A stretch of DNA of 64,000 nt from Candidatus Omnitrophota bacterium (GTDB lineage Bacteria > Omnitrophota > Gorgyraeia > Gygaellales > Profunditerraquicolaceae): NCBI GenBank assembly GCA_026387335.1, contig JAPLLX010000002.1, forward strand, positions 77,326-141,325, read 5' to 3'. Position 1 is the first letter of the stretch; every line of letters begins with the position of its first letter. Both the position numbers and the translations under genes were made by a program. Below, in pieces: positions 1 to 64,000 of the stretch. The notes beneath the pieces were generated by a model. It did no database searches and was not told the DNA's origin. It saw only the letters and a list, made by a program, of their open reading frames with translations.

Positions 1-940
1 CGAACAGAAAATAAGAGCAGTCCTGTTTTACTTAAGTCTGGCGGTATTTTTCTCCGGGCTCCCGCTGATTTTATCATTCTCCTTAGGTTATAAGTTTGAC
101 CCGCGCACATTTAAGTTTACTAAGACCGGGATCGTCAGTTTAAAAACTCAGCCCCAGGGAGCAGATGTTTACCTGGACGGCAGGCTCCTGGATCAGAAGA
201 CCCCGCTTACTATTAATGAACTTCTCCCCGGTTCATATAATCTTAGGGTCGAGTTAAAACATTATTATCCGTGGTCCTCTCAAATCAATGTCCAACCGCG
301 TAAAGTCATCCGCTTTGAAAAAATAATACTTTTTCCTTCCCGCCCGAATATAGAACAGCTGAATCAGGATAAAGTATCGTATTTCTGGCTGGATAAAGCA
401 GGGGGGAGGGTCTATTATTTCAATCAAAATGATAATATTCTCTATAAGTCTAATCTTAACGGAGATAGGTTTGAAGAAATAGGAAGTATCCCGGCAGAAT
501 TTTCGGCGTTACCCAGGGAATTAAAAATTTCTCCCGACAGGCAAAAGATGCTTATCTTTAACGCGCATCAGATCTGTACGCTTTATTTAAAGCCGCAAGG
601 CAATTTATCATATGTTCAGGCGCCGGTAGTTTATAATTTTCCGAAAAAACAGATCAACAATGTATTCTGGCATTCAGACAGCTATCACCTTATTTTAGCC
701 ACGGATACTAATATTGAAGCTTTGGAGATTGAATCCCGGTCTGATCCGGTTGCCCTGGTAAGCCTGAACAATAAGATGGCGGATATATTTTATGATACCG
801 ATAAAGACACGCTTTATTTTATGGACTCCCAGAAAGGCGTTGACGAAGCTATCTACGAAAACGTATATAAACTGGAATTAAATAATGAAAATAATATTCT
901 AAATGAACTCATGGGGATAAGAAAGAATGTGGAAGAATAG
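1..940 (+). CDS. PEGA domain-containing membrane protein (5' truncated by the window edge; reading frame starts at nt 2)
   Basis: Frame-2 ORF is open from nt 2 through 940; the track ORF 548-940 is only its 3' part. The translation has an N-terminal TM segment (AVLFYLSLAVFFSGLPLILSF) and a PEGA-like stretch (GADVYLDGRLLDQKTPLTINELLPGSYNLRVEL). Confidence 0.55.
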   Translation, partial: EQKIRAVLFYLSLAVFFSGLPLILSFSLGYKFDPRTFKFTKTGIVSLKTQPQGADVYLDGRLLDQKTPLTINELLPGSYNLRVELKHYYPWSSQINVQPRKVIRFEKIILFPSRPNIEQLNQDKVSYFWLDKAGGRVYYFNQNDNILYKSNLNGDRFEEIGSIPAEFSALPRELKISPDRQKMLIFNAHQICTLYLKPQGNLSYVQAPVVYNFPKKQINNVFWHSDSYHLILATDTNIEALEIESRSDPVALVSLNNKMADIFYDTDKDTLYFMDSQKGVDEAIYENVYKLELNNENNILNELMGIRKNVEE

Positions 941-2420
941 GACTATAAAGAGGTGGTTAGAGGTTATTCCGGGTTTTTTATCCTGGGCAATAGTGCTGGG
1001 CCTTATTTTATTAGCCATAGTTAACCCCGTTTCCTGCGCCGTTATCATCATAGTCTTTGATTTTTATTGGATCATCCGCACGGTTTATCTGACCACCCTC
1101 TTAGCTATGGCCCACCATAAGCTTTACCGGCAAAGGGATAAAGATTGGCTAAGCGAATGCCGGAAACTTAAAGATAATAGCGCCCTGAGCAGGTTAAAGC
1201 ACCTGGTCATCTTTCCGGTGTATAAAGAGGGAGTAGATATTTTAAGGCCGTCTTTAAGGGCTATACAGGAATGCAATTATCCGAAAGATAAGCTTATTGT
1301 GGTTGTGGCTTTTGAAGAACGTAATCCCAACTCCAGAGAGAACGCCTTAAGGTTAGAATCCGAGTTTAAAGATAAATTCTTTCGCTATATCTCCACTTTT
1401 CATCCGGATGGCCTTCTGGGCGAGAGCCGGACTAAAGGCGCCAATGCCACCTGGAGCGCAAAGAAGGCCAGGGAATTATTAAAATCCGAAAATATCCGGG
1501 ACGAAGATGTGGTTGTCTCTTGCTTTGACGCGGATACCTGCGTGGAAAAAGAGTATTTTGGCTGCCTCACTTACCATTTTATGACTTCAGCCAATCCGCA
1601 TCAGGCAAGTTACCAGCCTATCCCGGTCTATAACAATAATATATGGCAGGCTCCTTCATTTGCCCGGCTGGTTGAGATAAGCTCATCATTCTGCCAGATG
1701 ATTGAAAGCATGCGCCTGGAAAAATTCGTCACCTTTTCCAGCCATAGCATGAGTTTTAAGACTTTAGTGGATATAGGTTATTGGCCCGTGGATATGGTTT
1801 CAGATGATTCAGTAATTTACTGGAAGGCCTTTCTCTTTTTTAAAGGGGCCTACCGGGTGGTGCCGTTATATATTACAGTTTCCATGGATGTGGCCTATTC
1901 CAGCAATTTCTTTAAGACGATCCAGATGCAGTATAAGCAGAAGAGAAGGTGGGCCTGGGGGGTGGAGAACTTTCCGTTTTTAGTAAACGGGTTTTTAAAT
2001 GAGAAACAAATACCTTGGGCGGTAAAAATAAGAAGGTCGTTCCATCTTCTGGAAAGCCACGTGACCTGGGCGGTTTGGGCGATTATACTGGTTTTTATCG
2101 GGCCTCTGCCGCTTATTCTGGGCGGGACATTCTTTAATCAAATGGCTATAGGCTACAATTTGCCTAAGGTAACCGGCCTGCTTTTTAATTTTACTTTCCT
2201 GGCTAGCTTGGCTTGGATAGCCCTGAGCCGTATAATTTTGCCTCCCCGGCCAAAAGAGGTCAGCTGGATGAAAAATGTAGTGATGATACTGGAATGGTTC
2301 TTGGTCCCTTTTATAATACTGATCCTGGGATCTCTTCCGGCGCTGGACGCGCAAACGCATTTATTATTGGGCAGGTATATGGAATTTAATCCTACTCATA
2401 AAAGCAAGAGGATGGTATAA
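927..2420 (+). CDS. Family 2 glycosyltransferase, integral membrane (cellulose-synthase-like / processive GT2)
   Basis: GT2 motifs (IVVVAFEERN, CFDADT) with several C-terminal TM helices. It overlaps the PEGA gene by 14 nt, which suggests coupling. Confidence 0.6.
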   Translation: MWKNRTIKRWLEVIPGFLSWAIVLGLILLAIVNPVSCAVIIIVFDFYWIIRTVYLTTLLAMAHHKLYRQRDKDWLSECRKLKDNSALSRLKHLVIFPVYKEGVDILRPSLRAIQECNYPKDKLIVVVAFEERNPNSRENALRLESEFKDKFFRYISTFHPDGLLGESRTKGANATWSAKKARELLKSENIRDEDVVVSCFDADTCVEKEYFGCLTYHFMTSANPHQASYQPIPVYNNNIWQAPSFARLVEISSSFCQMIESMRLEKFVTFSSHSMSFKTLVDIGYWPVDMVSDDSVIYWKAFLFFKGAYRVVPLYITVSMDVAYSSNFFKTIQMQYKQKRRWAWGVENFPFLVNGFLNEKQIPWAVKIRRSFHLLESHVTWAVWAIILVFIGPLPLILGGTFFNQMAIGYNLPKVTGLLFNFTFLASLAWIALSRIILPPRPKEVSWMKNVVMILEWFLVPFIILILGSLPALDAQTHLLLGRYMEFNPTHKSKRMV

Positions 2421-2477
2421 TAATTTCCAGTCGGAAAGATCAAATATCAGGATTTTAATTTTAGGGAGGCTAGAAAT

Positions 2478-3551
2478 ATGAGCATTAAGAAATTAATGCA
2501 AGAGATGGTTGAACGTAACGCCTCGGACTTATTTTATCGGGCAGGAGGGAGCGCGCGTTTAAAAATTGACGGTAAATTGCTTTCCGTGGATGAGAAAATA
2601 CTTACCGTTGATGATGTTGTCGCGGCAGCGCAGGAATTAACCACCGCCAAGCAGCGGGAGTTTTTCAAGCATAATTTAGATGTGGATTTTGCTATTTACT
2701 TAGAGGAGCTGGGTTTGCGGTTTCGGGTCAGCATATTTATGCAGAGAAACTGGCCCTCTATTGTCATAAGAAAAGTAAATAATACAACCCAGACGTTTGA
2801 GGAGTTAAGCTTACCGGCGGATGTTTTGAATAGATTATCCATGGAAAGAGGCGGCCTGGTCCTTTTAACCGGCAGTATGGGCTCTGGCAAATCTACGACT
2901 ATTGCCAGTATGATCGACCACATTAACAATAATAGCCGAAAACATATCCTGACCATTGAGGAGCCGATAGAGTTTACTTTTAAAGATAAAGAATCGCTTA
3001 TTAATCAAAGAGAACTGGGTATTGATGTTGCATCTTATCCGGCAGCCCTGCGCTCTTTTGCTTTACAAAGTCCCGATGTTTTATTTATCAGCAATATTCG
3101 CGATATGGAGACTATGGCTAGCGCTCTTACCGCGGCCGAAACAGGAGTATTGGTATTAAGCACCCTGCATACGATTAATGCCGCCCAGACTATAGAGAGG
3201 ATCATTAATTTATTTCCCGCGCATCAGCATCAGGAGGTCAGGAACCAGCTTTCTTCTCTTTTAAAAGGCGTCATATCTTTAAGGCTTGTTCCGGCAAAGA
3301 GCGGTAAAGGCAGGATCCCGGCTTATGAGGTTATGCTGCTTACGCCTACCATTAGCCGTTTGATCCGCGAAGGAAAGATTTGGGAAATCCCCCAGTTTAT
3401 TGATGATGGGTCAATTTTTGGAATGCAGTCTTTTACGCAGTCGCTGATAAAATTAGTCCGGGAGGGCAAGGTCAGCGAAGAAGACGCTATTTATTTCGCA
3501 GATAGTAAAGATGAATTTACCTTAGCGCTAAGAGGCATAAGAAGGAACTAG
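2478..3551 (+). CDS. pilT: Type IV pilus retraction ATPase PilT
   Basis: Walker A (GSMGSGKST), a PilT-type His box and the PilT C-terminal signature (SLLKGVISLRLV). RBS GGGAGG lies upstream. Confidence 0.9.
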   Translation: MSIKKLMQEMVERNASDLFYRAGGSARLKIDGKLLSVDEKILTVDDVVAAAQELTTAKQREFFKHNLDVDFAIYLEELGLRFRVSIFMQRNWPSIVIRKVNNTTQTFEELSLPADVLNRLSMERGGLVLLTGSMGSGKSTTIASMIDHINNNSRKHILTIEEPIEFTFKDKESLINQRELGIDVASYPAALRSFALQSPDVLFISNIRDMETMASALTAAETGVLVLSTLHTINAAQTIERIINLFPAHQHQEVRNQLSSLLKGVISLRLVPAKSGKGRIPAYEVMLLTPTISRLIREGKIWEIPQFIDDGSIFGMQSFTQSLIKLVREGKVSEEDAIYFADSKDEFTLALRGIRRN

Positions 3552-3565
3552 ACAGGAGAGTTGGG

Positions 3566-4673
3566 ATGTTAGATGAGATAAAAACCAAACTTAGCCTTAT
3601 CCAGATCAGCCTGGAGCAACTAAGAGGTTATCTTTGACATTGATAACAAAAAGAAGCTTATAGCGGATTTATCGGCGAAGATGTCCGAGCCCGGATTTTG
3701 GGATGCCGGCGAGAATTCTACGAAAATAGTCCGGCAGCTCAAAATCCTTAAAAATACGGTTGAACCGTGGGACTCCGCGGGTAAAAAATTTCAGGAGTTG
3801 CAAGAACTCACCCTTCTCCTTAAACCCCAGGATAGCGAATTCTTTTCAGATCTAAACAAGTCCGCGGATTCTCTTCTGAAGGAGTTGGGAGCGTTAGAAT
3901 TTAAGACTCTTCTATCCGGAGAACTTGACCCGAACAACGCGATTTTAAGCATCAACGCCGGAGCCGGCGGGACCGAGTCTTGCGATTGGGCAGAGATGCT
4001 TTTTAGGATGTATTCCCGTTTTTGCGAGAAGAGAGGCTGGAAGGTCAAGGCTATAGATGTGCTTTATGGAGAAGAAGCCGGCATAAAGAATGTCACGGTT
4101 TTAGTTGAAGGGGATTATGCTTACGGTTATCTTAAGGAAGAGCGCGGAGTGCATAGGTTAGTGCGTATATCGCCTTTTGACGCTAATAAGCGCAGGCATA
4201 CATCTTTCGCTTCGGTAGATGTGATCCCTGAAGTCCTGGAGGATATAGACGTAAAACTGGAAGAAAAAGACTTAAGGATCGATGTTTACCGTTCCAAGGG
4301 CGCGGGAGGCCAAAGCGTAAATACTACGGATTCCGCGGTGAGGATCACGCACCTACCCAGCGGAATAGTCGCGCAATGCCAGAACGAACGCTCGCAGCAT
4401 CAGAATAAACAGACAGCGTTAAAGATCTTAAAGGCGCGCATATATGATATGGAAAGGCTTGCTCGGGAAGCAGAGATGCTCAAAAATTACGCCGGAGGGA
4501 AAAAGAAGATAGAATTCGGAAGCCAGATCCGCTCTTATGTTATGCACCCCTACAGTATGGTTAAGGACCACCGCACAGATCATGAGACCGGGGATGTTTC
4601 TAGCGTCATGGATGGGGCCCTGGATGAATTTATTGAAGCGAATTTAAAGTTGCAAAAAGGAAGAAAAAAATAA
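3566..4673 (+). CDS. prfB: Peptide chain release factor 2, requiring a programmed +1 ribosomal frameshift at CUU UGA C (3632-3638)
   Basis: ATG at 3566 encodes MLDEIKTKLSLIQISLEQLRGYL and then hits an in-frame TGA at 3635. The +1 frame continues DIDNKKKLIADL..., with SPF and GGQ motifs downstream. The N-terminus matches the E. coli RF2 ...LRGYLD... frameshift context. Confidence 0.9.
3623..3638 (+). promoter_or_regulatory. prfB: RF2 autoregulatory +1 frameshift site: internal SD-like AGAGGT followed by CTT TGA C
   Basis: Sequence AGAGGTTATCTTTGAC. This is the canonical CUU-UGA-C slippery/stop context, with an SD-like element 3 nt upstream of CUU. Confidence 0.85.
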
Positions 4674-7600
4674 TGTTAAGGTATATTAAAAAATTGGCTT
4701 TAAGCAGCAAGCAGAAACAGATCAATCGCCTGGCTCCCGGAGTGAAGATATTTTTACATCCGGATATGCCGCAGCCATCAATGCATAAAATGGCCCAGAT
4801 AAGCTCTATAGTGTATGCGGTTAACGCGCTGGAAGCAAAAGTCAGCGGTTTGACCGATGAGCAGTTAAGGGCCAAGACACCGGAATTTAAGGAACATATC
4901 CAGCGGGAGGCGAAAGTCTATGAGCAGGAATTACTGGAGTTGGAAGAGGCGATGCTCTCCGTGGCTATTCCGGAAGAAAAAGAGAAATTAAAGGAAAAGC
5001 TTAAATTTACGCGCAATAATGTTTTTAAAGATATCCTCCCCGAAGCGTTCGCGATAGTCAGGGAGGCGGCCAAAAGGACAATAGGCCTGCGGCATTTTGA
5101 TTCCCAGCTCGCCGGAGGCGTAATCTTACACGAAGGCCGGATCGCGGAGATGTCTACCGGTGAAGGAAAAACTCTGGTGGCGACCCTTCCGGCGTATCTG
5201 AACGCCCTTCTGGGTAGAGGAGTGCATATAGTCACGGTAAACGATTATCTGGCCCGCCGCGACTCAGAGTGGATGGGGCCGGTCTATGAATTTTTAGGGT
5301 TAAGTGTGGGGGTCATCCAGCATGAGATGTCCGACGAGCAAAGGAAGCTGGCTTATTCCTGCGATATCACCTACGGGACAAACAATGAATTTGGCTTTGA
5401 TTACCTGCGCGACAACATGAAGTATTCACTGGAAGATCTTGTGCAGAGGCCTTTTTACTACGCCATAGTTGACGAAGTAGATTCAATATTGGTGGACGAG
5501 GCGCGCACCCCGTTGATTATCAGCGGAGCGGCTGAGGAGTCTACGGGAAAATATTTTACCGCTAAAAATATCGCCGACCAGCTAAAGGGCAGGCGGGTTA
5601 CCGAGAGGGACGAGATAGACGCTAAATACAAGGGCCTGGATTTAGGCAAGGGCTTTGATTATGTGGCGGATGAAAAAGCCCAGACCATAGCCTTGACTGA
5701 TGACGGTGAAACAAGGGCAGCCCAGCTTTGGGGGGTAGAGAGCCTGCATAATATTGAAACTATAGAATGCCGGCATCATACTATCGCCGCCCTAAGGGCC
5801 AAAGAATTTTATGAGCGCGATGTAGATTATGTAATTAAGGATGGCGAAGTCATTATTGTTGATGAATTCACCGGCCGCATGATGCCGGGGAGGCGCTGGT
5901 CAGACGGCTTACATCAGGCAGTGGAAGCCAAGGAAGGGATGAAGATAGAACGCGAGAACCAGACGTTAGCCACGGTTACCTTTCAGAATTATTTCCGGAT
6001 GTATGAAAAGCTAGCCGGAATGACCGGGACCGCTTTTACTGAAGCCAATGAGTTTAAGAATATATACCAGCTGGATGTTATAGTCATCCCGACAAATAAG
6101 CCGCTAATCCGGGCAAATTACCCTGACCGTATTTATAAAACAGAAAAAGAAAAATTTGCAGCGGTAGTTGAAGAAATCGTCGAACTTTATAATTCAGGCA
6201 GGCCGGTTTTGGTAGGCACCATCTCAATTGATAAGTCTGAGCGGCTCGCGCAGATGCTTAAACTGCGCGGGATAACCCATCAGGTGCTTAACGCCAAATA
6301 TCATGAGTTGGAAGCGCAGATTGTCGCCCAGGCCGGAAGGTTTAAGGGTGTTACTATCGCCACCAATATGGCCGGCCGGGGGACAGATATTTTATTAGGC
6401 GGTAACCCGGAATTTATGGCTAAAAATGTAGCCAAACAAAAACTTAATACTGAAGATCCTGCTTATCAGGAAGAGTATAAAAAAATATTGGATAAATATA
6501 AGCAGGAGACTGAGACTGAGCATAATAAAGTAGTGGAATTAGGCGGCCTGCATGTTTTAGGGACTGAACGGCATGAAGCGCGCAGGATTGATAATCAGTT
6601 GCGCGGCCGCTGCGGCCGTCAGGGAGACCCTGGTTCATCCAGATTTTATGTTTCTTTAGGGGATGACCTGATGCGGCTTTTTGGTTCTGACCGGCTTATC
6701 GGCATTATGGATAAGCTGGGGTTAGAAGAAGGCCAGGTCATTGAGCATCCCTGGGTCAGCCGCTCCATTGAAATTGCCCAGAGGCGGGTTGAGCAGCATA
6801 ACTTTGAAATAAGAAAGCAGCTTTTGGAATATGATAATGTAATGAATAAGCAGAGAGAGATAATTTACGGCCAGCGCCACCAGATCCTGCAGGGGATTTC
6901 TTTAAGAGAGAGAGTGTTGGAGATCGCCGAAGCCGTTGTGGATAATCTTATGAGTATCTATTTTCCGGATAATTCTTCCGGAGCTGATCCGGACTTGGAA
7001 GGTTTTGTGACCGCGCTAAATTCTAAATTCGCTTTAGTGCCCGCCGCGGAAATGCTGAATAATAATTCTAAAAACGGCCTTAGGCAAGAATTATTTAATC
7101 AGGTAATCAGCCTTTATGAAAATAAAGAAAAGGCAATCGGCTTAGATTTAATGCGGCATTTAGAGCGTATGGTATTCTTGCAGATCATTGACGCCAAATG
7201 GAAGGATCATTTATACGCTATGGATAGCCTGCGCGAAGGCATAGGGTTACGCGCTTATGGCCAACGCGATCCGTTAGTGGAGTATAAACGCGAGGCATTT
7301 GGTATGTTTAGTCAAATGGTCGCTTCCATTGAAGAGGAGTCAGTAGAGGCTATTTTCAAACTGCAACCGTCCCAGCCGCAGAGTTTTAGAGGGGCATTTA
7401 GTTCCGTGCATCAGGAGCTTTCGCATCCTGAGATTACCGGACTACAAGGCCCCCAAGAAGGAGACAGCGGCGAAGATTTTGCAGCCGCTGAAGAAGGGCC
7501 ATCCCAAAAAACAGTAAAATTATCCCACCCTAAAGTCGGACGCAATGAGCCTTGCCCTTGCGGTTCCGGCAAAAAATATAAAAAATGTTGCGGCAAATAA
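4673..7600 (+). CDS. secA: Preprotein translocase ATPase SecA
   Basis: DEAD-like motor motifs (MSTGEGKTLVATLPAYLNAL, VTVNDYLARRD) and a C-terminal zinc-binding tail (CPCGSGKKYKKCCGK). The start overlaps the prfB stop (TAATG). Confidence 0.95.
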   Translation: MLRYIKKLALSSKQKQINRLAPGVKIFLHPDMPQPSMHKMAQISSIVYAVNALEAKVSGLTDEQLRAKTPEFKEHIQREAKVYEQELLELEEAMLSVAIPEEKEKLKEKLKFTRNNVFKDILPEAFAIVREAAKRTIGLRHFDSQLAGGVILHEGRIAEMSTGEGKTLVATLPAYLNALLGRGVHIVTVNDYLARRDSEWMGPVYEFLGLSVGVIQHEMSDEQRKLAYSCDITYGTNNEFGFDYLRDNMKYSLEDLVQRPFYYAIVDEVDSILVDEARTPLIISGAAEESTGKYFTAKNIADQLKGRRVTERDEIDAKYKGLDLGKGFDYVADEKAQTIALTDDGETRAAQLWGVESLHNIETIECRHHTIAALRAKEFYERDVDYVIKDGEVIIVDEFTGRMMPGRRWSDGLHQAVEAKEGMKIERENQTLATVTFQNYFRMYEKLAGMTGTAFTEANEFKNIYQLDVIVIPTNKPLIRANYPDRIYKTEKEKFAAVVEEIVELYNSGRPVLVGTISIDKSERLAQMLKLRGITHQVLNAKYHELEAQIVAQAGRFKGVTIATNMAGRGTDILLGGNPEFMAKNVAKQKLNTEDPAYQEEYKKILDKYKQETETEHNKVVELGGLHVLGTERHEARRIDNQLRGRCGRQGDPGSSRFYVSLGDDLMRLFGSDRLIGIMDKLGLEEGQVIEHPWVSRSIEIAQRRVEQHNFEIRKQLLEYDNVMNKQREIIYGQRHQILQGISLRERVLEIAEAVVDNLMSIYFPDNSSGADPDLEGFVTALNSKFALVPAAEMLNNNSKNGLRQELFNQVISLYENKEKAIGLDLMRHLERMVFLQIIDAKWKDHLYAMDSLREGIGLRAYGQRDPLVEYKREAFGMFSQMVASIEEESVEAIFKLQPSQPQSFRGAFSSVHQELSHPEITGLQGPQEGDSGEDFAAAEEGPSQKTVKLSHPKVGRNEPCPCGSGKKYKKCCGK

Positions 7601-9561
7601 GAAAACAATTAGCAACTGAGTTAATTTTATGTTTCTCTAGCGCGCTCCTGCTTATCCTTTCCTTTTCTTCAAGTAAGTGGTGCTGGGTATTCGCCTGGGT
7701 GTCTTTTGTGCCGTTGTTTTTTGCTCTGGAGAACAAAGGGGCTAAGCGAGCGTTTGGCCTGGCTTACTTTACGGGAATATTATTCTGGTCAGGCACAATA
7801 TATTGGTTAGCTAACGTAACTATTTTCGGCCAGATCCTTTTAATCCTGTATCTTGCGCTTTATTTTGGCCTGTTTGGTTTATTAATGACCCGGCCATTTG
7901 CCAAATGCAGCCTGTTATTTATACCCGCATTATGGGTCTTCCTTGAATATGCGCGCAGCCATCTTCTAACGGGCTTTCCCTGGGCTTTGCTGGGTTACTC
8001 GCAGTACGCGAATCTGGCGATTATCCAGATTGCCGATATCGCCGGAGTCTGGCTCGTCTCTTTCCTGGTCATGTTTGTGAATGTCGCTATTAAGGAAGCA
8101 TGGTCCAGGAGGCAGCGCAGGTATCTATTTTTTGCCGGTATTTTTTTAGCCCTCAGTCTTGCTTATGGGTCTTTAAGGTTGCCTAAGATCGAGAGCCCGG
8201 AGACATTAAGAATATCTGTTGTGCAGGGGAATATCCCGCAGGAGTTAAAATGGGAAGAGAGGGCCAGAGAATTTGTAATCAACAGGTATTTTAAGTTAAC
8301 CGGTGAGGCCAAGAAAGACGCGCCGGATTTAATCATCTGGCCTGAAGCAGCCCTGCCGGTAGTCCTGGAAGAGCAACCTCTTTATTATGAAAGATTAAGC
8401 CGGTACACAAAAACAATCGGCCGGCCGTTAATTTTTGGCGCGGTCACCAGCCGTAACGACGCTTATTATAATAGCGCGCTGCTCTTATCTAAAGAAGGCA
8501 GATTATTAAGGAGTTACGATAAGTTCCACCTTGTTCCGTTCGGTGAGTTTATTCCTTTCCGAAAGGCTTTTCCGTTCCTAGAGACAATCGCTCCCATTGG
8601 CGATATTACCAGGGGCCGGGATTATACCCTGTTTAATATCCAGCATCAGGGTTTAAGGATAAGGCATCAATTCGGGGTATTGATCTGTTTTGAAGATGTT
8701 TTTCCGGAATTAGCCAGGGAATTTGTAAACAAGGGCGCGGATTTTCTGGTCAATATTACCAATGACGCCTGGTTTGGCAAGACTACCGAAGCCTACCAGC
8801 ATCTGGCCGCTTCGGTTTTTAGGGCGGTAGAGAACAGGGTTTGCCTGGTGCGCTCGGCCAATACCGGCATCTCCGGATTTATCGACCCGCAAGGAAGAGT
8901 TGTTCCTTTAGCTGACGCGCAAGGTAATTTAATTTTTACCCCGGGCTATAAAACAGAGAATATATTTTTGCCCGCGCATGCGTCATTTTACGGTTATTAC
9001 GGAGATTTTCTGATTCCTCTATGTTTATTGCTTCTTATATATATTATACTTTTTTCTTTATATAAAAAGGCGATGCGTAAGATCCTGCTGATTTCTCTGC
9101 TTATTTTGGCTATTTATTCAGCGATAAATTATTATTTCGCCGATAAATATTATTTTCTTTGCCCTATACGTTACGATACTAGTCTTATTGTCCGTAGCGA
9201 TTCCCGGGGGGATGGTTTTTTCGGCTCCAGCCGTAATGGCAATAGGATGCATCAGGGGATTGATTTGTTTGCCCAGGTCGGCACTCCGGTTTTGGCAGCT
9301 CGTTCGGGTATAGTTACGGCGGCCAAGAGCAACCGGGGTATGGGTAAGTATGTTATCATCCGCCATAGTTTTAATCTGGTCAGTATTTACGGACACCTCT
9401 CCCAGATTTTCGTTACTAAGAATCAAATCCTGCGCCAGGGACATATTATCGGCAGCGTTGGCAAGACCGGAAACGCCAGGCATCCCGGGATACAGCCGCA
9501 CTTGCATTTTGAGGTCAAGAAAAACGGCATTCCCCAGGATCCCTTGGAGTATTTAAAATAA
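7585..9561 (+). CDS. lnt: Apolipoprotein N-acyltransferase (Lnt) fused in frame to a C-terminal M23 (LytM-type) metallopeptidase domain
   Basis: Residues 1-~495 carry Lnt TM helices plus the CN-hydrolase domain (ISVVQGNIPQE..., IIWPEAALP, CFEDVFPE, NITNDAWFG). From the internal ATG at 9073 (MRKILLISLLILAIYSA...) there is an M23 domain (HQGIDLFAQVGTPV..., GHLSQIFV, HLHFEV). There is no stop between the two. Confidence 0.8.
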   Translation: MLRQIRKQLATELILCFSSALLLILSFSSSKWCWVFAWVSFVPLFFALENKGAKRAFGLAYFTGILFWSGTIYWLANVTIFGQILLILYLALYFGLFGLLMTRPFAKCSLLFIPALWVFLEYARSHLLTGFPWALLGYSQYANLAIIQIADIAGVWLVSFLVMFVNVAIKEAWSRRQRRYLFFAGIFLALSLAYGSLRLPKIESPETLRISVVQGNIPQELKWEERAREFVINRYFKLTGEAKKDAPDLIIWPEAALPVVLEEQPLYYERLSRYTKTIGRPLIFGAVTSRNDAYYNSALLLSKEGRLLRSYDKFHLVPFGEFIPFRKAFPFLETIAPIGDITRGRDYTLFNIQHQGLRIRHQFGVLICFEDVFPELAREFVNKGADFLVNITNDAWFGKTTEAYQHLAASVFRAVENRVCLVRSANTGISGFIDPQGRVVPLADAQGNLIFTPGYKTENIFLPAHASFYGYYGDFLIPLCLLLLIYIILFSLYKKAMRKILLISLLILAIYSAINYYFADKYYFLCPIRYDTSLIVRSDSRGDGFFGSSRNGNRMHQGIDLFAQVGTPVLAARSGIVTAAKSNRGMGKYVIIRHSFNLVSIYGHLSQIFVTKNQILRQGHIIGSVGKTGNARHPGIQPHLHFEVKKNGIPQDPLEYLK

Positions 9562-9563
9562 AT

Positions 9564-10709
9564 ATGTTCAATATTATTTTATTAGGCGTCACCAGTTTAT
9601 TGACGGATATCTCCAGCGAAATGGTTTATCCGATACTCCCGGTTTATCTGGTTACAAAACTTGGGGCTAGTCCGGCTATATTGGGTTTAATTGAAGGCAT
9701 TGCTGAAAGTTTAGCCAGCTTGCTTAAGGTATTCTCAGGTTATTTCTCGGATAAGATTAAACTAAGAAAACCTTTTACTATATTTGGCTACGCCGCTTCT
9801 ACCGTTGGGAAATTTCTTCTCTATATTTCTACAAGCTGGGGTTATGTTTTGGTAGCCCGGATAGTGGACCGTTTCGGAAAAGGGATGCGCACTGCTCCGC
9901 GCGACGCCTTGATTGCGGAGAGTAGTAAGGAGAGGAAAAGAGGGGCGGCTTTCGGATTACACAGGGCTTTAGATTCGCTGGGCGCTTGCCTGGGAGTTTT
10001 AGGCGCCTATTTTTTGATTACTCATTATCAGGGTGAGTTTAAGAATGTTTTTCTTCTTGCGCTTATACCGGCGATATTAGGTGTGTTATTCCTTTTTTTC
10101 GTCAGAGAGAAGAAGGCTCCCGCGCCGAAAGAAGCCGGCAATAAAATTGAATTCAGATGGCGCGCTCTGGATAAAAGACTAAAGCTCTTCCTGGTATTCA
10201 CATTTGTATTTACTCTTGGTAATTCGTCTAATCAATTCCTGCTCTTACGCGCGCAAAATCTGGGTAATCCCCTCCCCATAGTTATACTATTGTACCTTTT
10301 TTATAATATAAGTTACGCTATTGTTTCGTATCCAGCTGCGCGCCTTTCGGATAAAATAGGCAGAAAGAAACTGCTTGTCGCAGGTTACCTATTTTACGCC
10401 CTGGTTTATTTAGGGTTTGCCTTAAACAAATCGCCGCATAATTTCTGGTTTTTATTCGGCGTCTATGGATTATATATAGGATTTACCGAAGGTGTAGAAA
10501 AAGCGCTGGTAGCGGATATCGCACCGAGCGAACTTCGCGCTACAGCCATAGGTTTACACGCCACGCTTGTGGGTATAGGTTTATTGCCGGCGTCAATATT
10601 TGCCGGATTACTTTGGAAATCTATCGGTCCGCAAGCCGCGTTTTATTTCGGCAGCTTTATGGGGCTAATCTCAAGTATAGGATTTTATTGGGTTTTAAAG
10701 GGGATATAA
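9564..10709 (+). CDS. MFS transporter
   Basis: Twelve predicted TM helices, MFS loop motif (GKGMRTAPRDA). Confidence 0.75.
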   Translation: MFNIILLGVTSLLTDISSEMVYPILPVYLVTKLGASPAILGLIEGIAESLASLLKVFSGYFSDKIKLRKPFTIFGYAASTVGKFLLYISTSWGYVLVARIVDRFGKGMRTAPRDALIAESSKERKRGAAFGLHRALDSLGACLGVLGAYFLITHYQGEFKNVFLLALIPAILGVLFLFFVREKKAPAPKEAGNKIEFRWRALDKRLKLFLVFTFVFTLGNSSNQFLLLRAQNLGNPLPIVILLYLFYNISYAIVSYPAARLSDKIGRKKLLVAGYLFYALVYLGFALNKSPHNFWFLFGVYGLYIGFTEGVEKALVADIAPSELRATAIGLHATLVGIGLLPASIFAGLLWKSIGPQAAFYFGSFMGLISSIGFYWVLKGI

Positions 10710-10731
10710 ACTAGGGGGTTTGACCTAAAAA

Positions 10732-12129
10732 ATGCTTAAAAAATTAATTACTATTTTAATATTATTGCTGCTTTATTCCGCACTAGGAATAAGCCTGGCC
10801 TTAGCCCAAAGCGCTTACGGCACAATAACTGCGTTTAATAAAGATGACCGCGTCCTTATACTTGCCCCGCATCCGGATGATGAAACTTTAGGTTGCGCAG
10901 GCGTGATCCAAAACGCGCTAAAAGCCGGGGCAGAAGTAAAAATAGTTTATCTTACTAACGGGGATAATAACGAGTTTGCTTTTATTGTTTATGAGAAGAG
11001 GTTGACTTTTAAGAAGGGCGAGTTTATCCATATGGGCCAGGTGCGCAGGCAAGAAGCGATTGAGGCAATGAAGCTATTGGGTTTAAACGAAGATAACCTG
11101 GTATTCTTAGGTTACCCGGATTTCGGGACATTTACCATATTCACAAAATATTGGCAGGCGCTTAAACCCTACCGGAGTATGCTTACGCGTTCGACAAAAG
11201 TGCCTTACCAAAATGACTTGTCATTCGGCGCTCCTTATGTCGGAGAAAGTATCTTAAGCGATTTGGAGAAAATCCTGCTTAATTATAAACCGACGCAGGT
11301 TTTTGTCGCGCATCCGGCGGATGTTAACCCCGACCATAAATCGCTTTATCTGTTTTTCCAGATAGCTTTGCGTAATTTAAGAAAACAAATTCCTGATCCC
11401 AAGGTATATCCTTATCTTGTCCATTCTTCAGGCTGGCCTAAACCGCGGCATTATCATCCAGAATTAAGCCTGGAGCCGCCGGTTAACCTTACGGATTCTC
11501 AAGGAAAGTGGCTGAAGTTGGATTTGACCCCGCTAGATTTAGAAAATAAGCACAAAGCCGTACTCTGTTATAAAAGCCAGACAGAATCCAGCGCTTTTTA
11601 CCTGTTGTCATTCGCGCGTAAAAATGAATTATTTGGAGATTATCCCGAGATTGAATTAAGCCGGCAGGTTTCTTTAAAAGAGCGGGCAATTGCCTTTTTC
11701 GGCTTCTCTAAGATGTTCACGAATTCAGAAGAAGAGGGGACCCTGGCTAATGACAGCCTTATAGAAAATCAGGGAGAGGTAAGTTATGCCGTTGTAGATA
11801 ATTGCCTGCTTATACGCGTGGAGAAGGATAAGGAGCTAATACACAGGTTCAGCTTAACGCTTTATATTTTTGGGTTTAACGCTAAAGTCCCGTTTTCTTC
11901 TATGCCTAAAATACGCATAGTAACTAAGTCTAATAAGTTTAAAGTTTATGACGGCAAGAAAATAATTAATCCCGGCAGTATCCGTTTGGATTTGACCGCC
12001 GACGATTTAGTCTTACGTATACCGCTGAACATATTGGGGGACCCTGAATTTATACTTACTTCGGTAAAGGCGCGGGGAGAGAAGTCAGCTTCAGGCACCT
12101 CGGGTTTTAGAAAAATTGTTATCAAATAA
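10732..12129 (+). CDS. PIG-L / LmbE-family N-acetylglucosaminyl deacetylase with signal peptide and a C-terminal extra domain
   Basis: Signal peptide, then LILAPHPDDETLGCAG and YLTNGD motifs typical of LmbE-like zinc deacetylases. Confidence 0.65.
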   Translation: MLKKLITILILLLLYSALGISLALAQSAYGTITAFNKDDRVLILAPHPDDETLGCAGVIQNALKAGAEVKIVYLTNGDNNEFAFIVYEKRLTFKKGEFIHMGQVRRQEAIEAMKLLGLNEDNLVFLGYPDFGTFTIFTKYWQALKPYRSMLTRSTKVPYQNDLSFGAPYVGESILSDLEKILLNYKPTQVFVAHPADVNPDHKSLYLFFQIALRNLRKQIPDPKVYPYLVHSSGWPKPRHYHPELSLEPPVNLTDSQGKWLKLDLTPLDLENKHKAVLCYKSQTESSAFYLLSFARKNELFGDYPEIELSRQVSLKERAIAFFGFSKMFTNSEEEGTLANDSLIENQGEVSYAVVDNCLLIRVEKDKELIHRFSLTLYIFGFNAKVPFSSMPKIRIVTKSNKFKVYDGKKIINPGSIRLDLTADDLVLRIPLNILGDPEFILTSVKARGEKSASGTSGFRKIVIK

Positions 12130-12143
12130 CAGGAGGAGGCAAC

Positions 12144-12629
12144 ATGCTAGAGCTCAAATTAATTGAGGTCAAAAAACCGCAGGATGTTAATTTAATATTG
12201 GGCCAGAGCCATTTTATTAAAACAGTAGAAGACCTTTATGAGGTTTTGATGAATAGCGTGCCGGGTATAAAATTCGGTTTGGCCTTTGTTGAATCCAGCG
12301 GGGCCTCTAAGGTAAGATCAGAGGGTAACGACCCGGAATTAAAGTCGTTGGCTTCCTCAAACATCCTGGAAATAGGCGCGGGCCATAGCTTCATCATATT
12401 TATGCGCGACGCCTTTCCGATTAATGTCTTAAATGCGATTAAAAACATCCCGGAAGTCTGCTCCATATACTGCGCGACAGCCAATCCTTTAAAGGTAATA
12501 GTAGCCCAAACGCAAGATGGTTCGGGTATCCTGGGAGTGATTGACGGCGGAAAGCCTAAGGGCGTGGAAAACGAGGCAGATATAGCTTGGCGCAAAGATT
12601 TCTTGCGTAAAATCGGATATAAGCTATAA
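12144..12629 (+). CDS. Conserved hypothetical protein, possibly adenosine-specific-kinase family (PF04008-like)
   Basis: Motifs GIKFGLAFVESSG, CATANP and GILGVIDG recall that family. The assignment is tentative. Confidence 0.3.
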   Translation: MLELKLIEVKKPQDVNLILGQSHFIKTVEDLYEVLMNSVPGIKFGLAFVESSGASKVRSEGNDPELKSLASSNILEIGAGHSFIIFMRDAFPINVLNAIKNIPEVCSIYCATANPLKVIVAQTQDGSGILGVIDGGKPKGVENEADIAWRKDFLRKIGYKL

Positions 12630-12682
12630 TCTTTCTTACAAAATTAAAGCCGCTAAGATTTGACTTGTTTAAGTGAGGGGAT

Positions 12683-13594
12683 ATGGATTTAAAAAAAATA
12701 CGTAAAAGCATTATTGGGTTTTTAAGCTGGTTTGGTTTGACTACCTGTTCCCTGATAGTCAGGATTATGCCCGCGAGCTTCCTCTATTGTTTCGCTGATT
12801 GCGTAAGCTTTTTAGCCTGTAGATTTGCCGCTAAACAAAAACGGATTGCCTTGGAGAGCCTAAGTTTTGCTTTTGGCGAGGAGAAAACTGCTTTTGAGCT
12901 TGAGCAGATTGCCAAAGATTGTTTTACTATTATGGCTAAATCGGCGGTAGAATTGATGTTCTTTTTTGATAAGCCGTCTATCTTGAAGAAGCGGGTTACG
13001 CTTGTGGGCAGGGAAAATTTGGATAGCGCGTTAGCCAAAGGCTGCGGAGTGGTTTTAGTTAGCGCCCATTTCGGTAATTTCCCGCTTTTACTCGGGAGGC
13101 TGGCGGTTGAAGGCTATATAGCTGGAGGTATAATGAAGCCGATGCATGATGCGGGTGTAGAGAGGATTTTTTTGGAAAAACGCAAAAAATTCGGGGTCAA
13201 AACCATCTACAGCCAGCCGCGCAATGCTTGCGTAAATAATACCATTCAAGCGTTACGTAACAATGAGTTAGTTTTTATCCCGATAGACCAGAATTTCGGA
13301 ACCGGCGGAGTTTTTGTTAATTTTTTCGGCAGGAAAGCAGCTACTGCAGCAGGGCCGGTTGTCTTTGCCCAGCGCACGGGCGCGGCACTCTTACCCTGTT
13401 TTATAGTCAGGCAGCCCAATGATACGCATAAAATTATCTTTGAACCGGCGGTAAAACTAGAAGAGGGTAAGGATTCCCGGGATACCGTTCTTATAAATGT
13501 TCAGAAACTGACTAATATCATTGAGGCATATATCCGCAGATACCCGGCGGAATGGGGATGGATCCACCGCAGATGGAAGAGCCAGCCGGGCTAA
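12683..13594 (+). CDS. Lipid A biosynthesis lauroyl/myristoyl acyltransferase (LpxL/HtrB family)
   Basis: N-terminal TM, an acyltransferase core, and the C-terminal YPAEWGWIHRRWK typical of LpxL-family proteins. Confidence 0.7.
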   Translation: MDLKKIRKSIIGFLSWFGLTTCSLIVRIMPASFLYCFADCVSFLACRFAAKQKRIALESLSFAFGEEKTAFELEQIAKDCFTIMAKSAVELMFFFDKPSILKKRVTLVGRENLDSALAKGCGVVLVSAHFGNFPLLLGRLAVEGYIAGGIMKPMHDAGVERIFLEKRKKFGVKTIYSQPRNACVNNTIQALRNNELVFIPIDQNFGTGGVFVNFFGRKAATAAGPVVFAQRTGAALLPCFIVRQPNDTHKIIFEPAVKLEEGKDSRDTVLINVQKLTNIIEAYIRRYPAEWGWIHRRWKSQPG

Positions 13595-13616
13595 AAGGTA
13601 AAAGGAGGATCGACAA

Positions 13617-13817
13617 ATGAGCCAGACAGCTAAAGAAAATGCTTCAAAAAAATATTTTGCTACTTTTTTTAAGGTTATTCTGGGTTTGCTATTCTTAGGG
13701 TTAGGAGCCTGGGCGATCTTAAAATGGTGGAGCCTTCTTTTTATGATAATCAAGGGATGCCTGGGCCCGTTATTGCTTTTGGCAGGTATAATTACTTTAA
13801 TCATAGCCAAAGAATAA
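13617..13817 (+). CDS. Small two-TM membrane protein, hypothetical
   Basis: 66-aa ORF with two hydrophobic helices; RBS AAAGGAGG upstream. Confidence 0.4.
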   Translation: MSQTAKENASKKYFATFFKVILGLLFLGLGAWAILKWWSLLFMIIKGCLGPLLLLAGIITLIIAKE

Positions 13818-13884
13818 GATTTAAGGTATAATTATTTATAGTTTGATCCAGGTTAGCTGGCGTTAAGAAAGCTTAGGAGGGATA

Positions 13885-14451
13885 ATGGTCGGTGTATTAA
13901 AAAGAGAATTAGCCTTGAGTAAGCAGGCCAATAGGATTTGCGCCGTATTATTTTCGGTGATTTTTATCGCTCTTGGCGCTTTTGTGCGCCTACCTTTGCC
14001 TTTTACGCCAGTCCCGATTACCTTGCAGACATTTTTTGTTTTGTTATCTGCCGGCCTTTTAGGCAGGAGATTAAGCGTAATTACGCAATCAAGTTATATG
14101 CTATTAGGGGCATTGGGCTTACCGATATTTGCAGGAGCAGCCAGCGGTTTAGGTTATTTTATTTCTCCTACGGCCGGCTATTTGTTCGGATTTATCCCGG
14201 CTGCTATTATCGCTGCGCTATATTTAAGGCGCGCCGGAGATAATCCGCGTTTGATACTACAGGTTTTTTGCCTATCCAGTATAATTATTTTATCAGCCGG
14301 GTCCATCTGGCTTAAGGTCAGCCTTAGAATTCCGTTAAGTCAGGCCTTGGTTATCGGGTTTGCGCCGTTTATCATCGGCGACTTCTTAAAAGCGACAGCC
14401 GCAACCTGGGTTTATTTAAAGCTTAAGGCCCGCTTCGGGAATATCTTATAA
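13885..14451 (+). CDS. bioY: Biotin transporter BioY
   Basis: BioY signature (PITLQTFFVLLSAGLLG ... GYLFGFIPAA). Confidence 0.8.
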   Translation: MVGVLKRELALSKQANRICAVLFSVIFIALGAFVRLPLPFTPVPITLQTFFVLLSAGLLGRRLSVITQSSYMLLGALGLPIFAGAASGLGYFISPTAGYLFGFIPAAIIAALYLRRAGDNPRLILQVFCLSSIIILSAGSIWLKVSLRIPLSQALVIGFAPFIIGDFLKATAATWVYLKLKARFGNIL

Positions 14452-14529
14452 GATTACCTCCCCGCTAGCTTTCTTGACAAGAATTACCATTCATGGTAAA
14501 TTAATCTAAGGTTAAAGGAGGGGCTACTC

Positions 14530-14988
14530 ATGAAAATAAGGATAATCGCGATATTAGCGGTATTGGTATTAGCAGGCACAGTCTTAGGCTTCAGTGAGGA
14601 GAAGGCGCTCCCTGTTCCCGAAGAAACTCCTGCCGCGGCAACCACCCCGGTCATCCAGGAAAATAGCGATTTAGCAAATACGCAGTGGGTTTGGGGCGAG
14701 GTCATAAGCGTGAATGCGCAAGATAAAACACTTAGCCTTAAATATCTGGATTACGAGACTGACCAGGAAAAAGAGATGTCCATAATAACGGATGACTCCA
14801 CCAGCTATGATAATGTTAAGTCCCTGGGAGAAATCCAGCCTAAGGATAACTTAAGCGTTGATTATATTTCGAAAGACGGTAAGAATATCGCTAAGACTAT
14901 AGGTTTAGAGAAGGCCGAAAACGCGCTGCCCGCGGCGAATAATATTGACGCAGGGGTAAATATCCCGGCTCTTCAGGCAAGTCAATAA
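14530..14988 (+). CDS. Secreted hypothetical protein (signal peptide)
   Basis: N-terminal signal peptide (MKIRIIAILAVLVLAGTVLG); no recognisable domain. Confidence 0.45.
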   Translation: MKIRIIAILAVLVLAGTVLGFSEEKALPVPEETPAAATTPVIQENSDLANTQWVWGEVISVNAQDKTLSLKYLDYETDQEKEMSIITDDSTSYDNVKSLGEIQPKDNLSVDYISKDGKNIAKTIGLEKAENALPAANNIDAGVNIPALQASQ

Positions 14989-15046
14989 TCTAGATTTTCC
15001 TATTAGCTAAAAACGCATAAGGCAGGGTATTCACCCTGCCTTTAAT

Positions 15047-15733
15047 ATGATGAAGCTTAAATATATTTTAGTTATTGGTTACGGTATTTTGATTTTGGCT
15101 GGCTGCGCGGTCTTAAATAAACCTGTTCAGTTTGTCGATGATTTTATAGGCTCAACCTTTTTCCCTCCATATTCCGGGCCGAAGGCCAGGGTGGTCGTAG
15201 CTGATTTTGAGATTAAGACGGTTAATATTACTACTGAAGTGAACTTAGGCTTGCGCGATATGTTAATAGAGGAATTAAATAAAACCAATCGTTTTTTAGC
15301 GGTCTCTGCCCCTAAGGATTACGCTGAAAAAAACACCGGATTGATTATCGCGGCTGAGGTAATAAATTTTGATCCGCTTATATCCGGCGGAAGCGAAGGT
15401 ATCGGCGGAGGAGGAAGTTCAGCCAGCGGTACGCTGGGGAGTTTATTGGGCGTGAGCACCAATAAATCAGTCGTGGCTTTAAATATCCGTATAGTTGACG
15501 CGCTGTCGTCTAAAGTATTAGTCGCGGAGCGCCTTACGGGACAGGCCGTGGATACGGGCAGCTTAAGTCGGGAACACCATCATAAGGGAAGTAATTTAAA
15601 CGAAGGCCTATCCGCCTATGCCAATACCTCTATGGGGGAAGCAATCAATAAGTGTATTGCTGAAGCCGTAAGGTATATTGTGCGCAAGGTTCCGGATAGC
15701 TATTATAAAGGGGATAAAAATGGGAAAGCGTAA
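15047..15733 (+). CDS. CsgG-family lipoprotein (curli-transport-component-like)
   Basis: Lipobox (LILAGCAV); CsgG-like motifs (VVVADFEIKT, GLRDMLIEELNKTNRFLAV). Confidence 0.45.
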   Translation: MMKLKYILVIGYGILILAGCAVLNKPVQFVDDFIGSTFFPPYSGPKARVVVADFEIKTVNITTEVNLGLRDMLIEELNKTNRFLAVSAPKDYAEKNTGLIIAAEVINFDPLISGGSEGIGGGGSSASGTLGSLLGVSTNKSVVALNIRIVDALSSKVLVAERLTGQAVDTGSLSREHHHKGSNLNEGLSAYANTSMGEAINKCIAEAVRYIVRKVPDSYYKGDKNGKA

Positions 15734-15800
15734 GCGCAGGGGCAAACTTAACTGGCGTTCCAAAAAAGCAAATAAGGGCAGAAAGCCAAACTTAGGCTAA
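15720..15800 (+). CDS. Possible ribosomal protein bTHX-like basic mini-protein (26 aa, MGKRKRRGKLNWRSKKANKGRKPNLG)
   Basis: An unannotated small ORF overlapping the 3' end of the CsgG-like gene, with a GGGG RBS 7 nt upstream. The RRGK(L/I)xWR pattern resembles Thermus THX (RRGKIWR). Confidence 0.3.
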   Translation: MGKRKRRGKLNWRSKKANKGRKPNLG

Positions 15801-15823
15801 TCAAGGGGATTTAGGTTTACGTT

Positions 15824-16564
15824 ATGGTCCTAGGCTGGATTCTCATAAGCACATTATTGGTCAGCGTTATTTCGCTTATCGGCATATTTACGCTGGCGAT
15901 AAAAGAGGAGAGGCTGCATAAGATTATTTTTAGCCTTATCGGATTCTCCGCCGGCGCGCTTATCGGCAGCGCCTTCCTGCATATTCTGCCGGAAGCTTTA
16001 GAAAAAACAAACAGTACAGTTGTTTTTTATTATCTTATTCTGGGGTTAACCCTGTTTTTTTTGCTGGAGAGATACCTCCACTGGCGGCATTGCCATGATA
16101 AAGACTGCGCTGTGCACGCCTTCACTTATTTAAATCTTTTCGGGGAAGCCTTCCATAATTTCATTGATGGCATTGCCATTGCCGCCAGCTTCATCATTTC
16201 ATTTAAATTGGGGCTGGCTACTACTTTAGCGATCATACTGCATGAGATCCCTAAGGAGCTGGGGAACTTCGGAGTGCTTATTTACGGCGGGTTTAGCCGC
16301 AATAAGGCCCTGCTTTATAATTTTATTTCGGCTTTAGCGGCGGTTATCGGGGCGCTTGTAGGATATTTTATCTCTGATTTCGCGCACGGTTTTTCCGATT
16401 TTATTATGCCTTTGACCGCGGGCGGATTTATTTATATCGCCACCTCTGACTTAATCCCCGAGATACATAAAGAAAAGGACCAAAGGCGCGCGACCCTGGC
16501 TTTTGTTTCTTTCTTATTCGGGATTCTATTTATGGCGCTAGCCAAAATATTACTGCCGGAGTAG
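15824..16564 (+). CDS. zupT: ZIP-family zinc transporter (ZupT-like)
   Basis: HNFIDGIAIAASF and HEIPKELGNFGVL signature helices. Confidence 0.8.
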   Translation: MVLGWILISTLLVSVISLIGIFTLAIKEERLHKIIFSLIGFSAGALIGSAFLHILPEALEKTNSTVVFYYLILGLTLFFLLERYLHWRHCHDKDCAVHAFTYLNLFGEAFHNFIDGIAIAASFIISFKLGLATTLAIILHEIPKELGNFGVLIYGGFSRNKALLYNFISALAAVIGALVGYFISDFAHGFSDFIMPLTAGGFIYIATSDLIPEIHKEKDQRRATLAFVSFLFGILFMALAKILLPE

Positions 16565-16606
16565 GAACATTTCCCTATTTATAGCGAAAAATACATTATC
16601 AAGATC

Positions 16607-17614
16607 ATGAAAGCGATTGCTTTGATTTCAGGAGGTTTGGACAGCATTCTGGCGGCAAGGATAATTAAAGAGCAGGGTATTGGAGTCCTGCCTTTGAATT
16701 TCAAGATTCCTTTTTGCCAGCGTAAAAAACAAGCCTCCCAGGATAACGACATAAATTCATTAGTAAAGAGAAGTCTAGGCCAAGAGCTTAAGGTGGTTGA
16801 CATAAGCAGTGAATTTCTGGAACTGGTTTTAAAGCCAAGGCACGGATTCGGTTCAAATATGAATCCCTGCATAGATTGCAAGATTTTTATGTTAAAAAAG
16901 GCTAAAGAGTTGTTGCGTTTTTTTGACGCGCAATTTGTAGTTACCGGGGAGGTCTTGGGCCAGAGGCCGATGTCACAGCACAGAAGGGCGCTGGATACTA
17001 TTGAGAAAGAGAGTGGTTTAGACGGCCTCTTGCTTAGGCCATTGTGCGCTGGTGTCCTTGCGGAAACCCGGCCTGAGAAAGAGGGTTGGGTCAAGCGCGA
17101 TAGATTATTTAAATTTAGCGGCCGTTCCCGCAGGCCGCAGATGGATTTAGCCAGAGAATTTAGCATAGATAATTATCCTAACGCCTCCGGAGGTTGTCTG
17201 TTAACCGACCCGCGATTTTCTAATAAGCTCAGAGACCTTATTTCCCACCAAGCCCTAAACTTAGAAGATGTGGGGTTATTAAAGATAGGCAGGCATTTCA
17301 GGCTATCCGAGAAGGCCAAGTTAATTGTCGGCCGCAACGAAGAAGAGGACAGGGAACTGGAATTAAGCGCCCGCGGGAATGATTATATATTTATGCCAAA
17401 TCCGGAATTGGCTGGTCCGACTTGTTTGGGCAGAGGAGAGTTTGATAACGACTTAATCCAACTCTCTTTACAGATAACCTGTCATTATTGCGACTTAAAT
17501 ACAACTAAAAGCGCGAGGTTAATCTATTATCGGGCCGGGATTAGCCCACGGGAAGAATCTTCCTGGGAGGTTTCTCCTCTCCCGGAGGATAAACTTAAAT
17601 TATTCAGACTATGA
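16607..17614 (+). CDS. PP-loop ATPase, ThiI/MnmA-like tRNA-thiolation-type, lacking THUMP and rhodanese domains
   Basis: N-terminal PP-loop (SGGLDS), an NPCIDCK Cys motif (compare MnmA NPCVLCN), and TGEVLGQRPMSQ (compare ThiI TGEALGQVSSQT). The C-terminal ~130 aa is a Cys-containing extension of unknown fold. Confidence 0.45.
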   Translation: MKAIALISGGLDSILAARIIKEQGIGVLPLNFKIPFCQRKKQASQDNDINSLVKRSLGQELKVVDISSEFLELVLKPRHGFGSNMNPCIDCKIFMLKKAKELLRFFDAQFVVTGEVLGQRPMSQHRRALDTIEKESGLDGLLLRPLCAGVLAETRPEKEGWVKRDRLFKFSGRSRRPQMDLAREFSIDNYPNASGGCLLTDPRFSNKLRDLISHQALNLEDVGLLKIGRHFRLSEKAKLIVGRNEEEDRELELSARGNDYIFMPNPELAGPTCLGRGEFDNDLIQLSLQITCHYCDLNTTKSARLIYYRAGISPREESSWEVSPLPEDKLKLFRL

Positions 17615-18621
17615 AAGAAGCGTTACTTTATGAAAAATTGGATAAAAGTTTAGTACATTGTTATTTGTGCAGCCATCACTGTAAGATTGCCGACCAGGGA
17701 TTCGGTTTTTGCGGGGTTCGGCAGAATTTAGAAGGGACATTGTATACCCACGCTTATGGGAATGTAATTTCCGCGCAGGTTGACCCTATTGAAAAGAAAC
17801 CGCTCTATCATTTTTTACCGGGTTCAAGCAGTTTTTCAATAGCCACCCGGGGTTGTAATTTTCGTTGCGGGTTTTGTCAGAATTGGGAAATATCCCAGCA
17901 ATCTTTTAAGGATGGAAGCAGCAGCCTGGGGGAAGAAGAATTAAGCCCGTCCGATATAGTAGAAGAGGCTCTGAAAAACGACTGTAAAAGCATAGCTTAT
18001 ACTTATACCGAGCCGACCATATTTTTTGAATATGCCTATGAAACCGCCAGGCTGGCCAAAGAAAAAGGCCTACGTAATATTTTTGTTACCAACGGCTATA
18101 TGACTAAAGAGTGCTTGATTATGATTAAGCCGTATTTAGACGCCGCGAATGTGGACCTTAAGTTTTTCAACGATGCTTCCTATAAAAAGATTTGTTTAGG
18201 TAGTTTAAGTCCGGTATTGGATTCTATCAGGCTTATGAAGGAATTAGGGATATGGATAGAGATAACTACTTTGCTTATACCTGGAGAGAATGATTCTGAT
18301 GTAGAATTATCCGGGATAGCCCGTTTTATCTCCGGCGTTGATAAAGGCATCCCCTGGCATATTTCCCGCTTCCATCCTGATTATAAGTTCAGCGAATACC
18401 CGGTTACCCCGCAAGAGTCACTTAAAAAAGCGTATTCTATCGGCCGGGAAGCGGGTTTAGACTTTATTTATATAGGTAATGTTTCAGGTTGGGGGAGTGA
18501 TACGGCTTGTCCGGCTTGCAAAAAAAGATTAATTAGAAGAGATTATTTTAATATTTTAGAGTATAATATCAAAGAAAGCAGGTGTATTTATTGCCGGGAG
18601 CGCCTACCGGGAGAATTTTAA
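17611..18621 (+). CDS. Radical SAM enzyme of the AmmeMemoRadiSam-system / PFL-activase-like type
   Basis: Family-typical N-terminus (CYLCSHHCKIADQGFGFCGVRQN ... DPIEKKPLYHFLPGS ... GCNFRCGFCQNWEIS). ATGA overlap with the upstream gene. Confidence 0.75.
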   Translation: MKEALLYEKLDKSLVHCYLCSHHCKIADQGFGFCGVRQNLEGTLYTHAYGNVISAQVDPIEKKPLYHFLPGSSSFSIATRGCNFRCGFCQNWEISQQSFKDGSSSLGEEELSPSDIVEEALKNDCKSIAYTYTEPTIFFEYAYETARLAKEKGLRNIFVTNGYMTKECLIMIKPYLDAANVDLKFFNDASYKKICLGSLSPVLDSIRLMKELGIWIEITTLLIPGENDSDVELSGIARFISGVDKGIPWHISRFHPDYKFSEYPVTPQESLKKAYSIGREAGLDFIYIGNVSGWGSDTACPACKKRLIRRDYFNILEYNIKESRCIYCRERLPGEF

Positions 18622-18640
18622 GGCGGATTAAGGGCTGAAG

Positions 18641-19309
18641 ATGAAGATAATCAATCCGGAAAAATGTATTGTTTTTTTTGATTTTGATAATACCATCGCC
18701 ACCTGCGATGTATTTGATAATATGCTCCCGCGTTTCTCCCAGGATGACCTTTGGGTCAAACTGGAGAAGGATTGGCAAAAGGGGAGAATCGGCTCGCACG
18801 CCTGCCTTGCCGGACAGATTAACGGGATAAGTATTAGCAAACAGGCGTTGGATAAGTATTTGTCCGGGATAAAACTGGACCCCTATTTTAAGAAGATCGT
18901 AAAGTTGCTCGCGGTGCATAAGATAACCGTGGCGGTATTAAGCGATAACTTTGACTATATATTAAAACGCATACTAGGCTTTAACTCCATTAAGAACCTT
19001 AAGGTTTATTCCAATAAGCTAAAGTTCGTTAAAGATAAGCTTATCCCGTTTTTTCCGTTTAGGAGCAAAAAATGCCAGGTCTGCGCCCATTGTAAGACAA
19101 AAAACCTCTTGGCAAATGTTTCCCAGGATTCTATAATAATCTACGTAGGTGACGGCCGTTCCGACATCTGCCCGTCACAGTATGCGGACCTGGTCTTCGC
19201 TAAAGACGCGCTCTTAAAATATTTTCAGGATAAAAAACTTACCTGTTTTGCTTATAAGTCTTTAAAAGATGTGTATACTTATTTAAAAGGAGTTTTGTAT
19301 GAACAATAA
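18641..19309 (+). CDS. HAD-superfamily (subfamily IB-like) phosphatase with C-terminal CxxCxxC
   Basis: DxDxT motif (FFDFDNTIA); C-terminal GDGRSD; CQVCAHC. Confidence 0.55.
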   Translation: MKIINPEKCIVFFDFDNTIATCDVFDNMLPRFSQDDLWVKLEKDWQKGRIGSHACLAGQINGISISKQALDKYLSGIKLDPYFKKIVKLLAVHKITVAVLSDNFDYILKRILGFNSIKNLKVYSNKLKFVKDKLIPFFPFRSKKCQVCAHCKTKNLLANVSQDSIIIYVGDGRSDICPSQYADLVFAKDALLKYFQDKKLTCFAYKSLKDVYTYLKGVLYEQ

Positions 19310-20717
19310 ACTGGCCAACAAAAAAACCAAGATCAATAACAGTCCCGCTCTTTCAGATGACCTTTTAGCCCTGGAAGCGAAATATTGTTCCTGGGGCGAT
19401 ACAGTCCATTACGCGGATAAGCTAAATATATTCAAGTCCGCCGAAGGAAGTTTTTTGTATGATAACAACGGAGTCGAGTACCTGGATCTGCAGATGTGGT
19501 ATTCAGCGGTTAATTTTGGCTACAAGAATAAGCGCCTGAACGCGGTCTTAAAAAAACAGATTGATACCCTGCCTCAGCTGGCCTGCCAGTATTTACACGA
19601 AGAGAAGATACGGCTAGCCGCGAAAATCGCGCGGAAAAACGAAATGGCTTTTGAAGAAAAAGGCAGAGTCCATTTTAATGTCGGAGGCTCTTCCGCTCTG
19701 GAGGATGCGCTCAAGTTGATCCGGAATCATTCCGGCCGCAGCCTGGTTTTCGCTTTCATGGGCGGTTACCACGGCCGGACATTGGCTGCCTCGGCAGTTA
19801 CCTCAAGCTTTCGCTACAGGGAGCGCTTCGGACATTTTGGTGACCGGGCGCAGTTTATCCCGTTTCCTTACTGTTTTCGCTGCCCTTATGACAAAAAGAA
19901 GGATTTTTGCGACCTTTATTGCCTGAAACAATTTGAAAGACTCTTTGAAACAGAGTACCATTCCGTAGTCAATAAAAAAACGAATAAATGTGAATTCTCC
20001 GCTTTTATTGTGGAAGCAGTCCAGGGAACAGGCGGTTATGTCATTCCGCCTCAGGAGTATTTTTCAGGCTTAAAAGAGATCCTGGACAGATACGGTATAC
20101 TCTTTGTTGATGATGAAATACAGATGGGTTTCTTTAGGACCGGAAAACTCTGGGCCATAGAGCATTTTAACGTCACTCCGGATATAATTGTCTTTGGCAA
20201 GGCCTTGACTAACGGTTTAAACCCGATTTCGGGCGTCTGGGCGAAAGAAAAACTGATCTCTCCCGATGTTTTTCCTCCGGGATCCACCCATTCGACATTC
20301 TCCTCCAACCCCTTAGGCACCGCGGCAGGGTTAGAGGTAATGAAATTAATTGAAGAATCAAATTTTGCCGTGGATATCCCTAAGAAAGGGCAATATTTCA
20401 TCAATCATTTTAAGAAGCTGCAAAAGAAATACCCGCAGATAGGCGACGTAGATGGTTTAGGCCTGGCTATACGCGTGGAGATGTGTGAAAAAGACGGTTA
20501 TACGCCCAGCAAGGAATTAGCCGACAGAATAGTGAATTTAGGCTTAAGCGGAAACCTGGGAGCGGGTAGTAAAAAACGCGGGCTGATATTAGATATCGGA
20601 GGATATTACAAAAACGTCTTTACCATGGCGCCTTCTTTTTATATCACCGAAAAAGAGATAGACCTGGCAGTCGAGCTTTTTGAAGAAGCGCTCTCTAAGG
20701 CCCTCAAGAAAGCTTAA
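19299..20717 (+). CDS. Class-III PLP-dependent aminotransferase
   Basis: FIVEAVQGTGG, DDEIQMGFFRTG and FGKALTNG (PLP-lysine motif). Confidence 0.8.
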   Translation: MNNKLANKKTKINNSPALSDDLLALEAKYCSWGDTVHYADKLNIFKSAEGSFLYDNNGVEYLDLQMWYSAVNFGYKNKRLNAVLKKQIDTLPQLACQYLHEEKIRLAAKIARKNEMAFEEKGRVHFNVGGSSALEDALKLIRNHSGRSLVFAFMGGYHGRTLAASAVTSSFRYRERFGHFGDRAQFIPFPYCFRCPYDKKKDFCDLYCLKQFERLFETEYHSVVNKKTNKCEFSAFIVEAVQGTGGYVIPPQEYFSGLKEILDRYGILFVDDEIQMGFFRTGKLWAIEHFNVTPDIIVFGKALTNGLNPISGVWAKEKLISPDVFPPGSTHSTFSSNPLGTAAGLEVMKLIEESNFAVDIPKKGQYFINHFKKLQKKYPQIGDVDGLGLAIRVEMCEKDGYTPSKELADRIVNLGLSGNLGAGSKKRGLILDIGGYYKNVFTMAPSFYITEKEIDLAVELFEEALSKALKKA

Positions 20718-20740
20718 AGAAAATTCAATCCTCGCCTTGT

Positions 20741-21670
20741 ATGCTTAGTCAAGATATCCGCGTACTGGATTTTGATGGCAGCGTTAGAAAGCAGCAGGGC
20801 CTTCTGCATAAATATCCGCATCAAATTGTATCCCTGGGAGATTTAGCCCCGCGTTCCCGGCTTTGGATGGATAAGCGCGTAAGACTTGGTATTAGCGAAC
20901 GCCTGGATAAAACTAGACGTAATTGCGTTACTTTCCTGGGTTCGGGAGATTTTCATAACATTACACCGCTACTCCTGGAAAAATTTGAGGAACCGATTTC
21001 ACTTATTGTTTTTGATTTTCATCCTGACTGGGATACGCTCCCGCCGCGTTTTGGCTGTGGCTCCTGGGTAAGTGATGCTTTAAGAAGAAAGAATATTGTA
21101 AAATGCCTGCTTATCGGTATCGCCTCCGATGATATTTCTTTTCCCTGGATACAAAGCGGAAATTTAGGCAGCCTTAATAATGACCGGCTGGAAATCTATC
21201 CCTACGCGCATGAGCCCTCAACGGTATTTTTGCGAAAGGTTCCGGAGAATATTTCTTTAAGGAAAAAAGTTGGTTTCTTAAAAACCCGGCTCTACTGGGA
21301 GGAGCTAAGAAGTAAGAACTTAATGGATTTTTTTAGCCCGCTCTTTAGCCGCCTGCCGGTAAAAGATGTATATGTTTCCATAGATAAGGATTGCCTGGAG
21401 AGTAGAAGCGCTCTGACTAATTGGGAAGAAGGCAGGTTAACCCTAGCGCAGCTTCTTCTAATACTTGAACTAATAAAGAAAAACCTCAATATTGTGGGTG
21501 TGGATATTACGGGAGATTATTCCAGGATTTCTATTTCCGGAAGGCTAAAAAGCATCTTTTCTCGGTTAGACCATCCTAAGGCAGTCCAAGCGGATAAGTT
21601 ATCGGAAGAAGCAGTAACCCGCGTAAATGAAGAGACCAATCTCAAGATACTCAAAACCCTTATAGCGTAA
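20741..21670 (+). CDS. Divergent ureohydrolase (arginase/agmatinase-fold) family protein
   Basis: Three arginase-like metal motifs in order: GSGDFH, DFHPDWDT, SIDKDCL. Confidence 0.4.
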   Translation: MLSQDIRVLDFDGSVRKQQGLLHKYPHQIVSLGDLAPRSRLWMDKRVRLGISERLDKTRRNCVTFLGSGDFHNITPLLLEKFEEPISLIVFDFHPDWDTLPPRFGCGSWVSDALRRKNIVKCLLIGIASDDISFPWIQSGNLGSLNNDRLEIYPYAHEPSTVFLRKVPENISLRKKVGFLKTRLYWEELRSKNLMDFFSPLFSRLPVKDVYVSIDKDCLESRSALTNWEEGRLTLAQLLLILELIKKNLNIVGVDITGDYSRISISGRLKSIFSRLDHPKAVQADKLSEEAVTRVNEETNLKILKTLIA

Positions 21671-21673
21671 GTC

Positions 21674-22534
21674 TTATTTATACTTTGCAAAGAAAGATAT
21701 AGTCTGATCAGCGACTTTATCCCTCTCTTGGTCGGCGATAATAATATGGTAAGAATCCTCAAAGAGCACGACGTTTTTATCTTTAGCGGCAATATGATTA
21801 TATATATAGTAGGAATTCTTCGGGCTGGTTACGTCATCGTCCTTTGCTTGTAATAGCTGTATCGGGGTAGTTACTTTATCTAATAAGCGCATAACGTGTT
21901 TGGTTAACAGGGAGTTTTGCTCCATACTGGAGACAGGTATGACCGGATAACCATAGAGATGGACCTTGCTGTAATCAAATAAGTCCGATTCTTTGTAGAA
22001 ACTTTCGATCCTCGACCTTAACCTTTCGTTCTTCACTCCATAAGGATATCCCTCTTTAAGATAAAAATAGTATTTAAGAGGCGTCCTGTAAATAAGAGGC
22101 AGCAGGATCCTTAGCTTGGGCGTGGCCCAACCGTCAAAAAAGAGAGTAGGCGAAAAACAGTTAATCGCTTTTATTTTATTAGGGAATTCATAGGCCAGGA
22201 GTATCCCTAAAAGCGCCCCGAATGATAACCCGGCTACAAATATATTATCATAGGATGATTCATATTTCAGGAATTCCCGTTTTATCCCGCTGTATAACTC
22301 CTGCCAGGTTTTTCTTTTTAATACCGATATAGATTGGTTATGCCCGTCCAGCATGGGCGCTGCTACTGAAAACCCTTCTTTATTCAGGCGCGCTCCTATG
22401 GAGCTCATTTCTTTAGCGGTCCCAGTAAGCCCATGGATAAGAAAGCAAAGGTTTTTCCCTCCTTCTAAGAAAAAGCTTGAGTCCGGTATATCATTTATCT
22501 GGCGGCGGTCTTCGGCAAGAGAGAAGATGATCAT
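21674..22534 (-). CDS. Alpha/beta hydrolase (lysophospholipase/esterase-like)
   Basis: HGLTGT oxyanion region; GLSFGA nucleophile elbow. Confidence 0.7.
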   Translation of the reverse strand: MIIFSLAEDRRQINDIPDSSFFLEGGKNLCFLIHGLTGTAKEMSSIGARLNKEGFSVAAPMLDGHNQSISVLKRKTWQELYSGIKREFLKYESSYDNIFVAGLSFGALLGILLAYEFPNKIKAINCFSPTLFFDGWATPKLRILLPLIYRTPLKYYFYLKEGYPYGVKNERLRSRIESFYKESDLFDYSKVHLYGYPVIPVSSMEQNSLLTKHVMRLLDKVTTPIQLLQAKDDDVTSPKNSYYIYNHIAAKDKNVVLFEDSYHIIIADQERDKVADQTISFFAKYK

Positions 22535-23752
22535 TTATATTTTCTTTATCCTTTCAATCAGGGAGCAGATATCTTTTTGGGTTAAGAAACGGCTGGTAGT
22601 CAAGGTAATATGGTTTTTGGCGATTGCCCTGGCGTTGGGATAAACTGCGTCACCCACCATATCTTTTAGGTAAGCGTAATCGGTGATAGCCGCAAGGTAG
22701 ATTAACGCTACGCCTAATCCGGAGTTATGTAAAATATTGAATACCTTATCGCGTTGCGCTGTTTCGTCAAAGAGCAGGGTAAGGTAAGGGTAATTGGCAG
22801 TAGAGCCGTTAGGTTCGGTAATCAATTTTATCCCCTGGAGGCCTTTTAAGCCTTCTATATAATCTGCCGTGGTTTTTCTCTGGTTGGTTATTTCGTTTTC
22901 CAGGCGATCAAACATCGCGTGAGCCACCGATTTTCTCATCTTGGATACTTTATGGAGCGGGAAATCAACGCTAAAATATTCAATAAACGCCTTTTCCATC
23001 TTGCCCTGCAGCTGCCAGAAAAGCTGCGGAAGCCTGAAGACGAACCAGAAGAGGAAGGGCCTGTAAAAAATCCAATAGCCGAATAATTCCAGGACTTTTA
23101 AGCATTCAGAGAAGAGGTCGGTTTTAGCTAGACGATTCAATTCGCTGTCAATGAGCGCGGCGAATTTAAGGCTGCTTACAATTACTCCTCCTTCGTAGGT
23201 AGTCAGGCCTTTACCCCGGCAGAGGCTAAAGAAGGCGAAATCTCCCAGTGTCCCGGTTTTTTTATTTTGATATACCGCGCCTAAGCTTTGCGCGCAATCT
23301 TCAACGATAAATATTTTATTTTCTTTTACTATATCTTGTATTACTTGAAAATCCGCCGCTATGCCGGCTAAATGCACGGCTACAATTGCCAGTATGTCGT
23401 TATTATTTGCGCATAATTTTTTTAACTGGTTGACTTCAAAATTGAAGTCAACTTTATTAATGTCGCAGACCGCCACCTTTAATCCCGCCCTCTTGATGGC
23501 TAATGGAATAAGTGGGCAGATAAAAGCAGGGATAATAACGGTTTTTCTTGGGGAGAGCTTTTTTAACGCTTCTAGTATGATATAAAAAGCAGCTGTCCCC
23601 GAATAAGTTATAGCCGCGTAAGAGGCGCCCAGATACTTTTTAAAATCTTCTTCTAAAGAAGCGGATGGGTTTCTTTTAGAGAAGGCGCAAAAGATATCCC
23701 TGGCGTAAAGAGGCAGGCCGGCTGTGGGTGGTATTTCTCGGAATAAGCTCAT
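22535..23752 (-). CDS. DegT/DnrJ/EryC1/StrS-family sugar aminotransferase (ArnB-like)
   Basis: Family motifs (DCAQSLGAVYQNKKTGTLGDFAFFSL ... GKGLTTYEGG). It abuts the downstream hydrolase gene. Confidence 0.75.
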   Translation of the reverse strand: MSLFREIPPTAGLPLYARDIFCAFSKRNPSASLEEDFKKYLGASYAAITYSGTAAFYIILEALKKLSPRKTVIIPAFICPLIPLAIKRAGLKVAVCDINKVDFNFEVNQLKKLCANNNDILAIVAVHLAGIAADFQVIQDIVKENKIFIVEDCAQSLGAVYQNKKTGTLGDFAFFSLCRGKGLTTYEGGVIVSSLKFAALIDSELNRLAKTDLFSECLKVLELFGYWIFYRPFLFWFVFRLPQLFWQLQGKMEKAFIEYFSVDFPLHKVSKMRKSVAHAMFDRLENEITNQRKTTADYIEGLKGLQGIKLITEPNGSTANYPYLTLLFDETAQRDKVFNILHNSGLGVALIYLAAITDYAYLKDMVGDAVYPNARAIAKNHITLTTSRFLTQKDICSLIERIKKI

Positions 23753-23778
23753 TTTAGCATTAGTATTTCACCTATTCT

Positions 23779-24945
23779 ATGCTAAAATACTTCATAATTC
23801 AAGCTACTTATTGTAAGCCGCTTATGGAAAACCTAACTTGCCAAATTCTGGATTCAGTCGCCAAAATCCGCAAAAATGACTGGGATAGGGTTTTTGGAGA
23901 TATCCCCGAGGGGTATGAATTTTATAGGACGATTGAGGAGTCCGGGCTCAAAGAATTTACCTTCTTTTATCTTATTCTCTATAATAACCAGTGCTTAGTT
24001 TTAATTGCCCCCATTTTTATCGCGGATTTTAACCTGGATATTGCTGTTGAGGGATGGCTCAAAAATGTTATTGCGTCTGTGCGTAAGATTATCCCCCGTT
24101 TTTTAATGATGCGGACCATCTTTTGCGGTTCGGTGTTCGGAGAGCATGGCGTTATCGGTATAGATAAAGGCGCGCAGGAAAATCCGGCTATCCCGCGAGA
24201 ATTGTTAAAAGGCCTGGAAGACTTCCGTAAACAAAAAAAAGCCAGCCTGGTGATGTTTAAAGACTTTCTTAAAAACTCGCCGGGGTTTTTAGATTCATTT
24301 AAGCAAAAAGGCTTCTTTCGGGTCAATAGTTTCCCTTGCGCAGCCAGTGAAGTTAATTTCCCTGATTTCCAGGGGTATTTACAGAGCTTGGGGCATTCTA
24401 CCCGAAAGAACCTGCGCCGTAAGCTCAAAGAAGCCTATAAAGAGTCCAAGATAAGCGTAGAAGTAGCGGATAATGTTGCTAATATCATAGACGAGATTTA
24501 CGGGCTTTACCTGCAGGCGCATCGCGACGGCGCGACAAAATTCGAGAAACTTACCAAAGTGTTCTTTTTAAAGGTATCCGAACACATGGCTCCTTATGTA
24601 AAATACTTCTTATATTATGTTAACGGCAAGTTAGGCGCGTTTAATCTCTGTTTTGTGCAAAAAAATTTATTCATTGATAAATTCATTGGTTTCGATTATG
24701 ATATATCTAGAAGGCACCATTTATATTTTGTCAGCTGGTGTTATAATGTGGAATGGTGCATTAAGCATTCCATACCTTTTTATCATACCGGCCAGACGGA
24801 TTACGAAGCTAAGGTAAGGTTGGGATCAAAACTTATACCGCTTTATGCTTACCTGAGGCATAAAAACAAAGCCGCAAATTTATTTTTTAAAGCCTTAAGC
24901 TTAGTTTTAAAGCCCGATAATTTTGATAGAGAGATCAAAACATGA
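23779..24945 (+). CDS. FemAB / Acetyltransf_6 (GNAT-fold)-like protein
   Basis: Size and secondary-structure pattern fit FemAB/BioF2-like acyltransferases; the call is weak. Confidence 0.35.
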   Translation: MLKYFIIQATYCKPLMENLTCQILDSVAKIRKNDWDRVFGDIPEGYEFYRTIEESGLKEFTFFYLILYNNQCLVLIAPIFIADFNLDIAVEGWLKNVIASVRKIIPRFLMMRTIFCGSVFGEHGVIGIDKGAQENPAIPRELLKGLEDFRKQKKASLVMFKDFLKNSPGFLDSFKQKGFFRVNSFPCAASEVNFPDFQGYLQSLGHSTRKNLRRKLKEAYKESKISVEVADNVANIIDEIYGLYLQAHRDGATKFEKLTKVFFLKVSEHMAPYVKYFLYYVNGKLGAFNLCFVQKNLFIDKFIGFDYDISRRHHLYFVSWCYNVEWCIKHSIPFYHTGQTDYEAKVRLGSKLIPLYAYLRHKNKAANLFFKALSLVLKPDNFDREIKT

Positions 24946-25367
24946 TAAAAGTATTTAAAAAAAAACTTACCCTTAAAATATTAGTTTTTCTTATTCTGAC
25001 CGACTTTTTGGAGACGTTCACCCACCTTTGCTTTAAGAAGAGCGCCCTTACCGAGAGCGATTTTGTTATAAATAAATTACCGGATGCGCTGATTTTCTTA
25101 CAGAGTGTTTTTTCATCCGGATTTTTATGGCTGGGCCTTTTTTCTGTAGTAGTAACATTTATTATCTGGTCAAGCCTGCTTTCTAAGATTGATTTAAGCG
25201 TTGCCGTACCGGTATGCAGTTTTAGCTATATCCTTATCCCGATAGCTTCTATTATCTTCCTGCAGGAAAAGGTAAGCCTTTTCAGGTGGTCAGGGGTATT
25301 ATTCATATTATTGGGGGTGGTTTTTGTTTCCCTGAGCGCCTCAGAGAAGGAGCATATCCTAGAATGA
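24942..25367 (+). CDS. Small EamA/SMR-like 4-TM protein (ArnE-like flippase subunit candidate)
   Basis: 141 aa, four TM helices; ATGA-coupled to the next gene. Confidence 0.5.
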   Translation: MIKVFKKKLTLKILVFLILTDFLETFTHLCFKKSALTESDFVINKLPDALIFLQSVFSSGFLWLGLFSVVVTFIIWSSLLSKIDLSVAVPVCSFSYILIPIASIIFLQEKVSLFRWSGVLFILLGVVFVSLSASEKEHILE

Positions 25368-25750
25368 GAGAAGGACTAGGATTCATCTTATTTCTTATAG
25401 CCCTCACCAGCATCTGCGATACTATAAATCAACTTTTCTTAAAATCCGCGATTAACTCCCTTTTTTCGCCTTCAGGAAATATCCGGGAAATATTAAGGTT
25501 CATTTTCAAGCTGCTTCTGGTGCCCAGGGTCTGGGTCAGCTTCTTATTCAGTTTAATTTCGTTATGTATATGGCTATTTGTATTGAGCCAAGTGGATTTA
25601 AGTTTTGCCTTTTCCGCGGATAGTATGCATTATATTTTTATTGCTCTTGCCTCAAGGTTTATATTGAAGGAGAAGGTTTGTTTTAAGCGCTGGGTAGGAA
25701 TAATACTTATCGTGGTAGGTATTATGATGGTGAGCGTAAGCGTAAGCTAG
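25364..25750 (+). CDS. Small EamA/SMR-like 4-TM protein (ArnF-like partner)
   Basis: Starts at the internal ATG 25364 (MREGLGFILF...), overlapping the upstream stop as ATGA, with RBS AGAAGGA. Confidence 0.5.
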   Translation: MREGLGFILFLIALTSICDTINQLFLKSAINSLFSPSGNIREILRFIFKLLLVPRVWVSFLFSLISLCIWLFVLSQVDLSFAFSADSMHYIFIALASRFILKEKVCFKRWVGIILIVVGIMMVSVSVS

Positions 25751-25838
25751 GCAAGAATACTCCTATATGCTTTAAGAAGTAAAATAAGCTTAAAGCCAAG
25801 AGGCGTGCCGAGTAGATTTTAGTAAAAAAGGAGGGAAG

Positions 25839-25937
25839 ATGATCTGGCTGTGGATAATTTTAGGTATTGTTGTCGTGGTTATTTTGTTTAGGAAATTTTG
25901 CGGTAAATGCGGGTGCGGCTGTTCCCCTAAGAAATAA
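25839..25937 (+). CDS. FeoB-associated Cys-rich membrane peptide-like mini-protein (32 aa, MIWLWIILGIVVVVILFRKFCGKCGCGCSPKK)
   Basis: Strong RBS AAAAGGAGGG 4 nt upstream. One TM helix followed by a C-terminal CxxCGCGC-KK tail characteristic of that family. Followed by the intrinsic terminator at 25973-26003. Confidence 0.5.
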   Translation: MIWLWIILGIVVVVILFRKFCGKCGCGCSPKK

Positions 25938-25972
25938 ATCAGTCATAGACTAGGTCGCTATTTTAGAAATGG

Positions 25973-26003
25973 GGCCAGAGAAATAATTCTGGCCTCATTT
26001 TTT
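25973..26003 (+). terminator. Rho-independent terminator
   Basis: GGCCAGA stem (25973-25979), loop, TCTGGCC (25988-25994), then a T-run. Confidence 0.6.
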
Positions 26004-26005
26004 AC

Positions 26006-26034
26006 TTGACAAATGATACAATTATGGTATCATT
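26006..26034 (+). promoter_or_regulatory. Sigma70-like promoter of the Rrf2 gene, with an overlapping inverted repeat (candidate Rrf2 operator)
   Basis: TTGACA (26006-26011), 16-nt spacer, TATCAT (26028-26033). Inverted repeat AATGATAC (26012-26019) / GTATCATT (26027-26034). Confidence 0.5.
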
Positions 26035-26051
26035 TCTGAAGAAAGGAGAAG

Positions 26052-26450
26052 ATGAAATTAATCACCAGGAATACGGATTACGCATTAAGGGCGGTATGTT
26101 TTATGGCTAAACATAAGGGGAAGGTTGTTTCGGTCGCAGAATTGACCCGAAAATTACGGGTGCCCCGGCCGTTCTTAAGAAAGATACTCCAATCATTAAA
26201 CAGAAGCGGGATACTTAAGTCTCTTAGGGGACAGGGAGGCGGGTTCATCCTGGCGAAAGATGCGACGCAGATATTTCTAATGGATATAATGCGCATATTT
26301 CAGGGGAAATTGAGGCTAAACGATTGTCTGCTCAAAAAACTTATCTGTCCTAATAAAAGAAGCTGTCCTTTAAGAAAAAAGATCGCTAAAATTGAAAGTT
26401 ATGTGCTTAAAGAGTTAAGTGCTATTAATATAGCGTCATTATTGGAATAA
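26052..26450 (+). CDS. Rrf2-family transcriptional regulator (three Cys, probably Fe-S or redox sensing)
   Basis: Rrf2 wHTH N-terminus (MKLITRNTDYALRAVCFMA ... GQGGGFILAKD); C-terminal Cys residues. Confidence 0.85.
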   Translation: MKLITRNTDYALRAVCFMAKHKGKVVSVAELTRKLRVPRPFLRKILQSLNRSGILKSLRGQGGGFILAKDATQIFLMDIMRIFQGKLRLNDCLLKKLICPNKRSCPLRKKIAKIESYVLKELSAINIASLLE

Positions 26451-26464
26451 GAGAGAGAATATTG

Positions 26465-26581
26465 ATGAATAAGTGTCCGGGGCAGGATGCGCAAAAGCAG
26501 TTGCCATATTGCTTAGTTTGTTGTATCTTAATATCACAGGTAAACAGGCTGCCGATAGGCAGCCAGGGAGGTGAAATATGA
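26465..26581 (+). CDS. Hypothetical 38-aa Cys-containing peptide (MNKCPGQDAQKQLPYCLVCCILISQVNRLPIGSQGGEI)
   Basis: Small ORF whose TGA stop overlaps the ATG of the next mini-ORF (ATGA). Speculative. Confidence 0.25.
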   Translation: MNKCPGQDAQKQLPYCLVCCILISQVNRLPIGSQGGEI

Positions 26582-26637
26582 GTTGCGGATGCGGTTGTGG
26601 GACAAAGAAGAAAAAGAAAAAAGCCAAAAAGAAGTAG
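26578..26637 (+). CDS. Hypothetical 19-aa peptide MSCGCGCGTKKKKKKAKKK (CG-repeat plus poly-Lys)
   Basis: RBS GGAGGTGAAAT directly upstream; terminator-like hairpin downstream (26649-26685). Its CGCGC motif is shared with the peptide at 25839-25937. Confidence 0.3.
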   Translation: MSCGCGCGTKKKKKKAKKK

Positions 26638-26648
26638 TTTTTTAGTCC

Positions 26649-26685
26649 GGGCGCCGTTTTAGCAAGCGGCGCCCGCTTATTTTCT
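26649..26685 (+). terminator. Terminator-like hairpin after the mini-ORF pair
   Basis: GGGCGCCG / CGGCGCCC 8-bp stem, followed by GCTTATTTTCT. Confidence 0.45.
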
Positions 26686-26698
26686 AACGGAGGCAGCG

Positions 26699-27094
26699 AT
26701 GGCGGATTTAAAAGATTTATTGCAAAACGCAGATTGGAAAACCGAAAAACATGTTCCGGTTATTGAAGCCCCGGATAAGATCAACAAGGGCGAACCAGTA
26801 AAGGTTACTGTCAGTGTTGGCAAGCAGGTAGCCCATCCTAATACCACTGAACACCATATTAGATGGATCGAGGTCTATTTTCTGGGCCAGGGAGAAAAAT
26901 TTCCTTATCAGCTAGGCAGGTTTGAGTTCTCCAGCCACGGCGAATCAGCCCAGGGGCCCAACACCAGCACTATTTTTACTCAGCCGGAGGTTCTGCTTAC
27001 TTTTAAAACTGAGAAAAGCGGGACGATCCTGGCCGTTGCTTATTGTAATATCCATGGTTTGTGGAAAAACGCAAAAGAAATCCAGGTTGAATAA
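26699..27094 (+). CDS. Superoxide reductase (1Fe-SOR / neelaredoxin-type)
   Basis: EKHVPVI, HPNTTEHHIRWIE and CNIHGLW iron ligands. Confidence 0.85.
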   Translation: MADLKDLLQNADWKTEKHVPVIEAPDKINKGEPVKVTVSVGKQVAHPNTTEHHIRWIEVYFLGQGEKFPYQLGRFEFSSHGESAQGPNTSTIFTQPEVLLTFKTEKSGTILAVAYCNIHGLWKNAKEIQVE

Positions 27095-27148
27095 TTTTAG
27101 CGGGATGAAACTTAAAAGCCTGTTCCTTAGGCAGGCAGGGAGGTAAGT

Positions 27149-27442
27149 ATGTGTATGCTGGGTAAAATGGCCGGATATTTTGCTTTAGTACCTGCGACGA
27201 TGTTATTGGTAGTAAGCTTCTTTGTTTTGTTTACGCTCGGAAAGGTTGTTTCCCGTAATCTAAAGTTATTCGGAGCGGTGATTGTGGCCCTACTTTGGCT
27301 AAGCGCGCTGCTGATTTTTTCTACCGGAGCCTATACTACTGTTAAGGGTAGGCCGCCTTTTAAGTGCCCGATGATGGAGATGATGAAAGGTAAACAGGAT
27401 ATGATGCCTGGTGGTATGATGCAAGCCCCGCAACCCAAGTAA
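27149..27442 (+). CDS. Membrane protein with Met-rich C-terminal tail (hypothetical)
   Basis: Two TM helices, then [25 protein letters not shown]. Confidence 0.4.
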
Positions 27443-27455
27443 GGAGATATTCAAT

Positions 27456-27614
27456 ATGGATAAATACAAGTGCACTGTCTGCGGTTATATTTATGATCCT
27501 AGCCAAGGCGATTCTGTCGGGGGAATCCCCGCTGGTACGCCTTTTGATAAACTGCCCGCGGATTGGGTCTGTCCTGAGTGCGGAGTAGGCAAGGACATGT
27601 TTGAGAAGATTTAA
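27456..27614 (+). CDS. rub: Rubredoxin (52 aa)
   Basis: Not in the ORF track (under 60 aa). [15 protein letters not shown] ... [16 protein letters not shown] with two CxxCG knuckles; RBS AAGGAG. Confidence 0.9.
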
Positions 27615-27642
27615 CCGGGCAAGCTTAGTTTTAGGTACTTAA

Positions 27643-28347
27643 ATGGCTCAGGAATTATCCGTAAGAGTTAAAGAAATAATTCCCAGGACCTATAATGTCA
27701 AAAGCGTTCGGCTGGATATAGGTCAGGAAGCAGAATTTAAGGCCGGGCAGTTTCTTGCGGTCACACTGCAGGATAATCCGGGCCTAAAAAGATACCTTTC
27801 CATATCCAGCTCGCCCACTGAAAAATCTTACCTGGAATTTACCAAGAAGCTTACGGAAAGCGCTTTTTCAAAAGTCCTCCTGAAACTTAAGCCCCAAGAT
27901 CCCGTTAAGATCCAATACCCTATGGGTAAATTTACTCTGGATGACGCCTATACAAATATCGCGTTTTTATCCGGGGGGATCGGCATTACCCCTATAAGGA
28001 GCATAGTTAAATATGTTGTGGACAAAAATTTGGGGACGGATATGGTTTTAATCTATGCCAACCGGTCAGTAAAAGATATCGTCTTTAAAGAAGATTTTGA
28101 CGCGCTGCAGAAAGTTTATCCAAAGCTAAAAGTCGTCCATGTGCTTGGCGAACCTGCCCCGGATTTTAAGTGTATTCCCGGATTAATCAACGTCCAGGTG
28201 ATTAAAAACGAGGTGAGCGATTATCTAAATAGAAGATTTTATCTGTGCGGCCCGCCCCAGATGGTGGAAGTCATGGGAAAAATACTGACTGACGGATTGA
28301 AATTAGCTAAAGAAAATATAATTACGGAAAATTTTCAGGGGTACTAG
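27643..28347 (+). CDS. FNR-type FAD/NAD(P)-binding oxidoreductase (candidate NAD(P)H:rubredoxin reductase)
   Basis: RYLSISS (RxYS FAD motif), GGIGITP and a C-terminal YLCGPPQM. Confidence 0.65.
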   Translation: MAQELSVRVKEIIPRTYNVKSVRLDIGQEAEFKAGQFLAVTLQDNPGLKRYLSISSSPTEKSYLEFTKKLTESAFSKVLLKLKPQDPVKIQYPMGKFTLDDAYTNIAFLSGGIGITPIRSIVKYVVDKNLGTDMVLIYANRSVKDIVFKEDFDALQKVYPKLKVVHVLGEPAPDFKCIPGLINVQVIKNEVSDYLNRRFYLCGPPQMVEVMGKILTDGLKLAKENIITENFQGY

Positions 28348-28377
28348 AAAAATAACAGGCAGGGAAGGAGAAACGAT

Positions 28378-29571
28378 ATGGCAGTTTTAGAAATATTACC
28401 GGGCATCTATTCTGTAGGAGTTGTGGACTGGAACGTACGTAATTTTCACGGGCATACCTATACTACAAAGAGGGGCACTACCTATAATGCCTATCTTATT
28501 ATTGATGAAAAAGTCACCCTTATCGATACGGTTTACGGGCCTTTTGCCGCGGAGTTGATGGAAAATATCCGGCAGGTTATACCCGTGGAGAAAGTAGATT
28601 ATATTATCGCTAACCACGTGGAGACAGACCATAGCGGCGCGCTCCCTGAAATTATGAAACTCGTTCCGAAAGCTAAAATATTCGGGACAAAAAATTGCCA
28701 GGAAGGCCTCTACCGTTATTATTACGGCGACTGGGATTTTGGAATAGTTAAAACCGGAGATAAATTAAAATTAGGCAAAAGGAGTTTAACGTTTATTGAG
28801 GCTCCTATGGTCCATTGGCCGGATAGCATGTTTACCTATTGTCCCGAAGAAGAATTACTTATGCCCAACGACGCCTTTGGCCAGCATCTGGCGACTAATG
28901 AACGTTTCGCCGACCAGGTTGATCCGTGCGCGTTGTGGGATGAAGCGGCGAAATATTACAGCAATATACTCTGGCCGCTGGGGGCAGTCATCTTAAAGAA
29001 AATAGAAGAAGTCCTGAAATTAAACATTCCCATAAAGATTATCGCTCCCAGCCACGGCGTTATCTGGCGTAAGGATCCTATACAGATAATCAATAAGTAT
29101 GTCAGTTGGGCCAAGAATGAAACTTTGGCCAAGGTAGTCCTGGTCTATGAATCTATGTGGGGAGCGACTGAAAAGATGGCCCGTAAAATTATTGAGGGAG
29201 TCCAAAAAGAAGGGTTAAGCGTAAAGTTGTTTGATATAACCGGCTCTGACCGCACGGAAGTTGTTAAAGAGATGCTGGAGGCAAAAGGTTTTATTTTCGG
29301 TTCGTCAACCCACGATAATGGGATACTTACTACGCTGGCCGGCTTTCTGGAATTTATAAAGGGATTTAAACCGAAGAACAGGCTGGCCGCCAGTTTCGGC
29401 TCTTATGGTTGGGCCGGCGGGGCGGTTAAGCAGATAGAGGATATAGCAAAAGAAGCCGGCCTGGAGTTGGCAGCAACCGGATTGCAGGTAAAATATATGC
29501 CGGATAAGGATGACTTAGAAAAGTGTTTTGAATTCGGCAGGAATTTCGCTCTAAAGATAAAAGGGAAGTAA
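28378..29571 (+). CDS. fprA: Flavodiiron protein FprA (rubredoxin:oxygen/NO oxidoreductase)
   Basis: Metallo-beta-lactamase-like diiron site (ANHVETDHSGA) plus a flavodoxin domain (GSSTHDNG). Confidence 0.85.
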   Translation: MAVLEILPGIYSVGVVDWNVRNFHGHTYTTKRGTTYNAYLIIDEKVTLIDTVYGPFAAELMENIRQVIPVEKVDYIIANHVETDHSGALPEIMKLVPKAKIFGTKNCQEGLYRYYYGDWDFGIVKTGDKLKLGKRSLTFIEAPMVHWPDSMFTYCPEEELLMPNDAFGQHLATNERFADQVDPCALWDEAAKYYSNILWPLGAVILKKIEEVLKLNIPIKIIAPSHGVIWRKDPIQIINKYVSWAKNETLAKVVLVYESMWGATEKMARKIIEGVQKEGLSVKLFDITGSDRTEVVKEMLEAKGFIFGSSTHDNGILTTLAGFLEFIKGFKPKNRLAASFGSYGWAGGAVKQIEDIAKEAGLELAATGLQVKYMPDKDDLEKCFEFGRNFALKIKGK

Positions 29572-29574
29572 GCA

Positions 29575-30039
29575 ATGAGTCAGCTTAGTGAAACGGTTAT
29601 TCATTTTCTTCAAAGACAGGGGTGCGTTGTTGTCTCTAGCATTGATAGCCGGGGTTTTCCTCACTCTGCGTGCAAGGCGATAGTCAAAATTGAGAATAAT
29701 GGGACTGTTTATTTGTTGGACGCTTACCAAGGAAAAACTTTTCATAACCTGAAAAATAATCCTTTAGCCAGCGTGACTTCTTTTGACGAAGATAAATTCG
29801 CCGGTTATTGCCTTAAGGGCCGGGCGAGGATCTTATCCAAAGAAGAGCTGGATGCCGAAATAATCAAAGCTTGGGAGGAGAGGATCGTCAGCAGGTTAAC
29901 CCAGAGATTGCTTAAGAATATTCAGGGCGGGGCGAAAGGCCATCCAGGCCATCCGGAAGCTTTACTCCCTAAGCCCGAGCATATGATTGTTATTGATGTG
30001 GAAGAAGTTGTTGATCTTACGCCGCAGCATTTAAAGTAA
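29575..30039 (+). CDS. Pyridoxamine 5'-phosphate oxidase-like FMN-binding split-barrel protein
   Basis: Size and pattern of the PNPOx-like family; low specificity. Confidence 0.45.
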   Translation: MSQLSETVIHFLQRQGCVVVSSIDSRGFPHSACKAIVKIENNGTVYLLDAYQGKTFHNLKNNPLASVTSFDEDKFAGYCLKGRARILSKEELDAEIIKAWEERIVSRLTQRLLKNIQGGAKGHPGHPEALLPKPEHMIVIDVEEVVDLTPQHLK

Positions 30040-30075
30040 TCTGTTCTTTAGGCAGACAGGAGGTAAAAGGAAAAT

Positions 30076-30312
30076 ATGGCTAAGAAGGTTAAGATTTATA
30101 GCACTCCTACTTGTCCGTGGTGTATCCGGGTCAAGCAGTTTTTAAAAGAAAATAATATAGTTTTTGAAGATTATGATGTTTCTTCCGACCCGGCAAAGGC
30201 TGAGGAGATGGTTAAAAAAACCGGGCAAATGGGTGTGCCGGTATTGGATATTGAAGGCGAAATCATCGTCGGGTTTGATAAAGAGAAAATAAAAGCGTCT
30301 TTAGGGTTCTAA
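30076..30312 (+). CDS. Glutaredoxin-like protein (YruB-type, CPWC active site)
   Basis: KIYSTPTCPWC ... GVPVL. Confidence 0.8.
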   Translation: MAKKVKIYSTPTCPWCIRVKQFLKENNIVFEDYDVSSDPAKAEEMVKKTGQMGVPVLDIEGEIIVGFDKEKIKASLGF

Positions 30313-30322
30313 GTTTTAAGCT

Positions 30323-31231
30323 ATGCAGACATACGATTTGATTATTATTGGCGCCGGGCCGGCAGGGATTACCGCCACCGTATACGCGGCGCGCAAGAAA
30401 ATGGATTTCCTGGTTATAACCGGGGATATCGGCGGCCAAACCGCCTGGAGCTCAGATATTGAGAATTATACCGGATATCAATTTATTAGCGGGCCGGATT
30501 TAGTGCAGAAATTTGAGGAGCATATGCGCAGTTACCATACAAACGTCAAAGAAGGAGAAGGGGTAACTGAAGTAGAAAAGTCCGCAGGGCTGGTTTTGGT
30601 AAAGACTGACAAGGGCCTAGAATATCAAGCTAAATCCGTCATCATCGCTTCCGGCAAGCGCTCAAGAGAACTGAATGTTCCGGGCGAGAAGGAGTACAGA
30701 AATAAAGGCGTCAGCTATTGCGCTACTTGCGATGGGCCTATTTTTAGCGCTAAAGATGTGGCGATTATCGGAGGAGGGAATTCCGCCTTAGACGCTTGCC
30801 TGCAGTTAATAAGGATCGCCAGGCAGGTTTATATTATCAATAATGTTCCCCAGCTCGCCGGAGACGCGATTATGCGCCAGAAAGTAGAAGCAGCGGCGAA
30901 TGTCAGCATTTTTAATAATTCTAAAGTAACTGCTGTTTTGGGCGATAAGATGGTGAAGGCCATCAGGATAAATCAAGAAGGTGAGGAAAAGACGCTTAGC
31001 GTCCAAGGGGTCTTTGTTGAAATCGGGCTCATCCCTAATTCAGACTTTGTTAAAGGCGTGGAGAAGAACGCTCAAGGTGAAATCATTATCAATAACCGTA
31101 ACGCGACAAATATCCCCGGAATTTTTGCCGCAGGCGATGTCACGGATGTCTCCGAAAAACAGATTATTATCGCCGCGGGTGAAGGTTCCAAGGCCTGCCT
31201 ATCCGCCTTTCGTTATTTAGCCCGACATTAA
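30323..31231 (+). CDS. trxB: Thioredoxin-disulfide reductase
   Basis: GAGPAG FAD motif and the CATCDG redox-active disulfide. Confidence 0.85.
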   Translation: MQTYDLIIIGAGPAGITATVYAARKKMDFLVITGDIGGQTAWSSDIENYTGYQFISGPDLVQKFEEHMRSYHTNVKEGEGVTEVEKSAGLVLVKTDKGLEYQAKSVIIASGKRSRELNVPGEKEYRNKGVSYCATCDGPIFSAKDVAIIGGGNSALDACLQLIRIARQVYIINNVPQLAGDAIMRQKVEAAANVSIFNNSKVTAVLGDKMVKAIRINQEGEEKTLSVQGVFVEIGLIPNSDFVKGVEKNAQGEIIINNRNATNIPGIFAAGDVTDVSEKQIIIAAGEGSKACLSAFRYLARH

Positions 31232-31253
31232 AAGTTAATAAAGAAATAAATAC

Positions 31254-31296
31254 TTGACAAAATCCGCGTATCTTGTATACTCTACTATTATAATAG
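31254..31296 (+). promoter_or_regulatory. Sigma70-like promoter plus a perfect 12-bp palindrome upstream of the CymR-like Rrf2 gene
   Basis: TTGACA (31254-31259), 16 nt, TATACT (31276-31281). CTATTATAATAG (31285-31296) lies immediately downstream of the -10. Confidence 0.5.
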
Positions 31297-31312
31297 AGAT
31301 TATCTAGAATAA

Positions 31313-31753
31313 ATGAAAATCACCTATAAGGGCGATTACGCCTTAAAGACAATTTTGGATTTAGCCGCTCATTTCGGGAACGGACCGGTGGTCATCAACG
31401 ATTTATCCCGGCGCCTGGATATCCCCACAAAGTTCCTAGAGCAGATACTTTTGGATTTAAAGCGGGCGCACTTTGTGGAGAGTAAGCGCGGTAAGATCGG
31501 AGGCTATTCTTTGGCCAGGCATCCAGGGCAAATTACCCTGGGAGAGGTGACCCGTTTTATTGACGGCCCGATTGAGCCGATTGCCTGCGTAGATAAAAGA
31601 TATTCCGGCTGTCATGACGCGGGAGCCTGTGTTTTTAGAAGCATTTGGGGCCAGGTAAGCAGCTCAACCGCCAAGATCATAGATAATATAACCTTTGAAG
31701 ACCTTTTGAAAAGGTCAAAGAGGACAAATAAGTCTTTCAATTACCAAATTTAA
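31313..31753 (+). CDS. Rrf2-family regulator (CymR/IscR-like)
   Basis: Rrf2 N-terminal wHTH; it precedes cysK, as cymR does. Confidence 0.8.
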   Translation: MKITYKGDYALKTILDLAAHFGNGPVVINDLSRRLDIPTKFLEQILLDLKRAHFVESKRGKIGGYSLARHPGQITLGEVTRFIDGPIEPIACVDKRYSGCHDAGACVFRSIWGQVSSSTAKIIDNITFEDLLKRSKRTNKSFNYQI

Positions 31754-32671
31754 ATGAAAATAGCCAAAGATATTACAGAATTAATCGGCAATACCCCTTT
31801 GGTTAAACTTAACCGTTTAACCAAAGATTCCCTGGCCAACGTTGTGGCCAAGCTAGAAGCATTTAACCCCTGTTCTTCAATAAAGGATAGGATAGGCTTG
31901 AATATGATTGAACAGGCGGAAAAAGACGGCAAGATTAAAAAAGACACCATTATTGTTGAGCCGACTTCCGGGAATACGGGGATCGCTTTAGCTTTTGTCT
32001 CGGCGGTAAAGGGCTATAAATTGATTTTAACTATGCCCGAGACGATGAGCCTTGAGCGCCGCCAGCTTTTGTCAGCTTTTGGAGCTGAAATCATCCTTAC
32101 TCCCGGAGCTGAAGGGATGTCTGGCGCAGTAAAGAGGGCCGAGGAGTTAGCTAAGAGCGATAAGCGTTATTTTATTCTGCAGCAGTTTGAGAATCCAGCG
32201 AATCCGGATATCCACCGGCGCGTGACTGCGCAGGAAATTTGGCGCGATACAGACGGAAAGATTGATATTTTAGTTGCGGGCGTGGGTACAGGTGGTACAA
32301 TCACAGGTATAGCCGAAGCGCTGAAAAAGAAGAAAGCTGCGTTTAAAGCAGTTGCTGTTGAGCCGGAAGATTCGGCGGTTTTATCCGGTGATAAACCCGG
32401 GCCGCATAAGATCCAGGGGATTGGCGCGGGTTTTATCCCGCAAGTATTGAATACGAAGATCATTGATGAGGTGATCCGGGTTTCCAATGATGATGCCCTG
32501 GAAACTTCCCGTAGGCTAGCTAAAGAAGAAGGTATCTTAGCGGGGATATCCAGCGGCGCGGCTACTTTCGCGGCGATAGAAATTGCCAAGAGAAAAGAGA
32601 ATAAAGGAAAATTAATCGTGGTAATCTTGCCGGATACAGGCGAACGGTATCTGAGCACAGGATTATTTTAA
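31754..32671 (+). CDS. cysK: Cysteine synthase A (O-acetylserine sulfhydrylase)
   Basis: SSIKDR PLP-lysine motif and the GNTG loop. Confidence 0.9.
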
Positions 32672-32682
32672 GGGGGATAAAA

Positions 32683-32904
32683 ATGAGAGATAGAATTGAG
32701 AAGGCATTAGCAAAAGTAAGGCCCATGTTGGAAGCTGACGGCGGAGATGTGGAGTTGATTGATGTGACAGCCGACGGTGTGGTTAAATTAAAGCTTAAAG
32801 GAAGCTGCGGTTGCTGCCCAATGAGCTCAATGACTTTAAAGATGGGTATTGAGAGGATTATTAAACAAGAGGTTCCGGAAGTCAAAGAGGTTGTGGCAAT
32901 ATAA
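32683..32904 (+). CDS. nfu: NifU-like Fe-S scaffold/carrier protein (Nfu domain)
   Basis: GSCGCCPMSSMTLK CxxC motif. Confidence 0.85.
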   Translation: MRDRIEKALAKVRPMLEADGGDVELIDVTADGVVKLKLKGSCGCCPMSSMTLKMGIERIIKQEVPEVKEVVAI

Positions 32905-32925
32905 ATATTATTTTAGAGGTAATCA

Positions 32926-34140
32926 ATGAAAACGATTAAAGAGATAAATGAAAAAATTAAAAGAGGCGAAGTAGTTGTAGTCACTGCCGAAGAGGTCATT
33001 GATTTGGTGGAAAAGAAGGGAGCCAAAAGGGTGGCCCAGGAGGTTGACGTTGTGACTACCGGCACCTTCGGCCCGATGTGTTCATCGGGAGCCTATTTTA
33101 ATATCGGTCATTCTAAGCCCAGGATAAAAATCGGTGGAGGGATCTGCACGCTTAATGATGTTCCCGCCTACACCGGTTTTGCCGCGGTGGATATTTATAT
33201 TGGCGCCACCGCTCTTCCCGATAATGACCCGCGCAATAAAGTTTACCCGGGAGAATTTAAATACGGCGGCGCGCATGTCATTCAGGAATTGACCGCCGGA
33301 AACGATGTGCGTTTAGAGGCCAGCGCCTACGGCACAGATTGCTACCCGCGCAAGAAATTAGCGACCCTTTTGAATATAAAAGACCTGAATGAAGCGGTGT
33401 TATTCAATATCCGTAATGCCTATCAAAATTATAATGTGGCGGTAAATTTATCGGATAAACCCATATATACCTATATGGGGCTGCTTAAACCGAACCTGGG
33501 TAACGCTAATTATTGTTCCGCTGGCCAGCTTTCACCGTTGCTTAAGGATCCTAAATACCGTTCAATAGGCATAGGGACTAAGATATTCCTAGGCGGAGGC
33601 GTTGGTTACGTTGCCTGGCAGGGGACTCAACACAATCCCTCTGTTTTGCGAAAAGAAAACGGCGTACCGCAGGCGCCCGCAGGTACTTTAGCGGTCATCG
33701 GCGACTTAAAACAAATGAAACCGCAGTGGTTAGTCGGAGCAAGTATGCTGGGTTACGGAGTTACTCTTATCGTCGGTATAGGTGTTCCTATACCGGTTCT
33801 GGATGAAGAAACAATCCAATACGCCGCAATCCGGGATAAAGATATTTATGCCCAGGTTATAGATTACTCTCAAAATTATCCGCAGTGCGTAGGTTCATCG
33901 CTGGGTGAGGTAAATTATGCCCAGCTCAAAACCGGTAAAATAACTCTTCAGGGTAAAGAAATACCGACAGGCAGCCTCTCCAGTTATTCCAAGGCCCGCG
34001 AGATTGCCGAGGAATTAAAAGCTTGGATTAAAAGGGGAGAATTTACGCTGACTGAACCGGTGGAGAAGATTCCGGGGCAAGAGTCCGGCTATAGCTTTAA
34101 AATGCTTAAAGAGCGCCCGATAATTGAAAAAGAGGTATAA
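32926..34140 (+). CDS. COG1900/DUF39 homocysteine-biosynthesis enzyme (sulfide-dependent)
   Basis: Size and conserved N-terminal region; immediately followed by the NIL-ferredoxin partner, as in methanogens. Confidence 0.6.
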   Translation: MKTIKEINEKIKRGEVVVVTAEEVIDLVEKKGAKRVAQEVDVVTTGTFGPMCSSGAYFNIGHSKPRIKIGGGICTLNDVPAYTGFAAVDIYIGATALPDNDPRNKVYPGEFKYGGAHVIQELTAGNDVRLEASAYGTDCYPRKKLATLLNIKDLNEAVLFNIRNAYQNYNVAVNLSDKPIYTYMGLLKPNLGNANYCSAGQLSPLLKDPKYRSIGIGTKIFLGGGVGYVAWQGTQHNPSVLRKENGVPQAPAGTLAVIGDLKQMKPQWLVGASMLGYGVTLIVGIGVPIPVLDEETIQYAAIRDKDIYAQVIDYSQNYPQCVGSSLGEVNYAQLKTGKITLQGKEIPTGSLSSYSKAREIAEELKAWIKRGEFTLTEPVEKIPGQESGYSFKMLKERPIIEKEV

Positions 34141-34143
34141 AAA

Positions 34144-34551
34144 ATGGTTTCTAAGAGAATAGTCCTGCATTTTCCGACTCGCCTGGTTGACCAGCCGATA
34201 GTCTATAAACTGGTCAAAGAATTTGATTTGCAGTTTAATATCCTGAAGGCCTTTGTTACTCCGCAAGAAGAGGGCCTTATGGTTGTGGAGCTAAACGGAA
34301 AAAGAGAAAATTTTGATAAGGGGATAGAATATTTACAGTCTTGCGGGGTGCGCATCCAATCCTTAGCTCAAGATGTTATCAGGAATGAAGATAAATGCAC
34401 GGAATGCGGCGTATGCGTCCCGATCTGTCCGACTGAGGCCCTGGTAGTTGACCCCGCAACGCGCAAGGTAATTTTTCATAATAAAAAATGTATTGCCTGC
34501 GAGCTCTGCGTTAAAATCTGTCCTCCGCGCGCCATGGAAGTGCATTTCTAA
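34144..34551 (+). CDS. NIL domain plus 2x[4Fe-4S] ferredoxin-domain protein (partner of COG1900)
   Basis: NIL-like N-terminus; CTECGVCVPICP and CIACELCVKICP. Confidence 0.7.
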   Translation: MVSKRIVLHFPTRLVDQPIVYKLVKEFDLQFNILKAFVTPQEEGLMVVELNGKRENFDKGIEYLQSCGVRIQSLAQDVIRNEDKCTECGVCVPICPTEALVVDPATRKVIFHNKKCIACELCVKICPPRAMEVHF

Positions 34552-34558
34552 GTTTACA

Positions 34559-35365
34559 ATGCGGCTTAAAAATAAATTATCCAGGTTAAAGAAGATACTT
34601 TTAAAATCCGGCTCTTGTGTAATCGCTTTTTCCGGCGGAGCGGATAGCGCGTTTTTGTTAAAAACAGCTTCTTTAGTTTTGCCTAAGGCAAAAATACTGG
34701 CAGTCACCGCAAATTCCGCCACCTACCCTAAAGAAGAATTGATCTTGGCGAAAAAAATCGCGGGTACCTTCGGCGCAAAGCATAAAATAATCAATACGGC
34801 GGAATTAAAGAACAAAAGATTTATCGCCAATACCCGCCAACGCTGCTATTTTTGTAAAAAAGAACTTTTTACCAAGCTAAAAGATATCGCCAGGCAAAAC
34901 AAACTCGTGTTTGTTTTTGACGCCAGTAACATTTCGGATAAATCCGATTTTCGCCCCGGGGAAAAAGCAAAAAAAGAATTAGGTATTCGTTCGCCGCTGC
35001 AGGAAGCGGGTATTACCAAAGCCGATATCCGGACTTTAAGCAAAAGGCTGGGCCTTTTGACCTGGAATAAGCCGGCTCAAGCTTGTTTAGCCTCCCGGAT
35101 CCCTTACGGAATAAATATCTCTAAGCCTATACTTAACCGTATTAATAAGGCGGAGAACTTTTTAAAGAAGTTAGAATTCTCACAAGTAAGGGTCAGGCAC
35201 TATAACGGGTTATGCCGGATAGAGGTCCCTAAGAATAAAATCGCCAGGCTGTTCAATAAAAGCCAAAGCCTAATCGACAAACTAAAAAAAATAGGCTATA
35301 ATTATGTTACTGTGGATCTGGAAGGTTACCGCGTAGGCAGTTTAAATGAGGTGGTTAAAAAATGA
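34559..35365 (+). CDS. LarE-like PP-loop ATPase (COG1606, sacrificial/relay sulfur-transferase family)
   Basis: Start placed at ATG 34559 (MRLKNKLS...). FSGGADS PP-loop and a conserved CYFCKKELF Cys motif. Confidence 0.6.
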   Translation: MRLKNKLSRLKKILLKSGSCVIAFSGGADSAFLLKTASLVLPKAKILAVTANSATYPKEELILAKKIAGTFGAKHKIINTAELKNKRFIANTRQRCYFCKKELFTKLKDIARQNKLVFVFDASNISDKSDFRPGEKAKKELGIRSPLQEAGITKADIRTLSKRLGLLTWNKPAQACLASRIPYGINISKPILNRINKAENFLKKLEFSQVRVRHYNGLCRIEVPKNKIARLFNKSQSLIDKLKKIGYNYVTVDLEGYRVGSLNEVVKK

Positions 35366-36525
35366 AGAATATTTATTTAGATTATGCGGCAACTGCTCCC
35401 TGCGACCCGGAAGTAGTCAAAGAGATGGAGCCTTATTTCTTCAAGAAATTCGGCAATGCCTCCAGTCTTCATGCTTACGGACAGGAAGCCAAGAAAGCCC
35501 TTGAGGATAGCCGCCAAACTACAGCCGAATTTTTAGGCGCCAAGAGCGAAGAAGTAATTTTTACTTCCGGCGGAACAGAGTCAGACAATAATGTTATTTT
35601 TGGGGTAGCTGGCGCCTTAGAAAGCAAAGGCAACCATATTATTACTTCCGCGATAGAACATCACGCCATCATTGAGCCTTGTAAAGTTTTAGAGAAGAAA
35701 GGTTTTAAGGTCACTTATCTGGGAGTTGATCAGGACGGAGTGGTTTCTCCCGATGACGTTAAAAAGGCGATTACCGACCAGACAATCCTTATTTCTATAA
35801 TGCAGGCGAATAATGAAATCGGCACAATCCAGCCCATTTCCCAAATCGGTAAAATTGCCAAAGAAAAAGGAGTTTGTTTCCATACTGACGCGGTGCAAAC
35901 CGTAGGGCATATCCCGGTAAATGTTGATGACCTCAATGTTGACCTTTTATCGCTTTCGGCCCATAAATTTTACGGGCCCAAAGGCGTAGGCGCTTTGTAT
36001 ATCAGAAAAGGCACGCGCATAGGAAGATTTTTGTGCGGCGGAGACCAGGAGAAGGGAAGGCGCGCCTCCACTCATAATATTAGCGGTATAGTAGGTTTAG
36101 CCAAGGCCATAGAGTTGTGCGCTAAGGGTATGGATAACGAAACCAAGTTTTTGCTATCTTTACGCGATAAATTGATTAAAGAAATACCGAAGACAATCCC
36201 GGAGGTCCGGCTTAACGGCCATCCGAATCAGCGACTTCCGAACAATGTTAATTTCTCTATAAAATACATAGAGGGAGAGTCTATTCTTTTAAGTTTAGAT
36301 ATGCTGGGGATTGCCGCTTCCACCGGTTCAGCCTGCACTTCCAGTTCTTTAGAGCCTTCTCATGTGCTTTTAAGCATCGGCTTAGACCACGCGACTGCCC
36401 ATGGCTCGCTCAGGATCAGTATGGGTAGATGGACCAAAGAATCCGATGTAAATTATTTGCTGGAAAACCTTCCTAAAGTAGTTGAGAAGCTGCGCGCTAT
36501 GTCTCCGCTTTACGAGAAAAAATAA
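35362..36525 (+). CDS. nifS: Cysteine desulfurase (NifS/IscS)
   Basis: YLDYAATAP N-terminus, PLP-lysine (SLSAHKFYGPKG) and active-site SSGSAC(TSSS). Confidence 0.9.
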   Translation: MKNIYLDYAATAPCDPEVVKEMEPYFFKKFGNASSLHAYGQEAKKALEDSRQTTAEFLGAKSEEVIFTSGGTESDNNVIFGVAGALESKGNHIITSAIEHHAIIEPCKVLEKKGFKVTYLGVDQDGVVSPDDVKKAITDQTILISIMQANNEIGTIQPISQIGKIAKEKGVCFHTDAVQTVGHIPVNVDDLNVDLLSLSAHKFYGPKGVGALYIRKGTRIGRFLCGGDQEKGRRASTHNISGIVGLAKAIELCAKGMDNETKFLLSLRDKLIKEIPKTIPEVRLNGHPNQRLPNNVNFSIKYIEGESILLSLDMLGIAASTGSACTSSSLEPSHVLLSIGLDHATAHGSLRISMGRWTKESDVNYLLENLPKVVEKLRAMSPLYEKK

Positions 36526-36542
36526 ACGCGTTAAAATAAATA

Positions 36543-37499
36543 ATGCAAAATAAAATTTTAGGTTTGTTAAAGAAAAAAGAGGGTTATGTTTCCGGCGAGG
36601 ATATAAGTGCTCATTTAAAAATAAGCCGCCAGGCGCTTTGGAAGCATATACAGGAGTTAAAAGATAAAGGTTACCTGATTGAAGCGGTCCCGCATTTAGG
36701 CTATCGCTTAAGCGCTAGCCCCGATAAGCTCTTTGAATTTGAAGTCGCCAGAGACTTAAATACAACGATTTTAGGGAAAAAGATCTTTTATTTTGAGACC
36801 TTAAGCTCGTCTATGGATAAGGCTATGGAGTTGGGGGTCAGTGGCGCAGCCAGCGGGACTTTGATTATGACTGAGACGCAGACCAAAGGCCGGGGTAGGT
36901 TGGGTAGGGTATGGTTCTCTCCAAAATATAAGGGTTTGTACTTCTCTTTGATTTTGCGGCCGGATATGCTTCCTACACAGGCATCTATCCTTACCTTGTT
37001 AAGCGCCGTAAGTATCTGTGAGGCGATTAAGGAAGTCAGCGGAATTGACGCGCAGATAAAATGGCCGAATGATATTTTAGTGCATAATAAAAAAATCGGC
37101 GGCATATTGACCCAGATAACCGCGGAGACTGATAAGATAAACTTTGTGAATATCGGTATCGGAATAAATGTGAATAATGATAAGAAAGCTTTAATAAGCA
37201 CGGCCACTTCCTTAAAAGAGCAAAAGAAAGAAGAGGTAAGCCGTATAAGCCTGTTACAAGAGATACTGCGCAGGATGGAAGCTAATTATTTAGCCTTAAA
37301 TAAAAAGGGAAGCGGCCCGATACTTGAGAAATGGCGCCAGTACGCTACTACTTTAGGCAGGCGGGTTAAAATATATTGCCGGAGTAAACATATTGAGGGA
37401 GAAGCGGTAGATATAGATACCGACGGTTCGCTTTTGTTACGCAGGGACTCCGGTTTTGTAGAAAAGGTTTCTGCCGGGGATGTGGTGCACTGCAGATAG
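36543..37499 (+). CDS. birA: Biotin-[acetyl-CoA-carboxylase] ligase / BirA repressor
   Basis: N-terminal HTH and the GRGRLGRVW biotinyl-AMP motif. Confidence 0.85.
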   Translation: MQNKILGLLKKKEGYVSGEDISAHLKISRQALWKHIQELKDKGYLIEAVPHLGYRLSASPDKLFEFEVARDLNTTILGKKIFYFETLSSSMDKAMELGVSGAASGTLIMTETQTKGRGRLGRVWFSPKYKGLYFSLILRPDMLPTQASILTLLSAVSICEAIKEVSGIDAQIKWPNDILVHNKKIGGILTQITAETDKINFVNIGIGINVNNDKKALISTATSLKEQKKEEVSRISLLQEILRRMEANYLALNKKGSGPILEKWRQYATTLGRRVKIYCRSKHIEGEAVDIDTDGSLLLRRDSGFVEKVSAGDVVHCR

Positions 37500-37528
37500 C
37501 CTATTGTAAACTATAATTAGATAATAAG

Positions 37529-37556
37529 TTGACAATAAGCCACGGCCATTTATAAT
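37529..37556 (+). promoter_or_regulatory. Near-consensus sigma70 promoter of the TonB-receptor gene; the ATG lies 7 nt after the -10 (leaderless transcript predicted)
   Basis: TTGACA (37529-37534), 16 nt, TATAAT (37551-37556); ATG at 37564. Confidence 0.55.
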
Positions 37557-37563
37557 ATGCCGT

Positions 37564-39357
37564 ATGCATAAGATAAAGTGGCACGGCTTATTTTTTGCAA
37601 TAATTCTAGCGGGTACTTTTTCTTTTGCCTTGGCGCAGGATGATACCTCGACAGACTTAGATAGAATAGTTGTTTCTAAGAGCAGAAACTTGTTTTCAGG
37701 CGGGTATTCTTTAAGTGCTGCCGACCTAGAAGCCCTTCCGGCAAGCTCAATTATTGAAGCAGTAGGTTCATTACCTTTAGATTTACAGAGCCGCTCACCG
37801 CACTCAGGGATCCAAGCAGATTTTTCTTTACGCGGGTCAAGTTTTCAGGATGTGCTTCTTCTTCTTAACGGCCGGCGGATTAACGATCCCCAGACAGCCC
37901 ATTTTAATTCCGATATTCCCTTTACCCGCGCGGATATCTCCAAGGCCCAGGTTTTGCCTTCAGCTTCTTCATCGCTTTTTGGCCCGGACGCGATAGGAGG
38001 GGCGGTTAATTTCATTATTAAAAGGCCGCAAGAGAAAAAATACGTTTTAGAATTATCCGGGGGCCAGCATAACACTTTTTCAGGGCTTTTTAGCGCCAGC
38101 GATAAGATTAAAGACTTGGGGTTAAGGCTATCCATAGAGAGAGCGCAGTCATCCGGGTTCCATGAGGACACAGATTATAAAAAATTTACCACAAGTATCG
38201 CTTCTTCTCTAGCCTTGCCGTTGGGCTCCTTTGATTTTAATATGGGGTATCAGCAAAAGGAATTCGGAGCGTTTGATTTTTATACCCCCGGAAAAAATAA
38301 TCCTTCCAAGGAGTGGACAAGGACGTATCTTTTAGATACCGGATTCAATTTAGATAAGGATGGTTTGGTGATTAAGCCGAATTTTATCTGGCGCAGGCAT
38401 TTTGATAAATTCCAGCTGGATAAAACAGGGGTGAAAAGTAATTTTGTCAGTAATCACCGTAACGACACATATACACCGAGTATTTATTTTCAAAAGGAAT
38501 TTTTAAGCCTGGGCAAACTCGGTTTTGGCCTGGAATATGGAGATGAACGTATTACCTCCACTACTTTAGGCAGGCACAATAGGGAGCACAAAAGCCTATT
38601 TATTGATGACGCGCTAGATTTAACTCCAGCGCTTTCTTCAGGCTTATCTTTTCGCCTGGATGATTTTGACAGTTTTAATACAGCTTATACCGGCTCCTTA
38701 ACCTTGCGCTACGAAATCCTTAGCCAAAACTTTTTGCATTTTGCGGTTTCCCGGAATATTCGCGTGCCTTCTTTTACCGAGCTTTATTATAGCGATGACG
38801 GTTATACTATAGGTAACTCTAATCTTTCAGCCGAGAAGTCCCTGAATTACGAAATCGGTTACGAAATCAAAAAAGAGAGATTTTCCTTTAGCCCGACACT
38901 ATTCTTCCGCAGGGAGGATGATTTTATTGACTGGGTAATGGCTGGTTCAAGATGGCAGGCTAAAAACATTTCCGGCGCGGATGTGCTTGGGATAGAAACT
39001 CGATTCGGATGGGAAATAAATAAAATTGCTAGCGTAAATACCAATTATACCTATATTAATAAATTCACGAATAATGAGTACCTTTTTAAATACGGGCCCA
39101 ACTATGCCCGGCACCTGTGGAATACCGAATTTGTCTTCCAGCTTCCTTTCGGCGCTCAAAGTATAGGTTTTACCTATAAAAAGAAACCCGGTCGAGACGG
39201 CTGGTTTCTGCTTAACGCCCGCGCAAACTTCAATTTAAATAAAAATACCTCTTTATTTATTACGGGGACAAACCTGCTTAATACCGGTTATCAGGAGATA
39301 GAGGGGATACCTCAGCCCGGAAGGTGGGTAGATTCCGGATTTAGGCTTGAATGGTAA
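37564..39357 (+). CDS. TonB-dependent outer-membrane receptor
   Basis: Signal peptide; plug-domain motifs (DRIVVSKSR, GPDAIGGAVNFI); C-terminal barrel ending in ...LEW. Confidence 0.8.
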   Translation: MHKIKWHGLFFAIILAGTFSFALAQDDTSTDLDRIVVSKSRNLFSGGYSLSAADLEALPASSIIEAVGSLPLDLQSRSPHSGIQADFSLRGSSFQDVLLLLNGRRINDPQTAHFNSDIPFTRADISKAQVLPSASSSLFGPDAIGGAVNFIIKRPQEKKYVLELSGGQHNTFSGLFSASDKIKDLGLRLSIERAQSSGFHEDTDYKKFTTSIASSLALPLGSFDFNMGYQQKEFGAFDFYTPGKNNPSKEWTRTYLLDTGFNLDKDGLVIKPNFIWRRHFDKFQLDKTGVKSNFVSNHRNDTYTPSIYFQKEFLSLGKLGFGLEYGDERITSTTLGRHNREHKSLFIDDALDLTPALSSGLSFRLDDFDSFNTAYTGSLTLRYEILSQNFLHFAVSRNIRVPSFTELYYSDDGYTIGNSNLSAEKSLNYEIGYEIKKERFSFSPTLFFRREDDFIDWVMAGSRWQAKNISGADVLGIETRFGWEINKIASVNTNYTYINKFTNNEYLFKYGPNYARHLWNTEFVFQLPFGAQSIGFTYKKKPGRDGWFLLNARANFNLNKNTSLFITGTNLLNTGYQEIEGIPQPGRWVDSGFRLEW

Positions 39358-39372
39358 AAGATTATTGCTATA

Positions 39373-39672
39373 ATGTTATCTATGTTTATTCATGTTGTTT
39401 TATTCCAGGTTAAGCCTAAAGAAGTGGCCAAATACCGCAAGGATAGCCTGATGTGGGCCAGTTATACTAAGAAAGCTAAAGGATTTGTGGCGTATTTTAC
39501 TATGAAGCGTTACGGTCGCCTTAATCAATACGCTTCAGTGTATGAATGGGATAGAAAAGTTGATCACAACCGCTTTATGAAGAAATACCACGATTGGTTG
39601 GTAAGCAAATCCAAAGCCAAGGTAAAAGTGCTGGGTTATTATAACCTTAAAGGCATAGATAGGCTAAGGTAA
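39373..39672 (+). CDS. Small hypothetical protein (ABM/dimeric alpha-beta-barrel-like?)
   Basis: 99 aa with no clear motif. Confidence 0.3.
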   Translation: MLSMFIHVVLFQVKPKEVAKYRKDSLMWASYTKKAKGFVAYFTMKRYGRLNQYASVYEWDRKVDHNRFMKKYHDWLVSKSKAKVKVLGYYNLKGIDRLR

Positions 39673-39688
39673 AAATACCTAAAAAAAC

Positions 39689-39716
39689 TTGAAATTCGCC
39701 TATTTTATGGTATACT
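39689..39716 (+). promoter_or_regulatory. Sigma70-like promoter of the giant gene
   Basis: TTGAAA (39689-39694), 16 nt, TATACT (39711-39716). Confidence 0.5.
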
Positions 39717-39782
39717 TTCTTAAGTTTTAGGTAGTTAGGATTAGCGTTCCCGCTGGAGGGCGGAAACGCGGAGAAGTCTATA

Positions 39783-39830
39783 AACCAGAATGCCACGAAC
39801 AAGGGTCGGCTTTCTGGTTTTTTATTTTCC
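39783..39830 (+). terminator. Terminator-like hairpin inside the 5' leader of the giant gene (candidate attenuator or riboswitch expression platform)
   Basis: AACCAGAA (39783-39790) ... TTCTGGTT (39812-39819), then TTTTTTATTTT; it sits about 35 nt upstream of the RBS and ATG at 39866. Confidence 0.4.
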
Positions 39831-39865
39831 GGTATTATTAAAGAGATTAAAAAAGGAGTTAGGGA

Positions 39866-42800
39866 ATGAAAGTCAAATTAAGAAAAATCCTATCTTTAGC
39901 TTTAACCATTAGTTTACTTTTTCAGCAAATAGGTTTTGCCCAGATAGCTACCGAACTTAACCTGGTCAATCACTTCGCCAGGATGGCTAGCAGTCTCACA
40001 GTAGAGAAATTTCGGCCCCTGCACCTGCGTTATTTCTCTTACGACAACTTAAATGACAATTTCAAGGTATTGGTGGATAAAGGTGACTTCGAGAAGGGAC
40101 TGTCCCCGAAGGGGGCTGTCCCTGAAGAGAAACTTAAAGAAGAAACCAAAACCCTCCTTAGCTACTTCCTTGTAGGAGTTACTCTTCCAGATAGTATGTT
40201 CTGGGTTAACCTGCGCCCTGATTCCGAAGACCAGATAATAGACCAGTATCTGGAGAAGACAGATATAGGTAAGATAATGCTGGAAGCAGATCTCCAGCTA
40301 AAGAAAGACACCGCGCTAATGACTTCTCCGGCTACCCCTGAAGGTAGGGAATACTGGGATAGGCTCTATAAGAAGGCAGCCGAGCTTTATGGCTATGATA
40401 ATGTTAGCATACCTACCTTAACCCGGCCCTGGATAGTCCCCGGAGAAATAATTGTCCGGGAATCTCAAGACTCAGCCTATGTTTATAAAGCTAATCTTAA
40501 GGTAATGCTGGAGCAGGATTACTTAAAAGATTCTAGTAACTATAACTTTAAAGACAGCCGCTCCAAAGCCCTGAATGAATACTCATCCGAACTAATAAGG
40601 GAATTAATTATCCCTAAGCTCACTAAAGAAGTAAACTCCAGCAAAAGATACGCTCCTTTACGCCAGGTATATTACTCTTTAATCCTGGCCCGCTGGTTTA
40701 AACTGCGCTTTAGCGGCAAAACCGGCACCTATGCTTCGCTCATTAACACTAGGAATTTAACTAACTTAATATCTAAAGACTCCTGGTCCAAGACCGATTA
40801 TTTTAAACAATACCAAAAATCCTTCTCTGAAGGCGAATACAATATCCAAGAACCAGTGCGTACCCCTACAGGCCAGGTAATCAGGAGTTACTTTAGCGGC
40901 GGGATAGATGTAGCTAGTAGCGCTATTAATACTCAGAATGGCGTTAGTAATCTTAAAGCGGCGTTGCCCCTTTCTTTGTTTTCTCGAACCGGAGTCATAA
41001 TAGGAGGAAATGCCGCAAGGCCTTTTAGCGTAAATCTGCAGCCCGTTGTTGCCGCTTCAGTCGGCGCCGCCTCGCCGGTTAAAACCTCTAGCCCGATATT
41101 TACTCTTGATGATAGAAATGGGGTAGTCTTTTCTGTTTATCCCAGAACAGAAATAAGAGAGGATCAACTAAGAGAGGCGGCGGAGGTTTTGAAAAACCGG
41201 ATTTTTAACTATCCAAAAAATGGCAAGATTATTGATATTCAGCTAGTCCCTGGCTCTAAGCGGCAGATAGCTTATCCTACGCGCTGGAAAATAGTTATAG
41301 AGCATAAGCCTGATTTAGAAGAAACTCTGGTTACATTAGTAAATGATCAGGGCAAAGTTATTATTAATATAGGCTATTCTATCGATAGTAAAGCGCTCGA
41401 TTTACCAGAAAAACTTCTTAACGAACACCTGCAGATGGCATTGATTAGCGCCGCATCCAGAATAAGGTTTAATTCACTGGCCGCCGCCTCGCCGGTTAGT
41501 TCATTAGAAAATCAAGCATATCTTCTTGCTTTAACCTTGGGCATAAAAGATTCAGAAAGGAAGTATGTCGCGGTGGTATTTATGATGCCTTTGATAAAAG
41601 CCTTTATGGATAATAGTAATCCTCCTCCGACTTCAAGCCAGGCCAAAGAATTCTATCAGAGAATAATAAATAATACAGACAAGACAGTTTCAGTTGAAGT
41701 TTTAGCCCGGTCGTTTGCTTTCCTTTCAAATCCGAACGCTAGCTTGTCGGAAAAAGAAAAATTCAACAGCTCGCCGGTGACTTCAAATTTAGCTAAGGCA
41801 GTTGAGGAAGCGCAAAGCCAGTTGCCGGCAGATGTAAATGAACAGATTTTAAAGTTTATTGTTACCGGCGATGAAAATGGAAGAATACTTTATCCTATTT
41901 GGCCGCAAGATTCTGTTATGGTCGGACATGTCAGAGATGACCGGGCTGGATATTTTGCCAGAGGCCTGCAGAATAGAGGCTTTAAAAATTTATTAGGATA
42001 TATTAAATTTACCAATGATTTCCAAGGTAAAGCTGTTTTGTCCGAAGAAACTATCGCTAGTGTTCCAAATACTTTTTTTGAGAGAATATCCAACAAGGGG
42101 TATCAAGTGTTGGTGATTTCTGAAGATGAGAAGAAAAGCCATACGGGTAAAAACGCTGCCGGTAGGAAAAAGGACGGGCTTTTCCCCGGGCAAAAACAGA
42201 TTGTAATACCTATGCAGAAATCTGAAATGGCCTATGTAGATACTCCCCAGATGAAAATGAAAGAATGCGCTGACGAGGTATTAAATGGACTGGATGACGA
42301 TGCTACAGATTTTATTTTAGTTAATCTGCTAAGTTCAGATATGATGAAACACACCGGTAACTTCCAAGCGGCAAAAAAAAGTAATGAAATAACCGACCAG
42401 CAGATCGGAAGAATAAAAGAAAAGGTTGATAGAATAAAAAGCCATATTCTGGGTGATATGATGAAAGAAGTCAATAAATACTTATCTAGAGAAGAGGCCA
42501 GTCAGCTTTATGTTTTACTATTGAATAATTATGCTGAATTTTTAGCAAGGCTGAAGAATAAAAACCAGGAGCTCTATAAACGGATAAAAGATTTAGAAGC
42601 CAAAATTCCCATCTTTGTTATTACTGCTGACCATGGCGCTTCTGAGGCAGGTCTCACTGATAATCCGAAGGAATCCGACACTTTCCATACAGCCAATCCA
42701 GTGCCGTATATTATTTATGATCCCCTAAGAACTCAAAAATTAGCTTTAAAGTCCGGACAGACCATCAGGAATAACGGGGCTACATTATTACACCTATTAG

Positions 42801-45800
42801 GCGAAGAGATCCCCCAAGGGTCTGATCCCAGCTTGCTGCCTGATGATTATCAAGGAAGTAAGCGTAGGATCACGATGGCTGTTTTGGATGGCTGGGGTAT
42901 AAACCCTGATCAGAATTATCCCTGGGATGCTATCCGGCTGGCCAATACACCTAATTATGACTGGATGGTTGAGAATGCGTCTTTCACTCAGGTCCAAGCG
43001 CACGGTGAAGTGATCGGATTAAGAGGCCCATTATCTTTGGAAGAAGGTAGACACCATTTAAGAGGCCTGCAAGCAGGCCAGACTGACGTTGGCCACCTGC
43101 ATTTGTTCTCACTGAGAGAGATTAAACAACCTTTATGGTATGTAGACAGGCTTATCAAAGGCAGTATACGCGATGGCGTTTTTGATGAAAGCAAACCCGA
43201 AGTCCAGGTATTGGTAAAAGAATTACAAAGGGTTAAGGATAATAATTTGAGATTTCATTATATAACCATCGCTTCTGAGGGTGGAGTGCATTCTTCGCTC
43301 TATCATATGTATGCCTTGATGAGATTAGCTAAGAAAATCGGCTTAAGGCAGGATCAATTTATTATCCATTTTGCCGCTGACGGTAGGGATGTGCCTACGC
43401 GCACCGCGCATCTATACATTCAGGATGTTGAAAAACGCATTGAAGAAATTGGAATAGGCGTAATTGCAACGGTATTTGGCAGGGATATGTTCGTACGTAA
43501 GGATGGCGCAGAAAATATCACTAATCGCATCATTGATGTAATGGAGGGTATTAATCTGGATGCGCAGGATGTCACGCAGGTAAAATCTGTCGCCAGCTCG
43601 GCGGTCACAGCAGTAGAATCTTTGAGAAATGATATTCTAACTAGGCTAAAAGAACGGATAAAAGATGATTCTGTTGTTAACCTGGTAAGGTCAAACTACT
43701 TATTTTATACGGCGAATACTCCTTCTAAATTAGCAAAGGCACTTGTTCAGATAGAAGAGAATCTGGATGGATTGATTATGTCTGCCACCGAAGAAAGATC
43801 GAGAGACCTGCAGACGCTCCAAGAATCAATAGAATCAGAACTGGCTAAACTTGTCTCCGTCGACTTGCCGGTGGAGACTATCAGTGAATTTGCAAAGATA
43901 GTTGAAAAACTGGCTGGTTATGGAGATGTAAGTTTTGATATATCGGGAACGGGAACTTTGAGAATACGCTATGCTGGTAATTTGTCTATGGTAGATAAGG
44001 TAGAAGCCGACAAGCTTCTGGTTAAGGCTAGAAAATTAATAGTAGAAGTTTCTTCTATAATAGGAAAAAAGATAAGCCAGTCATATGTGATGAAATTCCC
44101 GCAGGGGACTTTAGCTGCTAAGATAAGGGAAGATTTACTGCTTGAAAAAGCAAGGATATCAGAAAGTTTCGCCAGCTCGGAGGTTACTTATATAGACATA
44201 AATGAAGTAAGGCCGCCGGATAAGAGTTTTACTTTTCAACCCACAAATGGAGTGAGAATTTTTATTAATAATCGTGTCAATTGGTATACTCTGCAATTGG
44301 CTAGGTATGAGCCGGGAAAGAAGAATTATTTGATATTTAAGATTGGCAATCAACCTGTTCATTACGCTTACCTGAGCAGTAATCTTACAATTGGCCAACA
44401 GGATGTTGTTAGGACTATAATGAGAAAAATAGAGAATGGAACTCAGCTGTGGACAGAAATAGACTTAATCCAAGCGTTGGAAAAAGCATTATCTATGTCA
44501 CAATATAAGCCTAAAACTCAAGAATTACCGTCACCAATTATAATAGAACCTATTGTAGATAATAAAATTAAAGTGGAGTCGGGTGATTCAGAGCGCGCCA
44601 GCTCGCCGGTGCAGAAGGAAGAAAGATCGAACTATCTATTCTCTGGGTTACAGGAGGCAACCTTAGATGCAATTGGGGATATCCAGGGATTGGCAAGTTG
44701 GGCGCCTTTAATAGAAGAAGGCCCCAGCGGCGTAGAGCTAGGTATGGATATTATAATGAAGGAATACGGTTTAGATTCAGATAAGCCTATTCTTACGCAA
44801 CGATTAGCCGAACCAGGTAATTTTAAAGAGCTTTTGGAAAAAATCGATAAATTATATGAGTTTTTGGAAAAAAAATTAGAGAGCTTTTCTAAATTACTCG
44901 CTGATGTTAAAGAACAACAAAAGAAAATAATGACCCAGCATATAAGTAGTGTTAGCGACCAGGGTAAGGGTATAGAAAAAAGTTCCGTTTATTGGGGGAG
45001 TGAGTTTGTTTTAGAAGTTGCAATTAATAACATTGAAATAGCAATGCTTAAGTTAAGGCAAGCTGTTGAGAAAGTCAAAGGAGATATAGCTATTGTACCC
45101 AACTCATATATCGGGACTAAATTAAAGGAAGGCGCCAGCTCGGCGGTAACCAGAGAGAAAAAAGAGTCAGTTAACCTTTTAGGCGGAAGCACGCAAAAAA
45201 GAGTGCTTAGGGTTTATGAAGAGAAGGGCAGAGATTTAATAGCTACAGCCCTAGCTACAGGCCTTACTTTGGATATTGTATCTGAGTATGTTAAGGACGC
45301 CAAGCGTAATCCGGCCAGCTCGGCGGTGACGGAAAAAATTAAGGAAACGTTTCGCCAAGGAGGACTTTCCTTGAGTGAGTATACTATGGATTATATCGCG
45401 AAAAGGTTAAGCTCCATATTAAAGGATGGCGATGATATTGATAGAGATACTGCTGCTAAAATATTAATTAGCGTATATGATAATAATAAGCTTGCGGGTG
45501 GAACTCGAGCCCTCGGTCAAGTGTTTGCAACGCTTAATGATGCCAGGGAATTGCGGGAAATGGTAAAATACATCCGCGATCAGAAGGATAAATCTGTTGC
45601 CAGCTCGGCGGTGCATCATAAAATAATCAACCTCTACGATTTTGATTCTATCAAGGCGAAGAAAATAGATCCAAGTATTTTAAAAAATAGATTCATAGAG
45701 AAAATAGAAGAATTAATAGCAGATGTAAGGGAAGGTAAGAGAAGAGAATTTGCCGGTGAGTTGATACGATTAGCGAAAGCTGATGAGAACCTTTATACGA

Positions 45801-46357
45801 TTTGGTTTACCGATACAACATGGGTAGATATTAGACCTCAAGGGACAGAGATAGATATTAATTTTAGGTGTCGAGCTGGAATAGAGCAAAGCGTTGTGTG
45901 GGATGTTAGGCGTTTGATTAAGCTTTCCCAGTCAGAATTGTTAGTAGGAACCGTCGGCTCGGCGGTGCAGACTCCTGAGGAGACCGCAAGTTCAGCGTTG
46001 ACTCCCGGCGGTATTGATTTCCGCGCTCTACCGATGAGCATCCAGCCGATGGGAAGTTTTGCGGGCCTGAATTTTAAGCTGCCGCAGTTGACTCAAGCGC
46101 AGCTTAAGCAAATCAATATTGAATCAGAGATGCAACAGGTTAAGAATCTGGTAGAATCAGGGATTGTTCCTTCCGGAGACAGGATTAAAGAGCTTATCGC
46201 CGCTTGCAGCCAGAAGGGGAAGATTAGTTATTATGTAGATAATCTATTACTCTGCCTGGTAGATATATGTAAACTTGAAGAGCAGAATGCCTTTGAAACT
46301 TCCCCGGAGCTAAGAGAGGCGCTGGCGATTGTTGATTCGCTTGGCGGGCAGGTATAA
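39866..46357 (+). CDS. Giant secreted modular protein (2163 aa) with embedded iPGM-like metalloenzyme segments and at least 10 recurring A-S-S-A-V motifs; function unknown
   Basis: RBS AAAAGGAG; signal peptide MKVKLRKILSLALTISLLFQQIGFAQ. Hallmark iPGM motifs are internal: ITADHGASE ... HTANPVP (aa ~918-940), MAVLDGWG (aa ~1004), AGQTDVGH, SEGGVHSS (aa ~1135), DGRDV, IATVFGR. See findings. Confidence 0.85.
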   Translation: MKVKLRKILSLALTISLLFQQIGFAQIATELNLVNHFARMASSLTVEKFRPLHLRYFSYDNLNDNFKVLVDKGDFEKGLSPKGAVPEEKLKEETKTLLSYFLVGVTLPDSMFWVNLRPDSEDQIIDQYLEKTDIGKIMLEADLQLKKDTALMTSPATPEGREYWDRLYKKAAELYGYDNVSIPTLTRPWIVPGEIIVRESQDSAYVYKANLKVMLEQDYLKDSSNYNFKDSRSKALNEYSSELIRELIIPKLTKEVNSSKRYAPLRQVYYSLILARWFKLRFSGKTGTYASLINTRNLTNLISKDSWSKTDYFKQYQKSFSEGEYNIQEPVRTPTGQVIRSYFSGGIDVASSAINTQNGVSNLKAALPLSLFSRTGVIIGGNAARPFSVNLQPVVAASVGAASPVKTSSPIFTLDDRNGVVFSVYPRTEIREDQLREAAEVLKNRIFNYPKNGKIIDIQLVPGSKRQIAYPTRWKIVIEHKPDLEETLVTLVNDQGKVIINIGYSIDSKALDLPEKLLNEHLQMALISAASRIRFNSLAAASPVSSLENQAYLLALTLGIKDSERKYVAVVFMMPLIKAFMDNSNPPPTSSQAKEFYQRIINNTDKTVSVEVLARSFAFLSNPNASLSEKEKFNSSPVTSNLAKAVEEAQSQLPADVNEQILKFIVTGDENGRILYPIWPQDSVMVGHVRDDRAGYFARGLQNRGFKNLLGYIKFTNDFQGKAVLSEETIASVPNTFFERISNKGYQVLVISEDEKKSHTGKNAAGRKKDGLFPGQKQIVIPMQKSEMAYVDTPQMKMKECADEVLNGLDDDATDFILVNLLSSDMMKHTGNFQAAKKSNEITDQQIGRIKEKVDRIKSHILGDMMKEVNKYLSREEASQLYVLLLNNYAEFLARLKNKNQELYKRIKDLEAKIPIFVITADHGASEAGLTDNPKESDTFHTANPVPYIIYDPLRTQKLALKSGQTIRNNGATLLHLLGEEIPQGSDPSLLPDDYQGSKRRITMAVLDGWGINPDQNYPWDAIRLANTPNYDWMVENASFTQVQAHGEVIGLRGPLSLEEGRHHLRGLQAGQTDVGHLHLFSLREIKQPLWYVDRLIKGSIRDGVFDESKPEVQVLVKELQRVKDNNLRFHYITIASEGGVHSSLYHMYALMRLAKKIGLRQDQFIIHFAADGRDVPTRTAHLYIQDVEKRIEEIGIGVIATVFGRDMFVRKDGAENITNRIIDVMEGINLDAQDVTQVKSVASSAVTAVESLRNDILTRLKERIKDDSVVNLVRSNYLFYTANTPSKLAKALVQIEENLDGLIMSATEERSRDLQTLQESIESELAKLVSVDLPVETISEFAKIVEKLAGYGDVSFDISGTGTLRIRYAGNLSMVDKVEADKLLVKARKLIVEVSSIIGKKISQSYVMKFPQGTLAAKIREDLLLEKARISESFASSEVTYIDINEVRPPDKSFTFQPTNGVRIFINNRVNWYTLQLARYEPGKKNYLIFKIGNQPVHYAYLSSNLTIGQQDVVRTIMRKIENGTQLWTEIDLIQALEKALSMSQYKPKTQELPSPIIIEPIVDNKIKVESGDSERASSPVQKEERSNYLFSGLQEATLDAIGDIQGLASWAPLIEEGPSGVELGMDIIMKEYGLDSDKPILTQRLAEPGNFKELLEKIDKLYEFLEKKLESFSKLLADVKEQQKKIMTQHISSVSDQGKGIEKSSVYWGSEFVLEVAINNIEIAMLKLRQAVEKVKGDIAIVPNSYIGTKLKEGASSAVTREKKESVNLLGGSTQKRVLRVYEEKGRDLIATALATGLTLDIVSEYVKDAKRNPASSAVTEKIKETFRQGGLSLSEYTMDYIAKRLSSILKDGDDIDRDTAAKILISVYDNNKLAGGTRALGQVFATLNDARELREMVKYIRDQKDKSVASSAVHHKIINLYDFDSIKAKKIDPSILKNRFIEKIEELIADVREGKRREFAGELIRLAKADENLYTIWFTDTTWVDIRPQGTEIDINFRCRAGIEQSVVWDVRRLIKLSQSELLVGTVGSAVQTPEETASSALTPGGIDFRALPMSIQPMGSFAGLNFKLPQLTQAQLKQINIESEMQQVKNLVESGIVPSGDRIKELIAACSQKGKISYYVDNLLLCLVDICKLEEQNAFETSPELREALAIVDSLGGQV
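41066..45967 (+). repeat. Dispersed direct repeats of a GC-rich 12-15-nt element inside the giant ORF
   Basis: GCCGCCTCGCCGGTT at 41066-41080 and 41483-41497. AGCTCGCCGGTG at 41769-41780. GCCAGCTCGG(C/A)GGT at 43592-43605, 44171-44184, 45134-45147, 45314-45328 and 45599-45613. GCCAGCTCGCCGGTG at 44597-44611. GGCTCGGCGGTG at 45956-45967. All are in the same frame and encode A(A/S)S(A/P/E)V. Confidence 0.8.
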
Positions 46358-46381
46358 AGCCGGTTTAGAGGCAAAATTTAG

Positions 46382-46409
46382 TTGACAATTGCATAATTTA
46401 GTGTATACT
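46382..46409 (+). promoter_or_regulatory. Near-consensus sigma70 promoter of cspA
   Basis: TTGACA (46382-46387), 16 nt, TATACT (46404-46409); about 120-nt 5' UTR. Confidence 0.6.
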
Positions 46410-46445
46410 TATTTAATAGTGAACAAGGGAGTAGAAGGTCTTGAA

Positions 46446-46481
46446 CCGTAAGGAGAAAGAGCGACACACCTTACGGTTTTT
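46446..46481 (+). promoter_or_regulatory. Perfect 8-bp-stem hairpin plus T-run inside the csp 5' UTR (candidate cold-shock attenuator or thermosensor)
   Basis: CCGTAAGG (46446-46453) / CCTTACGG (46469-46476), followed by TTTTT. Confidence 0.4.
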
Positions 46482-46532
46482 GTCTATTCTAGTAGTTTGC
46501 TAAAATTTTAGAAGGAAGGAGGAATTGCGGCA

Positions 46533-46733
46533 ATGGCAAAAGGTAAAGTAAAGTGGTTTTCCAACCAAAAAGGTTATGGGTTTATTACTCCTGAGAATGG
46601 TAATGATGTCTTCGTGCATCATACAGCTATACAGGGTGATGGCTATAAGACTTTAGAAGAGGGCCAGGAAGTGGAGTTTGAGATTGAAAAAGGTCCGAAG
46701 GGCGAGCAAGCTACAAAAGTAACCAAGTTATAA
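46533..46733 (+). CDS. cspA: Cold-shock protein CspA family
   Basis: [16 protein letters not shown] and VFVHH RNP motifs. Confidence 0.9.
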
Positions 46734-46756
46734 CCTAAAAAAGAAAAAAGAAAGCA

Positions 46757-46819
46757 AATAAAGGGGACGGTTCTATTTTTTCAGGTTTAAGATTAAAAAA
46801 TAGAACCGTCCCCTTTATT
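46757..46819. terminator. Long perfect-stem intrinsic terminator (potentially bidirectional)
   Basis: AATAAAGGGGACGGTTCTATTTTTT ... AAAAAATAGAACCGTCCCCTTTATT, a perfect inverted repeat of about 22 bp flanked by A/T runs. Confidence 0.75.
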
Positions 46820-46838
46820 CGTATGCTATAATTACCGT

Positions 46839-47951
46839 ATGAAAAAACGCGTAGTGGTGGGGATGAGCGGAGGGGTGGATTCTGCGGTAGCCGCGGCTCT
46901 GTTAAAAAAACAGGGCTATGAGGTTATTGGGGTAACTATGTGTTTTAATCTTAAGGATTCAGCCCGCAAAAAAGCCGGCTGCTGCAGCCTTCAAGGGATA
47001 GAAGACGCCCGTAGAGTAGCTCATAAGTTAGGGATAAAGCATTATGTTTTGAATATGGGCAAAGTTCTGGAAGAGCGGGTAATCAAGAATTTCTGCCAAG
47101 AATATCTTTTAGGCCGCACGCCTAATCCCTGCGTGCTATGCAATCAATACCTTAAATTCGGCGAGCTACTTAACAAGGCACATGTTTTGGGCGCTGATTT
47201 TTTAGCTACGGGCCATTATGCTCGTGTAGTTAAAACAGCTTCCGGTTTTTTGTTAAAGAAAGCAAAAGACCCAAAGAAAGACCAATCCTATTTTTTATAT
47301 CGTCTTAATCAAGCTCAACTTAAGCATATAATTTTTCCTTTAGGTAATTATACCAAGGAAGAGGTGCGGGATTTAGCCCGGAAATTTAAACTCCCTGTTG
47401 CCGAGAAGAAAGCGAGCCAGGAGATTTGTTTTCTTCCGGATGATGATTACCGGGCGTTTTTAAAGGCAAGAATCAATAAAGATATGAAGCCGGGTCCGGT
47501 AGTAGACACTCAAGGCAATATCGTAGGCCAACATAAAGGCATTGCCTATTATACGATTGGTCAGCGCGAAGGCCTGGGGATTGCCAAGGGTTACCCGGTA
47601 TATATAACCAGAATAGACCCTAAGACTAATAAGATTTTTATCGGTTCCAAAGAAGACGCCTCTAAGCGCGAGTTTATAATTAAGGAACTGCATTATGCCC
47701 TTAAAGCCCCTATAAAAAAGAAAGTTGCCTTTAAGGTGAAGATAAGATATAATCATAAAGAAGCTGAAGCAAGGATTATTCCTTCCGGTAAAAAAGCTAC
47801 AGGCCACAAGGCCGTGGTTTGGCCTCCGATAGCCAAAGCCAAAATAGTTTTTAAAAAACCGCAATTTGCTATAACTCCCGGGCAATCAGCAGTTTTCTAT
47901 AGAGAGAACAGGGTTTTAGGCGGAGCTATTATTGATAAGGTTATAGATTAG
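46839..47951 (+). CDS. mnmA: tRNA 2-thiouridine(34) synthase MnmA
   Basis: GMSGGVDSAVAA PP-loop; NPCVLCN; GHYAR. An extended -10 TGcTATAAT ends 6 nt before the ATG. Confidence 0.9.
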   Translation: MKKRVVVGMSGGVDSAVAAALLKKQGYEVIGVTMCFNLKDSARKKAGCCSLQGIEDARRVAHKLGIKHYVLNMGKVLEERVIKNFCQEYLLGRTPNPCVLCNQYLKFGELLNKAHVLGADFLATGHYARVVKTASGFLLKKAKDPKKDQSYFLYRLNQAQLKHIIFPLGNYTKEEVRDLARKFKLPVAEKKASQEICFLPDDDYRAFLKARINKDMKPGPVVDTQGNIVGQHKGIAYYTIGQREGLGIAKGYPVYITRIDPKTNKIFIGSKEDASKREFIIKELHYALKAPIKKKVAFKVKIRYNHKEAEARIIPSGKKATGHKAVVWPPIAKAKIVFKKPQFAITPGQSAVFYRENRVLGGAIIDKVID

Positions 47952-48869
47952 ATGACTAAGGAAATCTCCAGTTTAGAAAATAAAATCAAAGAGCTTAAAA
48001 AGCGGCATAACGCTATAATTTTGGCGCATAATTATCAACTCCCCGAAGTCCAGGAGGTGGCGGATTTTAGGGGCGATTCTTTGGAGTTGAGCCGCGTGGC
48101 AGCTAAGACTGACGCCAAGGTGATTATTTTCTGCGGGGTTTATTTTATGGCTGAGACAGCCTCAATCCTTTCTCCGGATAAATTAGTGATCGTTCCGGAT
48201 GCCAACGCGGGTTGCCCGATGGCCAATATGCTCAGCGCCCAAGAATTAAGAAAGCTTAAAGAAAAGCACCCGCAAGCCGTGGTTGTAGGTTATGTAAATA
48301 CGTCGGCGGAAGTCAAAGCGGAATTAGATTATTGCTGTACATCTACGAACGCGGTAGCCGTGGTTAATGCTCTTAAAGGTAAAGAAGAAATTATTTTTGT
48401 CCCGGATAAATACCTGGCTGATTATGTATCTAAACAAACCGGTCGGCAGCTGATTACCTGGAATGGTTTTTGTCCTACCCATATAAAGATTCTCCCTGAA
48501 GATATAAGGCGGGAAAAGAAATTCCATCCTTTCGCTAAAGTTATAGTGCATCCGGAGTGTTTGCCTCAGGTTGTGGCTATGGCTGACGCGGTTTTATCTA
48601 CGAGCCAAATGGCTAAATACGCCAAAGAAACAGAAGCTAAAGAGATGATCATAGGCACAGAAGTGGGGATTATTTACCGGTTGAAGAAGGATAACCCCGG
48701 AAAGGAATTTTATCCCGCTTCCGAACGCGCTATTTGCCCGAATATGAAACGCACTACGCAAGATAAAATACTCTGGGCCCTGGAAGAATTGAAAGAAGAA
48801 GTTAAGGTTCCTGATGATATACGGCAACGGGCTAAAAAAGCAATAGACAGGATGTTGGAGATAGTTTGA
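47952..48869 (+). CDS. nadA: Quinolinate synthase NadA
   Basis: AHNYQ and VPDANAGCPMA motifs, plus three conserved Cys. Confidence 0.9.
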   Translation: MTKEISSLENKIKELKKRHNAIILAHNYQLPEVQEVADFRGDSLELSRVAAKTDAKVIIFCGVYFMAETASILSPDKLVIVPDANAGCPMANMLSAQELRKLKEKHPQAVVVGYVNTSAEVKAELDYCCTSTNAVAVVNALKGKEEIIFVPDKYLADYVSKQTGRQLITWNGFCPTHIKILPEDIRREKKFHPFAKVIVHPECLPQVVAMADAVLSTSQMAKYAKETEAKEMIIGTEVGIIYRLKKDNPGKEFYPASERAICPNMKRTTQDKILWALEELKEEVKVPDDIRQRAKKAIDRMLEIV

Positions 48870-49462
48870 ATATCCCCATAGCTTATGAAGACGAGTGGCT
48901 TCTGGTAGTAGATAAACCTTCAGGGCTTCTCACCGTGCCTACTCCTAAAAACGAACAACGCACGCTTACCAGTATTTTAAATTTATATCCCTGCCACCGG
49001 CTTGACCGGGAGACCTCCGGTTTGATAATCTACGCGAAAGATAAAAGCGTTCAACAAAAAATGATGGATGAATTTCGGGATAGAGAGGTTAAGAAAACTT
49101 ACATTGCTTTCATCCGGGGAGTCCCTTATAAAAACGCGGGAGAGATCAAGAATAAAATAGAAGGTTTAAGCGCCGCGACGCGTTACAAAGTTATTGCAAA
49201 AAGAAAAGATTTTGCTATTGTAGAAGTGCATCCTCTGACCGGACGGACTAACCAGATAAGGATCCATTTTAAGCAGATCGGCCATCCCATATTGGGAGAG
49301 ACTAAATACGCGTTCCGCAAGGATTTTAAGATTAAGGCCAAAAGGCTTATGTTACAAGCGAAGGAGTTAAGTTTTCCTCACCCCGTAACCGGCGCGCAAG
49401 TTCAAGTACGCCTGGATCTTGCTATGGATATGGCGGGGTTTTTAGAGAAACATCCGCATTAA
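48866..49462 (+). CDS. RluA-family pseudouridine synthase
   Basis: HRLDRETSGL catalytic-Asp motif. Confidence 0.85.
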   Translation: MNIPIAYEDEWLLVVDKPSGLLTVPTPKNEQRTLTSILNLYPCHRLDRETSGLIIYAKDKSVQQKMMDEFRDREVKKTYIAFIRGVPYKNAGEIKNKIEGLSAATRYKVIAKRKDFAIVEVHPLTGRTNQIRIHFKQIGHPILGETKYAFRKDFKIKAKRLMLQAKELSFPHPVTGAQVQVRLDLAMDMAGFLEKHPH

Positions 49463-49474
49463 GGAAATTGGAAT

Positions 49475-50245
49475 ATGGATTTGATTCAGGCTTGTATATT
49501 GGGGATCATTGAAGGGATCACGGAGTTCCTGCCTATTTCTTCCACCGGGCATTTAATGCTCGCCAGCCGCAGTATGGGAATTGCCCAGACAGAGTTTGTC
49601 AAAAGTTTTGAGATCGCGATTCAATCCGGAGCTATTCTGGCGGTAGTTATTCTTTACTGGAAGACGTTATCTAAGGGTATTGATATCTGGAAGAAAATCT
49701 TAACCGCGTTTTTACCGACCGCGGTAATCGGAGTATTATTATACAAGGTTATTAAGACCTTCTTTTTGAGCAGCAGCTCAGTAGTGCTTTGGTCGTTATT
49801 CTTAGGGGGCGTCGCGCTTATACTTTTTGAAATTTTTCACGGAGAGAGGCAAGGTTCTTCGGAGGAATTAGTTTCCATCACTTATCCCCAGGCCCTAATT
49901 ATCGGTTTTTTTCAGTCGATTGCCATTATTCCGGGAGTTTCCCGGGCGGCAGCGACTATTGTAGGGGGTCTGGCGTTGGGTTTAAAACGCAAAACAATAG
50001 TGGAATTTTCTTTTTTACTGGCCATTCCCACAATGTGCGCCGCGACTGCCCTGGATTTGGCCAAGAGCGCTAAAAGCTTTAGAACAGATCAATTTTTGGT
50101 TTTAGGTGTCGGGTTCATTGTTTCATTTCTGGTCGCCCTTTTAGCCATAAAATTTCTCCTTGTTTTCATAAAGAAACATACGTTTATTCCTTTTGGGATA
50201 TACAGAATACTTATAGCTGCGGCATTCTGGTTAAGAATGGGGTAG
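49475..50245 (+). CDS. uppP: Undecaprenyl-diphosphatase UppP (BacA)
   Basis: GITEFLPISSTGH and PGVSRAAAT signatures. Confidence 0.9.
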   Translation: MDLIQACILGIIEGITEFLPISSTGHLMLASRSMGIAQTEFVKSFEIAIQSGAILAVVILYWKTLSKGIDIWKKILTAFLPTAVIGVLLYKVIKTFFLSSSSVVLWSLFLGGVALILFEIFHGERQGSSEELVSITYPQALIIGFFQSIAIIPGVSRAAATIVGGLALGLKRKTIVEFSFLLAIPTMCAATALDLAKSAKSFRTDQFLVLGVGFIVSFLVALLAIKFLLVFIKKHTFIPFGIYRILIAAAFWLRMG

Positions 50246-50254
50246 GAGGTAAAT

Positions 50255-51157
50255 TTGAGTATATTGGTCTTGGGGACAGTGGCGCTGGATAATGTAAAGA
50301 CTCCTTTTGGCCAAAGAAAACAGTTGCTCGGAGGTTCAGCCGCGCATTTTTCTATGGCCGCGCGCATTTTTACCAAAGTGAACCTGGTCGCTATTGTCGG
50401 AAAGGATTTCCCTCAAAGGCATATCCAATTTTTAGAGGCTAAAGGCATAAATCTTAGCGCGCTTATCCGCGAGGCTTCGGGAAAGACCTTTCAGTGGTCA
50501 GGAGAATATAGGGGGGATTTAAATACCGCTATTACTTTAAATACCGAATTGGGGGTCCTGAGCACGTTTAAGCCTGAGATCTCCGAAGAGCAGAAAAGGA
50601 TAGAACACGTTTTTTTGGCTAATGTTGACCCGGATATACAGCGGCACCTCTTGGGGCATATGCGTTCGCCCAAATTAATCGCTTTGGATAGCATGAATTA
50701 TTGGATCAATAATAAACGTAAGGCGTTGATACGTTTATTGAAACAGGTGGATATTTATGTAGCCAATGATCAGGAGGCCCGGGCTTTATCCGGCGAACAT
50801 AACTTAATCCAGGCGGCCCGCGCCTTGCGCTCTTTTGGCCCCAGGATGGTTTTAATAAAAAAGGGCGAGCACGGAGTTTTGTTTTTCAGCGATAAATTCA
50901 TATTTTCTCTTCCGGCATATCCGGCGGATAAAGTGATTGATCCGACCGGAGCAGGAGATACCTTTGCCGGAGGCTTCATGGGTTATTTGGCTAAATCCAG
51001 GATCCTCAATATGCAAAATATAAGAAAAGCGCTGGTATTCGGGACAATCGCGGCGTCATTTAACATCGAAGATTTTGGTTTGGAAAGGACCTCCAAACTT
51101 ACCCTGAAAGATCTGAATAAAAGGCTCGCCCATTTTAAAAAGTGTATTTTAATCTAA
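50255..51157 (+). CDS. PfkB-family carbohydrate/nucleoside kinase
   Basis: DPTGAGDTFAGGF anion-hole / catalytic motif. Confidence 0.75.
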   Translation: MSILVLGTVALDNVKTPFGQRKQLLGGSAAHFSMAARIFTKVNLVAIVGKDFPQRHIQFLEAKGINLSALIREASGKTFQWSGEYRGDLNTAITLNTELGVLSTFKPEISEEQKRIEHVFLANVDPDIQRHLLGHMRSPKLIALDSMNYWINNKRKALIRLLKQVDIYVANDQEARALSGEHNLIQAARALRSFGPRMVLIKKGEHGVLFFSDKFIFSLPAYPADKVIDPTGAGDTFAGGFMGYLAKSRILNMQNIRKALVFGTIAASFNIEDFGLERTSKLTLKDLNKRLAHFKKCILI

Positions 51158-51190
51158 TACCCGTAGAATACCGCGGGTGAGGGAGGATTT

Positions 51191-51640
51191 ATGTTAGAAG
51201 AAAAGATTCTTAACGACTATAAAGAAGCGATGAAGGCCAGGGATACGCTGAAGAGTGCGGTATTAAGTTTCCTAAGGGCGGATATGATGAATGCCGCTCT
51301 CGCTAAGAAAAAGGCTTCTCTTGATGACAGCGAGGCAGTTGCTATAATTAAGAAGCAGATCAAGCAGCGTCAAGACTCAATTGAGCAGTTTACTAAAGGA
51401 GAGCGCCTGGAGATGGCCGAGAAGGAGAAAAAGGAAGCAGAGATATTAAAAACCTATCTTCCTCCTGAAATGTCTGGCGATGAGATCAAAAAAGTGATTG
51501 AAGAAGTTGTCGCGGCTACCAGCGCTTGCGGCATGAAGGATATGGGCAAGGTTATGAAAGAGGTTAACGCTAAAATCGCCGGACAAGCTGACGGTAAATT
51601 AGTCAGTGATCTGGTAAGAACGAGGCTTTCAGCCGGGTAA
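51191..51640 (+). CDS. yqeY: GatB/YqeY-domain protein
   Basis: Typical YqeY N-terminus (ILNDYKEAMKARD) and length. Confidence 0.8.
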   Translation: MLEEKILNDYKEAMKARDTLKSAVLSFLRADMMNAALAKKKASLDDSEAVAIIKKQIKQRQDSIEQFTKGERLEMAEKEKKEAEILKTYLPPEMSGDEIKKVIEEVVAATSACGMKDMGKVMKEVNAKIAGQADGKLVSDLVRTRLSAG

Positions 51641-51647
51641 TCAATTT

Positions 51648-52745
51648 ATGGAAACCTATTTCTTAAAAAATGATGACCTGCTAAAATTTTATGAACGTAT
51701 AGCTCAGGAATATGAGTTGTATGTTCCGGTTAGGTCTAGGCTAGCGTATAAGGATGAGTGCGGATGCAAGCCGGGGTTTCCTACCGATGATTATTTCTTA
51801 AGGAAATTTTCGCAAGTAAATAAAGAGGATATAGTCTTTAGCGATTACCGCTGCGTAGAGCCTACCCGCGCGTTCTTCACCCATTATAAAGAAGAAGTCA
51901 GCGCGTATTTTGAAGACGCGCCCTTAAAAGAGAAGAGGGAGCGGCCTTTGGCCCTCTGCGGGATAAAGAATTGCGATATATTTTCCTTAAAAATACAGGA
52001 TTTTGTATTCCTGGAAGGAGATGAAACAGACCAGCTTTATAAGACCAGGAGGGATGGCGCTTTAATAATTTCTAGCGATTGCCCGCATTTTAAAGAAGTT
52101 TGTTTCTGCAGGGCGTTTGATATCAATCCCTATCCGCTCGAAGGTTTTGATTTTAACCTGGCGCCGCTGAATAACGGTTACCTTCTGGATGTAGCGTCGC
52201 CAAGAGCTAAAAGCATAGCTCTATCCTTAAAAAGTATATTAATTCCGGCGACATTGGGCCAGCTCTCGGGAAGAGCAGCCAAGAGAGAGTCGCTGGATCT
52301 GCGCCTGGATGAGCATCTCAAGCAATATAATATCCCCAAGAAAGAAACCCTGCAGGATACGGTATTATCTGGGTATAATTCCGGGATCTGGAATGATGAA
52401 GCGCGCACGTGCGTTGAATGCAATGGCTGCGTATTTATGTGCGATACCTGCCATTGTTTTCTGCTGGCGGATGAACCTTCAGCGCAGAATTCTAAACGGC
52501 TGCGCCTTTGGGACGGCTGCCTCTTTAAGAATTTTACCCGGGTGGCCGGAGGGGCCAACCCTTTACGCCTGCGTTATATGCGGCTGCGCAACCGTTTTTT
52601 AAAAAAATTTGATTTTTTTATTTCTAATCTAGGGATGCAAGCCTGTTGTGGCTGCGGAAGATGCATTGATGTCTGCCCGGGGAAAATTGATATACGCCGG
52701 ATATTGCGTAAACTATATGAAGAAAAACATCTACCAACCAGTTAA
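51648..52745 (+). CDS. Fe-S subunit, AsrA / HydB (sulfhydrogenase-beta)-like
   Basis: Multiple Cys clusters, including CVECNGCVFMCDTCHC and CCGCGRCIDVCPG. Confidence 0.55.
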   Translation: METYFLKNDDLLKFYERIAQEYELYVPVRSRLAYKDECGCKPGFPTDDYFLRKFSQVNKEDIVFSDYRCVEPTRAFFTHYKEEVSAYFEDAPLKEKRERPLALCGIKNCDIFSLKIQDFVFLEGDETDQLYKTRRDGALIISSDCPHFKEVCFCRAFDINPYPLEGFDFNLAPLNNGYLLDVASPRAKSIALSLKSILIPATLGQLSGRAAKRESLDLRLDEHLKQYNIPKKETLQDTVLSGYNSGIWNDEARTCVECNGCVFMCDTCHCFLLADEPSAQNSKRLRLWDGCLFKNFTRVAGGANPLRLRYMRLRNRFLKKFDFFISNLGMQACCGCGRCIDVCPGKIDIRRILRKLYEEKHLPTS

Positions 52746-53535
52746 GGCTGTTATTGAGGAAATAATCGAGGAATCCTCAACGATAAAGACTTTCCGGCTT
52801 AAGCCCGAAGGGGATTTTAGTTTTTCTACCGGCCAGTTCATTGAATTGACTGTGCCCGGAGTGGGAGAAGCGCCATTTACCCCTTCTTCTGATCCGGGGG
52901 TCAAGGGAAGTTTAGACCTTACTATAATGAATGCGGGTGAAGTCACCTCTAAATTACATTCTCTGCGTAAAGGAGATGCAGTGGGCCTGCGCGGGCCTTA
53001 CGGCAAGGGTTATCCTTTGGATACGTTTAAGGGAAAGGATATTTTGATCGTCGGCGGCGGAGTGGGTCTAGCGCCGTTACGCTCGTTATTATTCAGTCTT
53101 TTCTCCAAGATCAATAATTACAATAAAGTCGTCTTGCGTTACGGCGCCCGCTCGCCAAAAGACATAGTTTATAAGACCTCTCTTCCTGATTGGGCCAAGA
53201 TGGAGCGAGTGGATGTTTTAGTCAGTGTAGATATAGGGGAACCTGCTTGGCAGGGGAACGTGGGTCTGGTGACTACGATATTAGGGAACGCTCCGATAGA
53301 TTTCACGAATGCCGTCGGAATAGTCTGTGGCCCTCCGATCATGATGAAATTTGTCACTTTGAAATTACTGGACATAGGTTTTAAGCCGCCGGATATATAT
53401 TTATCTATGGAAAAGAGTATGTCCTGCGGGCTGGGTAAATGCGGGCATTGCCGTTTAGGCAAATATTATGCCTGTAAAGACGGCCCGGTATTTACTTACG
53501 AACAGTTAAAAGATATCCAGGGTATTTGGGATTAA
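52717..53535 (+). CDS. PyrK/AsrB/HydG-like FAD/NAD(P)-binding subunit with C-terminal [2Fe-2S]
   Basis: Start placed at ATG 52717 (MKKNIYQPVKAV...). FNR-like fold; C-terminal CGLGKCGHCRLGKYYACKDGPVF. Confidence 0.6.
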   Translation: MKKNIYQPVKAVIEEIIEESSTIKTFRLKPEGDFSFSTGQFIELTVPGVGEAPFTPSSDPGVKGSLDLTIMNAGEVTSKLHSLRKGDAVGLRGPYGKGYPLDTFKGKDILIVGGGVGLAPLRSLLFSLFSKINNYNKVVLRYGARSPKDIVYKTSLPDWAKMERVDVLVSVDIGEPAWQGNVGLVTTILGNAPIDFTNAVGIVCGPPIMMKFVTLKLLDIGFKPPDIYLSMEKSMSCGLGKCGHCRLGKYYACKDGPVFTYEQLKDIQGIWD

Positions 53536-53539
53536 TGCG

Positions 53540-54034
53540 ATGAAAAGGTTATTTCTAGATTTAGATATTTGCGATAAGTGTAAAGAATGCAAGGTTACCT
53601 GTGATTATTTCTATCATCCGCAGAACGACGGTATTACGTCTTTACGCGAATACGCGACTTTCGCGACTATCTGCCGGCATTGTGAAGAAGCGCCCTGCGT
53701 GGATTCCTGTTATCATAACGCCCTGGAGAGGGCGCCTGACGGGCATATTAAGCGTTATAAGATGCGCTGCACAAGCTGTAAATCCTGTTCCATTGCCTGT
53801 CCTTTCGGAATTATTTTCCAGGATTTTATTCCCTATCTGGATTCTAAATGCGATTATTGCGTAGGTAAAAGCGCCGAACTTCCTAAATGCGCGTTTACCT
53901 GCCCCGAAAAAGCTATAGAGGTCAAAGAAGTCGAAGAGAGCTTAGAGCGGGATATTTATTTTGTGGGAGAACATTTAGCGGTGCATTCGCGTAAATGGTC
54001 AAGGGAGGATATACAACCCCCGAGAAAGAAATGA
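53540..54034 (+). CDS. Poly-ferredoxin-like 4Fe-4S cluster protein
   Basis: 16 Cys in CxxCxxC(xxx)C-type arrays. Confidence 0.6.
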   Translation: MKRLFLDLDICDKCKECKVTCDYFYHPQNDGITSLREYATFATICRHCEEAPCVDSCYHNALERAPDGHIKRYKMRCTSCKSCSIACPFGIIFQDFIPYLDSKCDYCVGKSAELPKCAFTCPEKAIEVKEVEESLERDIYFVGEHLAVHSRKWSREDIQPPRKK

Positions 54035-54942
54035 AAGAAATTTTTTATTATTTAATATTTCCCGGTTTTTTATTCAGCGCGCTAGTAGGGCTAATGGCCG
54101 GTTGGATAGATAGAAAGTTGACGGCGCGCCTGCAATGGCGGGTCGGACCGCCCTGGCATCAGAATTTTACCGATATCGTAAAATTATTAGGTAAAGAGGT
54201 TATTGTCCCCGAAGGCGCCAGGCTTACGTTTTTATTTTCACCGTATCTGGGCTTGGTAAGCGCGATATTGGTAGCCGCCAGCTTAGGAAGGATCATAATT
54301 TCTCCGGCAAATAGTTTCGGCGCGGACTTGATCGTCTTTTTCTATCTTTTAAGCTTACCGGCCGTAGCCTTGATCATCGGGGCTTCTTCTTCCAGAAATC
54401 CGTTGGCTTCGGTAGGGGTATCCAGGGAGGTTAAACTTCTTTTAGCTTATGAGCTGCCGCTTATCCTCTCTATAATTACTGTGGTCATCAAAAGCAACGG
54501 GTCCCTCCAGATAGGCTCGATAATCCAGCAGCAGATGTTCTTTGGCTCCAATATTTTTTCATTTTCAGGCGCTTTGGCTTTTCTGGTCGCAATATTTTGT
54601 ATGCAGGCAAAATTAGGGTTAGGGCTTTTTGATGTTGCTGAAGCGGATCAGGAGCTTATGTGCGGGACCTTAATTGAATATTCGGGGCTGCCGTTGGCAA
54701 TATTTAAACTAACCAAGGCCTTAATGCTTTATACTGTCCCGCTTTTTATCATTGTTTTATTTTTAGGTTGCTCTTTAAGCCCGGCGTTACTGATCGCTAA
54801 ATATTTGATGCTGTTGGCTATAATGATATTGATCAAGAACACTAACCCGCGTTTACGCATAGACCAGGTTTTAAGATTCTTCTGGAGAATACCGACGCTG
54901 GCAGCCGGGGCAGCCGTTATTCTGGCTATGTTGGGATTATAA
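54031..54942 (+). CDS. Group-4 hydrogenase membrane subunit (NuoH / EchB / HycD-like)
   Basis: Start at ATG 54031, overlapping the upstream stop; NuoH motif (RLQWRVGPP). Confidence 0.7.
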   Translation: MKEIFYYLIFPGFLFSALVGLMAGWIDRKLTARLQWRVGPPWHQNFTDIVKLLGKEVIVPEGARLTFLFSPYLGLVSAILVAASLGRIIISPANSFGADLIVFFYLLSLPAVALIIGASSSRNPLASVGVSREVKLLLAYELPLILSIITVVIKSNGSLQIGSIIQQQMFFGSNIFSFSGALAFLVAIFCMQAKLGLGLFDVAEADQELMCGTLIEYSGLPLAIFKLTKALMLYTVPLFIIVLFLGCSLSPALLIAKYLMLLAIMILIKNTNPRLRIDQVLRFFWRIPTLAAGAAVILAMLGL

Positions 54943-54943
54943 T

Positions 54944-55369
54944 ATGGATATAAGACGTAAGGCTTGGACTAAATCTATCTGGGTATTTCATGTGAGCAAT
55001 GGCTCTTGCAATAATTGCGATATTGAAATCCTGGATTGTTTTACCCCCAGATTCGACCTTGAACGTTTTGGCATACAGCTTATCGGATCAGTCCGGCACG
55101 CCGACGCGCTTTTAATCACCGGGGCAATGAATAAAAAATCAATTCCCAGGATGAAAAAAATCTATGAACAAGCGGCTAAGCCCTGTGTGGTGGTAGCCTG
55201 CGGCACCTGCGCGTGTTCACAGCATATGTTCAGGGATAGCTATAATGTGGGGGAGCCTTTGGATAAAATATTACCGGTAGATGTCTATATTCCGGGTTGC
55301 CCTCCCAAGCCGGAGGCAATCATTGCCGGCATCGTAAAACTGGTAGATAAAGTAAGGAAGGGTAAATAA
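54944..55369 (+). CDS. [NiFe]-hydrogenase small subunit (NuoB / EchC-like)
   Basis: CNNCDIE, ACGTCACSQ and IPGCPPKPE cluster ligands. Confidence 0.8.
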   Translation: MDIRRKAWTKSIWVFHVSNGSCNNCDIEILDCFTPRFDLERFGIQLIGSVRHADALLITGAMNKKSIPRMKKIYEQAAKPCVVVACGTCACSQHMFRDSYNVGEPLDKILPVDVYIPGCPPKPEAIIAGIVKLVDKVRKGK

Positions 55370-55373
55370 GCTT

Positions 55374-55802
55374 ATGGATATGCGCGACAGAATAAAAGAG
55401 AAATTACAGGATAAAATAAAAGATTGGCAGGAGAAGTCTATTAAGAGGATATACTTCGCAATAGACAAGAAAGATATTTTTAAGGTTACGCAGGTATTAT
55501 TTAAAGAGCTGGAACTAAGGTTTATCACTGCTTCCGCCACAGATATGCCGGATTATTTTGAGATTTTGTATCATTTCAGCAATGACCCTTCGGGCGAGAT
55601 CTATTCAGTCCGTGTTTTATTAGAAGATAAGCTTAAACCCGAAATCCAGTCAATAACCCCGATGTTTGCCGGCGCTGAATGGGTTGAGCGGGAGATCTGG
55701 GAGATGCTGGGGATTAATTTTAAGGGGCATCCGAATTTAAAAAAGCTTCTGCTGGCCGAAGAATGGCCGGAAGGTGAATATCCTTTGAGGAATAAAAAAT
55801 GA
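55374..55802 (+). CDS. NuoC / EchD-like subunit
   Basis: Position and size between the small and large subunits; NuoC-like pattern. Confidence 0.55.
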   Translation: MDMRDRIKEKLQDKIKDWQEKSIKRIYFAIDKKDIFKVTQVLFKELELRFITASATDMPDYFEILYHFSNDPSGEIYSVRVLLEDKLKPEIQSITPMFAGAEWVEREIWEMLGINFKGHPNLKKLLLAEEWPEGEYPLRNKK

Positions 55803-57007
55803 GCCATAAAATCATCGTGCCCATAGGGCCATATCACCCTTTACAGGAAGAGCCGGAATATTTCCAACTTTATGTTGAAGGCGAGCGGGTAGTTGATATA
55901 GATATAATTATCGGTTATAACCACCGCGGAATAGAAAAACTATCCGAGTCTAAACATTTTGACCAGGTGCCGTTCTTAGTCGAGCGTATTTGCGGCATTT
56001 GTTCGTCAAGCCATCCTTATGCTTATGTTTTAGCCGTAGAAAATATTTTAGGAGGAGAAGCAACTATTGTTCCGGAGAGAGCACTCTATATCCGCACAAT
56101 CATTGATGAACTCCAGAGGATCCACAGCCATCTCTTATGGTTGGGCCTGGCCGGACATTTTATCGGATATAATACTATCTGGATGTGGGCGTGGAAATAC
56201 CGCGAGCCGGTCCTGGATTGTTTTGAAATGGTTACCGGAAACCGGAATAACTACGCTATGTTCAAAGTCGGCGGAGTCAGGCGGGATATAAAAGACGAAG
56301 ATATTCCGGTCTTAAAAAAGATGCTGGACGAATTAAGCCCGGCGGTAGATTTATTCCGCGGCGCGATTATGGATGACCCGGTCATTAAAATGCGGCTTAA
56401 GGGCGTAGGGGTGTTGACCCGCCAACAGGTGATTGATTGGTGCGTTGTGGGCCCCACTGCCCGGGCCTCAGGAGTGAATATTGATATTCGCCGGGATGAT
56501 CCTTACGGAGTAATTGAGAGGCTGGATTGGAACGTAATTTTAGAAAAAGAGGGAGATATTTTTTGTAAAACCGTAGTCAGGATCCTGGAATTATATGAGA
56601 GTATAAGTATAATCCGGCAGTCCTTAAATAAGATCCCCAAGGGCGCTCCCATTGACGCCGAAGTCAAAGATATCCCTGCCGGAGAAGGCATCGGTAGAGT
56701 GGAAGCTCCCCGGGGTGAATGTTTCCATTATATAAAAAGCGACGGGACCAACCGGCCGATCAGGCATAAGATCCGCTCTCCGAGTTTTATGAATGTGGCT
56801 TCGGATAAAGTTTCGGCGGTAGGAGGGACGATTTCCGATGCTACGCTGACTCTAGCGGCGGTTGACCCCTGTTATTGTTGCACGGAGAGAGTGGCGGTTA
56901 TCCGCAAAACAGATAATCACAAAGTGATGAATGGCTGGGATTTGATTAAGTTGTCTCAAGAAAAGACCCTTAGACTAAAGGAGGTTTATTATGGTAGACC
57001 TGAATAG
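55799..57007 (+). CDS. Group-4 [NiFe]-hydrogenase large subunit (NuoD / EchE-like)
   Basis: N-terminal RICGICSSSH and C-terminal DPCYCCTER Ni-Fe binding motifs. Confidence 0.85.
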   Translation: MSHKIIVPIGPYHPLQEEPEYFQLYVEGERVVDIDIIIGYNHRGIEKLSESKHFDQVPFLVERICGICSSSHPYAYVLAVENILGGEATIVPERALYIRTIIDELQRIHSHLLWLGLAGHFIGYNTIWMWAWKYREPVLDCFEMVTGNRNNYAMFKVGGVRRDIKDEDIPVLKKMLDELSPAVDLFRGAIMDDPVIKMRLKGVGVLTRQQVIDWCVVGPTARASGVNIDIRRDDPYGVIERLDWNVILEKEGDIFCKTVVRILELYESISIIRQSLNKIPKGAPIDAEVKDIPAGEGIGRVEAPRGECFHYIKSDGTNRPIRHKIRSPSFMNVASDKVSAVGGTISDATLTLAAVDPCYCCTERVAVIRKTDNHKVMNGWDLIKLSQEKTLRLKEVYYGRPE

Positions 57008-57608
57008 TATTAAGGTAAAGATTAATCAAATGTCCAAAAGCGCTTCATCTATGTGGCAGCTTACTTATGACGCTTTCATTGAGCACGACGTGGACCTGAT
57101 CACCAAGGCCCTGCTTGAGGAAGATAAACTCAATGCTTTGGAAGAGGAAATCAATAAAGAAATAATCGGCTTAGCTCGTTCGTCAGTCACGCCGGAAGAA
57201 AAATCCAGAGTTATAACTTATGCCAATATTGCCGGGGATTTTGAGTTAATCGGAGACTACTGTAAGGATATTCTGGAGAGGATCCAGATAAAGATAGAAG
57301 AAAAGCTGCTTTTTAGCGAAGGAGCGGTGGAAGAATATAAGAACCTTTACAATAAAACCAAAGGCGCTTTGGATGAAGTTGTTTTTGTTTTGGAGAAAGA
57401 TAACCCCGCCCTGATTAAAGAAGTATTAAGAAAAGAGGAGCATATTGACAGCCTCGTGGATAAATACCGCCATAACCACGACCAGCGAATGCTTGTCGGC
57501 GAATGCACGCCTATGGGCTGTAATATGTTTTTGAACATGCTGGATTTTACAGCCGCGGTTTATTACCATATTAAAAAGATAGCTAAAAGCCTCTTAGAGA
57601 TAAAATGA
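56991..57608 (+). CDS. Hypothetical helical protein (PhoU-like?) inserted in the hydrogenase operon
   Basis: 205 aa, coiled/helical with no redox motifs; RBS AAGGAGG. Confidence 0.3.
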   Translation: MVDLNSIKVKINQMSKSASSMWQLTYDAFIEHDVDLITKALLEEDKLNALEEEINKEIIGLARSSVTPEEKSRVITYANIAGDFELIGDYCKDILERIQIKIEEKLLFSEGAVEEYKNLYNKTKGALDEVVFVLEKDNPALIKEVLRKEEHIDSLVDKYRHNHDQRMLVGECTPMGCNMFLNMLDFTAAVYYHIKKIAKSLLEIK

Positions 57609-59338
57609 TGAATACCAGTTTATTCTTTTTACTTGCGCTTCCCCTGGCCGTTTGTTTAATTTTATTCTTTTTAGGCAAACAGGATAATCTGAGGAAGAAC
57701 TTAAGCTTAGCCGTATTCCTGTTAAGCCTGGTATTTTCCGTTTATTTATTTTTAAAGCCGCCCGGAGCCTGGAGCAGGTATTTATTTAACGGCTACGTTC
57801 TTACGCTCGGGCTGGATAAGCTCTCCCGCCTGATATTAATCTTCGCCAATCTTTTCGGGGTATTGGTCTGCTTATATTCTAAAGATTATATGAACGCTAA
57901 GCGCGGGTATTTCTCCTGGCTCCTGGGATTGCTGGTCTTTACTAATTTAGAAATACTGGCCACGGACTTTATTATATTCGTATTATCCTGGGGCGGTTCC
58001 ATCTTTATGCTCTACGCCTTACTTAACCTGGGTTCAAGTTTTAGCGCTAAAAAGGCCACGACAATATTAGGGTTTTCTTATATCTGTTTTATTATCGGCG
58101 CCTGTATCTATTCCAGGTTTAGCGGTTCATTCAGCATGTCAGGCGGGACGAGCATGGTTCTCAACCGGCCTGTATGCTGGCTAGCTTTTGGCTTGATGCT
58201 CACCGGCGCCCTGGCCAAGATGGGTTCGGGCCCATTTCATACCTGGATACCTACTGCCAGCGAAAATGCCCCTATTCCGGTTATGGCCATATTGCCGGCA
58301 TCTTTGGACAAACTGCTGGGCGTATACATACTCTCGCGCCTTTGCCTGGACTTCTTTGTGATGAATAGTTTTGTAATCGCGCTCTTGCTGATTACCGGGA
58401 GCCTCACTATAATTTTTGCGGTTTTGATGGCGCTTATCCAGCATGACTTAAGGAAGCTGCTGGCGTATCACGCGATAAGCCAGGCAGGATATATGGTCCT
58501 GGGTTTAGGCACCGGAAATCCCGTAGGGGTTATAGGCGCGATATTCCATATGTTTAACAACGCGATATACAAAAACGGGCTTTTCCTGGTGGGTGGCGCG
58601 GTAGAAAAAGAGAAGGGAACTTTTGACCTGGATAAATTAGGGGGCCTGGCCCGCTATATGCCGCTTACTTTTGCGAGCGCGCTGATTTTAGCTCTCTCCA
58701 TTTCAGGAGTCCCTCCTTTTAATGGTTTTGTTTCTAAGTTGATGATTTATCAGGGCACACTTTTAGGGCTTATGTCATCTTCAGGGATCTGGTTGCGTTT
58801 TGCTTTTATGTTTGCTTTAATTTCGGCGATGTTTGGCAGCGCCCTTACTTTGGCCAGTTTTATAAAATTTATCCACGCTATCTTTTTAGGCCAGGATAAT
58901 AACCTTAAGAAGAATAAAATAAGCGAGGCTCCCTGGAAGATGCTTACTCCGCTATTGGTCTTATCCGGGCTTTGCGTAGTCCTTGGGATATTCTCCAGCG
59001 CCTTTATCAGAGGAGAACTGGCTGCGTCTTTCTCATTCGCCCTAAATTATAGCGGAAAAATAAACAGTATGTTTGTCGCCTTGTTCTTAGGCGTAGCCTT
59101 ACTGGCGGGATTCCTTTTATGGAAAGTAATTTCTTCAGGCAAAGGGGTAAGGGAAGATAGCTTTTTTGTAGGAGGGGAGTCGGCCTACGGTTCGCCCAAT
59201 TTCCCGGCTACGGAATTTTATAAGACAATAGAGGACGTTCCTTTATTGTCTAAGGTTTATAAGTTTCTTAAATCCGGGAAATGGGATATCTATAACCTGT
59301 TAAACAAAATTTTGAAAATATGCGCCGTCCAAAAATAA
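57605..59338 (+). CDS. Antiporter-like membrane subunit (NuoL / EchA / MbhH-like)
   Basis: About 16 TM helices and a conserved AYHAISQAGYMVLGLG region. Confidence 0.75.
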   Translation: MMNTSLFFLLALPLAVCLILFFLGKQDNLRKNLSLAVFLLSLVFSVYLFLKPPGAWSRYLFNGYVLTLGLDKLSRLILIFANLFGVLVCLYSKDYMNAKRGYFSWLLGLLVFTNLEILATDFIIFVLSWGGSIFMLYALLNLGSSFSAKKATTILGFSYICFIIGACIYSRFSGSFSMSGGTSMVLNRPVCWLAFGLMLTGALAKMGSGPFHTWIPTASENAPIPVMAILPASLDKLLGVYILSRLCLDFFVMNSFVIALLLITGSLTIIFAVLMALIQHDLRKLLAYHAISQAGYMVLGLGTGNPVGVIGAIFHMFNNAIYKNGLFLVGGAVEKEKGTFDLDKLGGLARYMPLTFASALILALSISGVPPFNGFVSKLMIYQGTLLGLMSSSGIWLRFAFMFALISAMFGSALTLASFIKFIHAIFLGQDNNLKKNKISEAPWKMLTPLLVLSGLCVVLGIFSSAFIRGELAASFSFALNYSGKINSMFVALFLGVALLAGFLLWKVISSGKGVREDSFFVGGESAYGSPNFPATEFYKTIEDVPLLSKVYKFLKSGKWDIYNLLNKILKICAVQK

Positions 59339-59934
59339 GAGAATTAAAAGAGGTTATAAAGTCTTTATTCGGTCGCGCTTACACCAGCGATTTCCCGCGT
59401 AAGCCGCATACGCCTTACGAGAGGTTTCGCGGCAGGCCATATTTCCATGAGGAAGATTGCCTGGGTTGCACTGCCTGCGCTCAGGTCTGCCCGGCGAAAG
59501 CGATAGAGGTAAGCGATCAGGTGGCCGCAGGGGCAATAAAAAGAAAATTAACTGTTCATTGGGATATCTGCATATTTTGCGGGCAATGCGAGGCCAGTTG
59601 CCCTACCTTAAAAGGTATAATGCTCTCGCGGGAATTTGACCTGGCTACAACCGAGAAGAGGCAGGATTTAAAGCAGGTAATTGAAAAAGAGTTCGTAATC
59701 TGCGAATATTGCGGCGAGCCGATCCTGCCTTACGACCAGTATGTTTGGGTCGCTAAACGCTTAGGCGCGCTTACTTTTACCAACGCTTCGCTTCTGCTTT
59801 TTTATTTAAGAAGCGCCGGGCTGGCTTTAAAAGAAAGGTTTCTTGCCGGCAATAAACAGGCCGCTCTCAACCGTTCTACGCGCCTGAAAATCCTTTGTCC
59901 CCGCTGCCGGCGCGAGGCAGTAATCAAATCTTAA
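59320..59934 (+). CDS. 2x[4Fe-4S] subunit (NuoI / EchF-like)
   Basis: CLGCTACAQVCP and CIFCGQCEASCP. Confidence 0.75.
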   Translation: MRRPKIRELKEVIKSLFGRAYTSDFPRKPHTPYERFRGRPYFHEEDCLGCTACAQVCPAKAIEVSDQVAAGAIKRKLTVHWDICIFCGQCEASCPTLKGIMLSREFDLATTEKRQDLKQVIEKEFVICEYCGEPILPYDQYVWVAKRLGALTFTNASLLLFYLRSAGLALKERFLAGNKQAALNRSTRLKILCPRCRREAVIKS

Positions 59935-59994
59935 TTTATGCCCCTGCTGTTCCGAATGTCCGATAAAATGAAACAGCAGGGGTAAATTCGCGCA

Positions 59995-61239
59995 TTGACT
60001 TACTCTCTGCCTTCGGCGGATCGTAAGTCAAGCGCTCATTTAATGTTTTCTTCATTACAGGTAAGAAATTACCGGGTCTATTGGCTTGGTATGTTTGTTT
60101 CGCTTATCGGCACCTGGATCCAGCAGGTAGCCCAGAGTTGGCTGGTCTTTGAGCTGACTAATTCGGCTTTTCTCCTTGGCGTGGTGGGATTTTTAAGCTC
60201 TATCCCCATATTCCTTTTATCATTATTCGGAGGCGTTTTAGCTGACCGCCTGAATAAAAGGAATATCCTCATATTAACCCAAACAATTTTTATGGTCCTG
60301 GCGTTTATATTGGCGGTCCTTACTCAAAATAAATTAATTACTCCTGCGCAGATTATGATTATCGCTTTGCTTAACGGGATAGTTATGGCTTTTGACGCGC
60401 CGGCCCGGCAGGCAGTAGTGGTAGAACTCGTCGGAAAAACCCATTTATTTAACGCGATAGCTTTAAATTCCGTGGCTTTTAATTCTTCGCGGATAATCGG
60501 CCCGGCTCTAGCCGGTATATTAGTCGCGACAATAGGCATGAGCGGTTGTTTCTATATAAACGGGATAAGTTTTTTGGCGGTACTGATTGCTCTTTGGACA
60601 ATTAGTATCAAGAGAGGGATTAATGACGTTAAATCCAAAGGAGCGTTCCACGATTTAAAAGAAGGCCTGATATTTATTAAGAATAATCGCCTGATTTTGG
60701 CTTTGATTTCTAATGTAGCGGTAATCAGCCTATTTGGCGTGGCCCATATTATACTTATGCCCATATTTGCCAATGATATTTTAAAGGTGGGGATTAAAGG
60801 CCTGGGGGTTTTATTGTCTGCTTCAGGGATGGGCGCGTTAATCGGGGCGCTGATTTTAGCTAAACTCGGAGATTCTAAGCGCAAGGGGAGGCTCCTTTGC
60901 GCTTCAACGATATTGTTTTCTTTCGCTCTTATAATTTTCTCTTTATCAAAAATATACTGGTTATCGCTTGTGGCTATGTTTTTGGTAGGAGGGACAAGTG
61001 TTACGGCAGTCGCCCTGATAAATACGTTATTACAGATGAGGGTTGAGGATAAATTCAGAGGCAGGGTAATGAGCGTATTTATGATTACTTTTGCCGGTTT
61101 GATGCCTTTTGGCAATCTTATCGCCGGGAGTATTGCCCAGGTAATGGGTGTTTCTTTCGCGGTTATGTTAGGTGGTAGCATTTGCGCGGCGTTTTTTCTG
61201 ACCGTTAATGTTGTCTACCCGAAAATAAGAGAAATCTAA
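59995..61239 (+). CDS. MFS transporter (EntS-like efflux type)
   Basis: Twelve TM helices and MFS motifs. Confidence 0.7.
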   Translation: MTYSLPSADRKSSAHLMFSSLQVRNYRVYWLGMFVSLIGTWIQQVAQSWLVFELTNSAFLLGVVGFLSSIPIFLLSLFGGVLADRLNKRNILILTQTIFMVLAFILAVLTQNKLITPAQIMIIALLNGIVMAFDAPARQAVVVELVGKTHLFNAIALNSVAFNSSRIIGPALAGILVATIGMSGCFYINGISFLAVLIALWTISIKRGINDVKSKGAFHDLKEGLIFIKNNRLILALISNVAVISLFGVAHIILMPIFANDILKVGIKGLGVLLSASGMGALIGALILAKLGDSKRKGRLLCASTILFSFALIIFSLSKIYWLSLVAMFLVGGTSVTAVALINTLLQMRVEDKFRGRVMSVFMITFAGLMPFGNLIAGSIAQVMGVSFAVMLGGSICAAFFLTVNVVYPKIREI

Positions 61240-61350
61240 GTAATTTTGATTGATTTTTCTAAAAGATTTGTTAAAATTATAGAAACCAGTAACACCCCGG
61301 GCTTATAAGGTATTGCGCGGGTGTGCCCTTCTGGTCAAGGAGGTGAGCAG

Positions 61351-61827
61351 ATGAAAAGATTCGGATTTATTGTTTTGGCTTCCGTAATTGCAATTTCAAT
61401 TTTCGGATGCGGTAAAAAGCAGCAAACGTTAGAAGAGATGCAGCAACCAATGTCTATGGAGACGCTTTCCACAATGTCTACTACAACCGCGCCTACTCTA
61501 GAGACAAAGGTAGAGAGCAAGGCCCCTGAAGCTAAGATTGAAGTAGGAACTCCTTCAGTAGTCAAAGCGGCAAAATTAGAACCCTTACCTCCGGCCGGTC
61601 CTTTTAAACCTACGGCTATCGAGATCCAGGCAGCGCTTAAGAACGCGGGTTTCTATACCGGAACAGTAGACGGCAAAATCGGAGCAAAAACCAAGAAGGC
61701 TATCTCAGAATTCCAGAAGGCAAATGGCCTGACAGGAGATGGCAAAGTAGGTCCTAAGACTTGGAGCGTATTAAGTAAATATCTTAATTCCCAGTCAGCG
61801 TCACCAACATCTTCCGGCGCCAGATAA
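61351..61827 (+). CDS. Lipoprotein with C-terminal peptidoglycan-binding (PG_binding_1) domain
   Basis: Start at ATG 61351 with a perfect RBS AAGGAGGTGA. Lipobox IFGCGK. Tandem GxVDGxxGxxTxxAIxxFQ repeats. Confidence 0.65.
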   Translation: MKRFGFIVLASVIAISIFGCGKKQQTLEEMQQPMSMETLSTMSTTTAPTLETKVESKAPEAKIEVGTPSVVKAAKLEPLPPAGPFKPTAIEIQAALKNAGFYTGTVDGKIGAKTKKAISEFQKANGLTGDGKVGPKTWSVLSKYLNSQSASPTSSGAR

Positions 61828-61853
61828 GCTGAGCCAGTTTTAGTTTTAAGAAA

Positions 61854-61884
61854 AGTCCCGGCATTTTTGCTGGGACTTTTTTTA
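61854..61884 (+). terminator. Rho-independent terminator
   Basis: AGTCCCGGC ... GCTGGGACT stem (one mismatch), then TTTTTTTA. Confidence 0.6.
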
Positions 61885-61906
61885 TTTTTGGTGTTATAAT
61901 AACCTA

Positions 61907-63091
61907 ATGCTTGAATTTCCTAAAGAATTTCTCTGGGGCGCGTCTACTTCCGCTTATCAGGTTGAGGGCGATAATGTATCCAGCGACTGGTGGGAGTGGG
62001 AGAAGCGCGTTAATCTAAAATACCCTTCTGGGAAAGCAGCCCGCCATTACGAGTTTTACGCCCAGGATTTTGACCTGGCCAAAGAGTTAAATCACAATTG
62101 CCACCGTCTCTCTATTGAGTGGTCGCGCATTGAGCCTGAGGAAGGCAGATTCTCCGCTAAAGAGCTGGAGCATTATAAGCAGGTGATTTTGAGCCTAAAA
62201 GCGCGCTCGCTTAAGCCGATAGTCACCCTGCATCATTTCACTAATCCTATCTGGTTTGCCAAAGCCGGCGGTTGGCGCAATAAGCAAGCGGTGCAATATT
62301 TCCTGCGTTATGTTGAAAAAGTTGTAGGCGCGCTTGCCGGCGATGTGCCTTTTTGGGTGACCATCAATGAGCCGATGGTCTATACTTATTTTTCTTATTT
62401 TTTAGGCACCTGGCCTCCGCAGGAGAGGTCAATTTTAAGGGCCAGGCAAGTAACCGGGAATTTGGTCAAGGCGCATATTGCAGCCTATCATTTAATCCGC
62501 GATATTTATCAGAAGAAGAATCTAGAATATCCTCAAATCAGTATCGCCCAGAATATGCAGGCTTTTATTCCTTGCCTACCTAGCCTAAAGAATAAAATAT
62601 CCGCTTACTTCAGGCATAAATTTTACAATCTTGAGTTTATTGATAAATTGATCAGAAAGCACTCGATTGATTTTATCGGGATGAATTATTACAGCCCCAG
62701 CTGGGTGGGAAAGGTAAATTGTGCCAACCAGCCGGCTTTAAGAAAGAATTCCATGGGTTGGGACATATACCCGCAAGGCCTTTACGATTTATTGATGGGA
62801 CTAAAGAAATATAATCTTCCCGTATTTATTCTGGAAAACGGCATTTGCACTGATAATGACGCCTTAAGATGGGACTATATCCGGGAGCATCTTGAGAGTG
62901 TGAATAAGGCGTTGCTTGGCGGAGTAAAGATATTAGGCTACGTATATTGGTCTCTTCTGGATAATTACGAATGGGATAAAGGATTTGCCCCGCGATTTGG
63001 GCTGGTAGAGGTGGATTATAATACTTATAAACGCACGATCCGGGAGAGCGCCCGCAAATTCTCCGAAGTATGCAAGACCGGTAGATTATAA
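61907..63091 (+). CDS. Glycoside hydrolase family 1 (beta-glucosidase/galactosidase-like)
   Basis: FLWGASTSAYQVEG, TINEP (acid/base) and ILENG (nucleophile) motifs. A TGtTATAAT extended -10 ends 6 nt before the ATG. Confidence 0.8.
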   Translation: MLEFPKEFLWGASTSAYQVEGDNVSSDWWEWEKRVNLKYPSGKAARHYEFYAQDFDLAKELNHNCHRLSIEWSRIEPEEGRFSAKELEHYKQVILSLKARSLKPIVTLHHFTNPIWFAKAGGWRNKQAVQYFLRYVEKVVGALAGDVPFWVTINEPMVYTYFSYFLGTWPPQERSILRARQVTGNLVKAHIAAYHLIRDIYQKKNLEYPQISIAQNMQAFIPCLPSLKNKISAYFRHKFYNLEFIDKLIRKHSIDFIGMNYYSPSWVGKVNCANQPALRKNSMGWDIYPQGLYDLLMGLKKYNLPVFILENGICTDNDALRWDYIREHLESVNKALLGGVKILGYVYWSLLDNYEWDKGFAPRFGLVEVDYNTYKRTIRESARKFSEVCKTGRL

Positions 63092-63093
63092 TT

Positions 63094-64000
63094 ATGGAAA
63101 CAATTGAAAAAGATTTAATTATCCGGGAATTTCCTCTTTTCGCCGATTTATCGCCCAAAGAGCGCAAAATAATTAAAGAGCATTCCGGCGTTCTTTCCTT
63201 TAAGAAGGGCGATATCATTTATGAAGAAGGATCGTCCCCCAGCGGTTTTTACTGTCTTGTCCTGGGCCGGGTAGTTATTTATACTAAAGATACTCAAGGG
63301 GTCCAGAAAATCCTGGAATATCTGCATCGCGGTAAATACTTCGGGATAATTTCTCTGTTAACCAGCGAGCCGCATTCGGTGACCGCTCAAGCGACAAATG
63401 ACTGCGTGGTGTTAGTCATTAATAAAGAAGATTTTGATTTGGTTATTAACAAGATTCCCCGCCTGGCAATTGATTTGAGCCGGACCCTCTCCAGAAGATT
63501 GAAACGCAAAGACATACATCAGAAAGCTATCTTTGAAAGCACGGTTGTCTCAGTCTTCAGTTCATATTCTCAAGCCGGTAAAACAATTTACGCCCTGAAT
63601 TTAGCTTTAAGCCTTAAGAAAGAAACGCGTAAATCCATAATCATTCTGGATATTCTTTCAACTGACCAAACACATAGTTTGCCGGCGAGGCTGGATTTAG
63701 CAGGTGAGAAGATTTTTGATCTTTCCAAAGATATGGCGGATGCTCAAAAGGCGCCTAAGGATTTTATCCTCAAAAGCAAGTTTGGTATTGATTTATTTTG
63801 TTTCCATTATAGCCCCGAAGACGCTCTTTGCGTAAGAAGATTGCTGGGGATTTTAAGCGAGCTGGTAAACGAGTATCATTATATTATCCTGGATCTACCG
63901 TCACTGCTGGATAAAAACATCTTCAGTATCCTTAACCAGTCTGATTTTATCCATCTTTTAAGCGGGCCTGACGAACAGGAGTTGCAGAAAACGCATCTTC
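63094..64000 (+). CDS. cNMP-binding (CAP effector) domain fused to a ParA/MinD-like domain with a deviant Walker A (3' truncated by the window edge)
   Basis: Open frame with no stop before the window end. N-terminal FPLFADLS ... GDIIYEEGS cNMP-binding fold, then VSVFSSYSQAGKTIYALNLALSL, which is ParA-like but lacks the KGGxGK glycine pattern. Confidence 0.55.
   Translation, partial: METIEKDLIIREFPLFADLSPKERKIIKEHSGVLSFKKGDIIYEEGSSPSGFYCLVLGRVVIYTKDTQGVQKILEYLHRGKYFGIISLLTSEPHSVTAQATNDCVVLVINKEDFDLVINKIPRLAIDLSRTLSRRLKRKDIHQKAIFESTVVSVFSSYSQAGKTIYALNLALSLKKETRKSIIILDILSTDQTHSLPARLDLAGEKIFDLSKDMADAQKAPKDFILKSKFGIDLFCFHYSPEDALCVRRLLGILSELVNEYHYIILDLPSLLDKNIFSILNQSDFIHLLSGPDEQELQKTHL

Follow-up and report, generated by a model that had tools for sequence, protein, structure and literature searches.

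Which electron carrier does the membrane-bound hydrogenase encoded at this locus serve, and how did it come by its Ech-like subunit set? The locus lies in a 64,000-nt stretch of a Candidatus Omnitrophota contig (JAPLLX010000002.1; hereafter the window). The Omnitrophota enzyme has been classed as HydDB group 4g and Mrp-linked, with reduced ferredoxin assumed to be its donor (PMC10066038, PMC8542988). In Saganbacteria, asrA-, asrB- and cooF-like genes adjoin an Mrp-type group 4 hydrogenase related to that of Omnitrophica, and these genes were proposed to form an oxidoreductase module (PMC6349859).

A tightly packed cluster of ten genes

Ten open reading frames, all on the forward strand, were found at 51648-59934, with the coordinates and gene order given by the first-pass annotation (Table 1). 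Neighbouring genes overlap or are separated by at most 7 nt throughout, and no intrinsic terminator was found inside this interval. The nearest strong intrinsic terminator, the sole one nearby, is at 61847-61884, 3' of genes for MFS and PG-binding proteins. The hairpin directly downstream of the last gene may mark a weak end of the operon or serve to stabilise the RNA. We take the ten genes to form one operon for a membrane-bound [NiFe] hydrogenase.

Table 1. Genes of the hydrogenase cluster and the hairpin that follows it.
Feature	Coordinates	Strand	Supporting detail
HydB/AsrA-like Fe-S subunit, 365 aa, 20 Cys	51648..52745	+	C-terminal Fer4_22 dicluster domain, Pfam 1.3e-26
HydG/AsrB-like flavoprotein, 272 aa	52717..53535	+	Pfam FAD_binding_6, NAD_binding_1, DHODB_Fe-S_bind
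HycB/CooF-type ferredoxin, 164 aa	53540..54034	+	Pfam Fer4_11 1.3e-11
NuoH/MbhM/HycD-like membrane subunit, 303 aa	54031..54942	+	Pfam NADHdh 4.9e-59
[NiFe] small subunit, NuoB/MbhJ type, 141 aa, one [4Fe-4S]	54944..55369	+	Pfam Oxidored_q6 1.7e-29
NuoC/MbhK-like subunit, 142 aa	55374..55802	+	Pfam Complex1_30kDa 1e-26
[NiFe] large subunit, 402 aa	55799..57007	+	Pfam Complex1_49kDa and NiFeSe_Hases
PhoU-fold accessory protein, 205 aa, six-helix bundle	56991..57608	+	Pfam PhoU 9.5e-21
Single antiporter-like subunit (MrpA/MbhH/NuoL-type), 577 aa	57605..59338	+	Pfam Proton_antipo_M 6.7e-45
HycF-type 2x[4Fe-4S] subunit, 204 aa, NuoI/MbhN position	59320..59934	+	Extra C-terminal CxxC...CxxC pair
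Hairpin, 13-bp stem	59939..59983	+	Directly 3' of last gene; RNA fold -21.9 kcal/mol, z = -3.8, without U tract

Two gene starts were revised. The HydG/AsrB-like gene begins at a GTG (52648) in the ORF list; the ATG at 52717, together with the called genes of relatives, gives the tabulated length. The NuoH-like frame opens at 53995, and its most likely start is the ATG at 54031, which forms an ATGA overlap with the ferredoxin stop codon; relatives are called at 303 aa. The antiporter-like gene has its stop codon within the gene that follows. As reported earlier for maturation genes, no hyp gene, and no hycI, was found among window ORFs of at least 120 aa, a size limit above HypA- and HypC-sized ORFs.

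A hydrogenase-type core fronted by an AsrAB-like pair

The large and small subunits belong to a group 4 hydrogenase and not to a complex I paralogue, in agreement with the first-pass annotation, since all Ni-Fe ligands and the C-terminal extension are present. Every motif quoted from the two subunits was recovered. In the large subunit, RICGICSSSH spans residues 63-72 and DPCYCCTER residues 356-364, and the four ligand cysteines are invariant in 58/58 related large subunits. Its 38-aa C-terminal extension, likewise conserved in these relatives and carrying a conserved LIKLSQEKT motif, is typical of protease-processed large subunits. The best solved relative is MbhL (6cfw_L, 4.1e-84), followed by HycE (2.5e-73), and the subunit is 82-93% identical to many Omnitrophota proteins, those of a hydrogenase very common in that group. 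The small subunit is closest to MbhJ (6cfw_J, 4.1e-47), with whose cluster-ligand cysteines its SCNNC, C89 and GCPPKPE align.

Pfam and NCBIfam confirmed the families assigned earlier to the pair ahead of the core, an AsrA/HydB-like protein and a PyrK/HydG-like protein with a C-terminal [2Fe-2S] domain. The flavoprotein has FAD-binding, NAD(P)-binding (GGGVGLAP) and [2Fe-2S] (CGLGKCGHC...C) domains; it matches AsrB (2.2e-67) and HydG (3.7e-57), and its best solved relative is the gamma subunit of P. furiosus sulfhydrogenase I (9nez_C, 3.2e-56). Its partner matches ShyB (5.8e-44), HydB (1.9e-36) and AsrA (5.9e-27), each below the curated cut-off, and has the beta subunit of the same enzyme as its best solved relative (9nez_B, 1.1e-28). 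Neither protein reaches the curated cut-off of any named NCBIfam equivalog; the two are a distinct subfamily, whose substrate may differ. Sulfhydrogenase I is NADPH-dependent, and its beta and gamma subunits are the closest solved relatives of the pair; the earlier proposal of direct NAD(P)H coupling is for this reason well founded, and stands as a reading of homology.

The remaining iron-sulfur subunits resemble those of formate hydrogenlyase (FHL). The ferredoxin, whose gene begins 4 nt past the flavoprotein gene, has 16 cysteines in four CxxCxxCxxxC-type cluster motifs and is closest to E. coli HycB (7z0s_B, 1.9e-12); we propose that it connects the flavoprotein module to the hydrogenase. 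The product of the last gene scores higher as a formate hydrogenlyase iron-sulfur subunit (8.7e-29) than as NuoI (7.2e-22), and its best full-length solved relative is HycF (7z0s_F, 4.5e-20), ahead of MbhN (1.5e-13).

Conservation of the gene order and loss of the Mrp module

We compared related loci to assess whether the upstream pair is a regular neighbour of this hydrogenase type. The order AsrA-AsrB-Fdx-M-J-K-L was found in 39 of the 40 loci that have enough upstream DNA, drawn from six phyla (Omnitrophota, WOR-3, Bipolaricaulota, Mcinerneyibacterium, Dehalococcoidales and bins labelled Planctomycetia). The trio of HydB-, HydG- and HycB-like genes directly precedes the core, with gaps of 4 nt or overlaps, and this order is kept even where the genes flanking it upstream differ. 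The pair is thus part of the hydrogenase cluster, as first proposed: a 4-nt gap, the lack of a terminator and its recurrent adjacency all place it there.

In the Mrp-bearing relatives (30 complete loci), a block of seven Mrp genes separates the antiporter-like gene from the last Fe-S gene. This module is absent from the window and from eight other loci (L006-L012 and L060; seven MAGs, several studies), across which the large subunit is 86-93% identical. In a simple neighbour-joining tree of large subunits, calculated without support values, the Mrp-less loci are monophyletic and nested among Mrp-bearing ones; the absence of Mrp is therefore a secondary loss. The first-pass annotation had seen in the gene order a rearranged classical Ech. 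That reading did not hold: the nearest relatives all carry the seven-gene Mrp module, the window's clade is nested among them, and an anchor helix is gone from the antiporter-like subunit, so that the six subunits of the Ech-like core are what a secondary reduction left of an Mbh/Mrp-type complex. All ten genes are under purifying selection within the Mrp-less clade (dN/dS 0.03-0.14), including in the unsaturated pair L006/L007.

The antiporter-like subunit records this reduction. Its best solved relatives are MrpA (6z16_A) and MbhH (6cfw_H), and it shares 50-53% identity with the 630-aa antiporter encoded in PhoU-H4-H6-Mrp loci. It is C-terminally truncated compared with its orthologues in Mrp-bearing loci, and only the Mrp-less clade lacks the C-terminal anchor helix. 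The gene has a dN/dS of 0.09-0.12, and the window's copy keeps K205 and K323. A glycine replaces the TM5 glutamate typical of antiporter-like subunits throughout this family, and two Mrp-less members have replaced channel lysines (K323Q in L011; K205E and K323Q in L012). Because of these lysine losses, ion pumping by the reduced membrane arm, as predicted from sequence, is not assured.

The protein encoded between the large and antiporter-like subunits was correctly described as a PhoU-like helical protein. Besides the Pfam match, an AlphaFold model (pLDDT 92) superimposes on P. aeruginosa PhoU (4q25) with a TM score of 0.89 over 202 columns and shows the complete fold. The description of its gene as an insertion of unknown role did not hold. 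Of the 42 complete loci, 26 have the gene, which occupies one of two alternative positions. Its full-length conserved motifs are common to both positional classes, and its dN/dS is 0.03-0.07; only 369 homologues were found, and the named ones among the matches listed are from Omnitrophota. The protein, rather than reflecting a chance insertion, is an accessory conserved in this hydrogenase family and specific to it. By analogy with the PhoU domains that sit on phosphate transporters, it is most likely a cytoplasmic regulator or gate of the membrane arm.

A proposed electron path and its alternatives

NAD(P)H, and not ferredoxin, appears to be the carrier to which the enzyme is wired. Our best explanation, which we hold with moderate confidence, is an NAD(P)H-linked membrane hydrogenase with an FHL-style wire, an Mbh-type core, a lost Mrp module and a PhoU accessory. 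We infer the assembly of all ten products, the NAD(P)H partner, the ion coupling, the direction and the PhoU role. The flavoprotein and the multi-cluster HydB/AsrA-like protein would form an NAD(P)H input/output module, the four-cluster HycB-like ferredoxin and then the two-cluster HycF-like subunit the wire, and the small, NuoC-like, large and NuoH-like subunits with one antiporter-like subunit the catalytic and membrane core. Electrons would travel reversibly between NAD(P)H and Ni-Fe by way of FAD, [2Fe-2S], the clusters of the HydB-, HycB- and HycF-like subunits and the proximal [4Fe-4S] cluster, and the NuoH-like and antiporter-like subunits would trade the gap of ~18 kJ/mol between the NAD(P)H and H2 couples against ion translocation. 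H2 formation from NAD(P)H is endergonic under standard conditions, so net evolution needs low H2 pressure or energy input. Most likely the enzyme is a reversible redox valve: where H2 is scarce, NAD(P)H would be used to evolve H2, with the ion gradient pulling the reaction if necessary; where H2 is abundant, the enzyme would reduce NAD(P)+ with H2 and export ions. Its main physiological role is perhaps H2 evolution, by a slight preference over the reverse. The ancestor would have had two or three antiporter-like subunits besides the seven-gene Mrp Na+/H+ module; the module, the extra antiporter-like subunits and the anchor helix of the remaining one would have gone in one or two deletions, leaving an Ech/FHL-like two-subunit membrane arm still kept by selection.

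An ordinary ferredoxin-dependent, H2-evolving Mbh/Ech-type hydrogenase would instead let free reduced ferredoxin dock on the HycB- and HycF-like subunits, with the HydB/HydG-like pair merely auxiliary, for example as a ferredoxin:NAD(P)+ oxidoreductase sharing the operon. Published HydDB-based annotation treats group 4g as putatively ferredoxin-coupled, the catalytic core most closely resembles that of P. furiosus Mbh, which depends on ferredoxin, and established redox potentials favour ferredoxin as the donor for H2 evolution. We nevertheless consider this unlikely. The Mbh-type locus L057 does without the trio, yet the trio fronts the core in all but one of the loci compared, in overlapping or near-abutting frames; it was retained when eight other genes were lost, and it is still under purifying selection. 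The window's ferredoxin is, moreover, homologous to HycB, which in FHL is a dedicated connector to the bound dehydrogenase and no ferredoxin dock (structure 7z0s).

The names of the pair's relatives raise the prospect that it is a reductase site for sulfite, polysulfide or S0, as in AsrAB feeding AsrC or in the sulfhydrogenase side activity, and that the complex couples H2 or an ion gradient to sulfur reduction and not to NAD(P)(H). The NCBIfam matches to AsrA and AsrB and the solved sulfhydrogenase subunits fit this reading, but both the FAD- and the NAD(P)-binding domain are intact, the reduction of sulfur by sulfhydrogenase is commonly seen as a side reaction outside its physiological role, and neither an AsrC/siroheme subunit nor any other sulfur-handling gene was found in the cluster, the window or the annotated related loci; we regard it as very unlikely. 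Nor is the pair likely to belong to a separate sulfite-reductase operon with its own terminator: no intrinsic terminator was found inside the cluster, and no AsrC-type gene in the window or the annotated related loci. Still more improbable is the reading of the Mrp-less cluster as an assembly artefact or a remnant in decay, a broken Mbh operon without a working ion-coupled enzyme. Compared with all other lineages, the clade does lack seven or eight genes and the anchor helix, and two of its members have replaced channel lysines. Against decay, the reduced layout recurs in eight other loci that come from separate studies and samples, the ten genes are all intact, the large subunit is closely conserved across the clade, and every gene, the antiporter-like one included, is constrained also at unsaturated divergence. 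Two-subunit membrane arms are, besides, functional in FHL-1 and Ech.

Comparison with known systems

The NAD(P)H-linked enzyme that we favour would join modules known from different hydrogenases. In soluble group 3b sulfhydrogenases, a HydB/HydG-type pair connects NADP(H) with the Ni-Fe dimer. The sampled canonical-order Mbh-type locus from Atribacterota, L057, differs in having neither HycB-like nor HydBG-like genes, and to our knowledge P. furiosus Mbh has none either.

The cluster encodes a group 4 [NiFe] hydrogenase

An ORF scan resolved the hydrogenase cluster into ten tightly packed genes on the + strand, and matches in Pfam and NCBIfam gave their order. Three genes come first, encoding an AsrA/HydB-like Fe-S protein, an AsrB/HydG-like FAD/NAD(P)/[2Fe-2S] flavoprotein and a 16-Cys Fer4_11 ferredoxin. 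They are followed by genes for a NuoH-like membrane protein, a NuoB-type small subunit, a NuoC-like protein and the [NiFe] large subunit, and finally by those for a PhoU-domain protein, one antiporter-like subunit and a two-cluster Fe-S subunit. Better ATG starts for the flavoprotein and the NuoH-like protein lie downstream of the mechanical ORF starts, and the latter overlaps the ferredoxin stop codon as ATGA.

The first-pass annotation had called the catalytic subunits hydrogenase-type rather than complex I-like. The large subunit carries both Ni-Fe motifs, RICGICSSSH (residues 63-72) and DPCYCCTER (residues 356-364), with all four ligand cysteines, which are invariant in 58 of 58 related sequences and align with those of MbhL and HycE. 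In the 141-aa small subunit (Oxidored_q6 in Pfam), a short NuoB-type protein with just the proximal [4Fe-4S] cluster, Cys 22, 25, 89 and 119 align with the cluster ligands of MbhJ. The observation was therefore correct in every particular, including the ORFs, motifs and ligand cysteines. The complex I-related NuoC-, NuoI-, NuoH- and antiporter-like partners of a group 4 enzyme are all encoded in the same cluster, as judged by Pfam and NCBIfam.

Beyond the cleavage-site Arg, all full-length large subunits continue for 33-43 residues and share a conserved LIKLSQEKT motif there; the extension is 32 residues long, with a variant form of the motif, in the two Atribacterota sequences. It resembles that of large subunits that are processed by a protease. 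The window was said to hold no maturation genes, and indeed neither hyp nor hycI genes were found among its ORFs of at least 120 aa. A gene for a HycI-type maturation endopeptidase lies ~10 kb downstream of the cluster in L001, an Mrp-bearing related locus from another genome; the window ends before the equivalent point. Another related locus, L011, which belongs to the reduced clade described below, has a second, distant hydrogenase-like pair ~9 kb upstream of its cluster, with large and small subunits ~27% and ~42% identical to those of the window.

Positions of the hydrogenase cluster, of other features of the window, and of features in related loci from other genomes (L numbers)
Feature	Sequence	Position	Remark
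Apolipoprotein N-acyltransferase fusion	window	7585-9561	658 aa; LNT_N + CN_hydrolase, C-terminal M23 peptidase
Oxygen-defence cluster	window	26052-31753	Rrf2 regulator, desulfoferrodoxin, NAD-binding flavoprotein, flavodiiron protein, PNPOx-like, thioredoxin reductase, second Rrf2 regulator
NAD-binding flavoprotein	window	27643-28347	within oxygen-defence cluster
Giant ORF	window	39866-46357	2163 aa; metalloenzyme and iPGM-type (phosphoglycerate mutase-like) domains within otherwise unannotated sequence
Hydrogenase cluster	window	51648-59934	ten genes, + strand
Flavoprotein start	window	52717	ATG; 272 aa
NuoH-like start	window	54031	ATG
Hairpin	window	59939-59983	13 bp; -21.9 kcal/mol; z = -3.8
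MFS_3-family transporter	window	59995-61239	after hydrogenase cluster
Peptidoglycan-binding-domain protein	window	61321-61827	after MFS_3 gene
Intrinsic terminator	window	61847-61884	17-bp stem and T run
HycI-type endopeptidase	L001	20872-21203	
Second hydrogenase-like pair	L011	21-1181	
Antiporter-like subunit	L011	11807-13537	K323Q
Antiporter-like subunit	L012	3602-5299	K205E and K323Q
Variant layout	L047	11199-19097	
Variant layout	L055	11410-15895	Dehalococcoidales

The enzyme belongs to the Omnitrophota Mbh-type family

Homologues of the large subunit number in the thousands; the best 120 are 82-91% identical to the window's protein, and most of the named ones among these 120 come from Omnitrophota or Omnitrophica. 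A scan of species-representative genomes yielded 57 loci, the majority from Omnitrophota. Loci outside this phylum come from WOR-3, Bipolaricaulota, Mcinerneyibacterium, a Dehalococcoidales bin, bins labelled Planctomycetia and two distant Atribacterota (44% identity); the family is widespread in Omnitrophota and is found in five or more further candidate phyla. Locus context was drawn from close homologues, the exact large subunit of the window having no match in the contig collection, and all loci were mapped by tblastn with the window proteins and extra proteins from relatives.

Genome surveys place the membrane-bound hydrogenase of Omnitrophota and Cloacimonadota in HydDB group 4g, describe it as Mrp-linked, and model it as a ferredoxin-dependent H2 producer (PMC10066038, PMC8542988); in a published survey of Ace Lake MAGs, a group 4g enzyme was reported as the sole hydrogenase per genome. 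HydDB lists the role of the group as undetermined (PMC5037454). The window enzyme almost certainly belongs to this published enzyme, because its large subunit shares 82-93% identity with a great many proteins of Omnitrophota; the 4g label itself is taken from papers on other Omnitrophota genomes. Orthology with the Mbh-type enzymes is also seen in the best solved match of the large subunit, MbhL, in its 82-93% identity to Omnitrophota proteins from Mrp-carrying loci, and in its position among Mrp-bearing loci in the large-subunit tree. The hydrogenase family is common and already named in surveys, yet uncharacterised, and we know of no characterised member of group 4g.

The Mrp module was lost in the clade of the window

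Relatives have seven genes between the antiporter-like gene(s) and the HycF-like gene, encoding MbhD/E-like, MnhB, NuoK-like, a second MrpD-like antiporter subunit, MnhE, MrpF and MrpG proteins. This Mrp module is present in 30 complete loci. Searches by tblastn with all seven proteins gave no match anywhere in the window, and Mrp genes are likewise missing from loci L006-L012 and L060, which together with the window we call the reduced clade. These loci derive from seven MAGs of several studies, and their large subunits are 86-93% identical to that of the window. An assembly artefact was rejected as the source of the missing genes, since all eight other loci share the layout. When 58 large subunits were placed in a neighbour-joining tree with the Atribacterota as root, the reduced loci came out together as one tip clade, nested within the Mrp-bearing loci of Omnitrophota.

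The antiporter-like protein that remains is closest (50-53%) to the 630-aa subunit of loci laid out as PhoU, 464-aa antiporter, 630-aa antiporter and Mrp; orthology with the 560-aa subunit of the sister locus L015 was considered and rejected, as the 630-aa subunit is closer. The protein stops ~60-70 residues past its last hydrophobic segment, whereas every orthologue from an Mrp locus runs on into one or two terminal transmembrane helices (LHxGVLxxYLxW...), and its stop codon lies 19 nt inside the next gene. Because of the nested tip clade, the likeness to the 630-aa subunit, the missing terminal helices and the stop within the following gene, we conclude that loss of the Mrp module in this lineage is secondary. 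Either one deletion or two could have led from the ancestral layout to the present one. We infer that the lost C-terminal helix anchored the antiporter-like subunit to its lost partners. The first-pass annotation had read the gene order as a rearranged Ech; since every one of the closest relatives is Mrp-linked and the reduced clade falls within them, the cluster is better described as a derivative, without Mrp, of the Mbh-type hydrogenase of Omnitrophota that has been published as 4g. A literature search did not find the Mrp-less form.

Within the reduced clade, dN/dS is 0.03-0.14 across all ten genes (Nei-Gojobori), in comparisons that include the pair L006/L007, for which dS (0.2-0.3) is unsaturated; pseudogenisation or decay of the operon was ruled out on these values. 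In the window, the antiporter-like subunit still has its lysines in TM7 (K205) and TM12 (K323), and Gly takes the place of the TM5 Glu throughout this subunit family. Both channel lysines are also kept in all Mrp-bearing loci examined. They are replaced, singly or together, in L011 and L012, which may reflect relaxed constraint on ion translocation after Mrp loss. Pumping by the reduced arm would thus carry two caveats, the replacements in L011 and L012 and the TM5 Gly.

Layout variants occur elsewhere in the family. In L047 the HycF-like gene comes straight after the large subunit and is followed by antiporter and Mrp genes; L055 retains just two Mrp-module genes, the NuoK-like and the MrpD-like one. 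These two variants suggest independent partial reductions.

A putative nucleotide module precedes the hydrogenase core

Forty loci extend 2.6 kb or more upstream of the NuoH-like gene. In 39 of these 40, the trio of AsrA-like, AsrB-like and ferredoxin genes directly precedes that gene; the single exception is an Atribacterota locus with canonical Mbh gene order. The trio is retained where the genes further upstream differ (L004 and L005 versus L001 and L002). The AsrAB-like pair, which the first-pass annotation had suggested looking for beside this hydrogenase in relatives, is thus conserved there. In the window, only 4 nt separate the AsrB-like and ferredoxin genes and no terminator-like site lies within the cluster; a siroheme AsrC-type gene was found neither in the cluster, nor in the window, nor in annotated related loci. 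Given this synteny, spacing and gene content, the pair therefore does not belong to a separate sulfite-reductase operon, a case that had been raised at the outset.

The AsrA and AsrB matches score below the NCBIfam equivalog cut-offs, and because of this the upstream HydB/HydG-like pair is regarded as a distinct subfamily. Its best solved relatives are the beta (9nez_B, 1.1e-28) and gamma (9nez_C, 3.2e-56) subunits of P. furiosus sulfhydrogenase I, with which the GxGxxP nucleotide motif and the [2Fe-2S] cysteines align. Group 3b-type beta and gamma subunits are therefore present without HydA/HydD-type large and small subunits: the large subunit matches HydA at 3.8e-4 and ShyA at 1.9e-12, versus 3e-97 for the NuoD family and 4e-84 for MbhL. 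The ferredoxin finds its best solved match in HycB of E. coli formate hydrogenlyase (7z0s_B), and the last Fe-S subunit matches HycF (7z0s_F, 4.5e-20) better than MbhN (1.5e-13), in an alignment that takes in the C-terminal CxxC...CxxC pair. The best solved match of the small subunit is MbhJ, and those of the antiporter-like subunit are MrpA and MbhH. Judged by the nearest solved structures of its parts, the enzyme thus appears to be a composite, with a nucleotide module of the group 3b type, a wire as in FHL and a core as in Mbh.

Comparable genes have been reported alongside the 'enigmatic' Mrp-type hydrogenase of Saganbacteria (RX5A), where asrA-like, asrB-like and cooF-like genes, accompanied by a molybdopterin gene, were proposed to form an oxidoreductase module; the nearest relatives of that hydrogenase are from Zixibacteria and Omnitrophica (PMC6349859). 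Our literature search found no paper that proposes such a module for Omnitrophota and none that tests it, and searches for HydB/HydG with Mbh and for the sulfhydrogenase I cryo-EM paper returned nothing directly relevant. Elsewhere in the window, the NAD-binding flavoprotein of an oxygen-defence cluster is 32% identical to the AsrB-like protein.

A PhoU-fold protein is a dedicated accessory of the family

The PhoU-like protein has 369 detectable homologues. The best 120 are all ~200 residues long, and the named ones among them are Omnitrophota proteins annotated as 'PhoU domain' or, wrongly, as 'phosphate:Na+ symporter'. The gene lies inside the hydrogenase operons of 26 loci, in the gap between large subunit and antiporter in 17 and between MrpG and the HycF-like gene in 9, and is absent from 16; proteins of both positional classes align over their full length. 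Conserved motifs include ERIxIKxxEKLLFS and YRxxHxxR...GxCxPxxxNMxxxMLDFT, and dN/dS is 0.03-0.07.

An AlphaFold model of the protein (pLDDT 92, pTM 0.90) is a six-helix bundle that matches PhoU of P. aeruginosa and Aquifex with TM scores of 0.84-0.89 at 17% identity; superposition on the P. aeruginosa structure 4q25 (TM 0.89, rmsd 2.1 A, 202 columns) recovers the two-repeat fold. With NCBIfam phoU_full the protein scores 52 against a cut-off of 130, and no pst or pho genes were found in the window. From the family-restricted homologues, synteny, conserved motifs, fold and low dN/dS, we therefore conclude that the PhoU-fold protein is a dedicated accessory of this hydrogenase family. We conjecture that it regulates or gates the membrane arm, or acts as a metal-binding factor. 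To our knowledge, PhoU-fold proteins have no earlier link to hydrogenases, and a literature search for PhoU with hydrogenase returned nothing directly relevant. The conserved nucleotide module and the PhoU partner of the family are essentially undescribed.

Flanking signals and neighbouring genes

A promoter scan was uninformative (37 sites versus 31.8 +/- 4.8 expected), and terminator-like sites showed no enrichment over expectation. Directly after the last hydrogenase gene there is a stable hairpin lacking a U tract, which may be a weak terminator or an RNA-stability element. In most related loci, including some with a different upstream flank, the MFS_3 and peptidoglycan-binding genes come after the cluster, and they may be co-transcribed with the hydrogenase; the sole strong intrinsic terminator of the area lies beyond both. 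Further away, a giant ORF recalls the 'big ORFs' reported for Omnitrophota, and an apolipoprotein N-acyltransferase is fused to a peptidase in an unusual pairing.

A model for electron transfer and ion coupling

The best-supported model for the ten-gene enzyme, as read from its sequences, is a reversible NAD(P)H:H+ oxidoreductase. Direct NAD(P)H coupling through the HydBG-like module, as the first-pass annotation had proposed, is so far a proposal, well supported by the comparative evidence. Electrons would pass from the HydG-like to the HydB-like protein, through the HycB-like and HycF-like proteins to the small subunit and the Ni-Fe site, and the NuoH-like and antiporter-like pair would couple this transfer to ion movement. 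By established redox potentials, H2 formation from NAD(P)H is uphill by ~18 kJ/mol under standard conditions, and near equilibrium at environmental H2 pressures. Either the membrane arm would spend an ion gradient to drive the evolution of H2, or it would conserve energy as H2 is taken up; the sequence is compatible with either direction. Loss of the Mrp module predicts that Na+/H+ exchange is gone and that the ion-to-electron ratio is lower. Electron bifurcation by the flavoprotein pair is unsupported, since no second flavin-binding subunit is evident.

A conventional ferredoxin-dependent enzyme, with the flavoprotein as an auxiliary, would agree with the electron donor assumed in the surveys; in view of the trio synteny in 39 of 40 loci, we regard it as unlikely. 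The AsrA- and AsrB-like matches could also be taken for a sulfur-reducing module, a highly improbable reading given sub-threshold scores and a cluster in which no AsrC was found. The shortened antiporter-like subunit and missing Mrp genes might be those of a non-functional remnant or an artefact, which the recurrence of the layout and the low dN/dS make scarcely credible. The NAD(P)H-coupled model can be extended to the family as a whole, as an ion-translocating, complex-I-like NAD(P)H:proton oxidoreductase that gained its nucleotide input independently of NuoEFG and has Ni-Fe in place of quinone, with PhoU gating the arm and the window's clade as a natural minimal version. We offer this extension tentatively, giving it a little less than an even chance.

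If this extended reading is correct, an Ech-like core can be left behind when an Mbh-type enzyme sheds its Mrp module, which runs against the direction in which this history is usually told. A hydrogenase linked to NAD(P)H and coupled to ions would also be a second, independent coupling of a nucleotide module to a complex-I-type arm, which bears on the modular assembly of complex I. Surveys of Omnitrophota and Cloacimonadota routinely enter group 4g into metabolic models as a ferredoxin-dependent producer of H2; if the trio is the point of electron entry or exit, both the redox partner and the energetics in these models are wrong. The reduced clade is a natural deletion experiment: it has the same catalytic and input modules, but a single antiporter-like subunit where its sisters have two or three, and it lacks the Na+/H+ exchanger; comparison with its Mrp-bearing sisters could reveal what the Mrp module contributes.

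Comparison with known systems

A close known counterpart of the core is P. furiosus MBH (MbhA-N; PDB 6CFW; group 4d, ferredoxin-coupled, Mrp-linked). The large, small and antiporter-like subunits match MbhL, MbhJ and MbhH best or near-best, the Ni-Fe ligand pattern is identical, and a full Mrp-like module is shared by MBH and the window's relatives, though not by the window. With Mbh-type subunit letters, MBH runs ...H-I-J-K-L-M-N and the window M-J-K-L-H...N; the Atribacterota locus L057 has the canonical order. The last Fe-S subunit is MbhN-type in MBH but HycF-type in the window, which adds the HycB-like protein, the HydB/HydG-like module and the PhoU-fold protein. The Omnitrophota papers assume a ferredoxin donor and leave both the HydB/HydG-like module and PhoU unmentioned (PMC10066038, PMC8542988), whereas the window has both; the Saganbacteria RX5A locus includes a molybdopterin subunit (PMC6349859) that the window cluster lacks.

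E. coli FHL-1 (HycBCDEFG and FdhH; PDB 7Z0S; group 4a) also has a membrane arm of one NuoH-like and one antiporter-like subunit, a HycB-type four-cluster connector, a HycF-type subunit and a large-subunit extension past DPCxxCxxR. It binds a molybdopterin formate dehydrogenase, however, where the window has an NAD(P)-binding flavoprotein pair; no molybdopterin-family match was found in the cluster or the window's other ORFs. The window's large subunit is nearer to MbhL than to HycE, and its NuoC-like protein is separate from the large subunit. Ech (EchABCDEF; group 4e) shares with the window cluster all six types of core subunit (antiporter-like, NuoH-like, small, NuoC-like, large and NuoI-like), and the window cluster, like Ech, has one antiporter-like and one NuoH-like subunit and no further membrane subunit. 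Its composition nevertheless appears to derive from an Mrp-linked ancestor through loss, rather than from the Ech lineage: the order is H-B-C-D-(PhoU)-L-I rather than echABCDEF, four genes are extra, and the tree of the 58 related large subunits places the reduced clade among Mrp-linked loci.

The input module recalls P. furiosus sulfhydrogenase I (HydBGDA; PDB 9NEZ; group 3b, NADPH-dependent), whose beta and gamma subunits are closer to the two upstream proteins than any other solved structure, with aligned FAD, NAD(P) and [2Fe-2S] motifs. There they serve a soluble group 3 alpha/delta dimer; here they would serve a membrane-bound group 4 core through the HycB/HycF-like proteins. Complex I (NuoA-N) has NuoA/J/K/M/N subunits with no equivalents in the window, an unrelated NuoF-type input (NuoEFG) where the window's is PyrK/HydG-type, and quinone as acceptor where the window enzyme has Ni-Fe (protons or H2). 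The two share a plan: a nucleotide-oxidising flavoprotein module, an Fe-S wire, and homologues of NuoB/C/D/H/I/L in an ion-translocating arm.
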